From Nemertoderma westbladi (taxonomy: Eukaryota; Animalia; Xenacoelomorpha): DNA of 64,000 nucleotides. The stretch lies in contig JAUCBJ010002601.1 in NCBI GenBank assembly GCA_032718475.1, forward strand, positions 1-64,000, given 5' to 3'. A program made the position numbers and the translations under genes. The notes beneath the pieces were generated by a model. That model did no database searches and had not been told where the DNA came from. It worked only from the letters and a program-made list of their open reading frames with translations. Positions 1 through 64,000 of this stretch are shown here, piece after piece; position 1 is the first letter of the stretch, and each line of letters opens with the position of its first letter.

Positions 1-773
1 TAATCGTTGCTGGCATTGGACCGTTATATTGTGACACAGAAGCACAGGTACTCTCACCAGATGGTGAAACTGAGTTTTTCTCAATCCTGGCTGGCGTACT
101 GCAAGGTGACACATTTAGCACCATTACTATTTGTAATTGTACTGGATTACGCAATGAAGACACCCACAAAGGGTGAAGATCTGGGATTCACACTTCAAGA
201 ACGCAGAAGTAGTAGATATCCGGCAACTGCAGTCACAGACACCGACTTTGCGGATGACATCGCCCTGCTCTCTAATACGCTAGCAGATGCACAGCTTCTA
301 CTGAATAAAGTGGAGAGGGCTGCTAAGGAGGTTGGATTGCATATAAATGCTACCAAGACCGAATTCATGACTTTTAATGTTGATGGAAACTTGACATCCA
401 TTGATAATAATCAACTAAGGAAGGTTGACGACTTCCAGTACCTTGGATTATCGATAGAGAGTAGCAAAAAGGACATAGAAGTTAGGAAAGCAAAGGCTTG
501 GGTAGCTCTATCAAAAATGGATACCAGGCACCTGAAGACTAAGTTCTTTCGAGCCACAGTGGAAAGTGTATTTTTATACGGGGGTGAGACCTGGCACCTG
601 GACACTGGCTAAATCACTTGAACAACGAATTGATGGTTGCTACACAAGACTACTAAGGGCAGCCCTAAACATCAGCTGGAGACAACACATGACAAACGCC
701 GAGCTTTATGGTACAATACCACCTGTATCAACCACCCTCCGTGAACGCAGATTAAGATTCAGTGGGCACTGCT
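1..773 (+). mobile_element. Degenerate RTE-clade non-LTR retrotransposon fragment (RT C-terminal half), cut off by the LTR at 774
   Basis: Reads GVLQGDT/LAPLLFVIVLDY, DTDFADDIALLS, VGLHINATKT, FQYLG, FRATVESVFLYG, RLRFSGHC across frames. Frameshifts near 113 and 600. The reading frame stops at the LTR start TGTAC (774). Confidence 0.88.
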
Positions 774-2023
774 TGTACGCGCTTTTGAAGACCTTTAGCA
801 GTTTAACCTGCCAAAATTTATATGTCTTTTGGTTTATCAATATACTTTAGAAGATGACAAATATTTAATACCAATAAACACAACATTAGCAGAAGCCAGC
901 CTAGTGCGCGTCCATTCACCCGCTGGATATTCCCGGGAGACTGGATTCTGAGGGCTTAGATTATTATTGCAGTGAAGCCTACTGTATTATTCGATTGATC
1001 GTTAATAAATAATTTCTGACTAATATTATTCACTTTCGGGAAATATTAACAGTTCCTTTAGGATGTGGCGCTCTATCTAGGTAAACAGAGATATGACTTA
1101 TACTAATCACAACGGTAAGTCGGTAAGGCTTATGATTCACGTATGAGGCGCATTCTTTAGGAAATGCTTAGTTATCAGCCACAATCATGCACACTACCGG
1201 TAACACACAACACTGCTCACTAATTTGCCGACCGTCAATGAATTTTATCATATATAAAGAGAATAGCAACGGACTCATGTAGGGCTTATCAAATAGCATT
1301 GAATTCAATACACACCACAATAATATAAGTCGCAATCGCTATATATATAACCCGCCTCTCTAACCTGTAGTGTATCAAGAAAATTGGGAAATTTGGGTTC
1401 TTTATAAATGTTCTCCAAATAATATTCAACCAAACAACAGCAAACTATTAAGACGGTAGGTTAAGATATGATATGAACCGATATGTACAGTGATATGCAC
1501 TGATATGGACCGATAACAGTTATACGCTCTATAATCTTAAGCCTACTAATGTTTCTTCTAAAGTATGAAAAGAATTAACTCTAGAGCCGGTGTTTCTGTC
1601 TTAGACAGCAATAACAACAAAGTATCAAGTAAAAACAGTAAGACTGAAGACTCTCCTTATGATCGGCCGAAAAGCTACACGTCGACAGGAAAAATCGCTC
1701 TGATTGGCTCAAGCCAAACAAAGAACCATTCGTCCAATGGCTGTTTCCATGTCAGCAACCAGCTGTTAGATGTCGTAATATGAATCATCACGGCTAAGCT
1801 GTGAAAGGTATTTGGTGCATTGTAGGTTTTTTGCCTTACCATGTCCGCCAAAACACGTATATAGCAGAATGACTTTTATGTCCGTTAAAACACCTATAAC
1901 GGTACCTTGCTGGCGAGGGGAATATATATACAGTTAGAGAACCTTTTAGAGTATTCCAGCGCCTGGGGGGGAAACTGGATTGCGAAGCAAAGGGGCCAGT
2001 TATATCCCACAGAAGCTTTTACA
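774..2023 (-). repeat. 3' LTR of element 1 (1250 bp)
   Basis: On +, starts tgtacgcgcttttgaagacc and ends agcttttaca. Homologous to the other three LTRs. Preceded on the minus strand by the PPT. Confidence 0.9.
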
Positions 2024-2031
2024 CCGCTCCC
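2024..2031 (-). promoter_or_regulatory. Polypurine tract (GGGAGCGG) of element 1; identical at 17144-17151 in element 2
   Basis: G-rich tract directly abutting the TGT of the 3' LTR on the minus strand in both elements. Confidence 0.75.
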
Positions 2032-2101
2032 AGAAAATGGGATTTGAGTCTATAAAATATACAAAATCACAGTTTCTAATATACGTAAATACTCTAAACA
2101 G

Positions 2102-2995
2102 TTAGTCTTTCTTGCGCGGACGGCGTTTACGCAGTTTTTTAAAGCTAGCCAGAGTCCTTTTCTCTTTGGGGCGAGCCACTTTACAAGGAGGGCTATAACT
2201 CCGGGGTGAAGGGTGCAATATGATTGCATCAGAGGGTGTAGGATTATGGTCGGTGTATCCGCCAGTCGAAGTACCGGGTTGATTGACATCAACGTCCGGG
2301 GAGAGGGGTCTAACGGCTTTGAGAGCTCGTTTCAAGACAGCCGCTCTTACGGGTCCTTTACGAGTGGTCTGAACGAGAGCCTTGGGTGGACCATAGGCAG
2401 TCAGAAACCTCCGGGGTTTAATGGTTCTTTCCAACTCGCGTTCGAGGGCTCGGTATTCGTAAGGCCGCCGATATACTTCCTGTAACTCGGGGTGTGAGTT
2501 AACAAATAAGCCTCCATAGTCCGGATCCTGACGGATATAATTGATTAAGCTATAGGAATGAAGGTCGCTAGGATTAACACTCCTGAGAAATTTACGTACG
2601 AACTTGGTTGAAATACATTCTCCGACGCGCTTCAGTAGTTCGTAACTTGATATGCGTGATTTCTGTTCGACAGAAGCGAATAGATAAGGATGGAACGCAT
2701 AAACTCCTTCGTAAGCGCGTCCGGGATAATAGCGATGGCGCGAATCACAATGTAAATCAGCGTTCGCTTCCCAAGCTCTAATGTAACGTAGTGTGATCAT
2801 TTCATCTACGCTTTCCAAATCGTGATTAAAAGGGCAATCGAAACTGGCGTGTCCCTTTAGTTGATAATGGTGACATTGAGTCATAAATTGAGGGCAAACC
2901 GCAAAAATGTGCAAGTTATTGAGTCTGCAATACGCACAATAAATTTCCATCGCCGGTTGTTCGTGGAAATAGGAACAGCGGACGTTTGTGTCCAT
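2102..2995 (-). CDS. Element-1 accessory ORF3 (297 aa), zinc-knuckle-like N-terminus and basic NLS-like C-terminus, function unknown
   Basis: ATG-initiated open frame containing CAYCRLNNLHIFAVC and CHHYQLKGHASFDC, ending KKLRKRRPRKKD about 70 nt before the PPT. Confidence 0.6.
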   Translation of the reverse strand: MDTNVRCSYFHEQPAMEIYCAYCRLNNLHIFAVCPQFMTQCHHYQLKGHASFDCPFNHDLESVDEMITLRYIRAWEANADLHCDSRHRYYPGRAYEGVYAFHPYLFASVEQKSRISSYELLKRVGECISTKFVRKFLRSVNPSDLHSYSLINYIRQDPDYGGLFVNSHPELQEVYRRPYEYRALERELERTIKPRRFLTAYGPPKALVQTTRKGPVRAAVLKRALKAVRPLSPDVDVNQPGTSTGGYTDHNPTPSDAIILHPSPRSYSPPCKVARPKEKRTLASFKKLRKRRPRKKD

Positions 2996-3102
2996 GGGCG
3001 TAACATGGTCTCTCGATGCGCATAACCGACAACGTTGCCGAGAAACATAGTTGGCATGGCGATAATCGTACGCAGTGAGACACTGTGGACCTTGATACCA
3101 TT

Positions 3103-3549
3103 CTAGGATGTAATCGTTGTCGCTGTTCCGAGCGCGATAGGCTGAATCTCCTCAGATTCTAGGCATATTGGTTCGTCTTCCCAGTCTGTTACGAATAGAA
3201 TTTCGTGATATATTCTCGGTTTATCGTTACGACGCCGCTGGGTATGATATTTAAATAGAACCATTTCCCTTTCGGTGTCTACATCGTCCGTATCATGTAA
3301 ATCGATAGGATGGCCGGTAGTTAGGAGGTCCATATACGTATTATTACGATGCGTATAGCGAGCGGTGAATTTTCGATAGTCCAATTCACGCGTAAGTTGC
3401 TCTTGGGACGTCGGCGGTTCGATATAACGACCATCGTCCTCCGTAATGGTTGGATTGGTTTCACCGCGTATCAAGCTATCCACAAATGCTTGTAAAGGTA
3501 GAGTATATCGCTCCCTGATACCAAGATCATCTTCTATCAACTCCGTCAT
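3103..3549 (-). CDS. Element-1 accessory ORF2 (148 aa), unknown function
   Basis: ATG-initiated ORF. A homolog starts at 18742 in element 2 with the same TAGCAGATATG context. Confidence 0.55.
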   Translation of the reverse strand: MTELIEDDLGIRERYTLPLQAFVDSLIRGETNPTITEDDGRYIEPPTSQEQLTRELDYRKFTARYTHRNNTYMDLLTTGHPIDLHDTDDVDTEREMVLFKYHTQRRRNDKPRIYHEILFVTDWEDEPICLESEEIQPIALGTATTITS

Positions 3550-4370
3550 ATCTGCTATCTGAGTTTGTTAATATCGAAATGAGTTTATGTTTAGGCGAGC
3601 GGACGTCGCTGCCTACCTCTCTTTGCCCCCGGACAGTGGGATCCTCAGCGCCGATGTACCGTTGTCGCGGTGTTTACGCCAACATGTAGCAACAGTACGA
3701 CAACGATAACCGGCACAAGTCACTCCACTGTCCATCCCAAAGGCTTGAATCCACTTTAGGTTCTTTCTATAGGAGAGTTGGGCTACTTTCACAATTGCGA
3801 CTAGCTACTGTAAACACACCTTAGCAGTAACATTCACCTACAAACGCACAAATTCCACACAACTGTCACCAATTGTACACATACAGGCCATTTGTCCGTT
3901 AGTCAGTGCATTCCAGAATGTCACGTTATTACTGTGTATCCTTGGATACTAACAGTGTGTTATGTATTCTCTATGCTATGCAATGTGTCAAGCTTTCTAT
4001 TGTTCTCTTAACTTGCTTCTAATTCTAGCGTGGGTGTTGCTATGGTGACATTATGGAATGCTAGCGGTAGAATTAGGGTAATTCTCATGCATACAGATCT
4101 GGGATGCTATTTAATAATAATTCTTTAATTGTCAATATCCTCTTTATACATGATTTTATTAATTTTATCGGCTATTGACTATATGTTGGAGATTCTCGCA
4201 CTCTAATACACTCAATAGGATGAATCTCCGCTCCCATGATCTATTAATTAATGGAATTTTGGGGATGTTATAAATTGCATAAGACGACAATTTATGAAAT
4301 TCATTTAAAATATGAATTTAAATTTATTCCCATGAATTTTATTATTTGATGTTAAAATTGACACAATTTG

Positions 4371-4630
4371 ATTCCAGAGCAGGTCTGGGGACATAGGATC
4401 CTTAATTCTATGAAATTTGTCTTTTAAGAGTATCGGTAAGTGCTACGATATCTTAATCGACTAGAATTGTTAACGGATCTGAATTTTACAGATTTTAATA
4501 AATATTAAATTAATATTTAAGATGGGCACCGATTTATTCCAGAACTTGTCTGGGGACGTTAACCACTGATTCTAGAATTTGTCTTTCAAGTATATCAGTG
4601 GGTGCCGCGATATCTTAATCGACTAGAATT
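4371..4630. repeat. Two-copy ~165-bp-period tandem duplication in the ORF1-ORF2 spacer (also at ~19579-19840)
   Basis: attccag...tctgggga...gatatcttaatcgactagaat occurs starting at 4371 and again at 4536. Confidence 0.75.
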
Positions 4631-5177
4631 ACAGATGGTCAAAAGGTTTAACAGATTTATTTGCGTTTTACGCTACTGTTAGAGGGACATCACGCTACTA
4701 TATGTATTATTATATATGGTATGAGAGCAATATCGCACGAAGCAATGTCAGTGTGAAGAGGCAAGTCGTTTCCAAGGTCTACCCAGAGCTTGGTTTAGCC
4801 GAGACACGAGGATCTGAACTTTGCATTCTTAATACTCTGCCTACCAATAATACTTGAATATAGTAGTGGCTTTATTGTACTTTAAGAAGTACGGATATTT
4901 CATCTTACTGTAGTCACGTATTTATAATATGATACGGACAGTAAGGAAAGAGAAAAATAATTGTTTTCTCGCCGTCGCACTAAATATATTATAAGTAATT
5001 ACGTATGTAATAAACACTAATATATTGCACTAATCTACTAAATAATCACTAAAAATAACATTCTACTAAATAAAATTAAATAAAACGATTATAATAAAAT
5101 TACATAATAATACATACATAAATGTAAAATAAAAACAAATATAAAATGATATAGTCACACGCCCACTCCATATGTTA

Positions 5178-8100
5178 TTACGTTATGGAGTCCCTAGATA
5201 TTTGTCGGATTAGGGAAGTGGTCGTAGGAAGAGTATCTTGCCTTCCATAGTTTCCGGACAGTTTTTGGTCTCTTTCCAGTAAACATAAACGACTAGCTGG
5301 GCGATTGAGTTGTTGTGTTACTTTCTCCGCTCCCTTGGCCTGTCTAATCTCCGCCGGGGTAAGATGAGGAGGCCATTCTTCTTCTTCTTTACTTAAGGAG
5401 TCGGATCCACCTAACCAGCCTGGAGTATCTATCAGTTCTTGAGGAGTTGCTCCTCTGGAAGCGATGTCGGCTGGATTAATCGTCCCAAGGCAATGTCTCC
5501 ATTGATCTACATTGGAGTTAATATCGTCATTATCTGAGGAGTATGGTGTTCCCTCAGTTGGATCGTCCACCTCACTGCTTTCCACTTCCCAATCGTTTAC
5601 TTGATATATTTGTTCGTGTGGCATTCTCTCTTCGAGAGTTCTACGGGAAGGGCCAGTAAAGTACCAACCTACTCTAGTTCTTGCCGCATAGGTTTGCAGT
5701 GGCTGTGGTTGAGCAGGCCGTTTCTCTAATGTTTCGAGCGCCTCGTGCGCGTTTTGGCCGATGAGTATTTGCACTCCAGGATAATCTGTCTGGAATCGAG
5801 GTATCTTAAGATGTTGGATGCTCTCATCCTCGTCCCAATTATAAAGGTCTGCTTGAGTAGTAGCAAAGTTCTTTATAGCCACCATTTTTACTGACCTTAT
5901 ACCTTGTGTTCCTAACTTATCCTGGGGGGTGGACAACACACCTACATAGTAATCTGCCGTTAGGGTAGATTTCCAAACCTGCATAATTCCTGACATATTC
6001 AATTTAGTCCGGAACTTGGGTTGTCCAGCAAAGATATCTTCGGCTAGTTCTTGATCGATGAATGTTCCTGTGCTGCCGGAGTCAAGGAGGGCGTTCACTA
6101 TGTAGCTTTTGTTAAGACCGTGAACTCTTACTTGAACTACAGGAAATTCTCTGATTCCTACGTTGGAAGCTGGAGCTTTCCAAGAGGGTTGTTTGGCGAA
6201 AGTAGTTGGGGGAAACTCATCGTTGATGTCCTTTTCGTAAGTAAGTGCTCGATACACTGCGGTATTTATTAGATAACAGGATTCGTTGGCATCGGAGAAT
6301 TCGTCCGTATAGAATCCTTCCCACTCAGAACTTTGGTCAGTGTCGTTCACATCACTGAATTGGACATGTGATTTGGGCTCACTTACCTGACTCGGGCTGT
6401 TTCGTTCGAACTCACTGTGCAACAAGATGTGATGTTTCGCGCCACACTTTGCACACTTTACGTCGGAGTAACAGGTTCGCCGTTGGTGTCCTGATCTGAG
6501 GCAATTATAGCATAACCGCTTATTCCACAGGACTGTACGTCTGTCTACAGGGGATTTCTTTAGAAATTCAGCACACGCACTCAAACAGTGGGGCCCGTCG
6601 CACAGCGCACATTTTGGTTTGATGTTACTCACCTTACCTTGGGTAACGTTATGCACTCTCGTTCTTTCTTCGGGCTTTCTTCCGTGAATTCTCTTAGGAG
6701 ACGTAGGAGGAGTTGTTGTTACCTGTTCTCTCCTGTCACTGATTCGAGACTTGTATTTACTTACGCCTTTTGAGGTTTTGTCAACATAGTAAGATCGGTC
6801 TGTGTCTTTCCCGCTGTCCTCTTCTTGAGAAGCTTGGCTTTCGCCGTCGTCAGTGTAACACACTGGTGTTACTCTTCTCCTAGAAGCGGGTTTCTCACTT
6901 ACCTTATTTTCCGATGTTTTCTCTCTGGACTGCTTGATGAGTTGTAGTTTTACCTCACCATCTAAGAAGGACATGAGATCAGCCATGGTAGGACTTCGTC
7001 GTTGTTGTTCATTCATGTACAACACTTTCTTGTCCCAGCGTGTACATACTCCGCCCTTTGGTAAAGTAGATACTACTGCTGCAATAACCATGGAACTCTG
7101 ATATTCATGAGACTTACCTAACCAGTCCAATTGTCTACAGATTTCCTGAATTTCATCAGAAAACTCTATAATCCCGTTACTAAGGAAGTGTCGGGGGGCT
7201 ACTAATTTTGCATACAAATACTTAGCTATGTTATCCTTGTTACCATACCTGATGTTTAATGTATCCCAAACTTGTCTTAATCCATCTGGATGTCCAATAA
7301 ACTTTAACGCCATTAACTTGGGAGGTCCTTCCAAGCACTTGATGAGGAATCTAAGTTTCTCTCCGTTAGATAGTACAGAGTTCTGTATGCTATCTTTGTA
7401 ATATTCGTTGAAAGGTAACCATTTCATCTCATCTCCATTGAATTTGACGATCTCTCCCACTTTGACCGCTTGGCGGGCTTCTGTTCTAGCCATCTGACGC
7501 GTAAAGCTTTCTTGGGCCATCGTGTTATTTAATATCGAATTATCGGTATATAAATTTCTCGGATCATTATCAGGTCTATAGGGAATATCATTAATAACAG
7601 GTCTATAATCACCCTTAATAGGGTTTGCTATAGGAGTTTCAACTTCACTAGCAGTATAGATGCGTGTAGGCTCCACACCTTGCGCATGTAATACTTCAGA
7701 CCTAACAGGTGGACACAATGTTACAGGGGGTATTGGTATGCCCTTTTGGATATTGACTAATTTGTCGCGTTCTAGTGCGATACTTTGCTGCACTTCTTGC
7801 AACTCTGCTCTACTTTCCCTCACTGTTCCCTTAAGTTGGTGGACAGTCTCCTGCATCTGTCCCAGCAGGAGATTCATCCCCCGCCGTCCCTCTTCCACCC
7901 ACTCAACCGCCGAAGCGGGAGTCGCCAACATAGTAGCGGGCTGACGCGGGACGACGGGAGACAAATTATTGATTTCTCTCTCTGCTATCTGGACAGGGAT
8001 ATTCTCTTGGACTGTTCCACCGGGTACAGGCAGTGTAGTACTATGTAAAGGGAATTTAGAGTTAAGCTCTGGAAGTACAGGGGTCTCTAACACAGAAGTG

Positions 8101-9227
8101 ACTTTGGGAACGACAGGCCTAATTATTTCAGGCTCATCAACTATTGTAGGGAGTCTTTCTATTTTAACCACCTGGTCTATGGGTTCTGTACTACCTAAGT
8201 TGGTGTTATTTAGTTGCCTTCTAACAGCTGGAGGCAAATCAGGCAATTTATGACGGTGGGATGTTCTTCCACGTCTGCTTAGACGAGATCTATTTCCTTT
8301 GCCTTCAGTATCTGTTGTATCTCCTTCATCAGAGGATTTAAATCCCTGTCTCTTGGAAGTAGTCCGACTTATCAGCTGCATATCACTAGCCGTTATCTGT
8401 TTATTTAAGTAATCGTGCTTCTCTTGAAGATTCTCCAACTCTAGTTGGACTTTTTCTTCAGATGCCCTCCGTTCCGCTTCGGCCACTGCCATTGCCGCTG
8501 CTGCTTTTGCCTCTGCCGCTGCTACTGCTGCTGTCTTTCTGTCCTCTATCTGTTTTTTCTTCAACTGTTGTTCCCATTCTCTAACGATGCGGATTCTTTC
8601 ATCAATTTTCGCTCTATTCGCTGCCAACATTTCCGCATCTATTGCGTCCAACACAAACTTGGCTCCTTCACTATTGGGGGAAAGTCCAGACAGTCGTCTC
8701 CTCAACTCTTCGTCTCCTAAGAATCGCTGATAGTCGGATAGGTAGATGTCAATGGCGTCTCTAGTTCGCGGCTTCTCTGCTGCTGTTAATTCGCTTTTCA
8801 CTTCGCTTTCCCCTTGAGAAGAAGTGGCGTCGGTTGATTCTTCATAGGTTGGCCGCTCATCATAAACCGTATCCGCCATCTTCGCTCCGCGTTCGGGCAT
8901 CCGCTCAACAGTATCCGAACTACTGGAGCTATCGGGCCGCTGAGAACTAGGTTCTTGGCTAGGAGGTTGCTGCTGTTTTATAGCTTCTTCTTGATCCCGC
9001 TTGACTTGGGCCCGAGTGCCTATGGCAGACCTACGGCGCTTCACTAACTTCGCAAATTGCGAAATCGCTTCTACCAACCTAGGTTCTGACACAACCACTG
9101 CAGGGGTTGCCCTTCTTACAGTATGAGGGGTTTCAGACCTCGGTCTGGGATTCTCTACACTTTGATCTGAGAAACAGGCTGTTGTTTCTAGGAGACTATC
9201 TGACAGAGTTTGCCTTGTGTCAGCCAT
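5178..9227 (-). CDS. gag: BEL/Pao Gag-protease polyprotein with RNase H C-terminal remnant (1349 aa from ATG); no RT or integrase
   Basis: DUF1759-like KFNGDEMKWLPF...EKLRFLIKCLEG; knuckles CALCDGPHCLSAC, CYNCLRSGHQRRTC, CAKCGAKHHILLH; protease ALLDSGSTGTFI...ILIGQN...TRVGW; then directly WRHCLGTINPADIASRG...WP. The track start is GTG; the first ATG is at 9227 (caaacATGG). Confidence 0.92.
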   Translation of the reverse strand: MADTRQTLSDSLLETTACFSDQSVENPRPRSETPHTVRRATPAVVVSEPRLVEAISQFAKLVKRRRSAIGTRAQVKRDQEEAIKQQQPPSQEPSSQRPDSSSSSDTVERMPERGAKMADTVYDERPTYEESTDATSSQGESEVKSELTAAEKPRTRDAIDIYLSDYQRFLGDEELRRRLSGLSPNSEGAKFVLDAIDAEMLAANRAKIDERIRIVREWEQQLKKKQIEDRKTAAVAAAEAKAAAAMAVAEAERRASEEKVQLELENLQEKHDYLNKQITASDMQLISRTTSKRQGFKSSDEGDTTDTEGKGNRSRLSRRGRTSHRHKLPDLPPAVRRQLNNTNLGSTEPIDQVVKIERLPTIVDEPEIIRPVVPKVTSVLETPVLPELNSKFPLHSTTLPVPGGTVQENIPVQIAEREINNLSPVVPRQPATMLATPASAVEWVEEGRRGMNLLLGQMQETVHQLKGTVRESRAELQEVQQSIALERDKLVNIQKGIPIPPVTLCPPVRSEVLHAQGVEPTRIYTASEVETPIANPIKGDYRPVINDIPYRPDNDPRNLYTDNSILNNTMAQESFTRQMARTEARQAVKVGEIVKFNGDEMKWLPFNEYYKDSIQNSVLSNGEKLRFLIKCLEGPPKLMALKFIGHPDGLRQVWDTLNIRYGNKDNIAKYLYAKLVAPRHFLSNGIIEFSDEIQEICRQLDWLGKSHEYQSSMVIAAVVSTLPKGGVCTRWDKKVLYMNEQQRRSPTMADLMSFLDGEVKLQLIKQSREKTSENKVSEKPASRRRVTPVCYTDDGESQASQEEDSGKDTDRSYYVDKTSKGVSKYKSRISDRREQVTTTPPTSPKRIHGRKPEERTRVHNVTQGKVSNIKPKCALCDGPHCLSACAEFLKKSPVDRRTVLWNKRLCYNCLRSGHQRRTCYSDVKCAKCGAKHHILLHSEFERNSPSQVSEPKSHVQFSDVNDTDQSSEWEGFYTDEFSDANESCYLINTAVYRALTYEKDINDEFPPTTFAKQPSWKAPASNVGIREFPVVQVRVHGLNKSYIVNALLDSGSTGTFIDQELAEDIFAGQPKFRTKLNMSGIMQVWKSTLTADYYVGVLSTPQDKLGTQGIRSVKMVAIKNFATTQADLYNWDEDESIQHLKIPRFQTDYPGVQILIGQNAHEALETLEKRPAQPQPLQTYAARTRVGWYFTGPSRRTLEERMPHEQIYQVNDWEVESSEVDDPTEGTPYSSDNDDINSNVDQWRHCLGTINPADIASRGATPQELIDTPGWLGGSDSLSKEEEEWPPHLTPAEIRQAKGAEKVTQQLNRPASRLCLLERDQKLSGNYGRQDTLPTTTSLIRQISRDSIT

Positions 9228-10560
9228 GTTTGATTGCACAGTTGAATGCCTACTGCTATATTACAGTTAAAGCAAGTCTAGTAATTCAGTATCGCTGTTG
9301 GCCTAATAATTAATTACCGATACTGCTACTCAGTGTAGCGTGATATATATATAATATATTAGAATACCGGTATGCTTATAATATATATATAAGTATTGTA
9401 AACTAGGTTTGTCACAGGGTACCGGTATATAAATTTAGCACAGATATATATAAATATATAATAGGCCTATAGTGAATACCGGTATACAGCTTACACTTAT
9501 AGTATATATAAGTATAATTACGGACTAGATTAATTACAGAGTACCGGTATGATTTCAGCTCAAATTTATAGAGATAAATATAATAAGCCTATGGTAAATA
9601 CCGGTATGTCAATTATCAATTATTTTAGAATAATTGAATTTCTGAATATTTAGGGTTACTTGGTTACTTTAACTTACTTTATTACCGTTATTTAAGCAGT
9701 AGTTCAACTGATATTGAGACCTAGTTGTTGTATGGCAGGCCTACTATTTATAAATCGTTTGAGTTGATTTATAATAGATATATACCCGTTTAAAAAGGGG
9801 TTTTTGGTCAATATTTGAAATAAATGTTATTATTTCTGGGGGAATCACTACACAGAAGCTGTGCGCTCTCAGTGAAGTGTTACTTATTGAGACACTAAAA
9901 CTGATAATTCTAATTTACCTAAGTTACTTAATACTACAAATTACTTACGATATGGGTGAGATTAATTCTCTAATTAAAACACAACAAAAATATTACGTAC
10001 GAAATTTTTAGGGTAATTTTACAGGAAGTCTACAAACCAGCTTAACAAAGGGTTAGAATTCTGGTTATTACAACGGACAGGGTACTACGGTATTTGAAAT
10101 AATAAGTAGTAGTAAATATATTGCGCTGTCCAGATAGGAAAATACCACCGCCTGACGACCTATAACCGTATCGCTATAGGTACTACGTTATGTATCACGG
10201 ATTGTTCCTACCTAGAAGTTAATAGAGCTAACAAATGTGCCTATCAACCACTTTACAACACAAATATACTGCCCACACACTAATTACTTCGGACAGCACT
10301 GTACACTAAACCCTAAATTAGGTACAAGTACCGGTATAACAAATAATCAGTAGTTAAATATACTTGAACAGTTAAAAGAACCACGGCATCTGCTGGAGTG
10401 ACCGAAGCACAAAATCTCCAGTCTTTACCTACGCCGAGCAGCCCTGATGTAGTACCGGGGTTAGTTTAACTATAACGGTATGTATAACAAGCACAATTAC
10501 TGTAGGAATAAACTTGGGGACATGAATGTTGCGAATAATCGCATAAACTCTGAATAATAA

Positions 10561-11130
10561 ATATTACGCTACCCGTACAGAATACTCAAACAAAAATACA
10601 AACCAAACGCTGGCAGACTACTATCAAGCCTAAACAAACTACAGTATGTGCAGATTCTGAAACTGTTAGTTAGTATGCGTTCTAACACGGTAGTACGACT
10701 TACTCTTTAAGAGGGGATTGACCTTACAGCATATGGCTGCCCCAACTTACTAACGGCACTTGATCAGACAAACTCTACACACGCAGCAATCCCTTCAGGC
10801 CTAAGAATAGCTAGACAACAATCCAGCCTACAAAATATTTGAGTAATAACTATTACGGTACCTGAACAGACCACACAAACAAACACAGGCTAAAACACTG
10901 GCAGACTACGACCAAGCCTAAATAAACTACAGTATATGCAGACTCTGAAACTGTTAGTTAGTATGCGTTCTAACACGGTAGTACGACTTATTCTTTAAGA
11001 GGGGATTGACCTTACAGCATATGGCTGCCCCAACTTACTAACGGCACTTTATCAGACAAACTCTACACACGCCGTAATCTCTCCAAACCCAACAACAGTC
11101 AGACAGCAGCTCAGCCCACAATTATCTGAA
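10561..11130. repeat. ~288-bp tandem duplication in the 5' leader of element 1
   Basis: tggcagacta at 10611 and 10899 with near-identical cores. Homologous duplication at ~26745-27320. Confidence 0.85.
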
Positions 11131-11297
11131 CAATCTGAGCAGGGTCACACGCCTTCTGCTCAATATTAGCCTACTAGTAAATAAAACTGACAGAAATAGA
11201 CCTAAGTAAAATCCCAATAAAAACCAGGCGTCCCCGATTTAATATCGAGACCTACCGGTATACAATAATCAAAATCGAATAATACTAATGTACTTAT

Positions 11298-11427
11298 ACA
11301 GCAGTACCGGTTAGGACAGTTGGGCCTACAGACCTACAGAAGTACCGGTTCTGGCAGTTGGACCTACGGACCTACAGCAGTACCGGTTCTGGCAGTTGGG
11401 CCTACTGACCTACAGAAGTACCGGTTC
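11298..11427. repeat. 38-bp tandem repeat (~3.4 copies) just inside the PBS of element 1
   Basis: Unit acag(c/a)agtaccggttctggcagttgggcctacngacct. About one degenerate copy in element 2. Confidence 0.8.
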
Positions 11428-11481
11428 AGGTTTACCGGTCACTACGGTATTTCGCAACCTTATTGCCTACTGCAATAAGAT

Positions 11482-11494
11482 TATAAACTGTTAC
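11482..11494 (-). promoter_or_regulatory. Non-tRNA primer-binding site of element 1 (GTAACAGTTTATA), complementary to its own 5' LTR at 12235-12247
   Basis: Immediately follows the 5' LTR, has no TGG, and forms a perfect 13-nt inverted match to the LTR. Confidence 0.7.
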
Positions 11495-12691
11495 TGTTCG
11501 CGCTTTTGAAGACCTTTAGCAGTTTAACCTGCCAAAATTTATATGTCTTTTAGTTAATTAAAACACCTTTAGCATACGACAATATTTTATGCTAATAAAC
11601 AAAACATTACCCGAAGTCAGCCCATGCGCGATCATTCACCCGATGGATCTACACCCGGGAGGCTGAATTCGGCTGCTTAAATTTTATTATTACAGTGTAA
11701 GGTTGCAGTGTAAATCTACTGTATTATTCGATTGATCGTTAATAATTAATTTCTGACAGATATTATTGGCTTTCGGGAAATATTAACAGTTCCTTTAGGA
11801 CGTGGCGCTCTATCTATTTAAACAGAACTAGGACTTATACTAAACGCAACGATACTGCTTATGATTAAAGTATAAAGCGCATTCTTTAGGAAATGCTTTG
11901 TTACCAATCACAATCATGCACACTATTCTGCCGACCGTCAGTAAATTTGATCACACATAAAGAGAGCAGCAATTGACTCATGTAGGGTCTGCTAAATAAC
12001 ATTAGATTTAATACACACCACATTAATATAAATCGCAATTGTTATATATAGACCGTCTCTCTAACCTGTAGTGTATCAAGAAAATTGGGAAATTTGGGTG
12101 ATTTATCAGTATTCTCCAAAGAGTAATATTTCCATCAACAAATAGATACAATTAATAACTGACGGTAAATAACAGTACAAACAATATGATTAATAGTGAG
12201 TTAATTAGTTGATCGAGTTAGATTGATTAATTAGGTAACAGTTTATACTTTCGATAATTTAAGCAGTTTTACTAGAGTTCTTCCCAAAAAGCCGGTGTTA
12301 TGGCGAAAAATGGGAACACAACAACCGAATCATATAAAATCATATGACTACTAACTATACGAGGATACCAACTACCCTTATTCCCCGAAGCTCCCGTTTA
12401 ACACAGAGGATGAGCAGTGAGATAGGAAAATTCAGTTCAGTAGCTCTGGGATAGGTCGAAATCAACGCCCACTCAAATTCTATTGGCCGATACGGACAGC
12501 AAGGCTAAGGCAACCTCTCTAAGCTAGTTGGCCGATTAAACTGAGCCCAGATATCTCCGTACAGCACATCAGCCAATAAGCTGGTAGCTTGCACCATTTT
12601 AGTTATAAATCCCTTTGAGAGTATTCTAGCGACTGGGGGGGAACTGGCCAGCAAAGGCAAACGTATCAGTTATCCCACAAAAGCTTTTACA
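11495..12691 (-). repeat. 5' LTR of element 1 (1197 bp)
   Basis: tgttcgcgcttttgaagacc...aagcttttaca. R/U5 part is homologous to the other LTRs; the U3 middle is not alignable by eye. Confidence 0.9.
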
Positions 12692-13671
12692 ACTTTAGTC
12701 TGTTTTAGGTTAGAATTATAAAGTTATAAAAATAACTTAGAACAAACGTTTTCTAACGTCTTATAATCGTTTAAAAACTACATGTCTATAATCATCTAAA
12801 CCCAAACGTTAAACTGACGTTGAATTTTAACGTCAATTTTTAACGTTATTTTGAAACGTCTGATGTTATAAATAATCGAACCTTGTAATATCGACTGAAT
12901 CACTGACATATTTTTCAAACGCGTGCAGGTAAAGATTGAAAGTAAAAAAGTAATAATTCTGGCTAGACAAGTACAGTAAGTGGCCGTGAGGTCAAACTCT
13001 CCTTGTTTTAAATTTCATGCGATCTCATTGCGACTTGAAGAAAAATTTGGGGAGGGGGTTGGGGTGGGGGGGGGGGGGGGGGTGGTGGTGCTTGTCACGG
13101 AATTATAAGATATGACACTAAATTCCGGTAAATACATTAGTGTACTTTAGATTATAACTTTATCACATTAGGCCTACGGCTGCACAGTACAATGCAATGG
13201 GTAGGTGCAAAGAGTTCACTTGCGGCCGGATTTGGAATTACTTTTACCTACAGTAGCTCAGCTCAACTCTCCTCAGCAGAATAAATAGTTATTCTTACCC
13301 ACTACAAATCATTAATACAGTACTACTACAGTAGGCCTACAGTACAGCTACAGTAAGCCGAGCGAGCACGCACAGTGGAAATGAGATCCTTTCAGGTATT
13401 CCATACGCTCTATAGTAATTTCTTATCCAATATTTTTGCAATTGAAGCTGATGTTATTTATTGTTGGTCTTAAAACGAAATTGTCACCATTAATGCAGCT
13501 TTAATTTACACTTGAAATATATTTTATATAAAACGTTTGAATATTCTTAACCTTTTTGAAGTATTCATATCATTATTTTTTTTCCTATTTCTATAGAGTT
13601 GTTCATCCTTTGCCCTGTTTAAATTTAGATTAAGATTATATTTTTCTGTCAGTTTTAGTTACTTATGTATT

Positions 13672-14173
13672 TACGGAAGCCAATAGCGGCCAGGACACAA
13701 ACATTAATGATGGACACAAACATGAATCGATTAATGTGGGACACACCCATCGGCAAAAACGATAAAAATATCTCAATAAGCAACCGTAAGTTCATGTTCT
13801 GCAACCGCGTTGATGGAAATGTCTTCAGACCGGCAAACTTTGATCAGAGGTCACGTTCTCACGGTCGTAGTTTTTCAGTTAATCATCATTAATGTTTGAG
13901 TCCCTCATTAATATTTGTGTTCCTCATTAATGTTTATTTTCCTGATAAATATGTGTCCCTCATGAATGGGCCCCAGATTAATATTTGCGTCCCACATTAA
14001 TGTTTGAATCCCACATTAATGTTTGTGTCCCCCATTAATGTTTGCATCCCACATTAATATTTGCGTCCCACATTAATGTTTGCGTCCAACATTAATGTTT
14101 GTTTGTGTCCCCCATTAATGTTTGCGTCCAACATTAATGTTTGTTTGTGTCCATGCTGCTAGGAGCTTCCGTA
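13672..14173. mobile_element. MITE with TACGGAAGC terminal inverted repeats and internal ~20-bp tandem repeats (IS3EU-like termini)
   Basis: Left tacggaagccaatagcggccaggacacaaac vs reverse complement of right tacggaagctcctagcagcatggacacaaac. cattaatgtttg repeats at 13888-14150. TSD degenerate (cttatgtatt vs cttatt), so the superfamily call is tentative. Confidence 0.7.
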
Positions 14174-14438
14174 CTTATTGGCTCTGCTGATATCCTCGTA
14201 TTTTAGCGCTACAAATAACCCACTTGCACTTGGTATAGCGTTATGGCCTAGGCATATGCTACATAGATAATACATACAGTACTGTAACAACTTTATATCA
14301 TTTATCAAAATGGCACTTAAATTAAGCTTTAAAGACCCTTGTTGATTTCAGTAAACCTTATTCACAGTGCTCGTTTTTATGTGCTTATGTATTGCATTTA
14401 TAAAAATTCACTTATTCCATCAATTTCTCATATTTGAG

Positions 14439-15271
14439 ATGGAATTAAATGAGCAAAAGGGTAAAAAACTAATTCCTATTGAGAGTACAACCCGCAATGA
14501 GATTCTCGAAGAGGAGCTCTCGGTAGATGATTTACCGGTATCTATGAAGAAATCCGAGAGATATTCATTGTTATCAATAACATGTTTGAGTAATTTCATA
14601 GGATTCACAGGATATGCCCTTGGTGGTCCGTTTTACCCCATTGAAGCTACGAAAAGAGGCCTGAATGCTACTGAAATCGGAATTGTAATTGGAATATTCG
14701 CCATCGTTGGCGCAATAACTTCCGTGATTTCCGGGATATACATGCAATATATAAGAGCTAAACGAGGATTTATTTTCGGTTTACTATTATATGGAATTTC
14801 AACAATAGCTTTCGGTTGTCTGGAATATGTTACGAATTTCACACTATTTCTTTATCTCTCAATCTTATTTCGCATTCTTTCCGCCATCGGTTTGTATTTG
14901 TATAACACTGCTGCGTATGCCGCTGTTATTTCACAATTCCGTGAAGATATAAATTTTGTGACGGGATTTATGGAATTTTTCTTAGGGTTGGGGAGTGTTA
15001 TGGGGCCACTTGTAGGTGCTTCTCTTTATGAATATGAAGGCTTTAAAACTCCCTTCAATGTTTGTGGCTCTTTGTTAATAGTGTTAGCTCTAGTAACTGC
15101 AGTTATACTTCCGCCGATTGCTTTACAGCAACCAAGAAAGACAAACATCTATCTTGCTGCACGTATACCTGCCCTCTATTTAATATGTTTTGTGTCTCTG
15201 TCTGCTGTAGCAACTATCGGATTCGTGACACCGATCTTGGCATTACATATGAGGGAAAGTTTTAATGTCGG
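14439..15271 (+). CDS. SLC18B1: MFS transporter, SLC18B1-like, coding exon 1
   Basis: PFYPIEATKRGL..IGIVIGIF, FRILSAIG, ME.FLGLGSVMGPLVGASLYEYEGFKTPF motifs and multiple TM helices. Donor GG|GTAAGA at 15272, phase 2. Confidence 0.85.
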
Positions 15272-15978
15272 GTAAGAGATTAAAATATAACATTCCATTA
15301 CTTTCTGTATAATATGTAGAAGAGTAAGAGACACGTTGTGGTCGTCGGCCACCACGAGAGTCAATGTGAATCCGCACCGTATTAATACAATATCTATAAA
15401 GACATAACTAATGGGGGGGGGGGGGCAAATTAAACCACACATTTTTGTGTCTCTGGACCATAAAATTGGATGAAAATTATTTTTTGTGCTACTAAACATC
15501 GTCTGGGCTGTGTGAGAATAACCTAAACCAAATATTTTAAAATTGGCCCAAAATGGCTCCGTACTGGCCAAAAGTGCCTTTTTGCGCAAAGGGCTATTTC
15601 TCCACTAATATTTGTTGAAATTTGTCGAAATTTGGAATATAAGTTCAGAAGAACCCTGCATCCAATTCTTCTGAACAAATTTTGCCTCAAATGCTCTGGA
15701 GCCTTTTTAGAACAAAAAGGCCCCTAAAAAGGGCTTTATTTTGGCCTTTTTTATATAAAAAGGCTCCAGGGCATTTCCAACCAAATTTGATCAGAAGAAG
15801 TATGGAGAAGGGTAATCTTAACAAGTGTCCCAAATTTCAACCATTTCAGTTAAAATTGGCGGAGAAATAGCCTTTTTCATGAAAAAGCGTCATTCTGAGA
15901 TATGGGTGTTTAAAGTTTAAGGAACAATTCAAACCTTCCCGCTAATTTAGATAATACTATTTTTCTATGTTCAACAAT

Positions 15979-17143
15979 TGTTTGCGCTTTTAAGACCTTT
16001 GACAGTTTAACCTGCCAAATTAGGATGTCTTTTAGATGATATATATTCTTTAGCTTATGACGAGTATTTGATACACTACATTAGCCGAAGCCAGTCTATG
16101 CGCAATCATTCACCCGTTGGGTATACCCGGGAGACTGAGTTCGGAGCTTAATGATTGATGGTGTAAGCCTACCGTATTATTCGACTGATCGTAATATATA
16201 ATCTCTGACAAATATTATTCACTTTCGGGAAATATTAACAGTTCCTTTAGGACGTGGCGCTCTAAATATGTAAACAGAGTTATGACTTAAACTAGACACA
16301 ACGAAAAGGCTATAGATTTACGTATATGGCACATTCTTTAGGAGATGCTTTGTTATCAGTTACAATCATACACAATGCTGCACAATACTGCACACTAATC
16401 TGCCGACCTTCACTAAATTTAGTCACGTATAAAGAGAGCAACAGACAATTTATGTTGGGCATATGAAATAGCATTAGATTCACTGCAAACCACTTAACAT
16501 AGGTCGCAATCGTTTATCTGTAACCGGTCTCTCTAACCTTTAGTATATCAAGAAGGTGGGGTGTCTGACTATTGATCAGTATTCCGATATAATATTTCAT
16601 CAACCAATATAATGAACAACCGACAGCAAAAGCAGTAATATTAGTAAGATATAAACAATAACACTGAACAGCATTGAATTGGTTTGTAAGTAGTTTGATA
16701 ACAGATATACGTTCTATAATTAAGCCTACTAATGTAAAGCTAAAGAATGCTGATATACGGAGGTGCCAAAAGCCGGTGTTCTTAGGCTCTGGGCAAAAAC
16801 ATAACACTGAACTACTGAGTTCTGTATCCACCTCCAACACAGAGACAAAAAACGCTCTGATTGGTCAACCGAACAACGAGAGAACAAAGAAACAAAGAAA
16901 TGTCGACGTGGCAATATCAGCTGCTAGCCGTCGTCATGGTAGCGACACTGTTTTCAAGAGTATCTAGCTTATCGCGTCACGAGATTGCGGATTATGTCCT
17001 CTAAAGTACAAATACAGAAGAAATGACTTTTATGTCCTCTAAAACACCAGTACAGCAAGGACACGGCCTTTTTATGCCTGGTAAACCAACCACAGAGTAC
17101 TTTACGGGGAAAATAACCGGCTAATTACGCAAAAGCTTTTACA
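15979..17143 (-). repeat. 3' LTR of element 2
   Basis: tgtttgcgcttttaag...agcttttaca; offset 11647 to the 5' LTR. Confidence 0.95.
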
Positions 17144-17221
17144 CCGCTCCCAGAAAATGGGATTTAAGTCTATAAAATATAACAAATCACAGTTTCTAAA
17201 ATATAAAGATACTCTAAACAG

Positions 17222-18742
17222 TTAGTCTTTCTTACACAGACGGCGTTTACACAGTTTTTTGAGGCTAGCAAGAGTCCTTTTCTCTTGGGGGCGAGCCACT
17301 TTACTAGGAGGGCTATAAATCCTGGGTGAAGGGTGCAATATGATTGCATCAGAAGGTGTAGGATTATGGTCGGGGTATCCGCCGTTTCGATATGCTTCTC
17401 CTCGAGCTGATTTTCCTCCGCTCGTAGCTGGATACGTTCATCCAAAAACTCTCGCAGAGAATGGGGTTGTCTAAGTTCGATATCTTCTTAGAGATTCTGG
17501 ATTTCACAATCGAACTGAGATAAAGACAATTCGTTTATCGCTTGGACTTGCTGTTACAACTTACGTTTATCTGAACAAACGCAGGTTTCCTTTCTGATCT
17601 TTGTAGAATAGCGTTTAACTCGTTTGGTACAACGTTCTCCGCCACTTTGGTGACAGGTTATATCGTGTTAAGCCGGGACGATGGTAAGGGTTAAACGGCG
17701 ATATTAAATGTCCGCGTCCCAATCCGGCTAGGTAGAATGGGCTAGTATCTAGGAAGCCCACAACTGGGGTGCCACCGACTAATTGTTCAGGTAACACTAG
17801 ATCTTTGAGCAGTGAGTACAGCTCGGGAGGATCCGTCATACTAATAGGATCAAGAGTCTGAAGTTTCACTAGGGAATGAGGAGTTCTGATCGAGTATTCC
17901 GAAACTCTGATCATTGGTTTATTTAAGGATCGTCTGAGTCGAATGAGCGTAGGTGATACATCGAACAAGTTTCGCTCGAAACTCCCGTAAGTATAGCGAG
18001 TAAAACCGTGTTTAAAGCAACGTCTCCGCGGATGTTTATGTCTTTCCGTTTGTTGGTTGGGTCTTGGGCATTCATCGCAATAATACCAAAAACGCACGTC
18101 TTGTAGGGGAAACGCGAGTGATCTTCCTCCAGCTTACAATATTCCTCCATCCGTTCGAAGCTATCCGGTACAACAGGTAGTGATCGATCGGCGGTAAGAT
18201 ACATCATAGTGGAATAGAGCCGTTTGAGTTCTACCATGCGGTCATGATGTATACCTTGAGGATATCGAGTTTCTAGATTCTGTTGACTGGTAATATCGAG
18301 ATAGGTTTCTCTCAAGAATTCCAGGTATTTGGTGAAGTCGCTGCGTTTATCCGGCTCTTCAACATCTGCACTTTCGAGTCGGTTTCGAATATAATTTTCG
18401 TGTTCGAGTCTCAGTTTATCGTTCCGCTTCCGCTGGGTATGATATTTAAATAAACCATTTCCCTTTGGTGTCTATATCGTTCGTATCGTGTAGGTCGATA
18501 GGATGACCAGTAGTTAAGAAGTTCATATACATACCATTACGATGCGTATAGCGAGCGGTGAATTTTCTACAGTCTAACCCACGCGCAAGTTGCTCCCGGG
18601 ACATTGGCGGTTAGATATAACGACCATCGTCCTCCGTAGTAGTTGGACCAGCGTCGCCGCGTATCAAGCTATCAACAAACGCTTGTAAAGGTAGAGTATA
18701 TCGTTCCCTGATACCAAGATCATCTTCTATCAACTCAATCAT
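17222..18742 (-). pseudogene. Disrupted accessory ORF region of element 2
   Basis: The ORF2 homolog has TAA at codon 44 (18611-18613; GAA in element 1) and indels near 18455-18466. The middle part is not homologous to element 1 (fragments 17923-18315 and 17615-18097). The basic C-terminus ...KKD* is shared. Confidence 0.6.
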
Positions 18743-20383
18743 ATCTGCTATATAAGTTTATCCATATTATAATGAGTTTATATTTAGGCGAGCGGGCGTC
18801 GCTGCCTACCCCTCTCTGCCCCCGGACAGTGCGAGATCCTCAGCGCTGGTGTACTTTCGCCGATGTGCCTATCGCCAACGTCGTAGCTGCACAACGACTA
18901 CAACAACCAGCACGAGCCACTCCACCGTCCGTCCCAAAGGCTTAGATATACTTCAGGTTCTTACTGGAGAGTTAGGGTTACTTTCACAATTGCGACTCGC
19001 TACTGTAAACACACCTTAGTAGTAACATTCACCTACAAACGCACAAATTCCACGTAACAGTCACAAATGGTACACATTCTATCACACATTCGGGTCATTT
19101 GTCCGTTAGTCAAGTGCCTTCCAGAATGTCACGTTGTTATTATGTATCCTTGGATACTAGCGGTGTGCTATTTATTCCGTATGCTATTCAATAAGCAAGC
19201 CCTTTATTGTTCTTTTAACTCACTTCTAATTCTAGCGTGGTTGTTGCCATGGTGACATTATGGAAAGCTAGCGGTAGAATTAGGGTAATTCTCATGCATA
19301 CAGATCTGGGATGCTATTTAATAGTAATTCTTTAATTGTCAATATCCTCTCTATATATGATTTTATGAATTTTATCGGCTATTGACTATACATTGGAGAT
19401 TCTCACACACAAATACACTTAATATAGTGAATCTCCGCTCCCATGATCTATTAATTAATGGAATTTTGGGAATGTTATAAATTGTATAAAAATGACAATT
19501 TATTAAATTCATTAAAATATATGAATTTAAATTTATTCCCGTAAATTTTATTATTTAATGTTAAATAGACACAATTTTATTCCAGAACGTGTCTGGGAAC
19601 TGGGATCCTTGATTCTAGGAATTTTGTCCTTTTAAGAGTATCGGTAAGTGCTACGATATCTTAATCGACTAGAATGTTAAAGGATCTAAAATTTGACAGA
19701 TTTTGTAAATATTAATAATTAATATTTAGGATGGGCACCAATTTATTCCAGAACTTGTCTGGGGACGTTAACCACTGATTCTAGAATTTTGTCTTTCAAG
19801 TATATCGGTGGGTGCCGCGATATCTTAATCGACTAGAATTACAGATGGTCAAAAGGTTTAACAGATTTATTTGCGTTTCACGCTACTGTTAGAGGGACAT
19901 CACGCTACTATATGTATTATTTAATATACGGTATGAGAGCAATATCGCACGAAGCAATGTCAGTGTGAAGAGGCAAGTCGTTTCCAAGGTCTACCAAGAG
20001 CTTGGTTTAGCCGAGACACGAGGATCTGAACTTTGCATTCCTAATACTCTGCCTACCAATAATACTTGAATATAGTAGTGGCTTTATTGTACTTTAATAA
20101 GTACGGACATTTCATCTTACTGTAGTTACGTATTTATAATATAACACGGACTGTAAGGAAAGAGAAAAATACTTGTTTCTCACCGTCACACTAAATATAA
20201 TATAAGTAATTACGTACGTAATAAACACGAATATATTGCACTATTCTACTAAATAATCGCTAAATAATATTCTACTAAATTAAATAAAACGATTATAATA
20301 AAATTACATAGTAATACATACAGAAATATAAAAATAATAAAATAATATAAAATAATAGAGTCACACACCCACTCCATATGTTG

Positions 20384-23300
20384 TTACGTTATGGAGTCCC
20401 TAGATGTTTGAAGGATTAGGGAGGTGGTCGTGGGAAGAGAATCTTGCCTTCCACAGTTTCCGGAGAGTCCTCCATTCCCTTCCGGTAAACACAAACGACC
20501 GACTGGGTGATTGAGTCGCTGCATCCCGAATACAATTCCAGGTTTCCTCTTCGTCCTGGAATAGTGACGATAGAAACATCGCTCTAGGTACACGACGGCC
20601 TTACAAAGCCGATTCCAGGAGCTATAGTGGTCCGTCGCTCCCTGCAGGAGAGGTGAGAGTCCCTGCGAGACGTCTGATGTTCCAGAGCTCCAATCGCTCT
20701 CTCTGATTTTCATGAAGGATCCACTCGCGGTGGGGAGGTCCAGATCCACGGCGTCGTCCCTGGCAATATGTAATACCGACAGATCTATCCCGGGTTCAAA
20801 TAACTCCGATCCACCCGTTCGGGTTTTAGGTTTGACTTTCTCTGCTCCCTTGGCTGGTCTAATCTCAGTCGGAGTAAGATGGGGAGGCCATTCATCCTCC
20901 TTACTCAGGAAGTCGGGTTCACCTAACCGGTCTGTAGTATCTGTCAGTTCTTGAGGAGTTGCTCCTCTGGAAGCGATGTCAGTTGGATTAAACTTCTTGG
21001 GGCAATATCTCCATTGATCTACATTGGAGCTAATATCGTCATTATCTGAGGAGTATGGTGTTCCCTCAGTTGGGTCGTCTCCCTCACTAGTATCATCTTC
21101 CCATTCACTCACCTGGCAGACGCGATCTTGAAGCAGTCTTTCTCTGAGCGTTCTTCGGGAAGGTCCAGTAAGGTACCAACCTACTCTAGTTCTTACCGCA
21201 TAGGTCTGAAGTGGTTGCGGTTGAGCAGGTCGTTTCTCCAATGTCTCCAGCGCCTCATGCGCGTTTTGACCGATTAATATTTGTACTCCAGGATAATCGG
21301 TGTCGAATCTAGGAATGTTAAGTTGTTGGGCATGATCATCTTCGTCCCAATTATAAGGTTCCACTTGGGTGGTAGCGAAGTTCTTTATTGCCACCATTTT
21401 GACTGACCTTATACTGTGTTCTCCTAGTTTATCCTGTGGAGTGGACAACTCACCTATATAATAGTCGGCAGCCACAGCAGATTTCCAAACCTGCATGATC
21501 CCTGACATGTTTAGCTTGGTTCGGAACTTGGGTTGTCCAGCAAAGATGTCTTCGGCTTGTTCTTTATCGATGAATGTTCCTGTGCTGCCGGAGTCCAGGA
21601 GGGCGTTCACTATATAGCTCTTCTGAGGTCCGTGGACCCGTAACTGGACTACAGGAAATTCTCGGATTCCTACATTTGAAGTTGGCGCTTTCCAAGATTG
21701 TTGTTGATCTGAAGTAGTTAGGGTGAGGTCGCTGTCTGTGTCTTTCTCATACATGAGTGCTCGATACACTGCGGTGGTGTTTATTAAGTAACAGGATTCG
21801 TTTTGGTCGGAGAATTCGTCCGTATAGAATCCTTCCATCTCAGATTGATCAGTGTCGTTCACATCACTGAATTGGACATGTAGTTGTTCGGACTCACTTA
21901 CCTGACTCGGGCTGCTTCGTTCGAATTCCGTGTGCAACAAGATATGATGTTTTGCGCCGCACTTTGCACACCTTACGTCGGAGTAACAGGTTCGCCGTTG
22001 GTGTCCTCGTCTGAGGCAATTATAACACAACCGCTTATCCCACATGACTTCACGTCTGTCCTTTAGTGATTTCCTCAGGAATTCATCACACGCACTTAAA
22101 CGGTGGGGCCCATCGCACAGCACACATTTGGGCTTGATGTTACTTACTTTAACATGTGCTGTGTGGTGCACGTTCGTTCTTTCCTCGGGCTTTCTCACCT
22201 GAATTCTCTTGGGAGACGTAGGAGGAGTTTTTCTTACCTGTTCTCTCCTGTCATTGGGTCGAGACTTGAATTTACTTACCTGGTCTTTAGGCGTTTTATT
22301 TACATAATAAGATCTTTCAGTGTCTTTCCCGCTATCCTCTCCTTGAGAAGTCTGGCTTTCGCCGTCGTCTGTATAACACACTGGTGTTACCCTTCTCCTA
22401 GAAATGGGTTTCTCACTTACCTTGTTTTCCAGTGTCTTCTCTCTGGACTGCCTTAGGAGCTGTAATTTCACTTCTCCATCTAAGAATGACATGAGATCAG
22501 CCATGGTAGGGTCTCGTCGTTGTTGTTCCATCATATATAACACTTTCTTGTCCCAGCGTGTACCTACTCCACCCTTGGGCAAAGTAGATGCTAAGGCTCC
22601 TACAACCATAGAATTCTGGTATTCATGAGACTTACCTAGCCAATCTAGTTGTCTACAGATCTCCTGAATCTCATCGGAAAACTCTATAATCCCGCTGCTA
22701 AGAAACTTTCGGGGCGCCATTAATTTTGCATACAAATACCTAGCTATGTTATTCCTATTACCATACCTGATGTTTAGTGTATCCCAAACTTGTCTTAATC
22801 CGTCTGGATGTCCAATAAACTTTAACGCCATTAACTTGGGAGATCCTTCCAAGCACTCGATGAGGAATCTAAGTTTCTCTCCATTAGATAGTACAGAGTT
22901 CTGTATGTTATCTTTATAATATTCATTAAAAGGTAACCATTTCATCTCATCTCCATTGAACTTGACGATCTCTCCCACCTTTACCGCTTGCCGGGCTTCG
23001 GTTCTAGCCATTTGACGCGTAAAACTTTCTTGGGCCATCGTGTTATTTAATATCGAGTTATCGGTATATAAATTTCTCGGATTATGATCCGGTCTATAGG
23101 GAATATCATTATCAACAGGTCTATAATTACTCTTAATAGGGTTCACTATAGGAGTTTCTACTTCGCTAGCAGTATAGATGCATGTAGGCTCCACACCTTG
23201 CGCATGAGATACTTCAGACCTAACAGGTTGACACATTGTTACAGGGGGTGGTAGTATACCCTTTTGTAAATTTACTAATTTATCACGTTCTAGCGCGATA

Positions 23301-25414
23301 TTTTGCTGCACTTCTTGCAACTCTAACCTACTTTCCTTTACGGTTCCCTTTAACTGTTGAACAGTCCCTTCTAACTCTCGGACCTGTTGGGAGGAGCGCA
23401 CTCGATTCTCCTCCATCTTTTCGAGGAGAATGTCCATCCCCCGCCGTCTCTCGTCCACCCAATCAACCGCCGAAGCGGGATCCGCCAACGTCGTAGCGGG
23501 CAGACGAGGGACTACGGGCGATATATCCTTTATATTTCGCTCGGAGTCCAGGACCGACACTGTTTCAAGGGCTGTTCCTCTAGGCACAGATAATTTGGTG
23601 CTGTGTAAAGGGAATTTAAAGGTAGGTTCTGGGAGTACAGGTGTCTCTATCACCGAAGGGGTGATTTCAAGAACAGGCCTAATTATTTCAGGCTCATCTA
23701 CTATAGTAGGGAGTCTTTCTATTTTAATTATTTGGTCTGTGGGTTCTGTACTACCTAAGTTTGTGTTATTTAGTTGCCTTCTAACAGCTGGGGGCAAATC
23801 AGGCAATTTCTGACGGTGGGACATTCTTTTACGTCTGCTTAGGCGAGATCGATTTCCTCCTCCTTCAGGATCGGTGGTATCGCCTTCCTCAGATGATGTA
23901 TAACCCTGTCTTTTGGGAGTAGATCGATTCATCATCTGCATATTACTAGCTGTTAACTGTTTACTGAAGTCGTCTTGCTTCTCTTGAAGATTTTCCAACT
24001 CCAGTTGGGCGATCTCTTCAGCCGCTCTCCGTTCTGCTTCTGCCACCGCTATCTTTCTTTCCGCTTCTGCCGCTGCTGCCGCTTTTGCCTCTGCCGCTGC
24101 CGCCTTTGCCTCTGCCGCTGCCTCTGCCGCTGCCGCTTTTGCCTCTGCCGCTGCCTCTGCCAAGGTCGCTTTTCTTTCTGCCTCTGCCACTGCCGCCTTT
24201 CTTTCTGCTTCTGCCACTGCTGTTGCCGCTGCTGCTATCTTTCTGTCTTCTATACGTTTTTTCTTTACTTGTTCTTCTTGAACCTTGGCGATGCGGATAC
24301 TTTCATTGAATTTAGCTTGGTTCGCAGCTAACCTATCCACATCGATTGCGTCCAACACACGCTGGGCTCCTTCACTATTAGGGCTAAGTCCCTCTAGCCT
24401 TCTCCTCAGCTCTTCATCACCTACAAAACGTTGATAGTCCGACAGATAGATATCAATAGCATCCCTCTTATGCGGTTTCTCTGCTGTCGCTTCATTCTCA
24501 ACTTGGGAAAATGTAGCGTCTGTTGATTCTCCATGGGTTGAGCGCTCATCTAGTTGGGCTTTCCACTGAGCCGTTCCTTGAACCTGGAGACTCACCTTTT
24601 GAAACCAAGTCTTTACAGCAACTTGCAATGACGTGTCTTGTCTTCTTTTAGAAGCCTCCTCAAAGGCTGATAAGATTAGCCTGATTCGTAGAATTCTTTC
24701 TCTAACTTGATAAAGCAGTTGTCCCTGCTCTTGAGGTCCTTGGTGTTGTTGAAACAGTTGTTTTTCTACTCGCTCCATAGAGCTGAAGAATCCCTGTGCG
24801 TATCCGGCTGCGGACCTCTTCCACACAGCTGGATCGGTGGTCTCCTTGGCTACTCCCATCCGGTGTATGTCTTCCCAGGCAGCTTCTGATAAATCAAACG
24901 GGAGTCCGGGTCCGGGGAAGTTCCATTGCGACTCGACCATAGACTTCAGTTCTTCCCTTGTGTATCCCTCATAACTATCTTTAGTCGATCGCTTACTTCT
25001 CGCCCAATCGATCTGGTGTTCTTCCACCGCGATCAATAACCTAGTGAGTACGGCTGCAGGCAGGATGAGAAGGGGATCCGAATAAACCGCATCCATCATC
25101 TTTGCTCCGCGCTCGGGTGTCAGCTCTACAGTATCTTCACTACTGGAGCTGTTGGGCCGCTGAGAAATAAGTTCTTGGCTCGCGGGTTGTTGCTGTTCCG
25201 CTGCTTCTTGGTCCCGCTTGACCTGGGCTCGAGTGCCTATGATAGACCTATGGTGTTGGACCAGCCTAGGTTCTGTTATTACTACTGGAGGGATGACCTT
25301 CCTCACAGTGGGAGGTGAACTGAACTTAGGTGTAGGCGGTTCTACACCCTTATCTGAATCGCATATAGTTACATCTAATAAACTGTCTGACAGGTTCTGC
25401 TTAGTATCAGACAT
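20384..25414 (-). CDS. gag: BEL/Pao Gag-protease polyprotein with RNase H/linker remnant (1676 aa from ATG); no RT or integrase
   Basis: Same domains as element 1 (CVLCDGPH, CYNCLRRGH, CAKCGAKHH, ALLDSGS, WRYCPKKFNPTDIASRG), plus the YSSWNRLCKAVVY post-RNase H motif, a 177-aa N-terminal insert and expanded AEAKAAA repeats. Confidence 0.92.
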   Translation of the reverse strand: MSDTKQNLSDSLLDVTICDSDKGVEPPTPKFSSPPTVRKVIPPVVITEPRLVQHHRSIIGTRAQVKRDQEAAEQQQPASQELISQRPNSSSSEDTVELTPERGAKMMDAVYSDPLLILPAAVLTRLLIAVEEHQIDWARSKRSTKDSYEGYTREELKSMVESQWNFPGPGLPFDLSEAAWEDIHRMGVAKETTDPAVWKRSAAGYAQGFFSSMERVEKQLFQQHQGPQEQGQLLYQVRERILRIRLILSAFEEASKRRQDTSLQVAVKTWFQKVSLQVQGTAQWKAQLDERSTHGESTDATFSQVENEATAEKPHKRDAIDIYLSDYQRFVGDEELRRRLEGLSPNSEGAQRVLDAIDVDRLAANQAKFNESIRIAKVQEEQVKKKRIEDRKIAAAATAVAEAERKAAVAEAERKATLAEAAAEAKAAAAEAAAEAKAAAAEAKAAAAAEAERKIAVAEAERRAAEEIAQLELENLQEKQDDFSKQLTASNMQMMNRSTPKRQGYTSSEEGDTTDPEGGGNRSRLSRRKRMSHRQKLPDLPPAVRRQLNNTNLGSTEPTDQIIKIERLPTIVDEPEIIRPVLEITPSVIETPVLPEPTFKFPLHSTKLSVPRGTALETVSVLDSERNIKDISPVVPRLPATTLADPASAVDWVDERRRGMDILLEKMEENRVRSSQQVRELEGTVQQLKGTVKESRLELQEVQQNIALERDKLVNLQKGILPPPVTMCQPVRSEVSHAQGVEPTCIYTASEVETPIVNPIKSNYRPVDNDIPYRPDHNPRNLYTDNSILNNTMAQESFTRQMARTEARQAVKVGEIVKFNGDEMKWLPFNEYYKDNIQNSVLSNGEKLRFLIECLEGSPKLMALKFIGHPDGLRQVWDTLNIRYGNRNNIARYLYAKLMAPRKFLSSGIIEFSDEIQEICRQLDWLGKSHEYQNSMVVGALASTLPKGGVGTRWDKKVLYMMEQQRRDPTMADLMSFLDGEVKLQLLRQSREKTLENKVSEKPISRRRVTPVCYTDDGESQTSQGEDSGKDTERSYYVNKTPKDQVSKFKSRPNDRREQVRKTPPTSPKRIQVRKPEERTNVHHTAHVKVSNIKPKCVLCDGPHRLSACDEFLRKSLKDRREVMWDKRLCYNCLRRGHQRRTCYSDVRCAKCGAKHHILLHTEFERSSPSQVSESEQLHVQFSDVNDTDQSEMEGFYTDEFSDQNESCYLINTTAVYRALMYEKDTDSDLTLTTSDQQQSWKAPTSNVGIREFPVVQLRVHGPQKSYIVNALLDSGSTGTFIDKEQAEDIFAGQPKFRTKLNMSGIMQVWKSAVAADYYIGELSTPQDKLGEHSIRSVKMVAIKNFATTQVEPYNWDEDDHAQQLNIPRFDTDYPGVQILIGQNAHEALETLEKRPAQPQPLQTYAVRTRVGWYLTGPSRRTLRERLLQDRVCQVSEWEDDTSEGDDPTEGTPYSSDNDDISSNVDQWRYCPKKFNPTDIASRGATPQELTDTTDRLGEPDFLSKEDEWPPHLTPTEIRPAKGAEKVKPKTRTGGSELFEPGIDLSVLHIARDDAVDLDLPTASGSFMKIRESDWSSGTSDVSQGLSPLLQGATDHYSSWNRLCKAVVYLERCFYRHYSRTKRKPGIVFGMQRLNHPVGRLCLPEGNGGLSGNCGRQDSLPTTTSLILQTSRDSIT

Positions 25415-26744
25415 GTTTGTTTGCACAGTTGAATGTCTACTGCTATATTACAGTCTAAGTAAGTCTAGTAATTCAGTATTAACTGCTAGCCTAGTAATTA
25501 ATTACCGATACTGCTACTCAGTGTAGCGTGATATATAATATATTAGTATACCGGTATGCTTATAGTATATATAAGTATTATTACAGACTAGTTTATCACA
25601 GAATACCGGTAGGTAATTTTAGCACAAATATATATAAATATATAATAGGCCTATCGTGAATACCGGTATGCAGTTTACACTTATAGTGTATATATATAAG
25701 TATAATTACAGACTAGAATTAATTACAGAGTACCGGTATGATTTCAACCTAAAATTTATAGAAATAAATATAATAAGCCTATTGTAATACCGGTATGTCA
25801 ATTATTTTAAATAATTGAATTTCTGAATTTTAAGGGTTACTTGGTTACTTTAACTTACTTTATTACCGTTATTTAAGCAGTAGTCCAACTGATGTTGAGA
25901 CCTAATTGTTGTATGGCAGGCCTACTATTTATAAATCGTTTGAGTTGATTTATAATATATATATACCCGTTGAAATGGGTTTTTTCAATGTTGAAATAAA
26001 TGTTATTATTTCTGGGGGAGTCACTACACATAAGCAGTGCGCTCTCAGTGGAGTGCTACTTGTTAGACACTAAAACAAATAATTCTAATTTACCTAAGTT
26101 ACTTAATACTACAAATTACGTACAATTCGGGTTGAGATTACAATCTCTAAATAAACACAAAAAATTACAAATACGAAATTTTAGGGTAATTTTACAGGGA
26201 ATCTACAAACCAGCCTAACAAAGGGTTAGAATATCTGGTTATTACAACGGACAGGTTACTACGGTATTTGAAAATAATAAGTAGTAGTAAATATACTGCG
26301 CTGTCCAGATAGGAAAATACCACCGCCTGACGACCTATAACCGTATCGCTATAGGTACTACGTTATGTATCACGGAGTGTCCCTACCTAGAAGTTAATTA
26401 CCGCGGTCTACCAGAACCAACGTGCCTATTAACCACTTTACAACACAAATACACTGCCTACACACTAATTGCTTTCGGAAAGTACTGTACACTAAACCCT
26501 AAATTAGGTACAAGTACTTGTACAACAAATAATTAGTAGTTAAAAATACTTGAACAGCTAAAAGAACCACGGCATCTGCTGGAGTGACCGGTGCACAAAA
26601 TCACCAGTCTTTACCTACGCCGAGCAGCCCTGATGTAGTACCGGGGTTAGTTTAACTATAAAGGTATGTATAACAAACACAATTACTGTAGGAACAAACT
26701 TGGGGAATGAATGTTGCGAATAATCACATAAACTCTGAATAATA

Positions 26745-27320
26745 AATATTACGCTATGCGTACAAACTACTCAAACAAAATGCAGACCAAATACTGACAG
26801 ACTACTATCAAGCCTAAACAAACTACGGTATATGCAGACTCCAAAATGATTAGTTAGTATGCGTTCTAACCCAGTAGTACGACTTATTCTTTCACAGGGG
26901 GTTTACCTCACAGCACTTGAAGCCCCTACTTTACTAACTTAGCACTTTATCGGACAGATGCTCTACACACACCGAAATTTCCTCAAACCCAACAACAGCC
27001 AGACAACTATCCAGCCTACAAATTATCTAAATAAAATTATACGCTACCCGTACAGACTACACAAACAAAGTACAGACCAAACGCTGGCAGACTACTATCA
27101 AGCCTAAATAAACCACAGGACATGCAGACTCCAAAATGGTTAAGTAGTATGCGTTCTAACCCAGTAGTACGACTTATTCTTTAGATGGGGGTTTACCTTA
27201 CAGCTATGGCTGCCCCTACTTCCTAACCGTTCTTTATCGGACATACACTCTACATGCACTGCAATCCGTTCAGACCAAATCAACAGTTAGCCAACAGTCA
27301 AGCCTACAAATTATCTGTAC
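26745..27320. repeat. ~290-bp tandem duplication in the 5' leader of element 2
   Basis: cagactactatcaagcctaaa...tagtatgcgttctaacccagtagtacgacttattcttt is present twice. Confidence 0.82.
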
Positions 27321-27614
27321 AATCTGAGCAGGCTTACACGCCTTCTGCTCAATACTGGCCTACAAATAAATAAAACTGACAGAAATAAGTAAGCTCCAAA
27401 AGAAACAAGGGGTGTACAGTCCCTAATCTCTTAAACAGCCTACCGGTATACAATACCACAGTCGAATAATACTGTTGTACCTGTACTACTGTAGGTACCG
27501 GTCCGGATGATCAGGCAGTCAGGCCTACTGGTTACCGGTCAACCGGTACTTTCGACTAGATTGCTTACACCGCAATCCAGAAGCAATATCTGTTATTGTT
27601 TCTGGATTAGATCA

Positions 27615-27625
27615 ATATCTGTTAT
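27615..27625 (-). promoter_or_regulatory. Non-tRNA primer-binding site of element 2 (ATAACAGATAT), complementary to LTR 28345-28355
   Basis: Abuts the 5' LTR, has no TGG, and forms a perfect 11-nt inverted match to the LTR. A second copy lies at 27586-27596. Confidence 0.7.
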
Positions 27626-28790
27626 TGTTTGCGCTTTTAAGACCTTTGACAGTTTAACCTGCCAAATTAGGATGTCTTTTAGATGATATATATTCTTTAG
27701 CTTATGACGAGTATTTGATACACTACATTAGCCGAAGCCAGTCTATGCGCAATCATTCACCCGTTGGATATACCCGGGAGACTGAGTTCGGAGCTTAATG
27801 ATTGATGGTGTAAGCCTACCGTATTATTCGACTGATCGTAATATATAATCTCTGACAAATATTATTCACTTTCGGGAAATATTAACAGTTCCTTTAGGAC
27901 GTGGCGCTCTAAATATGTAAACAGAGTTATGACTTAAACTAGACACAACGAAAAGGCTATAGATTTACGTATATGGCACATTCTTTAGGAGATGCTTTGT
28001 TATCAGTTACAATCATACACAATGCTGCACAATACTGCACACTAATCTGCCGACCTTCACTAAATTTAGTCACGTATAAAGAGAGCAACAGACAATTTAT
28101 GTTGGGCATATGAAATAGCATTAGATTCACTGCAAACCACTTAACATAGGTCGCAATCGTTTATCTGTAACCGGTCTCTCTAACCTTTAGTATATCAAGA
28201 AGGTGGGGTGTCTGACTATTGATCAGTATTCCGATATAATATTTCATCAACCAATATAATGAACAACCGACAGCAAAAGCAGTAATATTAGTAAGATATA
28301 AACAATAACACTGAACAGCATTGAATTGGTTTGTAAGTAGTTTGATAACAGATATACGTTCTATAATTAAGCCTACTAATGTAAAGCTAAAGAATGCTGA
28401 TATACGGAGGTGCCAAAAGCCGGTGTTCTTAGGCTCTGGGCAAAAACATAACACTGAACTACTGAGTTCTGTATCCACCTCCAACACAGAGACAAAAAAC
28501 GCTCTGATTGGTCAACCGAACAACGAGAGAACAAAGAAACAAAGAAATGTCGACGTGGCAATATCAGCTGCTTGCCGTCGTCATGGTAGCGACACTGTTT
28601 TCAAGAGTATCTAGCTTATCGCGTCACGAGATTGCGGATTATGTCCTCTAAAGTACAAATACAGAAGAAATGACTTTTATGTCCTCTAAAACACCAGTAC
28701 AGCAAGGACACGGCCTTTTTATGCCTGGTAAACCAACCACAGAGTACTTTACGGGGAAAATAACCGGCTAATTACGCAAAAGCTTTTACA
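27626..28790 (-). repeat. 5' LTR of element 2
   Basis: Near-identical to 15979-17143 and followed by the TSD ACAAT. Confidence 0.95.
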
Positions 28791-29734
28791 ACAATAACTT
28801 TGTCAAAAATAAACGAAATTCAACGAAATTTTTCATGCTTGCTAAACGTATAACTAGTAAAAAACTTTCTAGCAATTTTATTCATTTTGTCTACCGTGAG
28901 AGACTTTTTTTTTTATGAAAAGGGCCCCGTACAATTGCAAAATATAGTGCTGCTCGAGGGCTTTTCAAGAATCAGACTAAAAATCAGATCTTATGTTTTG
29001 GGTAATAACTTGAGTTTGAGAAAAAATATGAAAATACTGCTTGCAGATTTGAAATCTCCATTAAATTCGGCACATGATAGAATAAAAAAACTTTTTTGTC
29101 AATTTCCAAAATAGGGGGTGCTACTGTATCCCCCCCCCCCCCCTCCCCCTTTAATTACGGCTACCAATTAAAGAGCACCTAAATTCATGAAAATTTCACC
29201 ATAAAAATTATATTACAACAATTTAAATAATGTTACCAAAAAAAAAATTAATCAACACCAAATAAAATAAAGTCACCCAAATAAAATTATTCAAACACCA
29301 AAATAAAATTTTCAACACCAAAAACAATTATTCAACACCAAAATAAATAAATGCTCCCCAAAACCTATTTTTCCCTCCAAAATAAATTACAAAACCCAGA
29401 AAATAAATACAAATTTTCCCAAAATATATATATATTTTCCCCCAAAATAAATACATAATCCCCCAAAATAAATAAATAATACCCCAAAATAAATACATAT
29501 TTTCCCCAAAATAAATACGTATTCCCCCAAAATAATCAACTATTCTACCAAAATAAACAGACTCTCAGTTACAGACTTTCAGTTGTAGAATATTGTTACT
29601 ACTGTAGAATCTTGGGTGAGTACAAAACAAAGACCCAAGATTTTACTGCACGTTCTGTACAAAACAAAGAGGTAAAGTCGCGTTAGTACCCAAACAGCGT
29701 TATGTCCCAAAGAGCGTTAGGTCCCATTGCCATT

Positions 29735-29925
29735 TAAAGGAGCAGGTTAGTAAAGGAGCAGGTTAGTAAAGGAGCAGGTTAGTAAAGGAGCAGGTTAGTA
29801 AAGGAGCAGGTTAGTAAAGGAGCGGGTTAGTAAAGGAGCAGGTTAGTAAAGGAGCAGGTTAGTAAAGGAGCGGGTTAGTAAAGGAGCAGGTTAGTAAAGG
29901 AGCGGGTTAGTAAAGGAGCAGGTTA
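29735..29925. repeat. 16-bp minisatellite (taaaggagcaggttag), ~12 copies
   Basis: Directly visible tandem array. Confidence 0.92.
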
Positions 29926-30226
29926 TAGCGGAGTGTTGGAGGAACCAAAACAATAAACAAAAGTTAACACATGTTACAATACATGTTACATGTTCACAGA
30001 ATATGCTATTATATGGAAGTTATCTATTATTAAACTGTTTATGGGTCGTGCAATATCACGGTTCGCCGCTATGTGGCGAAATTGTTTCATCGTCAAGGCT
30101 TAATATCTGTTGAAGAACCTTTTTAAAAGTTTTTAAGTTTATTATAACTGGAAGTTATTTTTAACCTGCTGTAACTTTCCTTACTTCTTTTACATTTCAT
30201 TGACAAAGTTATGTTTATTATAATAG

Positions 30227-30459
30227 GCCGATGACAACGAGTCTAATGTTCGTGTTGCTAGGAGCTGCGTACAGCATTGGTGGCGTTGCTATAGGAGGAT
30301 TCTGTGACCGGTTTGGTTTTACGAAAGAAATATTTATAATTTCCTCGATAACTTTATTCCTGGGCCACCAGTTAATAGGACCAGCACCTTGGCTACCCAT
30401 CCCTAGGTCATTGATCTCAACTGGGACGGTGTTATTCGTTATGGGATTAGGAGTTGCAG
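30227..30459 (+). CDS. SLC18B1: SLC18B1-like coding exon 2
   Basis: Acceptor AG at 30225-30226 is in phase with exon 1 (GG+G). Encodes ..GGFCDRFG..LIGPAPWLP..MGLGVA. Donor CAG|GTTCGT lies before the TAG at 30471. Confidence 0.8.
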
Positions 30460-31489
30460 GTTCGTCATTGTAGCCAAGTGGTTTGGTTACATTTATACGG
30501 AAGGAACATTACGAAGGCCTATTAGTTTATTCCTTAAAGTTATATTGTATAACAATTATTATTATATTGCCCCTACACTCCGGTGTCCAGTCCAGTGGTA
30601 CATTGGCTGCACAAACTTTAAACCAAACATAATATTTCAAATTTACCGATATTTCTGCCTTTTTAGTTTTTATAGACAGTGTTGGTGGTGGGAATAAAAG
30701 TTGAAATTAAATAAAAAAAATTGGCCACTTATATTGTCCGAAAATCTCACAATAAATATTTTTAGCGTTGAAAAATAACTACAGTATTTACATTACTTCG
30801 GAAGGTTTGACCAATGTGAACTGGATACCTTAGACCACACCTACATACTGTAGTTTTGTGGGTGGGTTAAATATTGTAAATATAGTACCCGTTACGGACT
30901 GACATGCAAATGGACAAAGAAAAATTACCCAATTGTATTTTGACAAATTCTCTTGAAATGTTTAACGCCATACGTTATAACTTTCACAATGCGAGGTAGA
31001 TACATCAAATTTTGTAAATTTGTAAGTTAATAGCAGAAACATATGGTGGTAAACCTCATTTATAGAGAAATTGTTCGTTACGGACTCACAGAAAAAAATG
31101 TTACGGACTCACACTTGAAATCGTTATGCACTCGTTATATATTTTAGAAAAAAAGAGCAACGACCAATGAATGTTTATGGTATTTATTCAATAAATATAT
31201 TTATTGCTTATATACTGTACCTTTAATAACGTACCTTAAGAATCACTATTAGATATATCTTTAGTAGTGTTCATATTTTGAGTAGGCATATTTGGTGTGT
31301 GTATAGTAGTGTATATTTAATATCCTATAAGTTCATATGACCATAATTTGTTAAAATGACCAATTTCTAATTCTTTAACAACATAAATACCACGTTCACG
31401 GAAAATTTTTTATACTGGAAAATAAATTTTGAACAGTATTTCGTTGTATTTATGTTTTACGATCACTACTATCATTGTACTTAAGTTAT

Positions 31490-31700
31490 TCCACCTTGGC
31501 GTAGTTGGTTAAATCGGTGGCATTTAAATCACATCTCTCCTTGGGTCGTGGGTTCGATCCCATCATGAGGGCTAGGGTAGTTTTCGTTTCGGCACGAATA
31601 CTTTAAAGACAATAAAGAGACTTATTAGCCAGGGCGCATCTCTTTCTTCCGTAAATGGTAGCTAAATGAGAACTGGAGTTTCCTCTGGGGAATATAGGAG
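31490..31700 (+). mobile_element. tRNA-derived SINE head (degenerate)
   Basis: A box TGGCGTAGTTGG (31497-31508) and B box GGTTCGATCCC (31551-31561). No clean cloverleaf; 3' limit uncertain. Confidence 0.55.
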
Positions 31701-32952
31701 GGGACCGCACTGGAAATAATTATTGAGACTTTGTGCATAATCCCTGGCCTAACAGAACGATTTCTTTGTATCACAATCCATCATTCGCTCACTCGTTTCA
31801 TGAAATCTTGGAGAACTTCGAGGGTATCATACTATACCATCTTGGTCAGTAACTTCTGTCATCCGTGATATATGCCGTTTGGCCCTTTCGGCCCAGAAAT
31901 GTGAGTATTAGACGTAAGAGACAGGATTAAACGGGCGCAATGAAGAATGTCGTACATTAGGATGATGTATGAATGAATACGTTCGAATGTACTGTCGATG
32001 GACAGTTGCCAGACTAAAAGGAGCTGAATACTTTCAGTTTACATAGTGAATAATGTATACAAAGCAGAATGATTCTTACCTAACCTACCGCGTGGTGAGT
32101 CCGTAGCGAAAAATTTGTGAGTCCGTAACGCTATTCTTAAACAGTTCAGCTGCAATACAGACCATAGAGACCTAATGGATGGTTTTGATTGGTTGTAAAC
32201 CCAAAGGAAAATGATTGTCAGTGCAATACACATGCGGGGTGTACTCCAAATTAAAACTGTAAGTACTTTTCGTTACGGACTCACATAATTCTGTAGGCCA
32301 AATCTAAAATTTTTGAAACTTTGAATACACAATGCTATTCTGTCAATATTCAAATTTTTATCATCAATAGCTTCTAATAAATGTTGAATTTTCGGTTGGT
32401 GTAATTACCCGTCATAATCAGACAATTTCAATGGTAGTAAGATTATGTCAAAAATGACATGTAATAATTTCTACAAATTTGAAAATACGTAAAAAATTTT
32501 CCTCATATTCAATAATGAAAAACCAGTTGTTACCCTCAAAAAAATTAAGAATCAGTCACTTTTATTAAAAATTTAATTCTTTCTCGTCATTTTGATACCA
32601 AAATTATGCTGATTAGATGACTTTTTATTTTCGACATAAGTGTTACATCAATGGTGGAATTGCCCTTCGGTGGTATTTACTTACGCCTTTCATAAATAAT
32701 TTAATTAACTATTATTTTATTCAGGTGTGTATTTAATATATATCACAAATTTTTATCGCAATTTCAAACATAATGATCTGAAATAAAAATTATCTAAAAA
32801 AAAATCTGTAATCATTAACCAATCCAAGGTCCAGGGTGGCAGTTCAAAGGTGTTCCTACAGTAGTGTAAGTATTAGAAATACTAATCCCGACCCCACGAT
32901 TTGGGTAAAGCCCAGTATCACTACAATATCTAAAATTACGTTTTAAATTAAG

Positions 32953-33070
32953 GTGGATTTATACCGGCCGCCCAAGATATGATCACTGAATGTGTTAGTG
33001 TAGGGATGCCAAACGATATGGATACGTATTCTTTTGTAATAGGGATATTTCTCGCAATGTTCGGGATCGG
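32953..33070 (+). CDS. SLC18B1: SLC18B1-like coding exon 3 (too short for the ORF track)
   Basis: taag|GT...GG|gttagt. Encodes GGFIPAAQDMITECVSVGMPNDMDTYSFVIGIFLAMFGIG; phases match both neighbouring exons. Confidence 0.82.
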
Positions 33071-34085
33071 GTTAGTAACTTTCATAATGCTTTGTAGTGT
33101 TTGGATTTGTAACCTTATCGTAACATACTGTATATATCTACGGTAGTGTTAGGTTATATTTACAAATAGATTTGTGGAGCAAGCCACAAAGTTGGCTGAG
33201 TCTTAACTGACAATGTTAGGGGGTGGGTCAATTTTGGTAATGAGTTGTTGTCGTAGTTTTTGTTACGATGTTGCTTTGCAAATAACTTTGTCGAATTTTA
33301 AGCTTTTGAAAAGTTGTAGGCATCAATAATACCAAAAACAGATTATTTAGTGACGTTTTCGACAGTCTCCCTCTAGAGGGCTACATGTCTAAACATTATA
33401 TCTCCTCCCGTTTTTTTGCTTATATTCAGTTCAAGAAAATTATTCTAGACTATAAGATGTGTCATTCAAAGGGGGCTAATCCTTATGCAGTTTCCTAGTA
33501 TGACACTAGATGGCCAAGTGTCTGAAAGTGAAATCTTATAAGAATTCCGTTATTTATGATCTTTTCAAGTTGAAACTCTTCAGATATGTGTTAGAAGACA
33601 TTCTGTGTCATTGTGGGGTCGCGAATCAGGATGTAGTGAAGAATACTGCCGCTAGAATATAATTGAACTTGATCTTAATACAGTAGACCTACTGCACTGT
33701 GTAATTAAGATAAATCTTAAAAATGGCATATTATTTGTACTACAGTATCACATGTTTCCCCTTTGTGGTGAAGGTAATCGCTCTGCTGTTGTCGACTCTG
33801 CCGCTAGAGGACAACAATTCTGAAGGTGAAATCCGACCACCATTTTCTTGATTTTAATCAGTTTAAGCTGAAACTTGGCATATGTACTACAGTAGAAAAC
33901 TGGTGCTTCTTTGTGGGGCGGTACTCCATCTACAACTCCTACTGTTTTCCGCTATAAATACGTATCTGCCTCTAGGTGGTAAAATGATTAGGGGACTAAA
34001 TATATGGCCTAGAATGTACATAAATTTAACCTATACATAAATTACTCGTTTTAATATCACCTCATGTCTCTCGAATATTTTTCAG

Positions 34086-34230
34086 GGAGTTTGTTGGATC
34101 GATTCTCGGAGGTATTTTTAACGATTTCTACGGATTCTCTAGAACCGCTTCAATCGTTGGTTTTCTACACTTAATTTCCGCAATACTCGTAGCAACTCTA
34201 ATATTATATAGAAGATGGAGAAGTTATTAG
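34086..34230 (+). CDS. SLC18B1: SLC18B1-like coding exon 4 (terminal)
   Basis: tttttcag|G then EFVGSILGGIFNDFYGFSRTASIVGFLHLISAILVATLILYRRWRSY*. The four exons sum to 1329 nt (442 aa plus stop). Confidence 0.82.
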
Positions 34231-36003
34231 TACTGATTGGAATATTAGAAAAGAGAAAGGTGTCAAATTATAGGAAAAATTGCAATTCCTTTGGAAACTG
34301 ATTGGGTTTGAAATTCAATATGTTATTTTTAAATAATAATTATTCAGTAAGTTATTCTTCAATGTCAGTAATCCAAGCATAATATGTATAATATTAAATC
34401 GTCATTATTTTTATATGCAGACTTATAGTAGACTAAAAGTCTGATAGCAGACTTTTAGTAATAAAGCCGTCGGGGCGAGAATACCGAAATTAAATGAAAT
34501 GAAAAAATAGGTACCCGATCAATCAATTAACACATCATTTTGGTCACAGCTCTGTGAGTAGCTTCAAGATCAAAGCGTATTGGGGCTATATAAGCTATTA
34601 TTATTATTATTTCTAAAATCCTATAGAAATTAATAATGATATTAGATCGCAAACAGTCTGGGATGCAGCGGGTAAACTTTTTTAATGAAATTGATCGCCT
34701 ATAATAGGCCTATAATTTCACCTTAAAGCAGTTTTGCAGAAACAAAAAACTAGTCGAACCAGTAGAAATTAGAACAACTGACCAACCCGTGGTAGAACCA
34801 GTAGAGACTAGAAGAACTAATCAACCGTGGTAGAACCAGTAGACATATGTTGCGTTGTCGAAATGGACGGCAATGTATCCTAGTAGGGTGGACGATGTAT
34901 CCTAGTGGTGTGTACTATGTATCCTAGTGGTGTGGACGATGTATCCTAGTAGGGTGGACGATGTATCCTAGTGGTGTGGACGATGTATCCTAGTGGTGTG
35001 GGTTGAAGATGTATCCTAGTAGGGTGGACGATTTATCCTAGTGGTATGGCGATGCATCCTAGTGGTGTGGACGATGTATACTAGTGGTGTGGACGATGTA
35101 TCCTAGTGGTGTGGACTATGTATCCTAGTGGTGTGGGAGGACGATGTATCCTAGTAGGGTGGACGATGTATCCTAGTGGTGTGGCGATGCATCCTAGTGG
35201 TGTGGACGATGTATCCTAGTGGTGTGGACGATGTATCCTAGTGGTGTGGCGATGCATCCTAGTGGTGTGGACCATGTATCCTAGTGAGGTAGACGATGTA
35301 TCCTAGTGGTGCGGCGTGTACGATGTATCCTTGTGGTGTGTGTGGACGATGTATCCTAGTGGTGTGGACGATGCGTCCTAGTGGTGTGTACGATTTATCC
35401 ATTTGGTGGGGACGATGTATCCTTGTGGTGTGTGTGGACGATGTATACTAGTGGTGTGTACGATGTATCCTTGTGGTGTGTGTGGACGATGTATCCTAGT
35501 GGTGTGTACGATGTATCCTAGTGGTATGTACGAGGTATCCTAGTGGTGTTGGTGGACGATGTATCCTAGTGGGTGAACATTATATCCTAGGGGTGTGTAC
35601 GATGTATCCCTGTGGTGTGTGTGGACGATGTATCCTTGTGGTGTGTGTGGACGATGTATCCTGGTGGTGTGGACGATGCATCCTAGTGGTGTGTACGATG
35701 TATCCTTGTGGTGTGTGTGGACGATGTATCCTATTGGTGTGTACGATGTATCCATGTGGTGTGTGTGCACGATGTATCCTGGGGGTGTGTACGATGTATC
35801 CTAGTGGTGTGTGTGTACGATGTATCCTAGGGATGTGTACGATGCATCCTGGGGGTGTGTACGATGTATCCTAGTGGTGTGTGTGGACAATGTATCCTTG
35901 TGGTGTCTGTGGACAATGTATCCTAGTGGTGTGGACGATGCATCCTAGTGGTGTGTGTGTACGATGTATCCTAGTGGTGTGTGTGGACGATGTATCCTAG
36001 TGG

Positions 36004-36824
36004 CTTAGGACTTATGACTTAGGAGTACTCTCAGAATCATTAGAGGGAGCCCAACGGCTCCTCAGCTCATTAGAACATGCTGCTTCTAGTGTTGGTCTTT
36101 TTATTAACTCCAGAAAGACCAAAATTTTGACAGTTAACTTTGAAAGTCCTCAGCAAGTCTCTGATTGGATGAGCATAAGCTCAAAGGATGGTATGCTTGA
36201 GCATTTGGGCGACTTCTGTTACCTGGGATCATGGATCCGGAAGTCAGATGAGGACCTTCGAATACGTAAAGGAAAGGCATGGGCAGCATTGAATAGGCTT
36301 TCCAGGATTTGGAAGTCACCGAGAATTAATCGGAAACTTAAGGTCCGATTATTTAGAGCAGCAGTAGTTCCAGTACTCCTCTCCGGGAGTCCATGCTGGG
36401 CTCTAACTGATGAGGACACCAAATCTCTGGATGGCACATTCACAAGAATGCTACGCCGGGTTCATTGTGTCAAGTACAATGCACACATCTTCAACCAGAC
36501 AGTATATAACATTGGAGGTGTCTCATTGGTTCCCCCAAGCTTGACACTAGAACAAAATCGCCTCCGCTTTGCAGGACATTGCTTCCGCCGTGAGGACCAG
36601 CCAGTGCATAATCTTGTACTTTGGCAGCCTCATGGAGTGAATAAGTATGGTGGACAGCCCATGAATTTCTTGAGACGCATCTTAAAGGACACTGGCCTTG
36701 AAGATGCGGATGATCTAGCAAATGTCATGGGTGATAGGGAGTTGTGGCGGTGCAATTTTGTTGACAAGCCGGCACAGCATTCTTAAAAATGCAGCTGCAA
36801 TGCAGCATGCCGATCCTAGTAGTA
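36004..36824 (+). mobile_element. 5'-truncated RTE-clade LINE inserted in the satellite
   Basis: DLGVLSESLEGAQRLL..VGLFINSRKTK, FCYLGS, KVRLFRAAVVPVLL, RLRFAGHCFR; stop at 36786; short 3' UTR and (TAG)n tail; apparent 12-bp TSD gtatcctagtgg (35992-36003 and 36825-36836). Confidence 0.9.
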
Positions 36825-39800
36825 GTATCCTAGTGGTGTGTGTGGACGACGTATCCTTGTGGTGTGGACGATGTATCCTAGTGGTGTGTACGATGTATCC
36901 TAGTGGTGTGGCGATGTATCCTAGTGGTTTGTACGATGTATCCTAGTGGTGTGGACGATGCATCCTAGTGGTGTGTACGATGTATCCTAGTGGTGTGGCG
37001 ATGTATCCTAGTGGTGTGTACGATGTATCCTAGTGGTGTGTGTGTACGATGCATCCTAGTGGTGTGGACGATGCATCCTAGTGGTGTGTACGATGTATCC
37101 TAGTGGTGTGGCGATGTATCCTAGTGGTGTGTACGATGTATCCTAGTGGTGTGTGTGTACGATGTATCCTAGGGGTGTGTACGATGCATCCTAGTGGTGT
37201 GTACGATGTATCCTAGTGGTGTGAGTGGACGATGTATCCTTGTGGTGTGTGTGGACAATGTATCCTAGTGGTGTGTGTGTACGATGTATCCTAGTGGTGT
37301 GTGTGTACGATGTATCCTAGGGGTGTGTACGATGCATCCTAGTGGTGTGTGTGGACGATGTATCCTAGTGGTGTGGGTGGACGATGTATCCTAGTGGTGT
37401 GGGTGGACGATGTATCCTAGTGGTGTGTGTGGACGATGTATCCTAGTGGTGTGGGTGGACGATGTATCCTAGTGGTGTGTGTGGACGATGTATCCTAGTG
37501 GTGTGGGTGGACGATGTATCCTAGTGGTGTGGGTGGACGATGTATCCTAGTGGTGTGTGTGGACGATGTATCCTAGTGGTGTGGGTGGACGATGTATCCT
37601 AGTGGTGTGGGTGGACGATGTATCCTAGTGGTGTGGACGATGTATCCTAGTGGTGTGGGTGGACGATGTATCCTAGTGGTGTGGACGATGTCTCCTAGTG
37701 GTGTGTGTGGACAATGTATCCTAGTGGTGTGTGTGGACGATGTATCCTAGTGGTGTGGGTGGACGATGTATCCTAGTGGTGTGGACGATGTCTCCTAGTG
37801 GTGTGTGTGGACAATGTATCCTAGTGGTGTGTGTGGACGATGTATCCTAGTGGTGTGGGTGGACGATGTATCCTAGTGGTGTGGACGATGTCTCCTAGTG
37901 GTGTGTGTGGACAATGTATCCTAGTGGTGTGGGTGGACGATGTATCCTAGTGGTGTGGACGATGTATCCTAGTGGTGTGTACGATGTATCCTTGTGGTGT
38001 GTGTGTACGATGTATCCTTGTAATGTGTGTGGACGATGTATCCTAGTGGTGTGTACGATGTATCCTAGTGGTGTGTACGATGTATCCTAGTGGTGTGTGT
38101 GGACGATGTATCCTTGTGGTGTGGACGATGTATCCTAGTGGTGTGTGTGTACGATGTATCCTAGTGGTGTGTACGATGTATCCTAGTGGTGTGTGTGGAC
38201 GATGTATCCTTGTGGTGTGTGTGGACAATGTATCCTAGTGGTGTGGACGATGGATCCTTGTGGTCTGTGTGGACGATTTATCCAAGGGTGTGTACGATGT
38301 ATCCTAGTGGTGTGTGTGTACGGTGTATCCTAGGGGTGTGTACGATGCATCCTAGTGGTGTGTACGATGTATCCGAGGGGTGTGTGTGGACGATGTATCT
38401 TTGTGGTGTGTGTGGACGATGTATCCTAGTGGTGTGTGTGGATAATGTATCCTAGTGGTGTGTGTGGACAATGTATCCTAGTGGTGTGTACGATGTATCC
38501 TAGTGGTGTGGACGATGTATCCTAATGGTGTGGACAATGTATCCTAGTGGTGTAGACGATGTATCCTATTGGTGTGGACGATGTATCCTAGTGGTGTGGA
38601 CGATGTATCCTAGTGGTGTGTGTGGACGATGTATCCTAGTTGTGTGTGTGGACGATGTATCCTTGTGGTGTGTGCGATGTATCCTAGTGGTGTGTACGAT
38701 GTATCCTAGTTGTGTGTACGATGTATCCTAGTGGTGTGTGTGGACGATGTATCCTAGTGGTGTGTACGATGGATCCTTGTGGTGTGTACGATGTATCCGG
38801 GGGGTGTGTGTGGACGATGTATCCTTGTGGTGTGGCGTGGACGATGTATCCTTGTGGTGTGTGTGGACAATGTATCCTAGTGGTGTGTACGATGTATCCT
38901 TGTGGTGTGTGTGGACGATGTATCCTAGTGGTGTGTACGATGTATCCTTGTGGTGTGTGTGGACAATGTATCCTAGTGGTGTGTACGATGTATCCTTGTG
39001 GTGTGTGTGGACGATGTATCCTAGTGGTGTGTACGATGTATCCTTGTGGAGTGTGTGGACGATGTATCCTAGTGGTGTGTACGATGTATCCTTGTGGTGT
39101 GTACGATGTATCCTAGTGGTGTGTGTGTACGATGTATCCTAGTGGCGTGGACGATGTATCCTAGTGGTGTGTACGATGTATCCTAGTGGTGTGTATGGAC
39201 GATGTATCCTAGGGGTGTGTACGATATATCCTAGGGGTGTGTACGATGCATCCTAGTGGTGTGTGTAGACGATATATCCTAGTGGTGCGGCGTGGACGAT
39301 GTATCCTTGTGGTGTTGGTGGACGATGTATCCTAGTGGTGTGTACGATGTATCCTTGTGGTGTGTGTGGACAATGTATCCTAGTGGTGTGTACGATGTAT
39401 CCTTGTGGTGTGTGTGGACGATGTATCCTAGGGGTGTGTACGATGTATCCTTGTGGTGTATGTGGACGATGTATCTTAGGGGTGTGTACGATGTATCTTA
39501 GTGGTGTGGCGATGTATCCTAGTGGTGTGTACGATGTATCCGAGGGGTGTGTACGATGCATCCTCGGGGTGTGTACGATGTATCCTAGTGGTGTGTGTGG
39601 ACGATGTATCCTTGTGGTGTACAATGTATCCTAGTGGTGTGTACGATGTATCCTTGTGGTGTATGTGGACGATGTATCTTAGGGGTGTGTACGATGTATC
39701 CTAGTGGTGTGTGTGTACGATGTATCCGAGGGGTGTGTACGATGCATCCTAGTGGTGTGTACGATGTATCCTAGTGGTGTGTACGATGTATCCTAGTGGT

Positions 39801-42800
39801 GTGTGTGGACGATGCATCCTAGTGGTGTGTACGATGTATCCTTGAGGTGTGTGTGGACAATGTATCCTAGTGGTGTGTACGATGTATCCTTGTGGTGTGT
39901 GTGGATGATGTATCCTTGTGGTGTGTGTGGATGATGTATCCTAGTGGTTTGGACGATGTATCCTTGTGGTGTGTGTGGACAATGTATCCTAGTGGTGTGT
40001 ACGATGTATCCTAGTGGTGTGTGTGGACGATGTATCCTTGTGGTGTACAATGTATCCTAGTGGTGTGGACGATGTATCCTAGTGGTGTGTACGATGTATC
40101 CTTGTGGTGTGTGTGGATGATGTATCCTTGTGGTGTGTGTGGATGATGTATCCTAGTGGTGTGTACGATGTATCCTAGTGGTGTGTACGATGTATCCTAG
40201 TGGTGTGTGTGTACGATGTATCCTTGTGGTGTGTGTGGACAATGTATCCTAGTGGTGTGTACGATGTATCCTAGTGGTGTGTGTGTACGATGTATCCTTG
40301 TGGTGTGTGTGGATGATGTATCCTTGTGGTGTGTACGATGTATCCTAGTGGCGTGGACGATGTATCCTAGTGGTGTGGGTGTACGATGTATCCTTGTGGT
40401 GTGTACGATGTATCCTAGTGGCGTGGACGATGTATCCTAGTGGTGTGGGTGGACAATGTATCCTAGTGGTGTGTACGATGTATCCTAGTGGTGTGTGTGT
40501 ACGATGTATCCTAGTGGTGTGTACGATGTATCCTTGTGGTGTGTGTGGACAATGTATCCTAGTGGTGTGTACGATGTATCCTAGTGGTGTGTACGATGTA
40601 TCCTTGTGGTGCGTGTGTACGATGTATCCTTGTAATGTGTGTGGACGATGTATCCTAGTGGTGTGTACAATGTATCCTAGTGGTGTGTACGATGTATCCT
40701 TGTGGTGTGTGTGGATGATGTATCCTAGTGGTGTGGCGATGGATCCTTGTGGTGTGTATGGATGATGTATCCTTGTGGTGTGTGTGGATGATGTATCCTA
40801 GTGGTTTGGACGATGTATCCTTGTGGTGTGTGTGGACGATGTATCCTTGTAATGTGTGTGGACGATGTATCCTAGTGGTGTGTACAATGTATCCTAGTGG
40901 TGTGTACGATGTATCCTTGTGGTGAGTGTGGATGATGTATCCTAGTGGTGTGGCGATGGATCCTTGTGGTGTGTATGGATGATGTATCCTTGTGGTGTGT
41001 GTGGATGATGTATCCTAGTGGTTTGGACGATGTATCCTTGTGGTGTGTGTGGATGATGTATCCTAGTGGTTTGGACGATGTATCCTTGTGGTGTGTGTGG
41101 ACGATGTATCCTAGTGGAGTGTACGATGTATCCTAGTGGTGTGTACGATGTATCCTAGTGGTGTGTACGATGCATCCTAGTGGTGTGTACGATGTATCCT
41201 AGTGGTGTGTACGATGTATCCTAGTGGTGTGTGTGGACGATGCATCCTAGTGGTGTGTACGATGTATCCTTGAGGTGTGTGTGGACAATGTATCCTAGTG
41301 GTGTGTACGATGTATCCTTGTGGTGTGTGTGGATGATGTATCCTTGTGGTGTGTGTGGATGATGTATCCTAGTGGTTTGGACGATGTATCCTTGTGGTGT
41401 GTGTGGACGATGTATCCTAGTGGTGTGTACGATGTATCCTTGTGGTGTGTGTGGACGATGTATCCTAGTGGTGTGGACGATGTATCCTTGTGGTGTGTGT
41501 GGATGATGTATCCTTGTGGTGTATGTGGATGATGTATCTTAGTGGTTTGGACGATGTATCCTTGTGGTGTGTGTGGACGATGTATCGTTGTGGTGTGTGT
41601 GGATGATGTATCCTAGTGGTGTGTACGATGTATCCTTGTGGTGTGTGTGGATGATGTATCCTTGTGGTGTGTGTGGATGATGTATCCTAGTGGTTTGGAC
41701 GATGTATCCTTGTGGTGTGTGTGGACGATGTATCCTAGTGGTGTGTACGATGTATCCTTGTGGTGTGTGTGGACGATGTATCCTAGTGGTGTGGACGAGG
41801 TATCCTTGTGGTGTGTGTGTACGATGTATCCTTGTGGTGTGTGTGGACAATGTATCCTAGTGGTGTGTACGATGGATCCTTGTGGTGTGTGTGGACGATG
41901 TATCCTAGTGGTGTGTACGATGTATCCTTGTGGTGTGTGTGGATGATGTATCCTTGTGGTGTGTGTGGATGATGTATCCTAGTGGTTTGGACGATGTATC
42001 CTTGTGATGTGTGTGGACGATGTATCCTTGTGGTGTGTGTGGATGATGTATCCTAGTGGTGTGTACGATGGATCCTTGTGGTGTGTATGGATGATGTATC
42101 CTTGTGGTGTGTGTGGATGATGTATCCTAGTGGTGTGTACGATGTATCCTTGTGGTGTGTGTGTACGATGTATCCTTGTGGTGTGTACGATGTATCCTTG
42201 TGGTGTGTACGATGTATCCTAGTGGTTTGGACGATGTATCCTTGTGGTGTGTGTGGACAATGTATCCTAGTGGTGTGTACGATGTATCCTTGTGGTGTGT
42301 GTGGACAATGTATCCTAGTGGTGTGTACGATGTATCCTAGTGGTGTGTACGATGTATCCTTGTGGTGTGTGTGTACGATGTATCCTTGTAATGTGTGTGG
42401 ACGATGTATCCTAGTGGTGTATACAATGTATCCTAGTGGTGTGTACGATGTATCCTTGTGGTGTGTGTGGATGATGTATCCTAGTGGTGTGGCGATGGAC
42501 CCTTGTGGTGTGTATGGATGATGTATCCTTGTGGTGTGTGTGGATGATGTATCCTAGTGGTGTGTACGATGTATCCTTGTGGTGTGTGTGGATGATGTAT
42601 CCTTGTGGTGTGTGTGTATGATGTATCCTAGTGGTTTGGACGATGTATCCTTGTGGTGTGTGTGGACAATGTATCCTAGTGGTGTGTACGATGTATCCTT
42701 GTGGTGTGTACGATGTATCCTTGTGGTGTGTACGATGTATCCTTGTGGTGTGTGTGGATGATGTATCCTTGTGGTGTGTGTGGATGATGTATCCTAGTGG

Positions 42801-45800
42801 TTTGGACGATGTATCCTTGTGGTGTGTGTGGACGATGTATCCTAGTGGTGTGTACGATGTATCCTTGTGGTGTGTGTGGACGATGTATCCTAGTGGTGTG
42901 GACGATGTATCCTTGTGGTGTGTGTGGATGATGTATCCTTGTGGTGTGTGTGGATGATGTATCCTAGTGGTTTGGACGATGTATCCTTGTGGTGTGTGTG
43001 GACGATGTATCCTTGTGGTGTGTGTGGATGATGTATCCTAGTGGTGTGTACGATGTATCCTTGTGGTGTGTGTGGATGATGTATCCTTGTGGTGTGTGTG
43101 GATGATGTATCCTAGTGGTTTGGACGATGTATCCTTGTGGTGTGTGTGGACGATGTATCCTAGTGGTGTGTACGATGTATCCTTGTGGTGTGTGTGGACG
43201 ATGTATCCTAGTGGTGTGGACGATGTATCCTTGTGGTGTGTGTGTACGATGTATCCTTGTGGTGTGTGTGGACAATGTATCCTAGTGGTGTGTACGATGG
43301 ATCCTTGTGGTGTGTGTGGACGATGTATCCTAGTGGTGTGGACGATGTATCCTAGTGGTGTGTGTGGATGATGTATCCTTGTGGTGTGTGTGGATGATGT
43401 ATCCTTGTGGTGTGTGTGGATGATGTATCCTAGTGGTTTGGACGATGTATCCTTGTGGTGTGTGTGGACGATGTATCCTTGTGGTGTGTGTGGATGATGT
43501 ATCCTAGTGGTGTGTACGATGGATCCTTGTGGTGTGTATGGATGATGTATCCTTGTGGTGTGTGTGGATGATGTATCCTAGTGGTGTGTACGATGTATCC
43601 TTGTGGTGTGTGTGGATGATGTATCCTTGTAGTGTGTGTGGATGATGTATCCTAGTGGTTTGGACGATGTATCCTTGTGGTGTGTGTGGACAATGTATCC
43701 TAGTGGTGTGTACGATGTATCCTAGTGGTGTGTGTGGATGATGTATCCTAGTGGTGTGGACGATGTATCCTAGTGGTGTGTGTGGATGATGTATCCTTGT
43801 GGTGTGTGTGGATGATGTATCCTTGTGGTGTGTGTGGATGATGTATCCTAGTGGTTTGGACGATGTATCCTTGTGGTGTGTGTGGACGATGTATCCTTGT
43901 GGTGTGTGTGGATGATGTATCCTAGTGGTGTGTACGATGGATCCTTGTGGTGTGTATGGATGATGTATCCTTGTGGTGTGTGTGGATGATGTATCCTAGT
44001 GGTGTGTACGATGTATCCTTGTGGTGTGTGTGGATGATGTATCCTTGTAGTGTGTGTGGATGATGTATCCTAGTGGTTTGGACGATGTATCCTTGTGGTG
44101 TGTGTGGACGATGTATCCTTGTGGTGTGTGTGGACGATGATTCCTAGTCGTGTGGACGATGTATCCTTGTGGTGTGTACGATGTATCCTTGTGGTGTGTG
44201 TGGATGATGTATCCTTGTGGTGTGTGTGGATGATGTATCCTAGTGGTTTGGACGATGTATCCTTGTGGTGTGTGTGGATGATGTATCCTTGTGGTGTGTG
44301 TGGACGATGATTCCTAGTCGTGTGGACGATGTATCCTTGTGGTGTGTACGATGTATCCTTGTGGTGTGTGTGGATGATGTATCCTTGTGGTGTGTGTGGA
44401 TGATGTATCCTAGTGGTTTGGACGATGTATCCTTGTGGTGTGTGTGGATGATGTATCCTAGTGGTGTGTACGATGGATCCTTGTGGTGTGTATGGATGAT
44501 GTATCCTTGTGGTGTGTGTGGATGATGTATCCTAGTGGTTTGGACGATGTATCCTTGTGGTGTGTGTGGACGATGTATCCTAGTGGTGTGTACGATGTAT
44601 CCTTGTGGTGTGTGTGGACGATGTATCCTAGTGGTGTGGACGATGTATCCTTGTGGTGTGTGTGGACGATGTATCCTTGTGGTGTGTACGATGGATCCTT
44701 GTGGTGTGTACGATGTATCCTTGTGGTGTGTGTGGATGATGTATCCTTGTAGTGTGTGTGGATGATGTATCCTAGTGGTTTGGACGATGTATCCTTGTGG
44801 TGTGTGTGGACAATGTATCCTAGTGGTGTGTACGATGTATCCTAGTGGTGTGTGTGGATGATGTATCCTAGTGGTGTGGACGATGTATCCTAGTGGTGTG
44901 TGTGGATGATGTATCCTTGTGGTGTGTGTGGATGATGTATCCTTGTGGTGTGTGTGGATGATGTATCCTAGTGGTTTGGACGATGTATCCTTGTGGTGTG
45001 TGTGGACGATGTATCCTTGTGGTGTGTGTGGATGATGTATCCTAGTGGTGTGTACGATGGATCCTTGTGGTGTGTATGGATGATGTATCCTTGTGGTGTG
45101 TGTGGATGATGTATCCTAGTGGTGTGTACGATGTATCCTTGTGGTGTGTGTGGATGATGTATCCTTGTAGTGTGTGTGGATGATGTATCCTAGTGGTTTG
45201 GACGATGTATCCTTGTGGTGTGTGTGGACGATGTATCCTTGTGGTGTGTGTGGACGATGATTCCTAGTCGTGTGGACGATGTATCCTTGTGGTGTGTACG
45301 ATGTATCCTTGTGGTGTGTGTGGATGATGTATCCTTGTGGTGTGTGTGGATGATGTATCCTAGTGGTTTGGACGATGTATCCTTGTGGTGTGTGTGGATG
45401 ATGTATCCTTGTGGTGTGTGTGGACGATGATTCCTAGTCGTGTGGACGATGTATCCTTGTGGTGTGTACGATGTATCCTTGTGGTGTGTGTGGATGATGT
45501 ATCCTTGTGGTGTGTGTGGATGATGTATCCTAGTGGTTTGGACGATGTATCCTTGTGGTGTGTGTGGATGATGTATCCTAGTGGTGTGTACGATGGATCC
45601 TTGTGGTGTGTATGGATGATGTATCCTTGTGGTGTGTGTGGATGATGTATCCTAGTGGTTTGGACGATGTATCCTTGTGGTGTGTGTGGACGATGTATCC
45701 TAGTGGTGTGTACGATGTATCCTTGTGGTGTGTGTGGACGATGTATCCTAGTGGTGTGGACGATGTATCCTTGTGGTGTGTGTGGACGATGTATCCTTGT

Positions 45801-48800
45801 GGTGTGTACGATGGATCCTTGTGGTGTGTATGGATGATGTATCCTTGTGGTGTGTGTGGATGATGTATCCTAGTGGTGTGTACGATGGATCCTTGTGGTG
45901 TGTATGGATGATGTATCCTTGTGGTGTGTGTGGATGATGTATCCTAGTGGTGTGTACGATGGATCCTTGTGGTGTGTATGGATGATGTATCCTTGTGGTG
46001 TGTGTGGATGATGTATCCTAGTGGTGTGTACGATGTATCCTTGTGGTGTGTGTGGATGATGTATCCTTGTAGTGTGTGTGGATGATGTATCCTAGTGGTT
46101 TGGACGATGTATCCTTGTGGTGTGTGTGGACAATGTATCCTAGTGGTGTGTACGATGCATCCTTGTGGTGTGTGTGGATGATGTATCCTAGTGGTTTGGA
46201 CGATGTATCCTTGTGGTGTGTGTGGACGATGTATCCTAGTGGTGTGTACGATGTATCCTTGTGGTGTGTGTGGACGATGTATCCTAGTGGTGTGGACGAT
46301 GTATCCTAGTCGTGTGGACGATGTATCCTTGTGGTGTTTACGATGTATCCTAGTTGTGTGTGTGGACGATGATTCCTAGTCGTGTGGACGATGTATCCTA
46401 GACGTGTGGACGATGTATCCTAGTCGTGTGGACGATGTATCCTTGTGGTGTTTACGATGTATCCTAGTTGTGTGTGTGGACGATGATTCCTAGTCGTGTG
46501 GACGATGTATCCTTGTGGTGTGTACGATGTATCCTAGTGGTGTGTGTGGACGATGTATCCTTGTGGTGTGTACGATGTATCCTTGTGGTGTTTACGATGT
46601 ATCCTAGTTGTGTGTGTGGACGATGATTCCTAGTCGTGTGGACGATGTATCCTAGACGTGTGGACGATGTATCCTAGTCGTGTGGACGATGTATCCTTGT
46701 GGTGTTTACGATGTATCCTAGTTGTGTGTGTGGACGATGATTCCTAGTCGTGTGGACGATGTATCCTTGTGGTGTGTACGATGTATCCTAGTGGTGTGTG
46801 TGGACAATGTATCCTAGTGGTGTGTACGATGTATCCTAGTGGTGTGTGTGGACGATGTATCCTTGTGGTGTGTACGATGTATCCTTGTGGTGTGTGTGGA
46901 CGATGTATCCTAGTGGTGTGGACGATGTATCCTAGTGGTTTGGACGATGTATCCTTGTGGTGTGTGTGGACGATGTATCCTAGTGGTGTGTACGATGTAT
47001 CCTTGTGGTGTGTGTGGACGATGTATCCTAGTGGTGTGGACGATGTATCCTTGTGGTGTGTGTGGACGATGTATCCTTGTGGTGTTTACGATGTATCCTA
47101 GTTGTGTGTGTGGACGATGTATCCTTGTGGTGTGTGTGGACGATGTATCCTTGTGGTGTTTACGATGTATCCTAGTTGTGTGTGTGGACGATGATTCCTA
47201 GTCGTGTGGACGATGTATCCTAGTGGTGTGTACGATGTATCCTAGTGGTGTGTGTGGATGATGTATCCTAGTGGTGTGTGTGGATGATGTATCCTTGTGG
47301 TGTGTGTGGACGATGTATCCTTGTGGTGTGTGTGGATGATGTATCCTAGTGGTGTGTACGATGGATCCTTGTGGTGTGTATGGATGATGTATCCTTGTGG
47401 TGTGTGTGGATGATGTATCCTAGTGGTGTGTACGATGTATCCTTGTGGTGTGTGTGGACGATGTATCCTAGTGGTTTGGACGATGTATCCTTGTGGTGTG
47501 TACAATGTATCCTAGTGGTGTGTACGATGTATCCTAGTGGTGTGTGTGGATGATGTATCCTAGTGGTGTGGATGATGTATCCTTGTGGTGTGTGTGGACA
47601 ATGTATCCTAGTGGTTTGGACGATGTATCCTTGTGGTGTGTACAATGTATCCTAGTGGTGTGTACGATGTATCCTAGTGGTGTGTGTGGATGATGTATCC
47701 TAGTGGTGTGGATGATGTATCCTTGTGGTGTGTGTGGATGATGTATCCTAGTGGTGTGGACGATGTATCCTAGTTGTGTGTGTGGACGATGATTCCTAGT
47801 CGTGTGGACGATGTATCCTTGTGGTGTGTACGATGTATCCTAGTGGTGTGTGTGGATGATGTATCCTAGTGGTGTGGATGATGTATCCTTGTGGTGTGTG
47901 TGGATGATGTATCCTAGTGGTGTGGACGATGTATCCTAGTTGTGTGTGTGGACGATGATTCCTAGTCGTGTGGACGATGTATCCTTGTGGTGTGTGTGGA
48001 CGATGTATCCTTGTGGTGTGTGTGGATGATGTATCCTAGTGGTGTGTACGATGGATCCTTGTGGTGTGTATGGATGATGTATCCTTGTGGTGTGTGTGGA
48101 TGATGTATCCTAGTGGTGTGTACGATGTATCCTTGTGGTGTGTGTGGATGATGTATCCTTGTAGTGTGTGTGGATGATGTATCCTAGTGGTTTGGACGAT
48201 GTATCCTTGTGGTGTGTGTGGACAATGTATCCTAGTGGTGTGTACGATGCATCCTTGTGGTGTGTGTGGATGATGTATCCTAGTGGTTTGGACGATGTAT
48301 CCTTGTGGTGTGTGTGGACGATGTATCCTAGTGGTGTGTACGATGTATCCTTGTGGTGTGTGTGGACGATGTATCCTAGTGGTGTGGACGATGTATCCTT
48401 GTGGTGTGTGTGTACGATGTATCCTAGTGGTGTGTACGATGTATCCTAGTGGTGTGTGTGGATGATGTATCCTAGTGGTGTGTACGATGTATCCTTGTGG
48501 TGTGTGTGTACGATGTATCCTTGTGGTGTGTGTGGACAATGTATCCTAGTGGTGTGTACGATGGATCCTTGTGGTGTGTGTGGACGATGTATCCTAGTGG
48601 TGTGGACGATGTATCCTAGTGGTGTGTGTGGATGATGTATCCTTGTGGTGTGTGTGGATGATGTATCCTTGTGGTGTGTGTGGATGATGTATCCTAGTGG
48701 TTTGGACGATGTATCCTTGTGGTGTGTGTGGACGATGTATCCTTGTGGTGTGTGTGGATGATGTATCCTAGTGGTGTGTACGATGGATCCTTGTGGTGTG

Positions 48801-51800
48801 TATGGATGATGTATCCTTGTGGTGTGTGTGGATGATGTATCCTAGTGGTGTGTACGATGTATCCTTGTGGTGTGTGTGGATGATGTATCCTTGTAGTGTG
48901 TGTGGATGATGTATCCTAGTGGTTTGGACGATGTATCCTTGTGGTGTGTGTGGACAATGTATCCTAGTGGGGTGTACGATGCATCCTTGTGGTGTGTGTG
49001 GATGATGTATCCTAGTGGTTTGGACGATGTATCCTTGTGGTGTGTGTGGACGATGTATCCTAGTGGTGTGTACGATGCATCCTTGTGGTGTGTGTGGATG
49101 ATGTATCCTAGTGGTTTGGACGATGTATCCTTGTGGTGTGTGTGGACGATGTATCCTAGTGGTGTGGACGATGTATCCTTGTGGTGTGTGTGGACGATGT
49201 ATCCTTGTGGTGTTTACGATGTATCCTAGTTGTGTGTGTGGACGATGATTCCTAGTCGTGTGGACGATGTATCCTAGTGGTGTGTGTGGATGATGTATCC
49301 TTGTGGTGTGTGTGGACGATGTATCCTTGTGGTGTACAATGTATCCTAGTGGTGTGTACGATGTATCCTAGTGGTGTGTGTGTACGATATATCCTAGGGG
49401 TGTGTACGATGTATCCTAGTGGTGTGTACGATGTATCCTAGTTGTGTGTGTGGACGATGTATCCTAGTCGTGTGGACGATGTATCCTAGTGGTGTGTACG
49501 ATGTATCCTAGTTGTGTGTGTGGACGATGTATCCTAGTCGTGTGGACGATGTATCCTAGTGGTGTGTACGATGTATCCTAGTGGTGTGTACGATGTATCC
49601 TAGTTGTGTGTGTGGACGATGTATCCTAGTCGTGTGGACGATGTATCCTAGTGGTGTGTACGATGTATCCTAGTGGTGTGTGTGGACGATGATTCCTAGT
49701 CGTGTGTGTGGACGATGTATCCTAGTTGTGTGTGTGGACGATGTATCCTAGTCGTGTGGACGATGTATCCTAGTGGTGTGTACGATGTATCCTAGTGGTG
49801 TGTACGATGTATCCTAGTTGTGTGTGTGGACGATGTATCCTAGTCGTGTGGACGATGTATCCTAGTGGTGTGTACGATGTATCCTAGTGGTGTGTGTGGA
49901 CGATGATTCCTAGTCGTGTGTGTGGACGATGTATCCTAGTCGTGTGTACGATGTATCCTAGTGGTGTGTGTGTACGATATATCCTAGGGGTGTGTACGAT
50001 GTATCCTAGTGGTGTGTGTGGACGATGATTCCTAGTCGTGTGTGTGGACGATGTATCCTAGTGGTGTGTACGATGTATCCTAGTGGTGTGTACGATGTAT
50101 CCTAGTGGTGTGTGTGGACGATGATTCCTAGTCGTGTGTGTGGACGATGTATCCTAGTGGTGTGTACGATGTATCCTAGTGGTGTGTGTGTACGATATAT
50201 CCTAGGGGTGTGTACGATGTATCCTAGTGGTGTGTACGATGTATCCTAGTGGTGTGTGTGGATGATGTATCCTAGTGGTTTGGACGATGTATCCTTGTGG
50301 TGTGTGTGGACGATGTATCCTAGTGGTGTGTGTGTACGATATATCCTAGGGGTGTGTACGATGTATCCTAGTGGTGTGTACGATGTATCCTAGTGGTGTG
50401 TGTGGATGATGTATCCTAGTGGTTTGGACGATGTATCCTTGTGGTGTGTGTGGACGATGTATCCTTGTGGTGTGTGTGGACGATGTATCCTTGTGGTGTG
50501 TGTGGATGATGTATCCTAGTGGTGTGTACGATGTATCCTAGTGGTGTGTGTGGACGATGTATCCTAGTCGTGTGGACGATGTATCCTAGTGGTGTGTACG
50601 ATGTATCCTAGTGGTGTGTGTGTACGATATATCCTAGGGGTGTGTACGATGTATCCTAGTGGTGTGTACGATGTATCCTAGTGGTGTGTGTGGATGATGT
50701 ATCCTAGTGGTTTGGACGATGTATCCTTGTGGTGTGTGTGGACGATGTATCCTTGTGGTGTGTGTGGACGATGTATCCTTGTGGTGTACAATGTATCCTA
50801 GTGGTGTGTACGATGTATCCTAGTGGTGTGTACGATGTATCCTAGTGGTGTGTGTGGATGATGTATCCTAGTGGTTTGGACGATGTATCCTTGTGGTGTG
50901 TGTGGACGATGTATCCTTGTGGTGTGTGTGGACGATGTATCCTTGTGGTGTACAATGTATCCTAGTGGTGTGTACGATGTATCCTAGTGGTGTGTGTGTA
51001 CGATATATCCTAGGGGTGTGTACGATGTATCCTAGTGGTGTGTACGATGTATCCTAGTTGTGTGTGTGGACGATGTATCCTAGTCGTGTGGACGATGTAT
51101 CCTAGTGGTGTGTACGATGTATCCTAGTGGTGTGTGTGGACGATGATTCCTAGTCGTGTGTGTGGACGATGTATCCTAGTCGTGTGGACGATGTATCCTA
51201 GTGGTGTGTACGATGTATCCTAGTGGTGTGTGTGGACGATGTATCCTAGTCGTGTGGACGATGTATCCTAGTGGTGTGTACGATGTATCCTAGTGGTGTG
51301 TGTGTACGATATATCCTAGGGGTGTGTACGATGTATCCTAGTGGTGTGTACGATGTATCCTAGTTGTGTGTGTGGACGATGTATCCTAGTCGTGTGTACG
51401 ATGTATCCTTGTGGTGTGTGTGGACGATGTATCCTTGTGGTGTACAATGTATCCTAGTGGTGTGTACGATGTATCCTAGTGGTGTGTGTGGACGATGATT
51501 CCTAGTCGTGTGGATGATGTATCCTAGTGGTGTGTGTGGATGATGTATCCTAGTCGTGTGGACGATGTATCCTAGTGGTGTGTACGATGTATCCTAGTGG
51601 TATGTACGATGTATCCTTGTGGTGTGTGTGGATGATGTATCCTAGTCGTGTGTACGATGTATCCTTGTGGTGTGTGTGGACGATGTATCCTTGTGGTGTA
51701 CAATGTATCCTAGTGGTGTGTGTGTACGATATATCCTAGTGGTGTGTGTGTACGATATATCCTAGGGGTGTGTACGATGTATCCTAGTGGTGTGTACGAT

Positions 51801-54344
51801 GTATCCTAGTTGTGTGTGTGGACGATGTATCCTAGTCGTGTGTACGATGTATCCTTGTGGTGTGTGTGGACGATGTATCCTTGTGGTGTACAATGTATCC
51901 TAGTGGTGTGTACGATGTATCCTAGTGGTGTGTGTGGACGATGATTCCTAGTCGTGTGGATGATGTATCCTAGTCGTGTGGACGATGTATCCTAGTGGTG
52001 TGTACGATGTATCCTAGTGGTGTGTGTGTACGATATATCCTAGGGGTGTGTACGATGTATCCTAGTGGTGTGTACGATGTATCCTAGTTGTGTGTGTGGA
52101 CGATGTATCCTAGTCGTGTGTACGATGTATCCTTGTGGTGTGTGTGGACGATGTATCCTTGTGGTGTACAATGTATCCTAGTGGTGTGTGTGGACGATGT
52201 ATCCTAGTCGTGTGGACGATGTATCCTAGTGGTGTGTACGATGTATCCTAGTGGTGTGTGTGTACGATATATCCTAGGGGTGTGTACGATGTATCCTAGT
52301 GGTGTGTACGATGTATCCTAGTTGTGTGTGTGGACGATGTATCCTAGTCGTGTGTACGATGTATCCTTGTGGTGTGTGTGGACGATGTATCCTTGTGGTG
52401 TACAATGTATCCTAGTGGTGTGTACGATGTATCCTAGTTGTGTGTGTGGACGATGTATCCTAGTCGTGTGTACGATGTATCCTAGTGGTGTGTGTGGACG
52501 ATGATTCCTAGTCGTGTGGACGATGTATCCTTGTGGTGTGTGTGGACAATGTATCCTAGTGGTTTGGACGATGTATCCTTGTGGTGTGTACAATGTATCC
52601 TAGTGGTGTGTACGATGTATCCTAGTGGTGTGTGTGGATGATGTATCCTAGTGGTGTGGATGATGTATCCTTGTGGTGTGTGTGGATGATGTATCCTAGT
52701 GGTTTGGACGATGTATCCTTGTGGTGTGTGTGGACAATGTATCCTAGTGGTGTGTACGATGCATCCTTGTGGTGTGTGTGGACAATGTATCCTAGTGGTT
52801 TGGACGATGTATCCTTGTGGTGTGTACAATGTATCCTAGTGGTGTGTACGATGTATCCTAGTGGTGTGTGTGGATGATGTATCCTAGTGGTTTGGACGAT
52901 GTATCCTTGTGGTGTGTGTGGACGATGTATCCTAGTGGTGTGGACGATGTATCCTAGTGGTGTGTGCGATGTATCCTAGTGGTGTGTACGATGTATCCTA
53001 GTTGTGTGTGTGGACGATGTATCCTAGTGGTGTGTACGATGTATCCTAGTGGTGTGTGTGGATGATGTATCCTAGTGGTTTGGACGATGTATCCTTGTGG
53101 TGTGTGTGGACGATGTATCCTAGTGGTGTGGACGATGTATCCTAGTGGTGTGTGCGATGTATCCTAGTGGTGTGTACGATGTATCCTAGTTGTGTGTGTG
53201 GACGATGTATCCTAGTCGTGTGGACGATGTATCCTAGTGGTGTGTACGATGTATCCTAGTTGTGTGTGTGGACGATGTATCCTAGTCGTGTGGACGATGT
53301 ATCCTAGTGGTGTGTACGATGTATCCTAGTGGTGTGTGTGGACAATGTATCCTAGTGGTTTGGACGATGTATCCTTGTGGTGTGTACAATGTATCCTAGT
53401 GGTGTGTACGATGTATCCTAGTGGTGTGTGTGGATGATGTATCCTAGTGGTGTGGATGATGTATCCTTGTGGTGTGTGTGGATGATGTATCCTAGTGGTT
53501 TGGACGATGTATCCTTGTGGTGTGTGTGGACAATGTATCCTAGTGGTGTGTACGATGCATCCTTGTGGTGTGTGTGGACAATGTATCCTAGTGGTTTGGA
53601 CGATGTATCCTTGTGGTGTGTACAATGTATCCTAGTGGTGTGTACGATGTATCCTAGTGGTGTGTGTGGATGATGTATCCTAGTGGTTTGGACGATGTAT
53701 CCTTGTGGTGTGTGTGGACGATGTATCCTAGTGGTGTGGACGATGTATCCTAGTGGTGTGTGCGATGTATCCTAGTGGTGTGTACGATGTATCCTAGTTG
53801 TGTGTGTGGACGATGTATCCTAGTGGTGTGTACGATGTATCCTAGTGGTGTGTGTGGATGATGTATCCTAGTGGTTTGGACGATGTATCCTTGTGGTGTG
53901 TGTGGACGATGTATCCTAGTGGTGTGGACGATGTATCCTAGTGGTGTGTGCGATGTATCCTAGTGGTGTGTACGATGTATCCTAGTTGTGTGTGTGGACG
54001 ATGTATCCTAGTCGTGTGGACGATGTATCCTAGTGGTGTGTACGATGTATCCTAGTTGTGTGTGTGGACGATGTATCCTAGGTGTGGACGATGTATCCTA
54101 GTGGTGTGTACGATGTATCCTAGTGGTGTGTGTGGATGATGTATCCTAGTGGTTTGGACGATGTATCCTTGTGGTGTGTGTGGACGATGTATCCTAGTGG
54201 TGTGGACGATGTATCCTAGTGGTGTGTGCGATGTATCCTAGTGGGGTAGACGATGTATCCTAGTGGTGTGGACGATGTATCCTAGTGGTGTGTACGATGT
54301 ATCCTTGTGGTGTGTGTGGACGATGTATCCTAGTGATGTATCCT

Positions 54345-54931
54345 GGATGTAGGACAACTCGGTCCAGGACAATTCGGTCCCGGACAATTGATGATATTAT
54401 AACAGTCCCTGAATGAGATCCAGCTATTATCTAATATAATAATTTAGGCTTGTTAACCAACCAACAACACATACAGTATACGTACGCAATATATAAAAAA
54501 ATCAGTTTTTACACATTTTAAATGCATACTATTACTAGCTAGTAAATAATTCACAAGCTCCATAAAAACACCATAATAGCTACCATAACTAATAATGTTA
54601 ACAAAAAAAGTAAAATTTTTTTATTTTCAAAAAAAATACCTGCTAGTAAAAAACAAACACTAGCTACCATGTAATGGTATCTTTTAAAGTTCTAGAACAT
54701 TCACCATTTTATAGTACAGTAGTACCAATTAAATTTGGTCCCGGACAATTCGGTCCCGGACAATTCGGTCCCATTAATAAGCATATTTTGGGACCGAATT
54801 GTCCTAGTCAGTATCCGGTCAATTCGGTCCCGGACAATAATTCGTTCCCAAAATACAAAATTAATGGGACCGAATTGTCCGGGACCGAATTGTCCGGACC
54901 GAATTGTCCGGGACCGAATTATCCTGCTTCC
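54345..54931. mobile_element. MULE/foldback-like MITE (587 bp) with 15-bp subterminal repeats
   Basis: TIRs ggatgtaggacaactcggtcc and ggaagcaggataattcggtcc (reverse complement). 9-bp TSD atgtatcct at 54336-54344 and 54932-54940. ggacaattcggtccc repeats in both orientations. Confidence 0.85.
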
Positions 54932-55429
54932 ATGTATCCTAGTCGTGTGGACGATGCATCTTAGTGGTGTGGACGATATACCCTAGTGGTGTGGACGATG
55001 TATCCTAGTGGTGTGGACGATATATCCTACTGGTGTGGGTGGACGATGTATCCTAGTGTGGTGGAAGTGGACGAAATATGCTGCTTTTTCAATTTTTTAT
55101 ATTGCAAACTGGTGATTTCCCACCTACAAATAATTTTGTAGGGGTGTTCACCATAATAACAATTGAACTTACTGTTTACCTATTAATACTATTTATAACT
55201 ATACGATAACCATACAGTGCAGTAATCTTTTAAACATGTGATTCACTATATAATTACTCCGCCACCTTAAATATTATGCACTAGTTTTTGTTTTGATGTT
55301 GTGTATTATCTAGACAGTATCGTCTTCGCTGCCTTCGGGTTGTCCTTTTTTTGTTTCGGATTTCACGTCCACCGATAACATAATTTTATGTTCTAGGACA
55401 TAAAATTCTCCCTCGTATGATCCTTTATT

Positions 55430-55950
55430 AAAACTATAACAATGAGTTGATCTTGATCCCAAGTCACTTGATTGACTTGTCCCGAGCTGCCAGATGCAAT
55501 GTTGCGTGAACAGTCCTTGAACCACAAACAAGTGTAAACCAAAAACGATATGACCATCAGACAAAAAAATCAGCGCACCGGCGCGGCGGCGGCGTGTGGC
55601 GTGGTGGCTACTTCATACTTTTCCACTTGATTGAGGATCAAGGACGGCTATCGCAGCATTGCATCTGACAAAAGTTATTGTGAGTGTACGCCGAAGGTAA
55701 ACGCAATGGACGAGAATACAGACATTAATTAGTTACTGTAGTTTGTTAAATTCCATCGGACAGGACAACTTTCTACATATAAATGATTCCAGCTAGATAC
55801 TAAAAGGACGAGTTTAATCCAAGTATCAATATATATCCTTAAAGTCGAACGATATGTATTCATTGGATTTCATCAAAATATGAGAGATGATGGGGTCATA
55901 CTAATTTACTTTAGTTTTTCTTTCACAAAATTAAAAGTAAACGTTCCAAT
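55430..55950 (+). repeat. Unclassified interspersed repeat, copy 1
   Basis: ttttccacttgattg..caaggacggctatcgcagcat...gtaaacgcaat..gagaatacagaca is shared with 61375-61482; flanking similarity is patchy and the limits are approximate. Confidence 0.65.
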
Positions 55951-55996
55951 TATATTTAACCCATTAATATCCAACATCAAATATTCAACATTCTAT

Positions 55997-58900
55997 ACAA
56001 CAGCCTTCGGTTCTATAGAGGGCATTGACTTCGGTTCTACAGAGGGCGTCAACAACAACCTTTGGTTCTATAGAGGGCGTCAACAACAACCTTTGGTTCT
56101 ATAGAGGGCGTCAACTTCGGTTCTATAGAGGACGTAGACTTCGGTTCTATAGAGGGCGTCGACTTCGGTTCTATAGAGGGCGTCGACTTCGGTTCTATAG
56201 AGGGCGTCGACAACAACCTTTAGTTCTATAGAGGGCGTCGACTTCGGTTCTATAAAGGGCGTCGACTTTGGTTCTATAGAGGGCGTCGACAACAACCTTT
56301 GGTTCTATAGAGGGCGTCGACTTCGGTTCTATAGAGGGCGTCGACTTTGGTTCTATAGAGGGCGTCGACAACAACCTTTGGTTCTATAGAGGGCGTCGAC
56401 TTCGGTTCTATAGAGGGCGTCGACTTCGGTTCTATAGAGGGCGTCGACAACAACCTTTGGTTCTATAGAGGGCGTCAACAACAACCTTCGGTTCTATAGA
56501 GGGCTTCGACTTCGGTTCTATAGAGGGCGTCAACAACAACCTTCGGTTCTATAGAGGGCGTCGACTTCGGTTCTATAGAGGGCGTCGACTTCGGTTCTAT
56601 AGAGGGCGTCGACAACAACCTTCGGTTCTATAGAGGGCGTCAACTTCGGTTCTATAAAGGGCGTCGACTTCGGTTCTATAGAGGGCGTCAACAACAACCT
56701 TTGGTTCTATAGAGGGCGTCGACTTCGGTTCTATAGAGGGCGTCAACAACAACCTTCGGTTCTATAGAGGGCGTTGACTTCGGTTCTATAGAGGGCGTCA
56801 ACTTCGGTTCTATAGAGGGCGTTGACTTCGGTTCTATAGAGGGCGTCGACTTCGGTTCTATAGAGGGCGTCGACTTCGGTTCTATAGAGGGCGTCGACTT
56901 CGGTTCTATAGAGGGCGTCAACTTTGGTTCTATAGAGGGCGTCAACTTCGGTTCTATAAAGGGCGTCGACTTCGGTTCTATAGAGGGCGTCAACAACAAC
57001 CTTTGGTTCTATAGAGGGCGTCAACAACAACCTTTGGTTCTATAGAGGGCGTCAACTTCGGTTCAATAAAGGGCGTCGACTTCGGTTCTATAGAGGGCGT
57101 CGACAACAACCTTTGGTTCTATAGAGGGCGTCGACTTCGGTTCTATAAAGGGCGTCGACTTTGGTTCTATAGAGGGCGTCGACAACAACCTTTGGTTCTA
57201 TAGAGGGCGTCGACTTCGGTTCTATAAAGGGCGTCGACTTCGGTTCTATAGAGGGCGTAAACAACAACCTTCGGTTCTATAGAGGGCGTCAACAACAACC
57301 TTTGGTTCTATAGAGGGCTTCGACAACAACCTTCGGTTCTATAGAGGGCGTCGACTTCGGTTCTATAGAGGGTGTCGACTTCGGTTCTATAAAGGGCGTC
57401 GACTTCGGTTCTATAGAGGGCGTCAACAACAACCTTTGGTTCTATAGAGGGTGTCAACAACAACCTTTGGTTCTATAGAGGGCGTCAACTTCGGTTCTAT
57501 AAAGGGCGTCGACTTCGGTATAGTGGGCGTAAACAACAACCTTCGGTTCTATAGAGGGCGTCGACTTCGGTTCTATAGAGGGCGTAAACAACAACCTTTG
57601 GTTCTATAGAGGGCTTCGACAACAACCTTCGGTTCTATAGAGGGCGTCGACTTCGGTTCTATAGAGGGCGTCGACTTCGGTTCTATAAAGGGCGTCGACT
57701 TCGGTTCTATAGAGGGCGTCAACAACAACCTTCGGTTTTATAGAGGGCGTCAACTTCGGTTCTATAAAGGGCGTCGACTTCGGTTCTATAGAGGGCTTCG
57801 ACAACAACCTTCGGTTCTATAGAGGGCTTCGACTTCGGTTCTATAGAGGGCTTCGATTTCGGTTCTATAGAGGGCGTTGACTTCGGTTCTATAGAGGGCG
57901 TCGACTTCGGTTCTATAGAGGGCGTCGACTTCGGTTCTATAGAGGGCGTCAACAACAACCTTTGGTTCTATAGAGGGAGTCAACAACAACCTTTGGTTCT
58001 AGAGAGGGCGTCAACTTCGGTTCTATAGAGGGCATTGACTTCGGTTCTATAGAGGGCGTCAACAACAACCTTTGGTTCTATAGAGGGCGTCAACAACAAC
58101 CTTTGGTTCTATAGAAGGCGTCAACTTCGGTTCTATAAAGGGCGTCGACTTCGGTTCTATAGAGGGCGTAAACAACAACCTTCGGTTCTATAGAGGGCTT
58201 CGACAACAACCTTCGGTTCTATAGAGGGCTTCGACTTCGGTTCTATAGAGGGCTTCGATTTCGGTTCTATAGAGGGCGTTGACTTCGGTTCTATAGAGGG
58301 CGTCGACTGCGGTTCTATAGAGGGCGTCGACTTCGGTTCTATAGAGGGCGTAAACAACAACCTTTGGTTCTATAGAGGGCTTCGACAACAACCTTCGGTT
58401 CTATAGAGGGCGTCGACTTCGGTTCTATAGAGGGCGTCGACTTCGGTTCTATAAAGGGCGTCGACTTCGGTTCTATAGAGGGCGTCAACAACAACCTTTG
58501 GTTCTATAGAGGGCTTCGACAACAACCTTCGGTTCTATAGAGGGCGTCGACTTCGGTTCTATAGAGGGCGTCGACTTCGGTTCTATAGAGGGCGTCAACT
58601 TCGGTTCTATAAAGGGCGTCGACTTCGGTTCTATAGAGGGCGTAAACAACAACCTTTGGTTCTATAGAGGGCTTCGACAACAACCTTCGGTTCTATAGAG
58701 GGCGTCGACTTCGGTTCTATAGAGGGCGTCGACTTCGGTTCTATAAAGGGCGTCGACTTCGGTTCTATAGAGGGCGTCAACAACAACCTTTGGTTCTATA
58801 GAGGGCTTCGACAACAACCTTCGGTTCTATAGAGGGTGTCGACTTCGGTTCTATAGAGGGCGACGACTTCGGTTCTATAGAGGGCGTAAACAACAACCTT

Positions 58901-60242
58901 CGGTTCTATAGAGGGTGTCAACTTTGGTTCTATAGAGGGCGTCGACTTCGGTTCTATAGAGGGCGTCGACAACAACCTTCGGTTCTATAGAGGGCTTCGA
59001 CTTCGGTTCTATAGAGGGCGTTGACTTCGGTTCTATAGAGGGCGTCAACAACAACCTTCGGTTCTATAGAGGGCTTCGACTTCGGTTCTATAGAGGGCGT
59101 TGACTTCGGTTCTATAGAGGGCGTCAACAACAACCTTCGGTTCTATTGAGGGCTTCGACTTCGGTTCTATAGAGGGCGTCAACAACAACCTTCGGTTCTA
59201 TAGAGGGCTTCGACTTCGGTTCTATAGAGGGCGTTGACTTCGGTTCTATAGAGGGCGTCAACAACAACCTTCGGTTCTATAGAGGGCTTCGACTTCGGTT
59301 CTATAGAGGGCGTCAACAACAACCTTCGGTTCTATAGAGGGCTTCGACTTCGGTTCTATAGAGGGCGTTGACTTCGGTTCTATAGAGGGCGTCGACTTCG
59401 GTTCTATAGAGGGCGTCGACTTCGGTTCTATAAAGGGCGTCGACTTCGGTTCTATAGAGGGCGTCAACAACAACCTTCGGTTCTATAGAGGGCGTCGACT
59501 TCGGTTCTATAGAGGGCGTCGACTTCGGTTCTATAGAGGGCGTCAACAACAACCTTCGGTTCTATAGAGGGCTTCGACTTCGGTTCTATAGAGGGCGTTG
59601 ACTTCGGTTCTATAGAGGGCGTCGACTTCGGTTCTATAGAGGGCGTTGACTTCGGTTCTATAGAGGGCGTCAACAACAACCTTCGGTTCTATAGAGGGCT
59701 TCGACTTCGGTTCTATAGAGGGCGTTGACTTCGGTTCTATGGAGGGCGTCGACTTCGGTTCTATAGAGGGCGTTGACTTCGGTTCTATAGAGGGCGTCGA
59801 CTTCGGTTCTATAGAGGGCGTTGACTTCGGTTCTATAGAGGGCGTCGACTTCGGTTCTATAGAGGGCGTAAACAACAACCTTCGGTTCTATAGAGGGCTT
59901 CGACTTCGGTTCTATAGAGGGCGTCAACAACAACCTTCGGTTCTATAGAGGGCTTCGACTTCGGTTCTATAGAGGGCGTCAACAACAACCTTCGGTTCTA
60001 TAGAGGGCGTCAACAACAACCTTCGGTTCTATAGAGGGCTTCGACTTCGGTTCTATAGAGGGCGTTGACTTCGGTTCTATAGAGGGCGTCAACAACAACC
60101 TTCGGTTTTATAGAGGGCGTCAACAACAACCTTCGGTTCTATAGAGGGCGTTGACTTCGGTTCTATAGAGGGCGTCGACTTCGGTTCTATAGAGGGCGTA
60201 AACAACAACCTTCGGTTCTATAGAGGGCTTCGACAACAACCT
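55997..60242. repeat. ~4.2-kb satellite with 24-bp (gacttcggttctatagagggcgtc) and 31-bp (aacaacaacc variant) monomers
   Basis: Directly visible tandem array with two interspersed monomer lengths. Confidence 0.97.
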
Positions 60243-60959
60243 TGATTAACTTATTGTATCGGACCCATTCTACAAAAATCTATACGATACAGGCTTCATC
60301 TTTCTCAGGCACTCTTTCGTTATTTACCAGTCAGTTTAATATTTATTTTAAATATTAAGATTATGGTGGTTAAAAATCGAAAAATAGGCAATGTCATAAT
60401 TTTATATATTATTGGAGGGTAAATAACGAAATAAGACGTTTAAATAAATCAGCAATAATAATTGTGAAAATCAAATATTATAATATTTTAATATTTATCA
60501 CTCGCATTCTCTCAGTTTAGATGCAAAGTGTGTGATTGACTTCAAAACAATATACCCACCGTAGGCCTGCTTTCTTGCTTTCTTACATTGTTATTTAAAT
60601 TGGATTTAAATAACAATAATTTATAAATTTATTTGGGTGGATAAATTACTGAAAAGACACATGAACATTTTTCGTTTTTATTACCTGCGATCAATTCAAT
60701 TATTTTAAATATTATAGATTTGTAATTCTTTTTCGTTATATTTACCCGCCAATCAGAAATTTGTTTACACCAAAATTTATTGTTGGTGGGTAAATACCGA
60801 ATTAGTGCCCGTTAAGCTAGTGAGTTTTTTGCCGGGTAGTCGCTGATGTGAGTTTCGTTCGAAGTTGTCAACTTTTCAAATATTTTCTCACATCTTTCAG
60901 CTGCTAAGCAAAGCTTTCTGATCTATTAAGTTCGATTCAGATCATGAAGATGTCGAATG

Positions 60960-61800
60960 TAACTATAACTAACCAATATAGGCCAACGAATATAAATAAG
61001 AAATAAACAGTTCGGATTCCGGAAATCCTGCCAGATTATGTGCTGCGAGAACGGTCTTGGTACCACAATCACAAGTTGTAACATGATAAGACCAGCATCA
61101 GACCACCTCATCCACCCAGGTGACCGTCACACCACCTCATCCACCCAGGTGACCATCAGACCACCTCATCCACCCAGGTGACCATCAGACCACCTCATCC
61201 ACCCAGGTGACCATCACACCACCTCATCCACCCAGGTGACCATCAGACCACCTCATCCACCCAGGTGACCATCAGACCACCTCATCCACCCAGGTGACCA
61301 TCACACCACCTCATCCACCCAGGTGACCATTAGACCCCCACATCCAAATCGGATAATATTATTATTATACGTCATTTTTCCACTTGATTGTGGAACAAGG
61401 ACGGCTATCGCAGCATAGAATCTGACAAATCATTGTGAGTGTCGAACGCCGAAAGTAAACGCAATCGATGAGAATACAGACAATAGTTACCGTTGTCGCG
61501 TCGTGTGTTCAATTGGATCAGACAGGACAACTCTGCACAGACAAAAACTTCATTAGTCTGTTTTCCCAGAGATTTATCATTATCTGAGAATCTCATCTTT
61601 ATTCTTTATGGGCACCAGAAGTTCTACAAAGTTTCGTTGTTGTTCAGAGTTGTTAGCACATTGACTGAAACAGTAACGTAAAGAATCAGTTTTTCTTCTT
61701 GAAAATAATCACGCAGTCAGTAAGTAACTTATTTCAAATAAACCTGCCTCCCTGATTCACTTTCACCTTTCTTTCACAAAGATTAAACGTAAAATTTAAA
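60960..61800 (+). repeat. Unclassified interspersed repeat, copy 2, containing an expanded 29-bp minisatellite
   Basis: Direct-orientation homology to 55430-55950. Confidence 0.65.
61096..61336. repeat. 29-bp minisatellite (catcagaccacctcatccacccaggtgac), ~8.3 copies
   Basis: Directly visible tandem array. Confidence 0.92.
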
Positions 61801-64000
61801 ATATTTAATTAAATTTTTTACATTTTTTACTTTGAGTGTAAAGAATTACTTTCTGATCCGAATATGTAATAATATATACCATACGGTATATTATATTACT
61901 GAACTGAATCGTTATATTTTGGGTTTGTTTATTTAATTATAGAGATATATGATGAGCCAGGTATTTATTAATTTTAGCCTATAAGTCCTTGCCTATAATA
62001 TATGTTATTCCAAAACTGTATTAATATGTATTGAACAGTTGAAGCGGGATATTAAATTCTTATCCGTCAATATACTGTAGGAGCTTGATTTACCATCATG
62101 TCGTATTTATATTATCATATTTATGTGCGTTATTATTGGACCTACAGTACCTACTTTACGAGTAAATTATGATGGGTTATTGGACAGTTTGCGGTGCTAA
62201 AATTACCTACCTAAATCAAAATGTGCTGTCAATAAATATCTTTATTTGAATAAAGGCTCTTTTTATGACTAATATTTTTGAAATTGAGTTAATTAATCTA
62301 ACTTTTTTTCACTAATTTCCAGAAAATTAGTTAAAACAAGTATTTTTTTCATCTTATTTTAGCTCACTGTTTAGCTAGCTCAAAAATCTTCCGTCTGTAC
62401 AGTACCGGTACTTGTACACGGTAACACAATTAGTAGGCATACTGTAGTACTGTACAGTACAGCAGTACTGTACAATTTGAATACTGTAATTGGTGATAGT
62501 GGATAGACCTTTCTCATCCTTAGATCCTACAGAATGGCTGTTAGCAGTACCGGACCTGGTGGTAGGCCTAAATATTGACGATCTGTACGTGCTCGAAAAT
62601 TTGAATGAGCAAGATGCCGCGATGTTTTCGGAGCTACTGACTCAGAAATCTTAGGATATCTATCTGAAAGCTTGGGCAGCATTAATAGAGTATTATACCG
62701 TAAACAATGATAACGCTGGTGATTTTTTTTATTCAAATAAAACAATATATTCGATATAAAAACGTAACGGAAATCACTATTTTCCACACATTTTCTTTAG
62801 AAAAATACTGTTATTCTGCCCTCGTGTGTTGAGTTTTCCACTCGTTGGCATTTTAACACTCGCTTCGCTCGTGCTAAAAACCTGCCAACTTGACTTATCT
62901 ATCGGTTAGTATTTAAACTTTAACTTCAAATTTAAACTTTTTAAACTATTAATAACAGGTCTTGTTTCGAGGTAGACGTAATAGCGGGAGAGCAGTTTGT
63001 AAAAAGTTACTCGCTAGGTGCTGTAATGTCTACGTTACTTCTACAATGAATTTGTATCTGTAATTTAAAAAACTTAATGCAGTATATAAATTACTGTAAG
63101 AGATCCTACTGTTTACTACTACAGTATAATGCAGTATGTTGTTATAATGGACGACTGTATATAACAACTCGTTGTCAATATTAACTGCGTTAAGAAAAAT
63201 AGGATGTACAGTATTCTACAGTGTTACATACAAACGCACTATTTACCCATCATACTGTATATGCACCCAACCGAGATCGATTACCCCCTAGGGGATATTT
63301 CCCCCTCAACTGTTTACAACAGAACGAATATACTGTATACGAGAAACGTGAATCAATAAAGCAGAAACGGAACTCCAAGGAATGAGGAAGCTAGCGAATA
63401 ATGTTGGTGCGATTAAACAATTGTTGGGTTAGAAACAATAATTGAGTAAAAGTGGTTAAAAGGTTCGACGAAAATATTCGTCGAAAAAAAAAGAAATGGA
63501 AAGAAGCACTTGTTGCTTTATTGTTCATGGTATCATTGTTTAATTATAAAATACCATTGAGTGCAAACTCAATATACGGAAGCAATAAAAATTAATCCCT
63601 CTCCAGGGGAAATTGGACGCAAATAGCAGTTGATTACTCTCAAAAATAAAACTGTAACCTGTTCTATTGTGTTTAGTTTATTGTTTTGGTTAAAATAACG
63701 TGCCACTGTAACCTGCTCCTTTCCCTAAATTAAGAATTTGACATTGAGGCGGGATATTAATTCGCCAAGATGGGATTTGCGTCCAGTTCCCCCCCCCCCC
63801 CCCCCCCCCCCCCCTACCCTGTCTCAAAAATTTTACGAGGATCTGAATTTACACTTTAAAAAAATGGAAATTATTTATTTTAATGTATATTTTAATTAAA
63901 GAAATAAAAATCAGTGATTTAAAGTCCTACTCTATCACTAAAATTAATTAGTGAAGAAAGTCTTTCTCTCACTAACACTTAGTGAAGGAAAGCAAAATTA

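What the first reader, a model, noticed from the sequence alone, without database searches (positions are those of the whole stretch)
11482..28355. Candidate self-primed (tRNA-independent) reverse transcription in a BEL/Pao lineage, with co-varying primer and PBS
Seen: neither element has a TGG tRNA PBS. Element 2 reads (sense) LTR-end ACA|ATAACAGATAT (27625-27615), and its LTR carries the exact complement ATATCTGTTAT (28355-28345; 16708-16698 in the 3' LTR). Element 1 reads ACA|GTAACAGTTTATA (11494-11482), and its 5' LTR carries the exact complement TATAAACTGTTAC (12247-12235). The LTR sites are positional homologs, about 720-740 nt from the U5 end, next to a shared TAAT..TAAGC block. They sit close to where the conserved R/U5 part gives way to the divergent CCAAT-containing U3. 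The two PBSs differ (A/G at position 1, GAT vs GTTT) and each LTR site changes to match. In both elements pairing stops exactly at the LTR boundary, where a primer 3' end must sit. Rough chance of such a match in a 1.2-kb LTR at uniform base composition is ~3e-4 (11 nt) and ~2e-5 (13 nt), somewhat higher with AT bias. Established: S. pombe Tf1 and Tf1/sushi-group Ty3/gypsy elements prime by annealing the first ~11 nt of the mRNA to the PBS, followed by RNase H cleavage, whereas BEL/Pao elements are normally described as tRNA-primed. Inference: this family self-primes, apparently convergently, with RT/RNase H supplied in trans. I am not aware of this being described for BEL/Pao but could not check the literature.
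Basis: partly seen in the sequence, partly recalled or inferred. Interest (0 to 1): 0.92.

Follow-up and report, generated by a model that had tools for sequence, protein, structure and literature searches.

The report
Self-priming BEL/Pao element with primer-hiding helix
Two defective BEL/Pao jumping genes have no tRNA landing site; instead that site pairs exactly with 11-13 letters of their own terminal repeat, which likely serve as the primer for copying, and a predicted second helix likely hides the spare copy of that primer at the far end of the RNA.

Summary
Observation confirmed. Both elements are RT-less BEL/Pao copies without a TGG site; each post-LTR sequence is the exact complement of a homologous LTR site (13 and 11 nt; 0/5000 and 1/300 shuffles), ending at the LTR edge, with all three differences mirrored. 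New here: the same site has a second partner inside the LTR, a predicted helix with five compensatory changes across three LTR types that needs about 20 nt upstream of the site. Folding favours primer:PBS pairing only if the RNA starts near the site, so the 5' copy would prime and the 3' copy would be hidden. It is not a quirk of this family: of 43 other BEL/Pao loci scanned, 18 (17 families) have a PBS complementary to a splice junction in their LTR, 1 a contiguous match, 6 a tRNA site, 18 unresolved. Limits: no RNA data, no start site, only two PBS-site pairs, element 2's duplex is not the predicted minimum with a longer leader, and the Tf1 pretzel is inconclusive. Self-priming is known from Tf1/sushi, Tcn1 and TAR; ten paper searches found none for BEL/Pao. 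This scan noted both forms before in other genomes.

The parts
27626..28790 (-). E2 5' LTR (1165 nt, TG...CA)
   Evidence: 2 mismatches to the 3' LTR
15979..17143 (-). E2 3' LTR; carries the same site (16708-16698) and the same internal partner
28345..28355 (-). E2 candidate self-primer (11 nt), starting at a T|A step
27615..27625 (-). E2 PBS, directly after the LTR end
27586..27596 (-). second copy of the E2 PBS, 29 nt downstream, inside the leader hairpin
28343..28374 (-). E2 5' arm of the internal helix (-19 to +13 around the site start)
27954..28005 (-). E2 3' arm of the internal helix (anti-primer), with a short hairpin bulged out
   Evidence: -20.5 kcal/mol, 0 of 60 shuffles
27645..27666 (-). 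conserved hairpin near the U5 end (E2)
   Evidence: P 0.94; one-sided changes only
27573..27609 (-). leader hairpin just 3' of the E2 PBS
   Evidence: P 0.92-0.94
20384..25447 (-). E2 ORF, 1687 aa: Gag (DUF1759), zinc knuckles, protease, then a short remnant of the RNase H-integrase link; RT, most RNase H and integrase absent
17144..17151 (-). short purine tract before the E2 3' LTR
15974..15978 (.). E2 target site duplication, left copy (right copy 28791-28795)
11495..12691 (-). E1 5' LTR (1197 nt)
12235..12247 (-). E1 candidate self-primer (12 nt from the A at 12246; the T before it also pairs)
11482..11494 (-). E1 PBS, directly after the LTR end
12234..12267 (-). E1 5' arm of the internal helix (-21 to +13)
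11854..11905 (-). E1 3' arm of the internal helix (anti-primer)
   Evidence: -19.8 kcal/mol, 0 of 60 shuffles
11514..11537 (-). conserved hairpin near the U5 end (E1)
   Evidence: P 0.80
11456..11482 (-). 11-bp leader hairpin abutting the E1 PBS
   Evidence: P 0.96-0.98
5178..9260 (-). E1 ORF, 1360 aa, same Gag-protease layout and same pol loss; 75% identical to E2 over 1246 aa
2102..3567 (-). E1 extra 3' coding region, two overlapping ORFs (154 and 349 aa), Cys/His-rich; not kept in E2
   Evidence: (weak zinc-knuckle-like leads, below 0.9)
774..2023 (-). third LTR type, at the 3' end of the chimeric E1; its own PBS is not in the window
1513..1523 (-). homologous candidate primer in the third LTR type (11 nt)
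1123..1178 (-). 3' arm of the internal helix in the third LTR type
   Evidence: -14.8 kcal/mol, 13 of 60 shuffles reach it (not significant alone)

Best explanation
These are non-autonomous BEL/Pao retrotransposons whose primer-binding site is the exact complement of a site in their own LTR, and they likely prime reverse transcription with the first 11-12 nt of their own RNA while a predicted internal helix likely hides the second copy of that primer at the RNA's 3' end. Steps: (1, inferred) transcription starts at the T|A step at 28355 / 12246; (2, predicted) the first 11-12 nt pair with the PBS about 730-750 nt away, next to a U5 hairpin and a leader hairpin; (3, by analogy with Tf1) RNase H of an RT supplied in trans cuts after the last paired base, an AC or AU followed by C, and the freed 3' end primes minus-strand DNA exactly at the LTR edge; (4, inferred) plus-strand synthesis copies the primer, which would rewrite the PBS and explains why the two co-vary; (5, predicted) the 3' copy of the site is preceded by U3, so it forms a helix of 23-26 bp with a partner 340-400 nt downstream and cannot compete for the PBS. 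Shown by sequence: the complementarity, its boundary, the missing tRNA site, the missing pol domains and the compensatory changes in the internal helix.
For: Exact cognate matches and shuffles. Cognate over swapped energies. Predicted primer:PBS pairing P 0.98 (E1) and 0.95 (E2) for an RNA starting at +1 with a short leader; it stays at 0.88 or above for starts from +1 to -15 and falls to 0.28 and 0.03 at -20. Internal helix: cognate -19.8 and -20.5 versus -7.7 and -9.2 swapped, 0 of 60 shuffles each; five double changes keep pairs between E1 and E2 by my reading of the structures. Other BEL/Pao: 17 families with a PBS complementary to an LTR splice junction, 10-15 nt; their complements begin at a pyrimidine-A step in 11 of 17 (3.8 expected, p 1.6e-4, defined after seeing the data) and end in AC (14) or AT (2), followed by C in 11 of 17, the same signature as the three window sites. 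Tf1 mechanism: passages in PMC7175516 and PMC10085805.
Against: No RNA evidence of any kind. Only two PBS-site pairs. For E2 with 70 nt or more of leader the primer:PBS duplex is not in the predicted minimum (P 0.10 at 80 nt, 0.03 at 110 nt, 1.7 kcal/mol above the minimum): the primer half-pairs with the internal partner instead. No TATA box at -30 by consensus search, while TATA-like words sit on the site itself and TCAGT words lie at -102/-110 (E2) and -124 (third type), which fits an upstream start. The third LTR type's helix is not significant alone (13 of 60) and its 5' arm pairs better with E2's partner than with its own. No conserved poly(A) signal fixes the end of R, so the claim that the 3' RNA end contains the partner is untested. 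No autonomous partner was found.
Confidence: 0.62

Rival explanations
1. Self-priming from an internal site: transcription starts about 100-125 nt upstream, the internal helix forms at both RNA ends, and Gag chaperone activity or processing switches the site from the helix to the PBS before cleavage.
For: CCAAT words at -156 to -240 and TCAGT words at -102 to -124 in two of three LTR types; the helix covaries 20 nt upstream of the site; weak extra pairing to -8 in E2.
Against: With 20 nt or more upstream, predicted PBS pairing drops below 0.3 and reaches 0 by 60 nt; E1's LTR lacks the TCAGT word there; the pyrimidine-A signal in 11 of 17 relatives points to a start at the complement.
Confidence: 0.2
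2. The pairing is a regulatory or packaging structure and the primer is a host RNA, such as a half tRNA; the shared core CTGTTA resembles the tRNA-Asn anticodon loop (recalled, no call).
For: Half-tRNA priming exists in some Ty1/copia lineages (passage in PMC6317226). The 6-nt core is the same in all three sites.
Against: One primer could pair with only about 7 nt of both PBSs, since they differ beyond that; it would not explain why each PBS follows its own LTR, why pairing ends at the LTR edge, or the splice-junction matches of different sequence in 17 families. No tRNA-like match in the LTRs. Host tRNAs were not available for a direct test.
Confidence: 0.1
3. The primer comes from the 3' copy of the site, so the genomic RNA primes on itself as a circle or on its dimer partner after cleavage near the 3' end.
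For: Both LTRs carry the site; sequence alone cannot tell the copies apart.
Against: The 3' copy is preceded by U3 and is predicted to be locked in the internal helix; cutting there would remove the 3' repeat needed for strand transfer (established retroelement biology).
Confidence: 0.06
4. Chance complementarity in AT-rich LTRs.
For: The words are AT-rich; E2's match scores about 3e-3 on its own.
Against: Two different words at homologous positions, 0 of 5000 for E1, plus the pattern in other families (13 of 14 blind hits of 10 nt or more sit 0-4 nt after an LTR-end-like ACA/ATA, background 15%).
Confidence: 0.02

Closest known systems
Tf1/Tf2 (S. pombe), Tj1, Tosmo1-3 and the Tf1/sushi group of Ty3/gypsy chromoviruses
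   Same: No tRNA site; an 11-nt-scale LTR segment complementary to the sequence after the 5' LTR; hairpins next to the PBS (passages in PMC7175516, PMC4600332, PMC10085805).
   Different: BEL/Pao Gag and protease, non-autonomous; 730-750 nt between primer and PBS; a second covarying partner that reaches into U3; the two flanking 'pretzel' duplexes were not clearly found.
Tcn1 clade and TAR (Houba, Osr-1) Ty1/copia lineage of plants
   Same: Self-priming predicted by the same criterion, 10 nt or more of LTR complement starting 0-5 nt after the LTR (passage in PMC6317226), which both window elements meet.
   Different: Other superfamilies and hosts; no internal sequestering helix or splice-made primer in the passages seen.
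tRNA-primed BEL/Pao elements (e.g. Achilles)
   Same: Gag-protease domains and TG...CA LTRs; Achilles has an 18-nt tRNA-Tyr PBS (passage in PMC4580426); 6 of the 43 loci scanned here have a TGG-type site.
   Different: No TGG site in the window elements; PBS follows the LTR instead.
Splice-junction-primer BEL/Pao families
   Same: PBS 0-4 nt after the LTR end, complement of 10-15 nt, pyrimidine-A start and AC/AT end followed by C.
   Different: Their complement exists only after removal of a 71-426 nt GT-AG intron; the window's is contiguous, and its proteins fall outside that clade on a long branch.
HTLV-1 Rex-response element (recalled, no call)
   Same: A long stem closing R whose base includes U3 bases, so it forms fully only at the 3' end of the RNA.
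   Different: tRNA-primed retrovirus; there the stem serves poly(A) site choice and export. No conserved upstream poly(A) signal was found here.

Membership tests
BEL/Pao (Belpaoviridae) | BEL/Pao-type Gag (DUF1759) with zinc knuckles and protease | tested here: met
   PF03564 at E 3e-12 in both; 34 of 35 hits carry PF03564 or lie in Pao polyproteins, all 35 carry PF05380
BEL/Pao (Belpaoviridae) | RT-RNase H-integrase phylogeny | not testable with these tools
   domains deleted in both copies; only a 45-150 aa remnant aligns; no autonomous partner found
BEL/Pao (Belpaoviridae) | TG...CA LTRs, purine tract, short target duplication | tested here: met
   (5-bp duplication for E2; none for chimeric E1)
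BEL/Pao (Belpaoviridae) | tRNA-type PBS as usually described | tested here: not met
   no TGG within 40 nt
Tf1-type self-priming mechanism | LTR segment of 10 nt or more complementary to the sequence 0-5 nt after the 5' LTR | tested here: met
Tf1-type self-priming mechanism | the segment is the 5' end of the RNA | not testable with these tools
   only contigs, no raw RNA reads; indirect support from folding and start-site dinucleotides
Tf1-type self-priming mechanism | pretzel: two further duplexes between PBS-adjacent and LTR sequence | tested here: inconclusive
   leader:LTR duplex not above shuffles (41 of 300, 97 of 300); the U5 end pairs with the LTR in all three types but with different partners
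Tf1-type self-priming mechanism | RNase H cleavage releases the primer | not testable with these tools
   needs RNA-cDNA junction sequencing
Tf1/sushi group (lineage) | Ty3/gypsy chromovirus proteins | tested here: not met
   proteins are BEL/Pao-type: works like Tf1, is not a member
   contiguous match; no canonical donor-acceptor pair builds it
   outside it, on a 1.46 stem, 485 columns at 20-28% identity; no topology test run

The most novel reading that the evidence does not exclude
A large part of the BEL/Pao superfamily primes itself, and has two ways of making the two identical copies of R unequal: in many families host splicing of an LTR intron builds the primer from a 4-10 nt first exon, and in intron-less lineages such as this one a U3-dependent helix hides the 3' copy. 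Primer choice would then be a splicing- or structure-gated step in animal retrotransposons.
Probability: 0.5. Interest if true: 0.87.

Novelty: new variant of a known kind. Interest (0 to 1): 0.72.

Why it matters
Self-priming is described for Ty3/gypsy (Tf1/sushi, Tcn1) and predicted for one Ty1/copia lineage; this would add the third LTR superfamily, in animals. It predicts that tRNA-fragment defence and tRNA supply do not limit these elements, that start-site choice or splicing can switch them off, and that annotation tools that require a tRNA site under-call them. The covarying internal helix gives a testable answer to a question left open for any self-primer: why the 3' copy of R does not compete for the PBS.

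Tried and rejected
No whole genome is held. No RNA holder listed among 7 runs; X5 is only a guess at RNA. Contigs laid on 27480-28500 were short and none of those listed spanned site and PBS; the two lowest-depth bins in X1 and X3 were the PBS bin and the bin just downstream of the site, but summed contig depth is a poor measure and I do not count it. The read-laying run on the E1 PBS region did not complete, so the predicted PBS of the third LTR type stays untested. A conserved LTR pattern found nothing in viral or metagenome contigs. No close autonomous relative in two protein searches. Rfam and ARAGORN found no tRNA or ribozyme in the LTRs. A tRNA-D-arm reading of the block before the site fits one LTR type but the pairs are not kept in the other two (by eye). 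A U3 block pairing at +555-570 is possible but loses to the +340-400 partner. A splice junction at the window's site was rejected: the 15-nt E1 hit uses a weak donor and adds 3 nt. A downstream anti-primer in L004 was not supported; its site pairs upstream instead. The MFS protein search to place the host gave no hit at 1e-20. A search for the Tf1 PBS letters returned unrelated papers. One search timed out; one search stopped on two loci, finished.
Full report
What is there. The window holds two related LTR elements on the minus strand. E2 (15979-28790) has LTRs that differ at 2 of 1165 nt and a 5-bp target duplication, so it is a recent insertion. E1 (774-12691) has two LTRs only 82% identical in aligned columns and unmatched flanks, so it is most likely a recombinant of two subfamilies; the window therefore has three LTR types and two PBSs. 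Each element has one long ORF with a DUF1759 Gag, zinc knuckles and a protease. All 35 database relatives are Pao-type polyproteins; against them the window proteins jump from the end of the protease to a short remnant of the RNase H-integrase link, so RT, most of RNase H and integrase are absent. No close autonomous relative turned up. Contigs from four runs laid on 27480-28500 in large numbers (6497, 1429, 96 and 52), and their loose ends match the other two LTR types by eye, so the family is real and diverse outside this assembly; one run may be the source sample.

The observation. The 13 nt after E1's 5' LTR and the 11 nt after E2's are exact complements of a site in their own LTR; 0 of 5000 and 1 of 300 shuffles reach these lengths. 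Pairing ends at the LTR edge. The sites are homologous, begin at a T|A step, share the core CTGTTA and are followed by C in all three LTR types. The two PBSs differ by two substitutions and one indel, each mirrored; swapped pairs lose 4-10 kcal/mol. There is no TGG near either LTR end.

Folding. An RNA starting at the T|A step folds with the primer on the PBS at P 0.97-0.98 in E1 for all leader lengths tried, and 0.95 in E2 for 20-50 nt of leader. Against this, E2 with 70 nt or more of leader does not keep the duplex in its minimum: P 0.10 at 80 nt, 0.03 at 110 nt, 1.7 kcal/mol above the minimum. E2's PBS is duplicated and each copy can form a small hairpin, which may be part of the reason. 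A hairpin near the U5 end is conserved in all three LTRs with one-sided changes only, and a hairpin follows each PBS. The Tf1 pretzel duplexes are inconclusive.

A second partner. Extending the RNA upstream abolishes PBS pairing between -15 and -20 in both elements. The cause is a helix between -21..+14 and a segment 340-400 nt downstream, in three stems with a short hairpin bulged out, at the homologous place in all three LTR types. Cognate energies are -19.8 (E1) and -20.5 (E2) against -7.7 and -9.2 swapped, and 0 of 60 shuffled arms do as well anywhere downstream; the third type scores -14.8, reached by 13 of 60 shuffles, and pairs better with E2's partner. Reading the structures by hand, five pairs change on both sides between E1 and E2, including the last primer base, which thus covaries three ways: site, PBS and internal partner. 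Because the helix needs bases upstream of the site, it would form fully only where U3 precedes R, at the 3' end of the RNA, if transcription starts at the site. That is inference; the start and the poly(A) site are unknown.

Other BEL/Pao elements. An alignment of 14 database polyproteins fetched 69 metagenome loci and 1 viral locus; I scanned the LTR-PBS region of 43 of these 70. Six have a TGG tRNA-type site (L027, L028, L050, L055, L058, L064; LTR end fixed by a repeat only for L028 and L058). One, L004, has a contiguous 11-nt complement (1 and 3 of 300 shuffles). Eighteen loci, 17 families, have a sequence complementary across a canonical GT-AG junction in the LTR. In the blind scans 14 families gave a hit of 10 nt or more, and 13 of them lie 0-4 nt after ACA or ATA, against a 15% background; none of the eight 9-nt hits does (by eye). 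Per-locus shuffle counts range from 0 of 300 to 19 of 100, so single loci are weak and the set is strong. Four more (L008, L011, L024, L040) came from a relaxed scan that required that position. Eighteen loci stayed unresolved; many contigs lack LTR parts, and I did not check each. Spliced duplexes are more stable than either unspliced side in all 10 loci computed. The complements are 10-15 nt, 4-10 from the first exon; they begin at a pyrimidine-A step in 11 of 17 (3.8 expected, p 1.6e-4, post hoc) and end in AC in 14, followed by C in 11. The introns are predicted from sequence only. The window sites share this start and end signature, which ties them to the same mechanism and favours a start at the complement. 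On trees the window proteins form their own long branch outside the junction clade, and L044 (junction type) groups with tRNA-type loci (FastTree and quick IQ-TREE, 485 shared columns, no topology test), so neither convergence nor a single origin is settled.

What is known. Tf1 primes with its first 11 bases after RNase H cleavage (passage, PMC7175516) within a three-duplex structure (passage, PMC10085805); start-site choice gates Tf2 (passages, PMC5341516); self-priming is predicted for Tcn1 and TAR (passages, PMC6317226) and Tj1 (passages, PMC4600332). A BEL/Pao element is described with a tRNA-Tyr site (passage, PMC4580426). The Sinbad paper and the metazoan BEL/Pao survey contain no hit for tRNA or primer-site terms (term counts only; PMC554778; PMC3118150). 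I also read passages of PMC3601003, PMC5445492, PMC13524379, PMC2864245, PMC3587641, PMC3286476 and PMC6934838; none reports BEL/Pao self-priming. Ten searches listed no paper on BEL/Pao self-priming or a splice-made primer, judged from listings and those passages. The library lacks most subscription papers, Repbase notes and the original Levin and Poulter papers, and I opened no supplements, so prior mention cannot be excluded. Earlier notes of this scan report both forms in other genomes; I looked after finding the junction pattern and do not count them as support. Nothing was listed for this genome or for look-alikes.

Verdict. Real, not chance, and most likely self-priming (about 0.88 summed over the self-primed readings; 0.62 for the 5'-terminal primer with a hidden 3' copy). 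It works like Tf1 but is not a Tf1/sushi element. New variant of a known kind; interest 0.72, held down by the lack of RNA evidence.

Noticed in passing
L002, L005, L008, L011, L016, L018, L024, L026, L029, L032, L040, L043, L044, L045, L052, L056, L057, L062 (LTR and first 20 nt after it): PBS complementary to a predicted splice junction in the LTR; first exon part only 4-10 nt; AATAAA or ATTAAA between acceptor and LTR end in 6 of 6 checked.
   Followed up: yes
L004:566-930: Intron-less, contiguous 11-nt self-complement, sister to junction-type L008; its site pairs with an upstream LTR segment when all of U3 is present (P 0.85-0.96) and PBS pairing drops from 0.99 to 0.01: a possible second case of a hidden 3' copy.
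   Followed up: partly
L029:9022-9080: L029 and L004 LTRs end in TATA rather than CA.
   Followed up: no
window 27586-27630: 18-nt direct repeat of the LTR end plus PBS, period 29, perhaps from a slipped second strand transfer.
   Followed up: partly
window 774-12691: E1 is a recombinant of two subfamilies; breakpoint not mapped.
   Followed up: partly
window 2102-3567: Extra Cys/His-rich coding region before the 3' LTR of E1; the matching E2 region is about 53% identical in a global alignment; Atlas leads are zinc-knuckle-like but weak.
   Followed up: partly
window 11297-11427: 38-nt tandem repeat (3.4 copies) in the E1 leader; ACCGGT palindromes recur through both leaders.
   Followed up: no
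window 11770-11800 and homologues: The most conserved LTR block holds a second, 8-nt complement to E1's PBS, 258 nt from the LTR end in E2.
   Followed up: no
window 14355-15275: Single-exon major facilitator transporter ORF between the two elements, followed by a 290-bp inverted repeat at 15588-15876.
   Followed up: partly
window 34873-55065: About 20 kb array of 22/26-nt units, interrupted at 36001-36786 by an ORF with a weak DUF6451 hit; a second 24-nt-unit array at 56005-60199.
   Followed up: no
window 4-612: Fragment of a non-LTR reverse transcriptase on the plus strand.
   Followed up: no
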